From the NCBI GenBank assembly GCA_965649115.1, contig CBFGJN010000029.1, positions 1 to 22,158 on the forward strand: a stretch of DNA of 22,158 nt. Reading direction: 5' to 3'. This stretch comes from a candidate division WOR-3 bacterium. Its GTDB lineage: Bacteria; Hydrothermota; Hydrothermia; LBFQ01; DSFT01. The notes under the pieces were generated by a model, which was given only the letters and a program-made list of their open reading frames with translations, was not told the DNA's origin and did no database searches. The position numbers and the translations under genes are program-made. Shown here in pieces: positions 1 through 22,158 of this stretch (its first letter is position 1; the number at the start of each line of letters is the position of its first letter).

Positions 1-18
1 CATATTTCACCCCTCCTT
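1..18 (-). promoter_or_regulatory. Shine-Dalgarno and ATG of a gene that runs off the left edge of the window
   Basis: Reverse complement of 1..18 reads AAGGAGGGGTGAAAT-ATG, with the ATG at 3..1. Confidence 0.55.
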
Positions 19-84
19 ACCAATTCCTTGTTATATTCTTGCCAATTTACCTTCCCCATTCCAAAATTTTAAATCCTAAATTCT

Positions 85-126
85 TAACCCCTAAACCCCC
101 CTTGACATTATTTATTGGACAAAGCA
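85..126 (-). mobile_element. MITE-like element end (terminal inverted repeat plus short G-rich remnant)
   Basis: 107..126 reverse-complements to TGCTTTGTCCAATAAATAAT, identical to the left end at 11188..11207. It is followed on the minus strand by a G-run segment resembling the element core. Confidence 0.75.
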
Positions 127-539
127 ACACTAACCTTATCAATCCTTAAACCATCAAAAATATCGGGTTTTCTGCTAATAAATCTCTCCAATCTCCTCAG
201 CGCATCCTTGAGTTCCCTTTCCAAAACTTTAAAATCGTACTTCTGGGTTTTAACCCTTTGGATTAATACATTAAAAGGGGACAACTCAATGCCAACGGAA
301 TTTATATTTAAAACATTGGCTTCCACAAGGGTTGTCCCGGAACCGGAAAACGGGTCTAGTATAGTATCGCCGGGTTTAAAAAACCTTTTTAAAAAAACCT
401 CCACGAGTTGGGGGATAAATTTCCCCAAATATGGATGTAATCTATGGACATGCTTTGTTCTTTGGTGTTCGGGAACATCCAAAAATGTTAAATCATTTCC
501 CAATAACTTTAAGTTTTTCTCTAAATTAATCCTTCCCAT
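108..539 (-). pseudogene. N-terminal fragment of an amino (N4-C/N6-A) DNA methyltransferase, truncated at the repeat end
   Basis: HRLHPYLGKFIPQ and SAM-binding motif I (ILDPFSGSGTT, then GIELSP) are present. No catalytic motif IV (S/D/N-PP-Y/F) is seen. The last residues (ALSNK) and the stop codon come from the repeat TIR. Confidence 0.75.
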
Positions 540-593
540 TTATAATAAACTTTTAAAATTTTAAAGTTTATTACTTTTGCCTCTTAGCACCTT

Positions 594-1232
594 TTATAAA
601 TCATTAATCAAACCAATATAACCATTTCTTGAAAATATAATATGTTCCAAAAGTTCAATTTCCAAATGTTTTAATAGTTGTTTTAATTTTTTTGTAAATT
701 CTAAATCTTCAATACTTGGTTTTAGATTATTAGAAGGATGATTATGAGCTAAAATTAAAAATGAAGCATTATTTAAAATACAAACTTCAACAATATCTCT
801 AAAATGAACATTCACAATATTCTTTCTTCCTTTTGCTAACATTTCAGTTCTTATAAGTCTTTTGTGTCCATCAAGTAAAATTGCTATTAAAACTTCACTA
901 TTTTCATATGTATAAGGAATTAAAATTTTGTAAATATCATCTAAACTTCTAATAACTTCATTATTAAAATTTGAAAACATTCTTCTACCAAGCTCAATTG
1001 CACAAATAATCCTTGAAGCTTTTGCCAATCCAAGACCTTCAACTTGTAATAATGTATCTATACTAACATCTTTTAAATGTTTTAAGCCAAATAAATCAAT
1101 AATTTTTTTTGAAAGTTTAAAAACATTTTCTTTTTTATTACCTGTTCCAATTATAACTGCTAAAAGCTCTTCATCTTTTAGATTTTTTACACCGAACTTC
1201 TTTAATTTTTCTCTTGGCAAAATTTTATTCAT
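594..1232 (-). CDS. radC: RadC/UPF0758 family JAB-domain protein
   Basis: N-terminal PREKL...L.DEELLAVIIGTG, HhH-like GLGLAKA, and JAB motif AHNHPS...PS.ED. Start overlaps the pnp stop. Confidence 0.92.
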   Translation of the reverse strand: MNKILPREKLKKFGVKNLKDEELLAVIIGTGNKKENVFKLSKKIIDLFGLKHLKDVSIDTLLQVEGLGLAKASRIICAIELGRRMFSNFNNEVIRSLDDIYKILIPYTYENSEVLIAILLDGHKRLIRTEMLAKGRKNIVNVHFRDIVEVCILNNASFLILAHNHPSNNLKPSIEDLEFTKKLKQLLKHLEIELLEHIIFSRNGYIGLINDL

Positions 1233-3300
1233 CTATTGTATTGTCAATTAACGCTTGTTTCCTTGAAAGTTTTGGTCTTCCAACTTCATCAATATCAATA
1301 ACTTTAACCATTATCTCATCACCAACTTTAAATAAGCTTTTTAAATCCTTAATTGGTTTGTCTTCTACTTCTGAAATGTGAACAAGTCCAATTTTTCCAG
1401 GTAAAATTTCAACAAATAAACCATAATTTTCAATTCTTGTTATTTTTCCTAAATAAATTTTACCAATTTCAATTTCTCCTAAAATTTCATCTATCATTTC
1501 CTTCGCTTTTTTAACATTTTCATAATCAGGTCCAGAAATTAGTGTCTTTCCTGTATCAAAATCAATTTCAATTTTTGTATTTGTAGCGTTTATTATTTTC
1601 CTTATAACCTTGCCACCAGGTCCAATAACATCTCCAATTTTTTCAACTGGTATATTAGTAATAATAATTTTTGGAGCAAATTTTGATACTTCTTTTCTCG
1701 GTTCGCTTATAGTTTTTGACATAATATCAAGAATATAATTTCTTGCTTCTTTTGCTCTCTCAAAAGCTGATTTTATAATTCTCAAATCAAGACCCTTTAT
1801 TTTAATGTCCAATTGAATTGCTGTTATTCCTTTTCTTGTCCCAGCTATTTTAAAATCCATATCTCCAAAATGGTCCTCCATTCCTATAATATCTGTAAGT
1901 AAAACATAATTTTCATAGCTTTCAAGAATTAAACCGATAGAAATTCCAGCAACCATAGAACTGATAGGAACACCAGCATCCATTAAAGCAAGTGTCCCTC
2001 CGCACACTGTTGCCATAGATGTCGAGCCATTAGATTGAGTAATTTCAGAAACGAGTCTTATTGTATATGGAAATTTATCTTCTTCGGGAATAACATAACT
2101 TAAAGCCTTTTCAGCTAATGCTCCATGACCTATTTCTCTTCTACTTGGACCTCTTAAAGCTCTTACCTCATTTGTAGAGAATGGATGAAAATTATAATGA
2201 ACCATAAATCTTTTAAATTCTTCTTCTTCAAGTTCAGATAATATCTGGGCATCTCTTTTTGTTCCGAGTGTTGCTATAACAAGAGCTTGTGTTTCACCTC
2301 TTGTAAATAAAGCTGAACCATGAGTTCTTGGTAAAATTCCAACTTCACAGGATATTGGTCTAATTTCATTTAATTTTCTTCCGTCAACTCTTACATTACT
2401 TCTTAAAACTTCCTCACGCATAATTTTTGAAGATAATCTATTTAATGCTTCACTTATTTCAATTTCACTATTAGGGAATTTTTCCAATAACTTTTGAGTT
2501 ATTTCTTTATATAAATTTTCAAGAGCTAAATTTCTCTCCCCTTTTGAAGGAACATAAATAGCACTTTTTATCTGTTCTCTAAAACTTAAAACTTCATTAT
2601 ATATTTCATCACTTGCTTTTATAATTGTAGGCTCTGATTTTGGCTTTGAAAATTTTTCTAATAATTCTTCTTGATATTCAATTGTTTTTTCAATATAAGG
2701 AATACCAAACTCAATAGCAGATAACAAAGTGCTTTCATCTATTTCTTTTCCACCAAATTCAATCATATGGATATATCCGCCTTTTGTTCCAACTAATAAT
2801 AAATCAAATTCACTTTTTTGAGATATTGTAGGATTAAGAATAAATTGATTTTCAATCATTCCAATTCTTACAGCCCCAACAGGTCCATTAAATGGAATTT
2901 CAGATGAGCACAAAGCAAAACTTGCTCCAATAATGGCAGGAACATAAGGTGGATTTTCATTATCATAAGACAATAATAAGGCTACAATTTCAACATCATC
3001 TATCATACCTTTTGGGAAGTGAGGTCTTATTGACCTATCAATTGCTCTTCCAATTATTATCTCTCTATCTGTTGCTCTTCCCTCTCTCTTTATAAATCCG
3101 GCGGGAATTTTACCCGCAGCATAAGCACCCTCCCTATACTCTACAAGAAGTGGAAGAAAATCCTTTTTTTCTTCTGATTTTTTCCAAATAGCACTTACTA
3201 AAACAACAGTATCTCCATAACTTGATATAACTGTTGAACTCGCTAAGTTTCCAATTTTTCCAAATTCAATTTTAAGTATTCTTCCTCCTATTTCTATCAT
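1225..3300 (-). CDS. pnp: Polyribonucleotide nucleotidyltransferase (PNPase)
   Basis: [11 protein letters not shown]...[49 protein letters not shown] domain (IGPGGK) and C-terminal S1 domain. Conserved position after rpsO. Confidence 0.98.
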
Positions 3301-3569
3301 ATGCCTCTTATTCCAAGTTTATCAATAATTTCATAGTACTTTTGAGGCTTTTCTCTTTTAAGGTATTTAAGAAGCTTTTTTCTTTTACTTACAAGTTTTT
3401 GAAGACCATATCTTGAATGAATATCCTTTCTATGAACTTTTAAATGTTCAGTTAGATAGTTTATTCTTTCTGTTAATAAAGCAATCTGAACTTCAATAGA
3501 ACCAGTATCATTCTCAGATATTTTAAACTTTTCAATAATTTCTCTCTTTTTATCCTTAGTCAAGGACAT
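3297..3569 (-). CDS. rpsO: 30S ribosomal protein S15 (start corrected to ATG 3569, 90 aa)
   Basis: [36 protein letters not shown]. The 56 extra N-terminal codons in the ORF track run through the repeat element. Confidence 0.97.
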
Positions 3570-3608
3570 ATTGAAAATTTTAAAGGACAAAAAAGAAATT
3601 ATAGATTT

Positions 3609-3717
3609 AAAGCCCCCCAAGGCATAAAAACGGGTATTTATAAGCCAAAGGCTTGATTTTAGGGTAGGTGGGAAAAATATAGGAATGAATATAATTCCAG
3701 AATTATTAGAAACAGCA
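3609..3717 (+). mobile_element. Partial MITE-like copy (core plus degenerate right TIR) in the divergent rpsO/glyS spacer
   Basis: AAAGCCCCCCAAGGCATAAAAACGGGTATTTATAAGCCAAAGGCTT...AGGGTAGGTGGGAAAA aligns with 11284..11350. It ends AATTATTAGAAACAGCA. Confidence 0.8.
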
Positions 3718-3756
3718 TTATTAAAAGTTCTTTTCACTTTAAAATTTTAAATCCTA

Positions 3757-5772
3757 ATGAGAAATTTTTTATTAGAAATTGGGACAGAGGAAATGCCTCC
3801 TTTTGAAATAGAAGGAATAACCAATCAATTTTCAGAAAAACTTTTAAAATTATTAAAAGATGAAGGTTTTCAATTTGAAAATTATAAGCTATTTTCAACA
3901 CCAAGAAGATTTGCAATTATTATTTATCATTTATCTGAAAAAGGACAAGACAAATTTGTAGAAAAAATTGGACCACCTTATGATTTGGCTTTTAAGGAAG
4001 GAAAACCTACACCAAGTTTAATTGGTTTTGCTAAATCTATAAATGTTTCAATTGATGAATTATATAAAGTTGAAAAGAATGGTAAATTTTACATAGCAGG
4101 AAAACAATTAGTAAAAGGAAAAACATTAAAAGAATTAATTTCTGAAAAATTTGAGGATATAATAAGAAGCATTAATGTTAAGAAAAGTATGTTTTGGCTT
4201 GAAGGAGTGAATTTTAAATTTATAAGGCCAATTAGATGGATTTTATGCATTTATGGAAAGGAAGTAATTGAATTTAATTTTTTAAATATAAAAAGCTCAA
4301 ATTGGACTTATGGTCATAGAATTTTATCAAATAAAAAAATTCAAATAAATAGTGCTGATGAATATGAAAAAGTTTTAGAAGAAAATTTCGTTATTGTAGA
4401 TGCTAAAAAAAGATATGATAAAATTATTAGTGAAATTAAAAAAGTAAATTATTCTGCATATTTTGATGAAAATTTATATAAGGAAATAAATGGACTTGTG
4501 GAATATCCTTTTTTAGCATTATGTGAATTTGATGAAAGTTATTTAAAACTTCCTGATAAAATCATAATTACTGCTATGAAATCTCATCAAAGATATATTG
4601 CACTTTTTGAGAATGGGAAAATTACAAATAAATTTATTGCTATTGTTAATAATTTTGTAAATGATGAGATGAAAAAAAATTTATCAAAGGTCTTAAAAGC
4701 AAGACTTGAAGATGCTAAATTCTACTTTGAAAATGACCTAAAAAAACCACTAATATCTTATCTTGAAGATTTAAAAGAAATTCAATTTTTGGAAGGATTG
4801 GGAAGTGTTTATGAAAAAGTTCAAAGAGTTTCAAAATTAAGCAATTACTTTATTATTCAAATGAATTTAAATGAAAATAAACTGAAAAGAGCAATTATGT
4901 TATATAAAAATGATTTAGCAACAAGTATCCTCAGAGAAGGTAAAGAATTTGTTGAACTTGAAGGATATATATCAAGTATTTATGCAAAATTAAGTGGAGA
5001 AGATGAAGAAGTAGTTCAAATTATATATGATAGTACATTATTAGAACCTCCAAAAACCAAAGAAGGTCCAATTCTTTCAATTATTGATAGAATTGATACA
5101 ATAGCATCAATTTTATCTACGGGATATAAAATAAAAGGGAATTATGACCCACTTGGACTAAAAAAAACAACTTATGAATTGTTTGAAATTGTTATCAATT
5201 TTCAAATAGACTTTGATTTCATTAAAGTTTTTGAAATTCTGTCAGATGAATTAAAATTCAACTTAGAAGATGTTAAGGATTTTATTTATTCAAGACTTGA
5301 AAATTATTTTATTGAAAAATTAAATTATGATTACGATATTGTTTCATCTATAATTAGTGTAAAACCAAATAATATATATGAAATTTTTAGAAGAATAGAA
5401 TTTTTGAAACATTATAGAGAAAAAAAGCCAAAAGAACTTTCTGAAATAACTACTGCATATAAAAGACTTCATAACATTATTAAGGACAAAAAATTATTAA
5501 TTGATATTAAAAGTGAGTTATTTGAAAGTGAGTATGAAACGAAGCTATTTGATATTCTAAAAGAAAGCGATTTTATTGAAAATTCATTAAGAAACAGAAG
5601 TTATAATGAAATTTTTGAGTTCTTTCTAAAAGCTAAAAGTTATATTGATAATTTCTTTGATAATGTTTTTGTAATGGTTGATAATGAAAAAATAAGAAAT
5701 AATAGATTAGCACTAATTAGCTCAATTAAGAATATATTTGATTATTTTGCAGACTTTTCAAAAATTGTTTAG
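3757..5772 (+). CDS. glyS: Glycine-tRNA ligase beta subunit
   Basis: FLLEIGTEEMPP, STPRR, FIRPIRWI, GLVEYP, HQRY, ARLEDAKFYF and C-terminal DALR-like FFDNVFVM...IRNNRLAL. Confidence 0.96.
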   Translation: MRNFLLEIGTEEMPPFEIEGITNQFSEKLLKLLKDEGFQFENYKLFSTPRRFAIIIYHLSEKGQDKFVEKIGPPYDLAFKEGKPTPSLIGFAKSINVSIDELYKVEKNGKFYIAGKQLVKGKTLKELISEKFEDIIRSINVKKSMFWLEGVNFKFIRPIRWILCIYGKEVIEFNFLNIKSSNWTYGHRILSNKKIQINSADEYEKVLEENFVIVDAKKRYDKIISEIKKVNYSAYFDENLYKEINGLVEYPFLALCEFDESYLKLPDKIIITAMKSHQRYIALFENGKITNKFIAIVNNFVNDEMKKNLSKVLKARLEDAKFYFENDLKKPLISYLEDLKEIQFLEGLGSVYEKVQRVSKLSNYFIIQMNLNENKLKRAIMLYKNDLATSILREGKEFVELEGYISSIYAKLSGEDEEVVQIIYDSTLLEPPKTKEGPILSIIDRIDTIASILSTGYKIKGNYDPLGLKKTTYELFEIVINFQIDFDFIKVFEILSDELKFNLEDVKDFIYSRLENYFIEKLNYDYDIVSSIISVKPNNIYEIFRRIEFLKHYREKKPKELSEITTAYKRLHNIIKDKKLLIDIKSELFESEYETKLFDILKESDFIENSLRNRSYNEIFEFFLKAKSYIDNFFDNVFVMVDNEKIRNNRLALISSIKNIFDYFADFSKIV

Positions 5773-5773
5773 A

Positions 5774-6977
5774 ATGGTAAATAGCTTTTTTATAACTTTT
5801 CTTATCTGCTTATTTGTATATACAATTAACTTTTTATTTCGTTTTATATTATTTAAATTTGCTATTGTTTATAATGATTCGCTTGGTGGCTCAAATATGG
5901 ATGCATTATTTTGGACATATAAAGATATAGAGTTTTTAAATGAACATTTAATCGGTTTTTCACCAAATAGAATTAACACCAATGTGGAATTTAATAGTAA
6001 TGATTTTTGATATGAATTTTAGAGCTTATTGGATAATGAATTTTTTTGTGGGAATTTTAGATATAATTTTTATGTACTTGATTGTAAAAGAATTTAATTT
6101 TTCAAATTGGACAAAAAGTATTATTCTTCTTTCAAGTATTATTTCACCATATATGTTATTTTCAAGTCTTAAAATCCGCCCCGATAACTTAGCATTTTTA
6201 TTTGCTTTAATTTCCCTTTATTTATCCTTGAAAAATAAACCCATTTTAAGTGCTATAACTTTTTCATTTTCAATCTTTGGATTTAAAGTTCAATTTTTAA
6301 CTTGGTTTTTTGTTATTTTATTCTTTAATAGAAAACACTTGATAAAATTTTTAATTACATTTCTTATATTTGGCTTTATTTACTATCTCTTCTTTTTTGA
6401 TTATGAAAAATTTATATTTTTCGGAAAGTTTGGGACTAATGTATCAAATGCTTTTGAATTTTATAAAAATATAACTTATCAAACACCATTTTCACTCCTT
6501 GGTTTTTTCTCACAAATCGGACTATTATATATCCTTGGAATTTTGATGCCAATTCTTTATAATTTTTCAATTTTTCCACCATTTCCTCTAAGAAGTTTAT
6601 ATTCAAACTTTCTCTTAAATTTAGGTGCTGGATTTTTCTTAGAAAAAAATAAATTTTTTAGAAAAATTGGAATTTCATTTTTGATTATTCAATTTGTAAT
6701 TTTGATTTATAAATTTGTTTTGGATATTTGGGGATTAAAAATTGAAAATAATTTGTATAAAACGATTTATAATCTAAAATATGTGTGTTCTCGTGAATTT
6801 CCTGCTGAAATATATGTTTATCATAAAAAAGTTGAAAATTGTAAATTTTTTTTAATTTCAAGAGGTGCTTTACATAATAGCGATATACTAGATTTAGAAA
6901 AATATAAAATTATTTATCAAGTTCCAAAAGGTTTTTCAATAAAGGAATTTTTAAAGTCAATATATAAAAAATATTGA
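5774..6977 (+). pseudogene. Polytopic membrane protein, possibly GT-C (ArnT/PMT-like) glycosyltransferase, split by an apparent frameshift near 5950-5980
   Basis: Two overlapping hydrophobic ORFs (ATG 5774..6010 and 5982..6977). The second frame is open from 5952. There is an Asp-containing loop after the first TM and an SP...IRPD-TM pattern. The family call is tentative. Confidence 0.5.
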
Positions 6978-6983
6978 TTTAAA

Positions 6984-7096
6984 GGGCAAAGCCCCCCAAA
7001 GCCTAAAAATGGGCATTTTAAAGGCGAAGCCTTATTCATAGGGTGGTTGGGAAAAAATAAGAAATAATCTATATTTCCGAATTACTAGACAAAGCA
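6984..7096 (+). mobile_element. Partial MITE-like copy (core plus right TIR)
   Basis: GGGCAAAGCCCCCCAAAGCCTAAAAATGGGCATTT is identical to 11280..11314. It ends AATTACTAGACAAAGCA. Confidence 0.85.
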
Positions 7097-7135
7097 CTTA
7101 CAATTTCTCACTAAACTTTAAAATTTTAAAACCTT

Positions 7136-9181
7136 ATGAATGAAAATTATGATATTAGTAAAATTAGAAATATAGGTTTTGCTGCACATATTGATGCAGG
7201 AAAAACTACCACAACCGAAAGAGTTCTATTTTACACAGGAAGAATTCATAAAATTGGTGAAGTGGATGAGGGAACAGCAACAACAGACTGGATGATTCAA
7301 GAAAAGGAAAGAGGTATAACGATAACCTCAGCAGCAGTTACTACATATTGGAAAGGTTATAGAATAAATATCATAGATACACCTGGACATGTTGATTTTA
7401 CAATAGAAGTTGAAAGAAGTTTAAGAGTTCTTGATGGATTAATTGTTATATTTTCAGCAGTTGAAGGTGTAGAACCTCAAAGTGAAACTGTTTGGCATCA
7501 AGCTGATAAATATAAAGTTCCAAGAATAGCATTTATAAATAAACTTGATAGAATAGGAGCTAATCCATTTAGAGTAATTGAACAAATGAAAAGTAGATTA
7601 ACGATAAAACCAATTCTAATTCAATATCCAATTGGAATTGAAAATGATTTTGTAGGTGTTATTGATTTAATTGAGAAAAAGGCATATATTTGGGATATTG
7701 ATGAAATCGGACAAAATTATAGAATTGAAGATATAGAATTTAATGAAGAACAAATAAAATTTTATGAAGACATTATATTCAATTTATCTGAGATTGATGA
7801 AAAAATTATTGAAGAATATGAAAAAAATTCATTTGTAAATCCTCAAATTATAAAAAATGCTTTAAGAAAAGCTGTTTTAGAACTAAAATTAGTTCCCGTT
7901 CTTATGGGTGCTGCATTTAGAAATAAAGGAATTCAACCTTTACTTGATGCCATAATTGATTATTTGCCCTCTCCAATTGACCTTCCTCCAATTGAAGGAA
8001 TAGATCCAATAACAAACGAAAAAATTATTAGGTATCCATCTGAAAATGAACCTTTCTGTGGTCTTGTCTTTAAAGTTCAAGTAGACCCTGAAAGCCTTCA
8101 AGAATTATTCTATACAAGAGTTTATTCAGGTGTTATTAAAGTTAATCAAAAAATTTTAAATGTAAATACAAATCAAGAACAAAGAGCGACAAGAATTTAC
8201 TTAATGCATTCAAATAGGAAAAATGCTGTAAATTTTGCAAGAGCAGGTGAAATAATAGCAATTGTAGGTCTTAAAAATACATTAACAGGACATACATTAT
8301 CTGATATTCAAAAACCAATTAAACTTGAAGGTCTTGAATATCCTCAGCCAGTCGTTTCTATTGCAATTGAGCCAAAATCAAGTAAGGATTTAGAAAGGCT
8401 TGAAGAAATTTTAAAATTTTTATTAGATGAAGACCCAAGTTTAAGACTAAAAAAGGATAGTGAAACAGGACAAATGGTCCTATCAGGAATGGGAGAATTA
8501 CATCTTGAAATTATTATTGATAGAATAAATAGAAATTTTGGAATTCCTGTGAGAGCAGGAAAACCGCAAGTTACTTATAGAGAAACAGTCTTGAATGAGG
8601 TTGAAATTATTAGTGAAGAAGAAAAGGAAATTGGTGGTAATAAACATTTTGGAAAAGTAAAAATAAGAATTATTCCAAGAGAAAGAGGCAGTGGAAATAA
8701 TTATAAAATTTTAGTTAATTTAAATGATGAATTTATCAAAGCTATTGAAAGTGGTATAAATGAAGCATTAGGATATGGTCCAATAGCAGGATATCCTGTT
8801 GTAGATGTTGAAATTATTATAGAAGATGTTTTCTTAAATCAATGGACAACACCACTTGGATTAAGATTAGCTGTTTTGAAAGGTATTAAAGAAGGATTTA
8901 GAAAAGCTAACGGTATATTATTAGAACCTGTTGTTGAAGTTGAAATTATAACACCTTCTGAATTTGTAGGAAATATAACTTCTGATTTATCAAGTAGAGG
9001 AGCACATTTAAAATCTATTGAACAATATAGTGAATTTTTACAAAAAGTTATAGCAATTATTCCACTTAGAAAAATTTTTGGTTATGCTACACAATTAAGA
9101 TCAATAACCCAAGGAAGAGCAAGTTTTTGGATGAAAATTTCTCATTTTGAGCCTGTTGAAGAAGGAGTTATTATTTTATGA
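7136..9181 (+). CDS. fusA: Elongation factor G family GTPase, probably a second divergent paralogue (EF-G2-like)
   Basis: [51 protein letters not shown]. Not adjacent to rpsL/rpsG/tuf, and the domain IV tip loops are diverged. Confidence 0.9.
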
Positions 9182-9549
9182 AAATTGATCATATTGCTAT
9201 TGCAGTTGAAAATTTTGAGAATGCAATAGAATTTTATAAAGAATTATTACAAGTTGAACCAATTATTGAAAAAGATGAAAAGAGGGGAATAATTGTTGGA
9301 ATTTTTAAACTTGAAAACATTAAAATTGAAATTATTTCACCAATAAATGAAAATTCTGAAATTAGTAATTTTATAAGAAAGAGAGGAGGAGGAATTCATC
9401 ACTTTGCACTAAAAGTTAAGAATATTGAAAAATATAAGGAAAAATTTAAATGTATAACTGACATTCAACAAGGAATAACTGCCAAAAAAGTTCTATTTTT
9501 AGACCCAAAAGAGTACTTCAAAACATTAATTGAACTTGTAGAAGAATGA
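9178..9549 (+). CDS. VOC family protein, methylmalonyl-CoA epimerase-like
   Basis: [35 protein letters not shown]...LIELVE. Confidence 0.8.
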
Positions 9550-10973
9550 ATTTTTCATATCCATTTTTCTTATATCTTTTACCACTTACAATCATTCCAA
9601 TTATTATCCACTTAATTTTCAACATTATAAGAAGACAAAAACCTTTTCCAAACATATTTATCCTAAAAATAATAAAAGAAGAAGAAAAGGGATTTAAGAA
9701 AATCTCTGACCTAATTTTAATAATTTTAAGAATTCTTATAATTTTGATAATTATCTTACTACTTTCAAAACCATATATTAGCATTGAAAAAATCCCCTCG
9801 TTAATGGTTATAGATGTTTCTGCAAGCACAAAACCATTTAAAGAAAAAATTGAAAAAATTTCAAATGAATATCCAAATATCAAAAAATTATATATTTCTG
9901 ATAAAATTTATGAAAAGATGCCAAATCAGATGCTATCTACACTAAATTTTGAAATTCTCAAAAAAATAAATTTAGAAAACTCAATTGTTATTAGTGATTT
10001 TCAAAAAAGTAATTTTTTATCTCTTGGAAATTATAGAAAATATAAAATAGGTGAAATTTCAAAAAATAGAGCAATTCTTGATGTTAAACAAATTTCAGAT
10101 ACTTTAATAGTCAAAACAAAACTAAATGGAACTCTTGAAATTTACGAAAATGAAAAACTTATTTACATAAAACCAATTTTTGATACCATTACAAAAATTA
10201 CGAATTTGAATGTTAAAACGGGATTTTTAAAATTAAAACTACTACCTTTGGATAGTTTAGATTATGATAATTATTATTATGCATTTTTTGAACCATCAAA
10301 GACCATAAAGTTTAGGATTTTTTCAGATAAAACAACTTATAAAATACTTTCATCATTTTTAAATTCTATTTTCAATTCAGAGGAAGGAGATGATTTTATA
10401 TTCATTGATCAAAAGAATTTTCCTATTAGAAGTGTTTTAAATAAAAATTCAAAAGTAATTGTATTTTTTGATAATTTTGATGTCCCATTTGAAATAAAGA
10501 GAAATTACATTCTTAATGGTGTTGTTATTGATAGTGTAATGCTTTATTTTTCAAAGGATATTATTTATAGAAAAGAAAATTTAATTTTAATTGGAATTGA
10601 TGTTAAGGAATTGTTATTGAATCCAAAACTTGCTATTTGGTTTGAAAATTTTTTAAATAACTTAATTGGAAACTATAAGGTTTATTATTCAAGTCCTAAT
10701 GAAAGAATTAATTTCGATAAAATTATTAGAATTAGAACACCTGATGGAACAATTTTTCAAACTAATAGTATTTTAATAAACGATGTTGGATTTTATTTTT
10801 CAGATGAAGACAAAATTGTAATTTGTTCAAATGTTGATAGGAAAGAAAGCTTAAATGACTATTATGAAATCCAAAATAACAAACTTCCCAAAGTAAAAGA
10901 TATTAGTAGTTTATTAGCAATTTTACTCATTATTGTTATTTTAATTGAAATTATCTATTCAAGAAGAAGTTAA
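9546..10973 (+). CDS. BatA N-terminal domain / vWA-like membrane protein
   Basis: N-terminal F.YP.FL...IPIIIHL...PFP..F BatA pattern, DxSxS motif (VIDVSAS), VISDFQ and a C-terminal TM ending IEIIYSRR. Confidence 0.8.
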   Translation: MNFSYPFFLYLLPLTIIPIIIHLIFNIIRRQKPFPNIFILKIIKEEEKGFKKISDLILIILRILIILIIILLLSKPYISIEKIPSLMVIDVSASTKPFKEKIEKISNEYPNIKKLYISDKIYEKMPNQMLSTLNFEILKKINLENSIVISDFQKSNFLSLGNYRKYKIGEISKNRAILDVKQISDTLIVKTKLNGTLEIYENEKLIYIKPIFDTITKITNLNVKTGFLKLKLLPLDSLDYDNYYYAFFEPSKTIKFRIFSDKTTYKILSSFLNSIFNSEEGDDFIFIDQKNFPIRSVLNKNSKVIVFFDNFDVPFEIKRNYILNGVVIDSVMLYFSKDIIYRKENLILIGIDVKELLLNPKLAIWFENFLNNLIGNYKVYYSSPNERINFDKIIRIRTPDGTIFQTNSILINDVGFYFSDEDKIVICSNVDRKESLNDYYEIQNNKLPKVKDISSLLAILLIIVILIEIIYSRRS

Positions 10974-11004
10974 GTAATAAAAAGGGAAAAAAGCATTAAA
11001 CAAC

Positions 11005-11179
11005 TGCTTTGTCCAATAAATCATATTAAGTTGCTGAAATTCTTGATTTTAAGGGGGGTCTAATGGGGGGCAAAGCCTCCCGAAGCAGAAAATATGGGCA
11101 TTTACAAGCGGAAGGCTTATTATTAGGGTGGATGGAAAATAAAGAAAAATAAACAATTTCATAATTATTGGACACACTA
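11005..11179 (+). mobile_element. MITE-like element with both ends, internally shortened
   Basis: Left TGCTTTGTCCAATAAAT, right ATTATTGGACACACTA (degenerate inverse), with the shared G-run/hairpin core between them. Confidence 0.85.
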
Positions 11180-11187
11180 AAAAAGCT

Positions 11188-11350
11188 TGCTTTGTCCAAT
11201 AAATAATTATAAGTCCTTGATTATCAATAGTTTATAAAAATTTTAAAGAAGTTATTAATTTAATGGGGGGTCTAATGGGGGGCAAAGCCCCCCAAAGCCT
11301 AAAAATGGGCATTTATAAGCCGAAGGCTTATTATTAGGGTGGGTGGGAAA
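11188..11350 (+). mobile_element. MITE-like element, left TIR plus core; right TIR not recognisable
   Basis: TGCTTTGTCCAATAAATAAT...GGGGGGTCTAATGGGGGGCAAAGCCCCCC...TAAGCCGAAGGCTTA...AGGGTGGGTGGGAAA. In tandem with the previous copy. Confidence 0.85.
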
Positions 11351-11389
11351 CAACAATAATTTATAAGCTTTTTCCTTTAAAATTTTACT

Positions 11390-11530
11390 ATGACCGAATT
11401 AGAAATAGAGAAATTAAGAGCTGAAATTGAAATTAAATTACAAGTTATGAAAAACTCTTTACTAAAATGGATTATTGGTTTAATTTTAAGTCAAACACTT
11501 GTTATTGTACTCGCAATAATTTTGAAGTAG
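11390..11530 (+). CDS. 46-aa coiled-coil plus C-terminal TM protein, resembling the DUF1640/CCDC90 C-terminus (not in the ORF track)
   Basis: Hand translation gives MTELEIEKLRAEIEIKLQVMKNSLLKWIIGLILSQTLVIVLAIILK*. TAAAAT lies 6 nt upstream of the ATG. Confidence 0.65.
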   Translation: MTELEIEKLRAEIEIKLQVMKNSLLKWIIGLILSQTLVIVLAIILK

Positions 11531-11545
11531 GGATAATCAAAGAAC

Positions 11546-12571
11546 TTAAACAACCATTCTCTTTACCCTATTCCCAATTGATGTTAAAATTACATATGGA
11601 ATTTTATTTAATTTTTTTGATATTTCCAATACATTTATATTTTCTCCAAAAATTTCAACCAAATCTCCCTCTTGTAAATCATCCCCATCAATAACTGAAC
11701 TATCCATTGAAATTCTTCCAAGAACTTTTCTAAATTTATTCTTTGCAAAGACATATAATAAATTACTACCTTCAATAGGAAAACCATCTGCATAACCAAA
11801 TGATATAATAGCGACTTTCATATCTTTTTCTGCTTTAAATGTTCTTGAATAACCAATAGTTTCACCTTTTTTTACAAATTTTACTTGAATTACATCACAT
11901 TTCAAACTCATAACAGGTTTTAAATCCAAAAATTTTCCTAAGAATTCTGATGGATATATTCCATACAATCCTAATCCAATTCTTATAAAATCAAGATAAT
12001 AGTTATATCTTAATGATGCTGATGTGTTTGATATATGTTTTTTTACATTTAAATTTTTCACGACGCTTATAAATTTTTCATATTGAATATAACTAAAATC
12101 ATCAATTTCATTATCTGCATTAGAAAAGTGAGAATAAACACCTTCAACTTTAACAAAATTTTTAACTTCATTATAGAATTTTTCAAATTCTTCATACCAT
12201 ATTCCTGTTCTATTCATTCCTGTATCAATTTCAATCTCAACTCTTGGCTTTATTTTCAATTTTTTTATAACCTCAAGCTGTCTATAAGAGCATAAATTAA
12301 ATATAAAATCATTTTTATATGCTAAATAAATTTCATCTTCATTATAAATTGGCTTTAAAATAAGAGTATCTTTAAATTTTAATTTTAGTGCTTCTTCTAA
12401 ATCAAAAACTGCTATTTTTTTAACTCTATCTTTAATAATTTGAAAAATTTCATTTATTCCATGACCATAAGCATTTGATTTAAGAACAGGTATAATTTCT
12501 GTTTTTGTCTTTTGTTTAAATTGCTCAAAATTATAAATTAAATGTTTTGAATTTATTTGAGCAATTATCAT
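11546..12571 (-). CDS. alr: Alanine racemase
   Basis: PLP-lysine motif PVLKSNAYGHG, IDTGMNRTG, YSHFS.AD, RIGLGLYG, IGYSRTF, GYADG, GRISMD. Confidence 0.96.
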   Translation of the reverse strand: MIIAQINSKHLIYNFEQFKQKTKTEIIPVLKSNAYGHGINEIFQIIKDRVKKIAVFDLEEALKLKFKDTLILKPIYNEDEIYLAYKNDFIFNLCSYRQLEVIKKLKIKPRVEIEIDTGMNRTGIWYEEFEKFYNEVKNFVKVEGVYSHFSNADNEIDDFSYIQYEKFISVVKNLNVKKHISNTSASLRYNYYLDFIRIGLGLYGIYPSEFLGKFLDLKPVMSLKCDVIQVKFVKKGETIGYSRTFKAEKDMKVAIISFGYADGFPIEGSNLLYVFAKNKFRKVLGRISMDSSVIDGDDLQEGDLVEIFGENINVLEISKKLNKIPYVILTSIGNRVKRMVV

Positions 12572-12619
12572 TTAGAAAATTTTAAGGTGTAAAATTAATG
12601 GTTAGAAGAAATTATAACC

Positions 12620-12636
12620 ATTTAATAGACAAAGCA
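12620..12636. repeat. Isolated degenerate TIR of the MITE-like family
   Basis: ATTTAATAGACAAAGCA versus consensus ATTTATTGGACAAAGCA. It lies 9 bp from the next element end. Confidence 0.6.
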
Positions 12637-12645
12637 ATTTTTGTT

Positions 12646-12841
12646 TGCCTTGTTTAGTAATTCTAAAATATATATTTTCCCAACCCGTCCTAAAATAAAA
12701 GCTTCGCCTTTAAAATACCCATTTTTCGGCAGTGGGAGGGGATGGATCCCCTTTACAACCCTCCGAAAAATCTATAATTTCCATAAAAATTTTATAAGTT
12801 ATCTATTGTCAATAATTTAACGCTATTTACTAGGCAAATCA
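12646..12841 (-). mobile_element. Diverged full-length MITE-like copy in reverse orientation
   Basis: Ends TGCCTTGTTTAGTAATT and ATTTACTAGGCAAATCA. The internal reverse complement AAAAATGGGTATTTTAAAGGCGAAGCTTTTATTTTAGGACGGGTTGGGAAAA matches the 6984 copy. Confidence 0.8.
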
Positions 12842-12857
12842 ATAGTTTCATTAAAGC

Positions 12858-12886
12858 TTTTATAAATTATTGATTATCAAGGATTT
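12858..12886 (-). repeat. Fragment of the element's left internal segment
   Basis: Reverse complement AAATCCTTGATAATCAATAATTTATAAAA matches 11211..11239 and 22091..22113. Confidence 0.6.
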
Positions 12887-12923
12887 AAAACTATATAAAA
12901 CCTATCTATAAATTAATGAATGT

Positions 12924-13679
12924 TTATTTTTGTTGTATAAAAACACTTATGTTTGATATTTTTGGTAATGAAGAATACGGAAACTCTATAATTAACCCCC
13001 CAGAGACATCAACTACACATACTTTTTCAAAAATTCTTGTTTTTGTTTCATAACAATTTTTTACATAATTAACTCTTATATTTTTATTCTTTTTTCTTTC
13101 AAGATAATTTTTATATTCTTTTTCATTAGGAACAACTATAAAATTCATTGGTTCCTGACTTTCAACTTTAACATAGTATTCAGCTTTCTCCAATGAACAA
13201 AATCTTAAAAATAGTGATTCTCCTGTTCTAATTTTACTTCTGAAATTATAATCATATTCAAGTTTCGTATTAGTATATGGATACATGATGTCATTAGGAT
13301 TGTTCGTATGCGAAAATCCTAAAATATGTCCCAATTCATGAGTAGCAATTTTAACAATTGTTTCATAGTTAAATGGTCTCCAATTACCATCACAACTACT
13401 ACTTCCTAATCCAATTTGAGCAACATAAATAACTGCTTGTCCAATTCTTTCATAGTTTGCTTTCTCAGGTCCAAATTCTTTTATCCATTGTACTAAAACA
13501 TTGTACCTTGTTGAATCCTTTGTCTCTCTTATATTGAAACCTTTATCTTGCCAATATGCAATTGCTTCTCTAATAGCAGAATAATAATTTCTTTTATCAG
13601 TTATGTAATAAGGAGGTTCACTAATATAAACTACAAAATGTATGCTATCTTGTAAGCTTAAAACTAAATAAAATATCAT
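12924..13679 (-). CDS. Matrixin-like (metzincin, M10-type) zinc metalloprotease with a C-terminal extra domain
   Basis: HELGHILGFSH (HExxHxxGxxH), Met-turn DIMYP and an upstream AIREAIAYWQ helix. Start overlaps the stop of the preceding gene (ATGA). Confidence 0.88.
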   Translation of the reverse strand: MIFYLVLSLQDSIHFVVYISEPPYYITDKRNYYSAIREAIAYWQDKGFNIRETKDSTRYNVLVQWIKEFGPEKANYERIGQAVIYVAQIGLGSSSCDGNWRPFNYETIVKIATHELGHILGFSHTNNPNDIMYPYTNTKLEYDYNFRSKIRTGESLFLRFCSLEKAEYYVKVESQEPMNFIVVPNEKEYKNYLERKKNKNIRVNYVKNCYETKTRIFEKVCVVDVSGGLIIEFPYSSLPKISNISVFIQQK

Positions 13680-14371
13680 CTCTTTTTATAAAATATCAAA
13701 AACTCTACCCTTCTATTCAGTGATTTCTTTTCTTCATTACTATTTGAAGATATTAGGCTATCTTCATCAAAATAACTATCTTCATAACGATTAACTGGTT
13801 TATACTCACCAAATGAAGCCGCCGATATTAAATATCGTGAAGGAGATATCCCAATAGAATCCTTTAAAAAATAAAAAATTTCAAATGCTCTCAATCCAGC
13901 AAGTTCAAGATTCGATCTAAATTTCGTTGTTGGATCTGTATCAGCATGTCCCTCTATTTGAATTCTTTGAATACAATCAAGATTTGATCTTATAGCATTT
14001 CCAAGATATTTAAGAATGCTATAACCTCTTTTTGAAATTCTATAATCATTTTTATCAAAAAGAAGGCCAGTGCTAACTCTTATTCTTTGAAGTTGGAGTT
14101 CATTTATAAGGCTTATATAGTATTCACCATAGTTATCATTAAAATAAATAGTATAAGCATTTTCTAATGAGTCTATTTTAGTAAATTGCGAATTTTGAAG
14201 GAGTAAATTTTTCATTTTTTCCTGACAGGATATTGCTTTTGTAATATCAACATATTTTAGAATTATTAAACTATAAGCTACTGAAAAAGCAAAAATCACT
14301 AAAAGAACCAAAAAGAGCATAAAATCTACAAAAGGAGGCCAAAAATTAAGATTTTCTTTTATTAATTTCAT
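13676..14371 (-). CDS. MotB/ZorB-like protein: single TM with conserved Asp plus OmpA-like peptidoglycan-binding domain (start probably ATG 14371)
   Basis: FWPPFVDFM before the TM helix, LLFDKNDY, IQIEGHAD, NLELAGLRA, SFGEYKP, NRRVEF. Confidence 0.88.
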   Translation of the reverse strand: MKLIKENLNFWPPFVDFMLFLVLLVIFAFSVAYSLIILKYVDITKAISCQEKMKNLLLQNSQFTKIDSLENAYTIYFNDNYGEYYISLINELQLQRIRVSTGLLFDKNDYRISKRGYSILKYLGNAIRSNLDCIQRIQIEGHADTDPTTKFRSNLELAGLRAFEIFYFLKDSIGISPSRYLISAASFGEYKPVNRYEDSYFDEDSLISSNSNEEKKSLNRRVEFLIFYKKR

Positions 14372-15803
14372 TTCCTTTTTTACCAAGGGCAAACCTAAAT
14401 AAAATTGGAGTATCAAAAGTTTTCACCAATTTTTCAATAGAAAAAATTAAGGGTTTCAATTCTCGGATAGCTTCCGATATATTGTTGGCGCTTTCAGAGA
14501 TCCTCCCTATTTTTTCTTTCACTATCTCTTCAAACAAAGTTAATTGATTACTAAGATGTAATAATGAATCATTCAAATTTTTAATAGGTTCCCCAAGATA
14601 CTTACTTATTCCACTTTCTAATCCTTCCTCTACTGCTTTCTCAAGGCTTTCTCTAATAGTTTTTATCTCTTTTAACTCATCAATAGATTTTTCTAATTTC
14701 TTATTAAATTCATCAATTGTTTCTCTAAAATTATTAAAAGAATACTCAATAGATTTAAGTTTTAAAGGTAAGTCAGTTTTTATTGTATCTTCAAGGTTCC
14801 TAAATGTTTGAATGTAAGTGTTGTAGATTTTTTCTATGGTTGAAGGTAAGTTATTAGTAAATTGATTTAGACTAACTAAATTAACATTAAGTTCATCTAA
14901 TTTTTGATTTAGATTTTTAATTTCTTCTGTGAAATTTAATAAATCATTAACTTTATTGTTTAAATCACTCATAATAATTGTAGTTTGGTTTATAGCTTCT
15001 GCCAATTTCTGATATTTTTCATTCACATTATCTAAAACTTGATATGTTTTGCTTATTTTTTCAATCATTTCATCTAACCTATTGCTAACTTCATTTATAC
15101 TTTTCCCAACATTATCTAATGATACTATAAGAATATTATTTATAGTTTTAATCGTTTCGTTTAATTCCGAAGTTATAAATTTTGGCAAATTATACAATTC
15201 ATTTATACCTTTTCTGATATTATTGGACACTTCATATAACCTTTCAAATATATCCTTTAAATCCGACATAGTTGAATTAAATTTCTCCAATTGTTCGGAA
15301 ACCTTAGCTAATTCTTCTAATTTTGACAAATTGGATACTAAATCGTTAAAATTTTCAACTTCATAACTCTGTGAAAAATAAATTCTTTCAATAATAGTTA
15401 ATTTCAAAGTTCCCCATATCGTAAAATATACACCTAATATACTTGGTATAAATACCAGTTTTATCTGAGATAGTAAATTCTTTAAATTTGACGTTATTTC
15501 TGCCTGTGTTCCACCTACAAGGTTATATAATCCATAGAATGAAAATGCTAAACTTATTAATGTTCCAAAAAGACCAACTATTACAAAAATTGAATTTATA
15601 TTTCTCATAACTATTATATTTTTCTGATTTGGCGAATAAGATATAACCTCAAAATATATAAAAAGCAAAAGTAGGAAAAGCAAAACTGAACTTACAACTA
15701 TAAACTCATCACCTGAAAAAAATACGATATTAGGTAATATGAAAAAGCTAGATATTAACCATAAAAATAAAAAACCCATAAAATCAATAATGAAGTTAAT
15801 CAT
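14346..15803 (-). CDS. MotA/TolQ/ExbB-like (ZorA-like) membrane protein with a ~340-aa helical/coiled-coil tail
   Basis: Hydrophobic N-terminus with VGLFGTLISL (compare GLLGT..GL) and VFIPSILGV (compare AF.TS..G), followed by a long heptad-rich region. Overlaps the MotB-like gene. SD AAGGAGG. Confidence 0.78.
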   Translation of the reverse strand: MINFIIDFMGFLFLWLISSFFILPNIVFFSGDEFIVVSSVLLFLLLLFIYFEVISYSPNQKNIIVMRNINSIFVIVGLFGTLISLAFSFYGLYNLVGGTQAEITSNLKNLLSQIKLVFIPSILGVYFTIWGTLKLTIIERIYFSQSYEVENFNDLVSNLSKLEELAKVSEQLEKFNSTMSDLKDIFERLYEVSNNIRKGINELYNLPKFITSELNETIKTINNILIVSLDNVGKSINEVSNRLDEMIEKISKTYQVLDNVNEKYQKLAEAINQTTIIMSDLNNKVNDLLNFTEEIKNLNQKLDELNVNLVSLNQFTNNLPSTIEKIYNTYIQTFRNLEDTIKTDLPLKLKSIEYSFNNFRETIDEFNKKLEKSIDELKEIKTIRESLEKAVEEGLESGISKYLGEPIKNLNDSLLHLSNQLTLFEEIVKEKIGRISESANNISEAIRELKPLIFSIEKLVKTFDTPILFRFALGKKGNEINKRKS

Positions 15804-15806
15804 ACT

Positions 15807-17024
15807 TTACCTCCTTATTAAACCTCTTAAAAGAATTTTATATTCTCCATTATCATCTTTTTCAAGAAAAGCAAACTTTTCAACTTCGTAATTTTCAGTA
15901 TCTTCATCAAAAGCTATATCATAATATTTTGATATATATTTATATGTTCCTTCTGGGAAATACTCCTTCATTCTATTGGGTGGTGATTTGTAAACGCCTG
16001 CTACTGGTATAATTAAATATATAGTTTTACCTGGAATTCCTTCAAAGTCCATTAGTACTTTAAGATTGAAACCAACAAAGAGAACATCAGGCATATAAAC
16101 AGGTATTTTCTCTAAATTTGCTTTGAAGTAAATAATCTCTTTAATGTTTTTTTTCATTTCATGAAGGTTTCTTTTATGTAAATATTCAGGATACGTGTAA
16201 TTATATAATTTTTCCTCTAATTTTTTTCTTTCTTCTCTTGCTATTATTTCATAGATTCTTTGAAGATTATCCTCTATCTTATTAACTCTTTCATCAAATT
16301 TTGTAACTATTTCCTTTTTTACCTCAGATACTTTTTTATCAACCTTTTCTTCAATACGCTTTTCAACATTACTAACACTTTGATTTACTCCATTTATCTG
16401 TTCTTTTAATTGATTTATTTCCCTTTCAACTTTTGAATCTGTAGTTTTTAATCTATCTTCTAAATTCTTAACATCATTTTTAACTTCACTTATTTTACTA
16501 ATAATTTGGTCATATTTTTGCGATTCCTGTAAGGTTTCTTGAATTTTCTTAATAGCATCATTAACTATTTCCTTGATTTTAAGAGTATCAACATCAGGTA
16601 ATTGTCCTTTTAGAAAATTTATAATTTCTTCAAATTTCTTATTGAGATATTTCTCAAGCTTTTCTCCATCAAACCTTTGTCCATCCATAGTCGCTAACCT
16701 CCCCTTTATATCATTTAAAAATTTTTGTAACTCTTCTTTATTTTTACGTTGTTTTTTATTTTGTAAGAAAATTAATGCTAATACACCACCTAATGCTATT
16801 AAATTCAAACTAGCTAAACCAATTAGAATATAATTAATAATCATTATAAATGAAAATTTTTTGTCCTGTTTCTGTTCTTGTTCTTTAATAACACTTTTCA
16901 AAAATGATGTATCAATGACATACTCACTTACATTTTTAGTTTTTTCATTCCCTGTTTTCTCTTTTTGAGCAAAAGAAACACCAAAAGACAAGAAAAAGAT
17001 AAAAAAGGAAAGAATTCTTATCAT
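15807..17024 (-). CDS. Membrane-anchored coiled-coil protein of unknown function
   Basis: Signal-peptide-like N-terminus (…GVSFA-Q), TM at about aa 58-87 followed by a basic cluster, long K/E heptad region and a ~130-aa C-terminal globular segment. SD AAGGAGG. Confidence 0.8.
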   Translation of the reverse strand: MIRILSFFIFFLSFGVSFAQKEKTGNEKTKNVSEYVIDTSFLKSVIKEQEQKQDKKFSFIMIINYILIGLASLNLIALGGVLALIFLQNKKQRKNKEELQKFLNDIKGRLATMDGQRFDGEKLEKYLNKKFEEIINFLKGQLPDVDTLKIKEIVNDAIKKIQETLQESQKYDQIISKISEVKNDVKNLEDRLKTTDSKVEREINQLKEQINGVNQSVSNVEKRIEEKVDKKVSEVKKEIVTKFDERVNKIEDNLQRIYEIIAREERKKLEEKLYNYTYPEYLHKRNLHEMKKNIKEIIYFKANLEKIPVYMPDVLFVGFNLKVLMDFEGIPGKTIYLIIPVAGVYKSPPNRMKEYFPEGTYKYISKYYDIAFDEDTENYEVEKFAFLEKDDNGEYKILLRGLIRR

Positions 17025-17026
17025 TT

Positions 17027-19975
17027 TTAACCTCCTTTTAAAGCTTTCGAAAACATTTCTCTAATTTTTTCACCAAAACTCAATGTTATAGGTTTTCCTT
17101 TCTTTTTCAATTCCTTTCCAATATCTCCATTATCCATTAAGAGATATTGAGCATCATCACTTGTTCTAAATTCTATCCACACATCTTGAAATTCAATGTT
17201 AATTTTTTCCTCAAAATAACTATTGAAAGTTTGTTTCACAGTATTAAAGTAATACTTCAAGCGGTCTTCTGCTTCTTCCTTATTAATATCATTGAAAAAG
17301 TCTATTTCTTGTTTTATATCATTATCAATTTTCTGATTGCTATTAGTCATATTCAATAATCCATCAGCAACTTCATGTTTCGGAAAATACGAAAAATCAA
17401 TTACAAAACTTGGACTATCTAAAAAAGAACCAAAAATCCTCTCTATAACACTTCTTTCCCTCCCATTAAATACGAACCTTAAAGTTCTTGAACCATTTCC
17501 AAGCAAACCCACATAAAAGTTTTTATTTACCTCCTCTAACTTAGACTGTAAATATCTAAGATATGAACCAATTGTAGCAAATAAGTTAATATAGGATAAA
17601 GCTATTAACATCCTTGCTTTTTGTTTCATTTCTTCATCTTTAATAATATCGGTTAAAAACTTACCCTTATCAAGATAATTTCTTATTTCTTCTTTAGATA
17701 AGCTTGAAAATTCCCTTATATTTCTTATTATTATATCTTCACCTGCATATTTAATAGAAATGTGCCCTTTTATCTCTCCTCTTGACCAAACACAAAAATC
17801 AGTAGAACCGCCTCCAATATCAATAGCACATCCAAGATCAGCTCCTCTACGATCCCTAGAATAGAATATAGCCACTGATTCGGGAAAACTTTTCAAAACT
17901 TCTTTTAAATCTTTATCTTTAATCTTTCCTTCTAATGCCGACTTCCAATCATTATAAATAGAATCAATATCTTCTTTTTCCATAGATGTAGGATAAGAAT
18001 AAATAATTTTAATTTCCTTAGAGTTTTTGAATTTTCTATAAACATCTATGAAATATGCTAATTGTTCTATGTACTTTTTTAATTCCTCTTTCTTATTCCA
18101 TTTTATATTTGATTGTATTCTTCCACTTTCTTTCTCTTCTTCACCTAAATAGATATGGCTTGAAAGAAAAGGTTCTTCTTTTTTGTAATCAAATACATAT
18201 AATAGTGTTCTGAAAAATCCTTTATCACTATTACCAAAAATATCTTTATAAACATTAAATGTTTTGTCTAATAAGAAAACTTTTGCCAATTTCTTTTCCA
18301 AATCCTTGGAAATGTTAGAGGGAATAAGAACTTTTAGAAGTTCATCTTTAATTCCAAAATCAAAGATCCCAATTTTATCTTCTTCTTTATACTTTATTAT
18401 TGTATTAGTTGTTCCTATATCAACAGCAAAGTAAATGACATCTGATTTTGTAGGGGAAACATCCTTTACAGAATCTTTATTTACATAATATACACTTTCA
18501 GTGTCTCTGCCATTAAAACCTATAAATATAGGCAAATTTCCTAATTTATATACCCATATTCTCCCCTTTATATCGTTATCATCTTTTATTTCCAAGGTAT
18601 GAGAACCATTTATTATATCTTTTGGATAAACTTCAATCTCATTTATCAAGTTCCTTGATACATCATCAGAAACATAAACAAAAAGGTAATACTCATCTAA
18701 ACCTTTAACCCAAGGATAAAGCATTACAATTAGTTTATTAGATTCTAATTTATTTACTTCAATATAACTCTTTTCAAAAATTAATTCTTCATATTCTTCA
18801 TAATTCGTTCTTATGGTATCATTTTCAACTTTCATTCCTTTTAAAATTTTATCTATAACATCTTTATCTTGAACATCATCTATCAATTTTCTATATAATA
18901 TCGGTAATAGATACTCTGAATCAATTCTTATAAGTTTTGGTGAAAAATAATCTTCAACCGATATGAATTTCACATTTTTCTCCCTTTCAATATCAGATTT
19001 ATTTCTCTTTAATTTTTCATAATCCGTTTTGGTATAACTATAACCTTGATATATTATTCTTGATTTATTTTCTTTTTTCTGATTTGGTAAAATTATAACT
19101 TTATAATTATCTATTCCGAAAACTTTCTTTGCTAAATAATCTGATATTTCTTCATGTTTCAATCCCCTCCAAAATTTTATAATTGTTTCAAGAGGATAAT
19201 CTTTTAATTTTTCTTCATCTTTTTTAATATTTTCGATAATTTTTGTTATTTCATCTTCTTTTACTCTTTCGGGTAACTTTTCTCCTAATTGCTTAATCAA
19301 TTTTTCTAAAAATCTATAAAAATTATCGCCATAATCTAAAATTTCTCTTAAGTTTATTAGAAGGCTTATAAATTTATAAAATTCCTTTGATTTTTTTTCA
19401 TCTAATTCGTTAATAGGATTTAAAAAGTGATCTTTAAATAATTCGTTTCCAAGATCAGGATTTATTTCCTTACGCTCATCAGGTGAATAAATAATTTTAG
19501 GTATTAAGAAAAGTTCTTTATTAGAGATAGCTATCGGAATTTCTTCAAAAAGTAGAATTTCTATATTTTCAACATTACCAAATAGTCTTTTAAATTGAGG
19601 ATCCTTGAAAATTTCTTCGTTTTCTGGATGAACTTTTTCAACTTTTAATTTTTCTGGATGCAAAGCAATTGTATATAAAATTCCTGAAATTTCATTAGAG
19701 ATTAAATCATGTAAGAAAAATTTTTCACTTTCAGGTTTTTCTATATTTTCTAAAAATTTTCCATATAGAAAAGTTTTAGCCCAAGGGGTAGGAATTGATA
19801 ATAATAATTGTTCCTTTTGTCTAAATGATAATTCCTTAAAATTTACCTTACTGCTTACACTTGATAAGGTCCTATCCATAAGACTAAAATCTTTTTTAAC
19901 GAGAAAATTATCAGCACTTTCCCTATCGCTTCTACTTTCAGCTTTGGTATAAATGACAACTTTTCTCTCTGCCAT
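17027..19975 (-). CDS. Large protein with C-terminal actin/Hsp70/FtsA-superfamily ATPase domain (start probably ATG 19975)
   Basis: Five ASKHA motifs in the expected order: AVDIGTTNT, FPESVA, IDIGGGSTD, GLLGNGSR, PKHEVADGL. Preceded by about 500 aa with an SIPTPWA motif. Confidence 0.85.
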   Translation of the reverse strand: MAERKVVIYTKAESRSDRESADNFLVKKDFSLMDRTLSSVSSKVNFKELSFRQKEQLLLSIPTPWAKTFLYGKFLENIEKPESEKFFLHDLISNEISGILYTIALHPEKLKVEKVHPENEEIFKDPQFKRLFGNVENIEILLFEEIPIAISNKELFLIPKIIYSPDERKEINPDLGNELFKDHFLNPINELDEKKSKEFYKFISLLINLREILDYGDNFYRFLEKLIKQLGEKLPERVKEDEITKIIENIKKDEEKLKDYPLETIIKFWRGLKHEEISDYLAKKVFGIDNYKVIILPNQKKENKSRIIYQGYSYTKTDYEKLKRNKSDIEREKNVKFISVEDYFSPKLIRIDSEYLLPILYRKLIDDVQDKDVIDKILKGMKVENDTIRTNYEEYEELIFEKSYIEVNKLESNKLIVMLYPWVKGLDEYYLFVYVSDDVSRNLINEIEVYPKDIINGSHTLEIKDDNDIKGRIWVYKLGNLPIFIGFNGRDTESVYYVNKDSVKDVSPTKSDVIYFAVDIGTTNTIIKYKEEDKIGIFDFGIKDELLKVLIPSNISKDLEKKLAKVFLLDKTFNVYKDIFGNSDKGFFRTLLYVFDYKKEEPFLSSHIYLGEEEKESGRIQSNIKWNKKEELKKYIEQLAYFIDVYRKFKNSKEIKIIYSYPTSMEKEDIDSIYNDWKSALEGKIKDKDLKEVLKSFPESVAIFYSRDRRGADLGCAIDIGGGSTDFCVWSRGEIKGHISIKYAGEDIIIRNIREFSSLSKEEIRNYLDKGKFLTDIIKDEEMKQKARMLIALSYINLFATIGSYLRYLQSKLEEVNKNFYVGLLGNGSRTLRFVFNGRERSVIERIFGSFLDSPSFVIDFSYFPKHEVADGLLNMTNSNQKIDNDIKQEIDFFNDINKEEAEDRLKYYFNTVKQTFNSYFEEKINIEFQDVWIEFRTSDDAQYLLMDNGDIGKELKKKGKPITLSFGEKIREMFSKALKGG

Positions 19976-19980
19976 AATTT

Positions 19981-21405
19981 TCACCCCCTTTCAACCTTCT
20001 CTAAGCATTGTCTTATTTTGTTATCCTTCTGAATTTCCCCATATATATTTTTAATCAAATTCTCATAGGTGTCTAATATGGTTTCGCTTTTGCTATAAGC
20101 ATTACTTAAATAATGTTCAAACCTCTTTCCAAGCACTTTTTTAATCTCTTCAAGAGCTTTCTTTTGATAATCATCCATTTGACCTTTATATTTCCTCCTA
20201 CTTTTTGAAAGAAGAGAATATCTTACCGAAAAGTAATATTTAATATAACTTTGGGCAAAAGTTAAAACATTTGGCTCATATTTTTCAAATTCCTTAAATA
20301 ATTTTCCTAAAAGTTTCTTATTCTTGTTCTTATCTTCTTCAATAAAATGAGAAATTATTACAGAAGCAAGTAATCCTGAATCAAGTCTTAAAATTAAATC
20401 TCTAATTTCTTTTTTATCATCTTCATATAAGTTATAGATGTAGTGCTGATTATCTTCAATAAGTCCAATAAGATATAAACTCTTTTCTTCTATCTTTTCA
20501 TCAAATCCATCAACCAAATGTTTAGCAAAAATAATAGTTAAAGCTTCTATAAAATGAGCTGGATTTTCTTGACTAGAACCACCTAAGGAATATTCTATTT
20601 CATCACTATCCATTTGAAAAATATCTGGTAGTCCAATAGCACAAGCATAATCTGCTCCCTCAAAACCCTCAAAATTTTTCTTATTTAGATAAGCATGATA
20701 ATCAAAAGCAAGGACGGATTTGAAAGGAAATGATGAGCCCGTAGGAGATATTTTATCCTCCAATCCTTCCCTAACTTTAAAATAAGGTAAAACCATTATG
20801 TTCATTATTTTAATTTCCTTACCTTGTTCTTTCCTTTTAATTATTCCTGGCAGTATAGGTAATATGGAAGCTCCTGTTCCACCAAAAACTGAACCACATA
20901 TACAAATACGAGAATTATTATTTATATTACCAAAAATTGATTGATAATTGTTTTCTATTTCCTTTCCTACACTTAACGTTCCAATTGCTGGCAAACCCCT
21001 AAAACCTTCCTTCAAATCAAAATTTAATTGCTCATTTGTATATAAAAAGTTTATTAATTTTTCATATTTTTTTCTTTCATTAGATATTATATCTCTAAAA
21101 GTTCCTTCCGATAATGGAACAAAGGGTGATTTTCTAGGGTAAATATCTTCAAATTTTGTAACGAAGAAAGCAAATCTTTCCTTATTAGTTATATTTACTT
21201 TTTCCCTAAGTTCATTATATAATTTAATAGTTTCTTGTGCTCTAATTAAATTTCCATTTTCACGATCTTGATCTATTAGCAAAAATTTAACTTCTCTTTC
21301 TCTTCTAAAATAACCTATAAAAGAAAGCCAAACTAAACTTTCTATAACACGGGCACCTGTTCCCCCAACGCCTATATATAAAAAGTCAAAATTTTGCTCC
21401 TGCAT
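19981..21405 (-). CDS. Divergent tubulin/FtsZ-superfamily GTPase (Tubulin_2 / FtsZ-like)
   Basis: IGVGGTGARVIE (T1-like), LLIDQD, GFRGLPAIG (T3-like), GSVFGGTGAS (tubulin signature variant) and VLPYF. SD AAGGAG. Confidence 0.88.
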   Translation of the reverse strand: MQEQNFDFLYIGVGGTGARVIESLVWLSFIGYFRREREVKFLLIDQDRENGNLIRAQETIKLYNELREKVNITNKERFAFFVTKFEDIYPRKSPFVPLSEGTFRDIISNERKKYEKLINFLYTNEQLNFDLKEGFRGLPAIGTLSVGKEIENNYQSIFGNINNNSRICICGSVFGGTGASILPILPGIIKRKEQGKEIKIMNIMVLPYFKVREGLEDKISPTGSSFPFKSVLAFDYHAYLNKKNFEGFEGADYACAIGLPDIFQMDSDEIEYSLGGSSQENPAHFIEALTIIFAKHLVDGFDEKIEEKSLYLIGLIEDNQHYIYNLYEDDKKEIRDLILRLDSGLLASVIISHFIEEDKNKNKKLLGKLFKEFEKYEPNVLTFAQSYIKYYFSVRYSLLSKSRRKYKGQMDDYQKKALEEIKKVLGKRFEHYLSNAYSKSETILDTYENLIKNIYGEIQKDNKIRQCLEKVERG

Positions 21406-21420
21406 AACATTTACTCCTTT

Positions 21421-21870
21421 TTAAAAAGGCCAACTTAAAAATTCAAATATTTTGTATCTATATATCCCTATATCTTTCTTAAAAACACTAACTAGTAAAA
21501 TTCCAGCAAGATAACCAAGAATACCTAAAAATGTAAATAAAAATGAAAGCAAACCCTCACCACTTTCTATATAATCTGACTTGTATGAAAATTTAAAAAC
21601 AAAATTTTCAAGAAATAATAATAAACTAATTATAATAAGGGAGAGAATAAAAGAGTTCTTATAACTCCAATATAATTTATATCTCAAAAACCAAAAAACC
21701 CCAACTGAAAAAGCAATAATAAAAAGATTTATGAAAAAGATCCATTTTGAATAAGGCAACCAGTCAGATTGAACAATATCAGGTTTTAAAACAAGAAAAC
21801 CTTGGGTTAAAAGGAAAGTTGGTAAAAACCAGGCAGCAAATAGACCTATAAGCCCAATAATGATAAACAT
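21421..21870 (-). CDS. Small four-TM membrane protein of unknown function
   Basis: Four hydrophobic segments in 149 aa. SD AGGAGG 7 nt upstream of the ATG. Confidence 0.78.
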   Translation of the reverse strand: MFIIIGLIGLFAAWFLPTFLLTQGFLVLKPDIVQSDWLPYSKWIFFINLFIIAFSVGVFWFLRYKLYWSYKNSFILSLIIISLLLFLENFVFKFSYKSDYIESGEGLLSFLFTFLGILGYLAGILLVSVFKKDIGIYRYKIFEFLSWPF

Positions 21871-21873
21871 AAA

Positions 21874-22061
21874 CTACCCTCCTATTAGATATATGTTAAA
21901 TCTTCCTATCTCGTTATCATATACTTTTATAACTGAATTTATAAACTTGTATAAGTTGTAGGTTTTGGAACCTTCAAACTCCTTTGGATTTTTTAACCAT
22001 AAGTTTATCTTAGTTATATCCATATCTTTTTCTTTTACCCAATTAGGAATTTGATTAGAAT
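21874..22061 (-). pseudogene. 3' end of a gene interrupted by the MITE-like element
   Basis: The first 13 codons of the listed 75-aa ORF lie inside the repeat. The remainder (…IPNWVKE…SKTYNLYKFINSVIKVY…LIGG*) is protein-like and ends with the SD of the next gene, as other genes of this operon do. Confidence 0.6.
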
Positions 22062-22158
22062 TGCTTTGTCCAATAATTATTGTTAAGCGATTGATAATCA
22101 ATAATTTATAAAATTTTTAAGGAAATTGTTGATTTATTGGGGGGATTATTAGGGGGGC
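22062..22158 (+). mobile_element. MITE-like element, left part, running off the window
   Basis: TGCTTTGTCCAATAATTAT...TTGATAATCAATAATTTATAAAATTTTTAAGGAAATTGTTGATTTATTGGGGGGATTATTAGGGGGGC is collinear with 11188..11283. Confidence 0.88.

Follow-up and report, generated by a model that had tools for sequence, protein, structure and literature searches.

The DNA analysed here, a window of 22,158 nucleotides which is the entire contig C29, carries one copy of a conserved, envelope-spanning accessory system which is patchy and horizontally scattered. Eight open reading frames on the minus strand fill positions 12924-22158. They follow each other in the order g0 (the ORF 22101..21874), g2, g3, g4, g5, g6, g7 and g8, and successive frames overlap or leave gaps of at most 15 nt, as the initial annotation had described for eight co-directional, tightly packed genes. 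The composition postulated there, a ZorAB-like pair, a tubulin-like GTPase, an actin-fold ATPase, a coiled-coil anchor and a metalloprotease, was reproduced in all its family calls, and the idea that these parts make up one coupled system is supported by the recurrence of the arrangement across phyla. Because of this recurrence the gene arrangement is far beyond chance. As to function, we give about an even chance to a conflict system, anti-phage or anti-mobile-element, which is triggered at the envelope.

The first gene of the system, g0, has its 3' end at 21874..22158 (minus strand) and codes for a vWA-like lipoprotein which is ~394 aa long in relatives. It had been called a remnant, and this was not borne out; it is an intact gene divided by a contig break. 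Its C-terminal 61 residues are 62% identical to residues 333-393 of an intact 393-aa gene, the first gene of this operon in a genus relative, and the assembly has its 5' part on another contig, C56, at the contig end (G000:C56:11297-12334), where residues 10-333 are matched at 9.5e-89. The two contig ends have 9 nt in common, and the g0 reading frame is not continued in the final ~100 nt of C29. Since the 5' part is on C56 the true start of the system, a complete first gene, lies beyond the window. The metagenome relatives L092-L094 have an intact g0 of 394 aa. In the g0 family the lipobox Cys is nearly invariant, a DxSxS motif is present, and there is a weak match to the TRAP vWA (E 0.053). 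The following gene, g2 (21421..21870, minus strand), codes for a small integral membrane protein of 149 aa, and the four transmembrane segments assigned to it agree with four hydrophobic segments at residues 1-23, 40-64, 69-88 and 106-132. Pfam, NCBIfam and PADLOC hold no family for g2; an ORF of 128-210 aa occupies its position in nearly all related loci.

The g3 gene (19981..21405, minus strand) encodes a 474-aa protein, a short FtsZl1-type GTPase of the tubulin/FtsZ fold with a helical C-terminal part. The tubulin-like assignment is confirmed by a Pfam Tubulin_2 match of 32.8 bits (cut-off 27), by GGTG at residues 14 and 175, invariant in both loops across the family (452 homologues, ~465 aa), and by a predicted model (pLDDT 80, pTM 0.86) in which the GTPase domain is compared to solved structures with Z 13.6 for CetZ2 and 13.4 for FtsZ. 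The best 16 structural matches are tubulin/FtsZ throughout and span residues 5 to ~310-330; a tubulin C-terminal activation domain is not recognisable when the model is compared to structures. The 985-aa product of g4 (17027..19984, minus strand) consists of a conserved N-half (~1-510) with a SIPSPWAR-like motif, which received no fold assignment, and a C-half (513-889) with the actin/Hsp70 (ASKHA) ATPase fold. This fold had been proposed from the letters of the sequence, and it is upheld by the motifs DIGTTN at 522 and DIGGG at 722 and by the predicted model of residues 513-889, which resembles MreB (Z 19.5, rmsd 4.0, 280 aligned) and also BeeR (Z 19.4), FtsA (18.1) and HSP110 (17.7). The profile of the g4 family, which has 2237 cluster representatives at E<=1e-30, finds MreB in the PDB at 9e-9, and FtsA and DnaK too. 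In two natural fusion proteins, of 1706 and 1623 aa, a g3-like domain and a full g4-like region are parts of the same chain (hhalign probability 100%).

Downstream of this core lies g5 (15807..17024, minus strand), a membrane-anchored coiled-coil protein of 405 aa with a small conserved C-terminal domain. It has hydrophobic segments at the N-terminus (1-20) and at 57-89, the latter a TM segment followed by matches to Pfam and PADLOC families which are weak and of coiled-coil type, in keeping with the earlier call. Mean column identity in the positional family is 15%, yet a C-terminal block is common to it. The g6 protein (14346..15803, minus strand; 485 aa) is a ZorA-like channel subunit of the MotA/ExbB family with a helical tail of ~330 aa. 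It matches PADLOC ZorA2 at 5.6e-10 and Pfam MotA_ExbB at 16.4 bits, under the 22.9 cut-off. GLxGT is invariant in the family, and the proposed likeness to MotA/ZorA with a long tail is borne out by the family profile, which among solved structures matches ZorA 8qyd_A best (1.6e-12 over 11-515) and 8vvn_C next. The partner subunit g7 (13676..14416, minus strand; 246 aa), whose start is likely the ATG at 14371, is ZorB/MotB-like and has one TM helix with a conserved Asp and an OmpA-like peptidoglycan-binding domain. It matches OmpA with 44 bits (3e-11) and PADLOC ZorB1 at 6.8e-13, and its profile matches the solved structures of ZorB (8vvn_B, 4.4e-23) and MotB (6ysl, 2.1e-21). The family has W and D as invariant residues, and the invariant TM Asp of the FSDLM block is aligned to the Asp of both ZorB and MotB, as expected from the MotB/ZorB-OmpA call.

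The last gene, g8 (12924..13679, minus strand), codes for a 251-aa matrixin-type metzincin with a C-terminal extension of ~110 aa. The metzincin call is secured by Peptidase_M10 (36.7 bits, cut-off 24) and the motifs HELGHILGFSH and IMYP. No clear signal peptide is seen in g8, whose N-terminus is weakly hydrophobic and broken by charged residues. Orthologues which are 81% identical occupy the same position in L092-L094; in the window's lineage the position is taken by a metzincin. The initial annotation made the metalloprotease a part of the system; it is present, but it is one of several interchangeable hydrolases at this position. When the gene next after the ZorB-like gene was counted in the 35 loci having such a gene, it was Trypsin_2 in 13, retropepsin-like in 7, a 312-321 aa protein without family in 5, a small ORF without family in 3 (with a subtilase next in one of these) and a DUF4011 helicase in 1; four loci have no gene there and in two the contig ends. 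The second gene after the ZorB-like gene is an SNase in 4 of these loci and an Endonuclease_NS in 1. Export signals were read on the N-termini of 11 terminal proteins from other loci: a lipobox-type Cys is present in six Bacteroidota proteases and one SNase, and a Sec-type signal in four Poribacteria proteins. Since most of these hydrolases carry lipoprotein signals, the periplasm is, judged from these N-termini, the likely site of the effector in those relatives. The trypsin-like protein of locus L003, the sole one scanned with PADLOC, resembles the protease domain of the RT-Protease_XI model (6.9e-17). Families of helicases, HNH proteins and other nucleases were not found in the eight window proteins by Pfam and PADLOC scans, and the absence noted earlier is upheld for these proteins.

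The core of the system, g0-g2-g3-g4, keeps its order across ~80 loci from many phyla, and g4 adjoins g3 in 79 of 81 loci. Co-occurrence was counted in the 57 loci that extend 8 kb or more downstream, 39 non-cyanobacterial and 18 cyanobacterial. The former have g4 in 39/39, g0 in 37/39, the ZorA-like TM domain in 34/39 and the ZorB-like gene in 33/39; the cyanobacterial branch has kept the tubulin/actin core, with the ZorAB-like pair in 0/18. The initial annotation would have been refuted by a pair that does not co-occur with the tubulin and actin genes in other genomes; it was not refuted, the pair being present with them in 33-34 of 39 non-cyanobacterial loci, and the cyanobacterial branch is the exception. 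At least 571 stretches in the species-representative genome set carry the g3 family, and the record titles name Cyanobacteria, Bacteroidota, Poribacteria, Nitrospirae, Cloacimonadota, Acidobacteria, Leptospiraceae and others. A survey of 272 genomes of the window's phylum turned up the g3 family in 3, and g4 was present in 2 of 41 relatives, the window's genome being counted in both cases; g4 is only 35% identical to the copy of the genus relative. In a tally without a control set and with labels of our own, 21 of 87 flanking proteins have domains of mobile elements or nucleic-acid conflict, among them BrxL, Abi_2, DUF4011, Uma2 (twice), integrases (two), transposase parts (three) and a group II intron RT. 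Many other flanks, above all in the cyanobacterial loci, consist of housekeeping genes, and this branch looks to have been kept vertically to a greater degree. The system in the window is itself flanked by the housekeeping gene alr, and on the C56 side by divergently oriented housekeeping genes.

No characterised system matching the locus was found in PADLOC-DB or in the literature, and PADLOC-DB 2.0 has no models for g0, g2, g3, g4 and g5. The closest precedents, FtsZl1-vWA-OmpA/MotAB operons and tubulin/HSP70 conflict systems, are purely bioinformatic. The novelty is lower than was implied earlier, a link between FtsZl1-type tubulin, vWA, MotA and MotB-OmpA being on record (Makarova & Koonin 2010, PMC2875224). 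In the available text of that paper membrane remodelling is proposed for the FtsZl1 operons, and Additional file 5 gives vWA, long FtsZl1, 'MotA/TolQ/ExbB' or B7, and COG1360/OmpA in Anabaena, Cyanothece and Deinococcus. Like the present locus these operons have a Tubulin_2/FtsZl1-type GTPase beside vWA and OmpA/MotB-type proteins, a 'MotA/TolQ/ExbB membrane protein' or family B7 preceding the COG1360/OmpA gene, a patchy distribution, and nothing that corresponds to the canonical C-terminal domain of tubulin. The FtsZl1 described there is a single protein of ~1000-1100 aa with a tubulin domain, a long coiled coil and a helical domain, whereas here the 474-aa tubulin protein is followed by a separate ~1000-aa actin/Hsp70-fold protein, which that text does not describe for its operons. 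It reads the OmpA proteins as beta-barrel porins, and stator unit, tail and swappable proteases do not appear in its discussion; the diverged GTPase and protein kinases of its operons were not found in the window proteins.

The systems for which Kaur, Burroughs, Iyer & Aravind 2020 (PMC7159879) predicted conflict roles also resemble the locus in the portions of the paper at hand, since they combine tubulin homologues, HSP70-fold proteins, TM/extracellular vWA proteins and peptidases, and their NTPases are proposed to be multimerising switches. They are, however, defined by DO-GTPase and GAP1 genes, and among the eight window proteins no P-loop GTPase family turned up; the tubulin theme is reported to be confined to firmicutes and actinobacteria, and MotA has no occurrence in this text.

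The model which we prefer, at the even chance given above, is a conflict device set off at the envelope. As in Zorya, the ZorB-like subunit would be fixed to peptidoglycan, and a disturbance of the envelope would gate ion flow through a 5:2-type unit of ZorA-like and ZorB-like subunits. The periplasmic vWA lipoprotein would probably use its MIDAS site to act as sensor or adaptor. Relay of the signal could fall to the ZorA-like tail together with the coiled-coil protein, and its receivers would be the tubulin-like GTPase and actin-fold ATPase. Since fusions of these two occur in some organisms, they may act as a single NTP-dependent switch or polymer. The swappable hydrolase would be the output, the metzincin here and in other lineages lipoprotein proteases of trypsin-like or retropepsin-like type together with SNase or Endonuclease_NS, which might attack proteins or DNA of the invader in the periplasm or cleave a component to arm the system. 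Points in favour of the conflict reading are the terminal gene swapped between lineages, the patchy distribution, ZorA/ZorB as closest solved relatives of g6/g7, the mobile-element and conflict domains in flanks, the export signals on terminal proteins of other loci, the RT-Protease_XI likeness of the L003 protein, and the prediction in the portions at hand of PMC7159879. Points against it are the housekeeping flanks at the window and many other loci, the seemingly vertical cyanobacterial branch without the motor, the four loci with no gene after the ZorB-like one, the window metzincin without clear signal peptide, and the five genes without PADLOC-DB 2.0 model; periplasmic proteases and nucleases are also compatible with nutrition or envelope turnover.

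A clearly less probable reading, though one to be taken seriously, is a machine for membrane remodelling or envelope maintenance, along the lines put forward by Makarova & Koonin for FtsZl1 operons. Both NTPases would give shape to, constrict or repair the inner membrane wherever the peptidoglycan-anchored motor marks a site, and turnover of the envelope would be the task of the exported protease or nuclease. The family context agrees with the FtsZl1-vWA-OmpA description in the available text of PMC2875224, every non-NTPase part is a membrane or periplasmic protein, housekeeping genes flank the window's copy and many cyanobacterial loci, and family scans found no toxin-like cytoplasmic effector in the window. 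A core machine would not be expected in just 3 of 272 genomes of a phylum or at 35% identity within a genus, nor would a terminal swap among four protease classes and nucleases, and filament formation is uncertain because g3 has no recognisable activation domain. The patchy distribution and the terminal nucleases likewise do not fit a machine for surface adhesion or gliding-type force transmission, analogous to Agl-Glt of Myxococcus, in which the ion-driven stator and cytoskeletal NTPases would move or unmask the vWA lipoprotein as an adhesin processed by the protease. We consider this improbable. Analogous parts do exist, namely a MotAB-type motor, an actin-fold protein, a GTPase and a lipoprotein with a MIDAS motif, a parts list which presumably parallels CglB and AglRQS of Myxococcus; no Glt or Agl homologue was identified beyond the generic MotA/MotB fold, and the carriers (gut Bacteroidales, sponge Poribacteria, planktonic cyanobacteria) have no common motility habit.

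Hardly any likelihood is left for an ordinary Zorya of type I, II or III with unrecognised effector genes, even though g6 and g7 find ZorA and ZorB as their top matches in both PADLOC and PDB. Anti-phage Zorya (structures 8qyd, 8vvn, 8vvi; Mariano et al. 2025, PMC11890865) consists of ZorAB with ZorC/D or ZorE. The locus shares with it a MotA-family subunit whose cytoplasmic tail is long and helical, and a MotB-family subunit with TM Asp and OmpA-like peptidoglycan-binding domain. Zorya identity was rejected: ZorC, ZorD, ZorE, ZorF and ZorG are matched by 0 of 32 proteins from the window and three related loci, and g6 reaches 14-23 bits against the NCBIfam ZorA models, whose curated cut-offs are 190-500. 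The pair is accompanied by a different, conserved gene set of tubulin-like GTPase, actin-fold ATPase, vWA lipoprotein and exported hydrolases, whereas the partners in Zorya are cytoplasmic nucleases or helicases.

A weak lead only is the SrfABC operon (SrfB, PF07520). In hmmscan of 21 members of the g4 family SrfB gave no match at E<=0.01, and the window's genome yielded no PF07520. Among named Atlas clusters, those closest to the N-half of g4 bear SrfB, with scores of 0.78-0.80, where scores below 0.9 count as leads only, and the sizes given for SrfA (51 kDa) and SrfB (114 kDa) in the accessible part of PMC6950479 are similar to those of g3 and g4.

The eight minus-strand open reading frames (ORFs) which run from position 22101 down to 12924, with spacings of 2-15 nt or overlaps, belong to a gene system that is real, conserved and present in several phyla, and that fits best as a variant, with a Zorya-like motor, of the FtsZl1-vWA-MotAB operons predicted by bioinformatics. 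The genes are called g0 and g2 to g8 in the order of transcription. The families which the initial annotation had assigned to the seven genes g2-g8 were all reproduced with tools (hydropathy, motifs, Pfam and PADLOC). The contig, C29, is one of 99 in an assembly of 1.85 Mb with an estimated completeness of 94.5%, and the G+C content of the window is 22-31%. The system's own flanks are housekeeping genes; ordinary genes fill positions 1-12571 (a probable methylase fragment, RadC, PNPase, S15, GlyS, EF-G, a glyoxalase-fold protein, a BatA-domain protein and alanine racemase). A search of the window with Rfam gave no match, and a terminator-like site 3' of g8 is absent.

The 3' end of g0 (21874-22158) had been described as a remnant. 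The gene is instead split by a contig break: over its last 61 residues it shares 62% identity with the C-terminal end of a 393-aa protein which is the head of the same operon in a relative of the same genus (the genus relative), and residues 10-333 of that protein match the extreme end of contig C56 of the same assembly (9.5e-89), where the 5' ORF at 11297-12335 (locus L087) runs off the contig end. The ends of C56 and C29 have only 9 nt in common. In the final ~100 nt of the window, which finish in G/C-rich runs, the g0 reading frame is not kept, hinting at a tangled assembly or at variation between strains at the end of C29. Because the genes upstream on C56 run on the other strand, the operon begins with g0. 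In metagenome relatives with a 66% identical g3 the g0 gene is whole (394 aa), and the full order is g0-g2-g3-g4-g5-g6-g7-g8 followed by a 341-aa ORF where the window has alr.

The MIDAS motif of vWA domains is DxSxS. An alignment of 21 positional g0 orthologues has a consensus block DxSxSM matching this motif, with S57 invariant, and a Cys that is almost invariant and follows a hydrophobic N-terminus; most rows have lipobox-like residues before it (endings FYGC, LTSC, FWGC etc.). The Pfam vWA models have no match in g0 proteins; the g0 profile matches the vWA domain of TRAP weakly (E 0.053), and among named Atlas clusters VWFA lies nearest (score 0.76). On these sequence features g0 is read as a putative vWA-like lipoprotein.

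The g3 protein (474 aa) scores 32.8 bits against Pfam Tubulin_2 and that of the genus relative 27.8 bits, the cut-off being 27. The hallmark of tubulin and FtsZ is a glycine-rich T1 loop together with the T4 signature GGGTG(S/T)G. The nucleotide loops of g3 read GVGGTGAR at residues 12-19 and FGGTGAS at 174-180, and G14, G15, T16 and G17 as well as G175, G176, T177 and G178 are invariant in 24 family members. A model built from this 24-row alignment (pLDDT 80, pTM 0.86) was compared with 48,161 representative chains; the 16 best all belong to the tubulin/FtsZ family, with CetZ2 at Z 13.6 (rmsd 3.5, 181 residues aligned), FtsZ at 13.4 and OdinTubulin at 13.0, and with PhuZ, BtubA and TubZ also among them. 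The matches span residue 5 to about 310-330, and other folds reach Z<=8.8. The N-terminal domain of g3 is thus, as modelled, of the tubulin/FtsZ GTPase fold. In the canonical C-terminal activation domain the T7 loop completes the active site of the neighbouring subunit within the filament. Residues 332-474 of g3 are helical in the model and have no structural match, in agreement with a passage of the 2010 paper by Makarova and Koonin (PMC2875224) which describes FtsZl1 proteins as lacking a recognisable counterpart of the canonical C-terminal domain. Q279, N281 and E287 are invariant in the g3 family, which has 452 homologues of about 465 aa in a large protein collection.

Members of the actin/Hsp70 superfamily share phosphate-1 and phosphate-2 motifs and a fold of two lobes. 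The g4 protein (985 aa) carries the motifs DIGTTN at 522 and DIGGG at 722, and D522, G524, D722, G724 and D729 are invariant in its family. In its model (pLDDT 70) residues 513-889 match MreB 4cze_A (VIA) at Z 19.5 (rmsd 4.0, 280 residues aligned), followed by BeeR (Z 19.4), FtsA (18.1), ParM (18.0) and HSP110 (17.7); Foldseek concurs. The model thus assigns this segment to the actin/Hsp70 (ASKHA) fold. A family profile of 21 rows finds MreB (9e-9) and next FtsA and DnaK, while g4 itself stays below the Pfam cut-offs (MreB_Mbl 15.7 bits against 27, FtsA 15.6 against 31.8), and not one of the 21 members rises above them. The N-terminal half shows conservation, e.g. in SIPSPWAR, and had no fold match in two structure searches of g4, because the ASKHA domain filled both. 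Predicted complexes of this half (residues 1-510) with g3 scored 0.27, 0.48 and 0.00 in three runs against a mark of 0.32, which speaks neither for nor against a contact. Two single chains, P0276 (1706 aa) and P0277 (1623 aa), begin with a g3-like domain and match the g4 profile over 977 and 895 columns (hhalign probability 100%). Judged by these profile matches, the tubulin-like and actin-fold NTPases are therefore fused in nature.

Of 1.84 billion cluster representatives, 2237 belong to the g4 family at E<=1e-30 and 3263 at 1e-10. One g4 relative, P0274, is 54% identical and, according to one source, comes from a "Candidatus Hydrothermia bacterium" MAG. A tblastn search with the window's g4 found no match in 50,697 phage records, and a Bacteroides g4 had one match in 72,556 plasmid records, an unannotated 1.77-Mb Prevotella replicon. 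For residues 1-510 of g4 the named Atlas clusters that come nearest (0.78-0.80) carry Pfam SrfB, and SrfA and SrfB (51 and 114 kDa as published) resemble g3 and g4 in size. A relation of g4 to SrfB found no support in HMM searches (0/21 members at E<=0.01). The PF07520 profile found nothing in the window's genome, 14 control genomes and E. coli K-12, a weak search because the control genomes had no member.

The predicted motor is encoded by g6 and g7. The best PADLOC match of g6 (485 aa) is ZorA2 (5.6e-10), with a weak match to MotA_ExbB; the top solved match of its family profile is ZorA 8qyd_A (1.6e-12, covering the TM region and the tail) and the next 8vvn_C, from a structure cited in a Zorya paper (PMC11890865). 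The NCBIfam ZorA models give 14-23 bits with g6 against cut-offs of 190-500. The g7 protein matches OmpA (3e-11, 44 bits) and PADLOC ZorB1 (6.8e-13), and its profile finds ZorB 8vvn_B (4.4e-23), MotB 6ysl (2.1e-21) and ZorB 8qyd_F (1e-16). W11 and D16 of the block FW(P/T)SFSDLM are invariant in 17 orthologues, as are the OmpA-type motifs N..L...R and NRR, and the invariant Asp aligns with the TM-helix Asp of ZorB 8vvn_B and MotB 6ysl. The types of Zorya are set by the effectors beside zorAB, which are ZorC and ZorD, ZorE, or ZorF and ZorG. The PADLOC models for these five effectors match neither the eight window proteins (E<=1) nor any of 24 from three related loci (E<=1e-5), and since ZorC, ZorD, ZorE, ZorF and ZorG are thus missing, the system is ruled out as a Zorya; its motor is Zorya-like. 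PADLOC-DB 2.0 holds no model for g0, g2, g3, g4 or g5 of the window or of Bacteroides, Poribacteria and Nostocales representatives.

Two further membrane proteins are encoded by g2 (149 aa), with four hydrophobic segments by hydropathy, and g5 (405 aa), with an N-terminal hydrophobic segment, a TM segment and matches of the coiled-coil type only. The iterative profile of g5 drifted onto the coiled-coil tail of g6, and therefore positional orthologues and curated alignments were used.

FtsZl1, the basis of Pfam Tubulin_2, was defined in 2010, and the passages of that paper used here describe operons in which it stands together with vWA proteins, a diverged GTPase, kinases and proteins of the OmpA family, and for which membrane remodelling was proposed (Makarova and Koonin, PMC2875224). 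Entries in its Additional file 5 for Anabaena, Cyanothece and Deinococcus list, in this order, a vWA or hypothetical gene, a long FtsZl1 (1070-1097 aa), B7 or "MotA/TolQ/ExbB membrane protein", and a COG1360/OmpA "flagellar motor protein", so that a link between tubulin, vWA and MotAB has been on record since 2010. The initial annotation was largely right on the composition of the system and overstated its novelty, given this precedent. Those parts of the 2010 paper do not describe the split form, in which the tubulin is short and the actin-fold giant a protein of its own, nor the likeness to a tail-bearing ZorA or the swappable exported hydrolases. The FtsZl1 architecture described there comprises a domain resembling FtsZ, a long coiled-coil region and a helical C-terminal domain in ~1000 aa, whereas g3 with its 474 aa does not have this long architecture. 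According to the same source FtsZl1 was, as of 2010, missing from hyperthermophilic Thermotogales and Aquificales. A search for the long-FtsZl1 operon in five cyanobacterial genomes with the ZorB-like profile gave weak MotB-like matches, and the one region examined was unrelated.

Kaur et al. (2020, PMC7159879), in the sections used here, predicted conflict systems of firmicutes and actinobacteria in which DO-GTPases and GAP1 occur with tubulin/HSP70 and vWA. These systems need a TRAFAC-class DO-GTPase, whereas the window operon has no P-loop GTPase family (none in its eight proteins at E<=1); the text of the paper nowhere mentions MotA. In the full-text literature searched no paper describes this gene set.

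A scan of one genome per species with g3 gave at least 571 confirmed stretches, the best 80 of which were fetched with their flanks and, with the genus relative, make up 81 loci. Within this best-80 set a g4 homologue follows g3 in 79 of the 81. Curated profiles were applied to the 57 loci of the set with >=8 kb downstream of g3, by their record titles 39 non-cyanobacterial and 18 cyanobacterial. Among these best-matching loci g4 is found in 39/39 and 17/18 and g0 in 37/39 and 15/18, respectively; the ZorA-like TM domain is present in 34/39 non-cyanobacterial and 0/18 cyanobacterial loci, and the ZorB-like gene in 33/39 and 0/18. The expectation that the MotA/B-like pair accompanies the tubulin and actin genes elsewhere is thus borne out by 33-34 of the 39 non-cyanobacterial loci among the best 80 of at least 571. 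The loci with the pair are labelled Bacteroidota, Poribacteria, Nitrospirae, Cloacimonadota, Pyrinomonadaceae and Leptospiraceae, with a few MAGs titled Clostridia or "bacterium". In the cyanobacterial branch g0 is divergently transcribed, other conserved genes of no family lie 3' of g4 (L011, L023, L028 and L041), and a second g4-like paralogue of 730-994 aa occurs (loci including L002, 13450-15678); the Xenococcus locus has a TPR-CHAT protein.

Nearer to the window the system is rare. Counting the window's genome, the g3 family is found in 3 of 272 genomes of the phylum (2 of 181 of high quality) and g4 in 2 of 41 relatives; the g4 of the genus relative is 35% identical to the window's. A metagenome scan with g3 as single query gave no relative, and one with an alignment as query gave 9 loci. 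Metagenome contigs were found for both divergent versions of the system. These versions (loci L095-L099 against L092-L094, and L084 on G002:C55) occur in the same genus and in related metagenome records, and their g3 and g4 are only ~33-35% identical; in the second version the sequence of the fetched loci stops with no further gene after the ZorB-like one.

The flanks held 184 candidate ORFs, and the 87 scanned were the nearest ones of >=150 aa. Domains of mobile elements or nucleic-acid conflict, by our own labels and without a control set, were seen in 21 of the 87: BrxL, Abi_2, DUF4011, PDDEXK_1, SNase, HNH, DUF4143, RhuM, Endonuclease_NS and a group II intron RT, and further Uma2 (two), DUF3987 (two), AAA-ATPase_like/PDDEXK_9 (two), integrases (two) and transposase parts (three). 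Another 21 of the 87 have no family, and the remainder are ordinary genes. The tally hints at a conflict setting and is, for want of a control, suggestive only. In the Pyrinomonadaceae MAG locus L060 the system is flanked by a PD-(D/E)XK nuclease, an SNase protein and a DUF4011/AAA_11 helicase (Hhe-like) at 4308-7833 and 18064-21000, surroundings which look like a defence island. The Maribacter locus L044 has a BrxL gene upstream of the system.

The last gene of the window operon, g8, scores 36.7 bits against Peptidase_M10 (cut-off 24). Matrixins are marked by the zinc site HExxHxxGxxH and a Met-turn. With HELGHILGFSH at 114 and an IMYP Met-turn at 131, g8 is by its motifs a matrixin-type (M10) metzincin; orthologues 81% identical occupy the same position in three metagenome loci. 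Elsewhere the position is filled differently. Among the best 80 of at least 571 stretches and the genus relative, 35 loci have a ZorB-like gene, with 45 downstream ORFs, of which 43 were scanned and two, encoding a transposase and a DUF4011 helicase, were already identified. Next on the 3' side of the ZorB-like gene comes a gene for Trypsin_2 in 13 of the 35 loci, a retropepsin-like protein in 7, a protein of 312-321 aa without family in 5 (Poribacteria), a small ORF without family in 3 (once followed by Peptidase_S8) and a DUF4011 helicase in 1; in 4 loci there is no gene and in 2 the contig ends. The second gene is an SNase in 4 of these loci and Endonuclease_NS in 1. N-termini were read for the window metzincin, where the N-terminus is weakly hydrophobic, and for 11 terminal proteins of other loci. 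A lipobox-type Cys is present in 6/6 Bacteroidota proteases and in the one SNase read, and a Sec-type signal with a C-terminal hydrophobic segment in 4/4 Poribacteria proteins read. The trypsin-like protein of locus L003, the sole one so scanned, matches the protease domain of PADLOC RT-Protease_XI (6.9e-17).

The predicted place of g3, g4 and the tails is the cytoplasm and that of g2, g5, g6 and g7 the membrane; the vWA-like lipoprotein and most of the hydrolases are predicted to lie beyond the cytoplasm. On the model of Zorya and the predictions of 2020, the vWA lipoprotein and the ZorB-like subunit, which binds peptidoglycan, would detect a disturbance of the envelope, and this would gate ion flow through the ZorA-like/ZorB-like unit. 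The ZorA-like tail and the coiled-coil protein might relay the signal to the two NTPases, the tubulin-like and the actin-fold one, in the role of a switch or polymer that depends on NTP. As output, the hydrolase module would either attack proteins or DNA of the invader in the periplasm or arm the system by a cleavage.

We give an even chance to the general proposal that the system is an envelope-triggered device against invaders. Membrane remodelling, as proposed in 2010 for FtsZl1 operons, or membrane repair is a good deal less probable, and a machine for adhesion or gliding would surprise us greatly; the rest of the probability goes to something not yet thought of. The most specific form of the defence proposal is a new class of immune machine, in which a peptidoglycan-anchored, ion-driven ZorAB-like rotary unit, with input from a periplasmic vWA lipoprotein, would control a tubulin/actin-fold assembly at an envelope breach and so deploy or arm lipoprotein proteases and nucleases that destroy an invader crossing the periplasm. 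We regard this form as rather unlikely; if true, bacteria would have a defence whose switch is made of both cytoskeletal folds and which acts before DNA enters the cytoplasm. The lipoprotein proteases and nucleases point to periplasmic action, which would be unusual among known defences.

The core genes (g0, g2, g3 and g4) are without a name or Pfam family, the tubulin domain excepted, and their carriers include gut Bacteroidales, sponge symbionts, bloom-forming cyanobacteria and hot-spring lineages. The system is a test case for the role of long-tailed 5:2-type motors outside Zorya, for the purpose of the divergent FtsZl1 tubulins, a question open since 2010, and for tubulin and actin folds as assembling switches in bacterial immunity, predicted in 2020. 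Orthologues in cultivable relatives of Bacteroides, Maribacter or Trichodesmium make it testable.

In the remainder of the window two ORFs of 90 and 331 aa between glyS and fusA (5738-6977) have no Pfam family. A 143-aa ORF at 108-539 matches N6_N4 DNA methylases at profile positions 161-213 of 221 only, and because the match is limited to their C-terminal part the ORF is probably a methylase fragment; it adjoins a RadC-like JAB-domain gene (594-1232).
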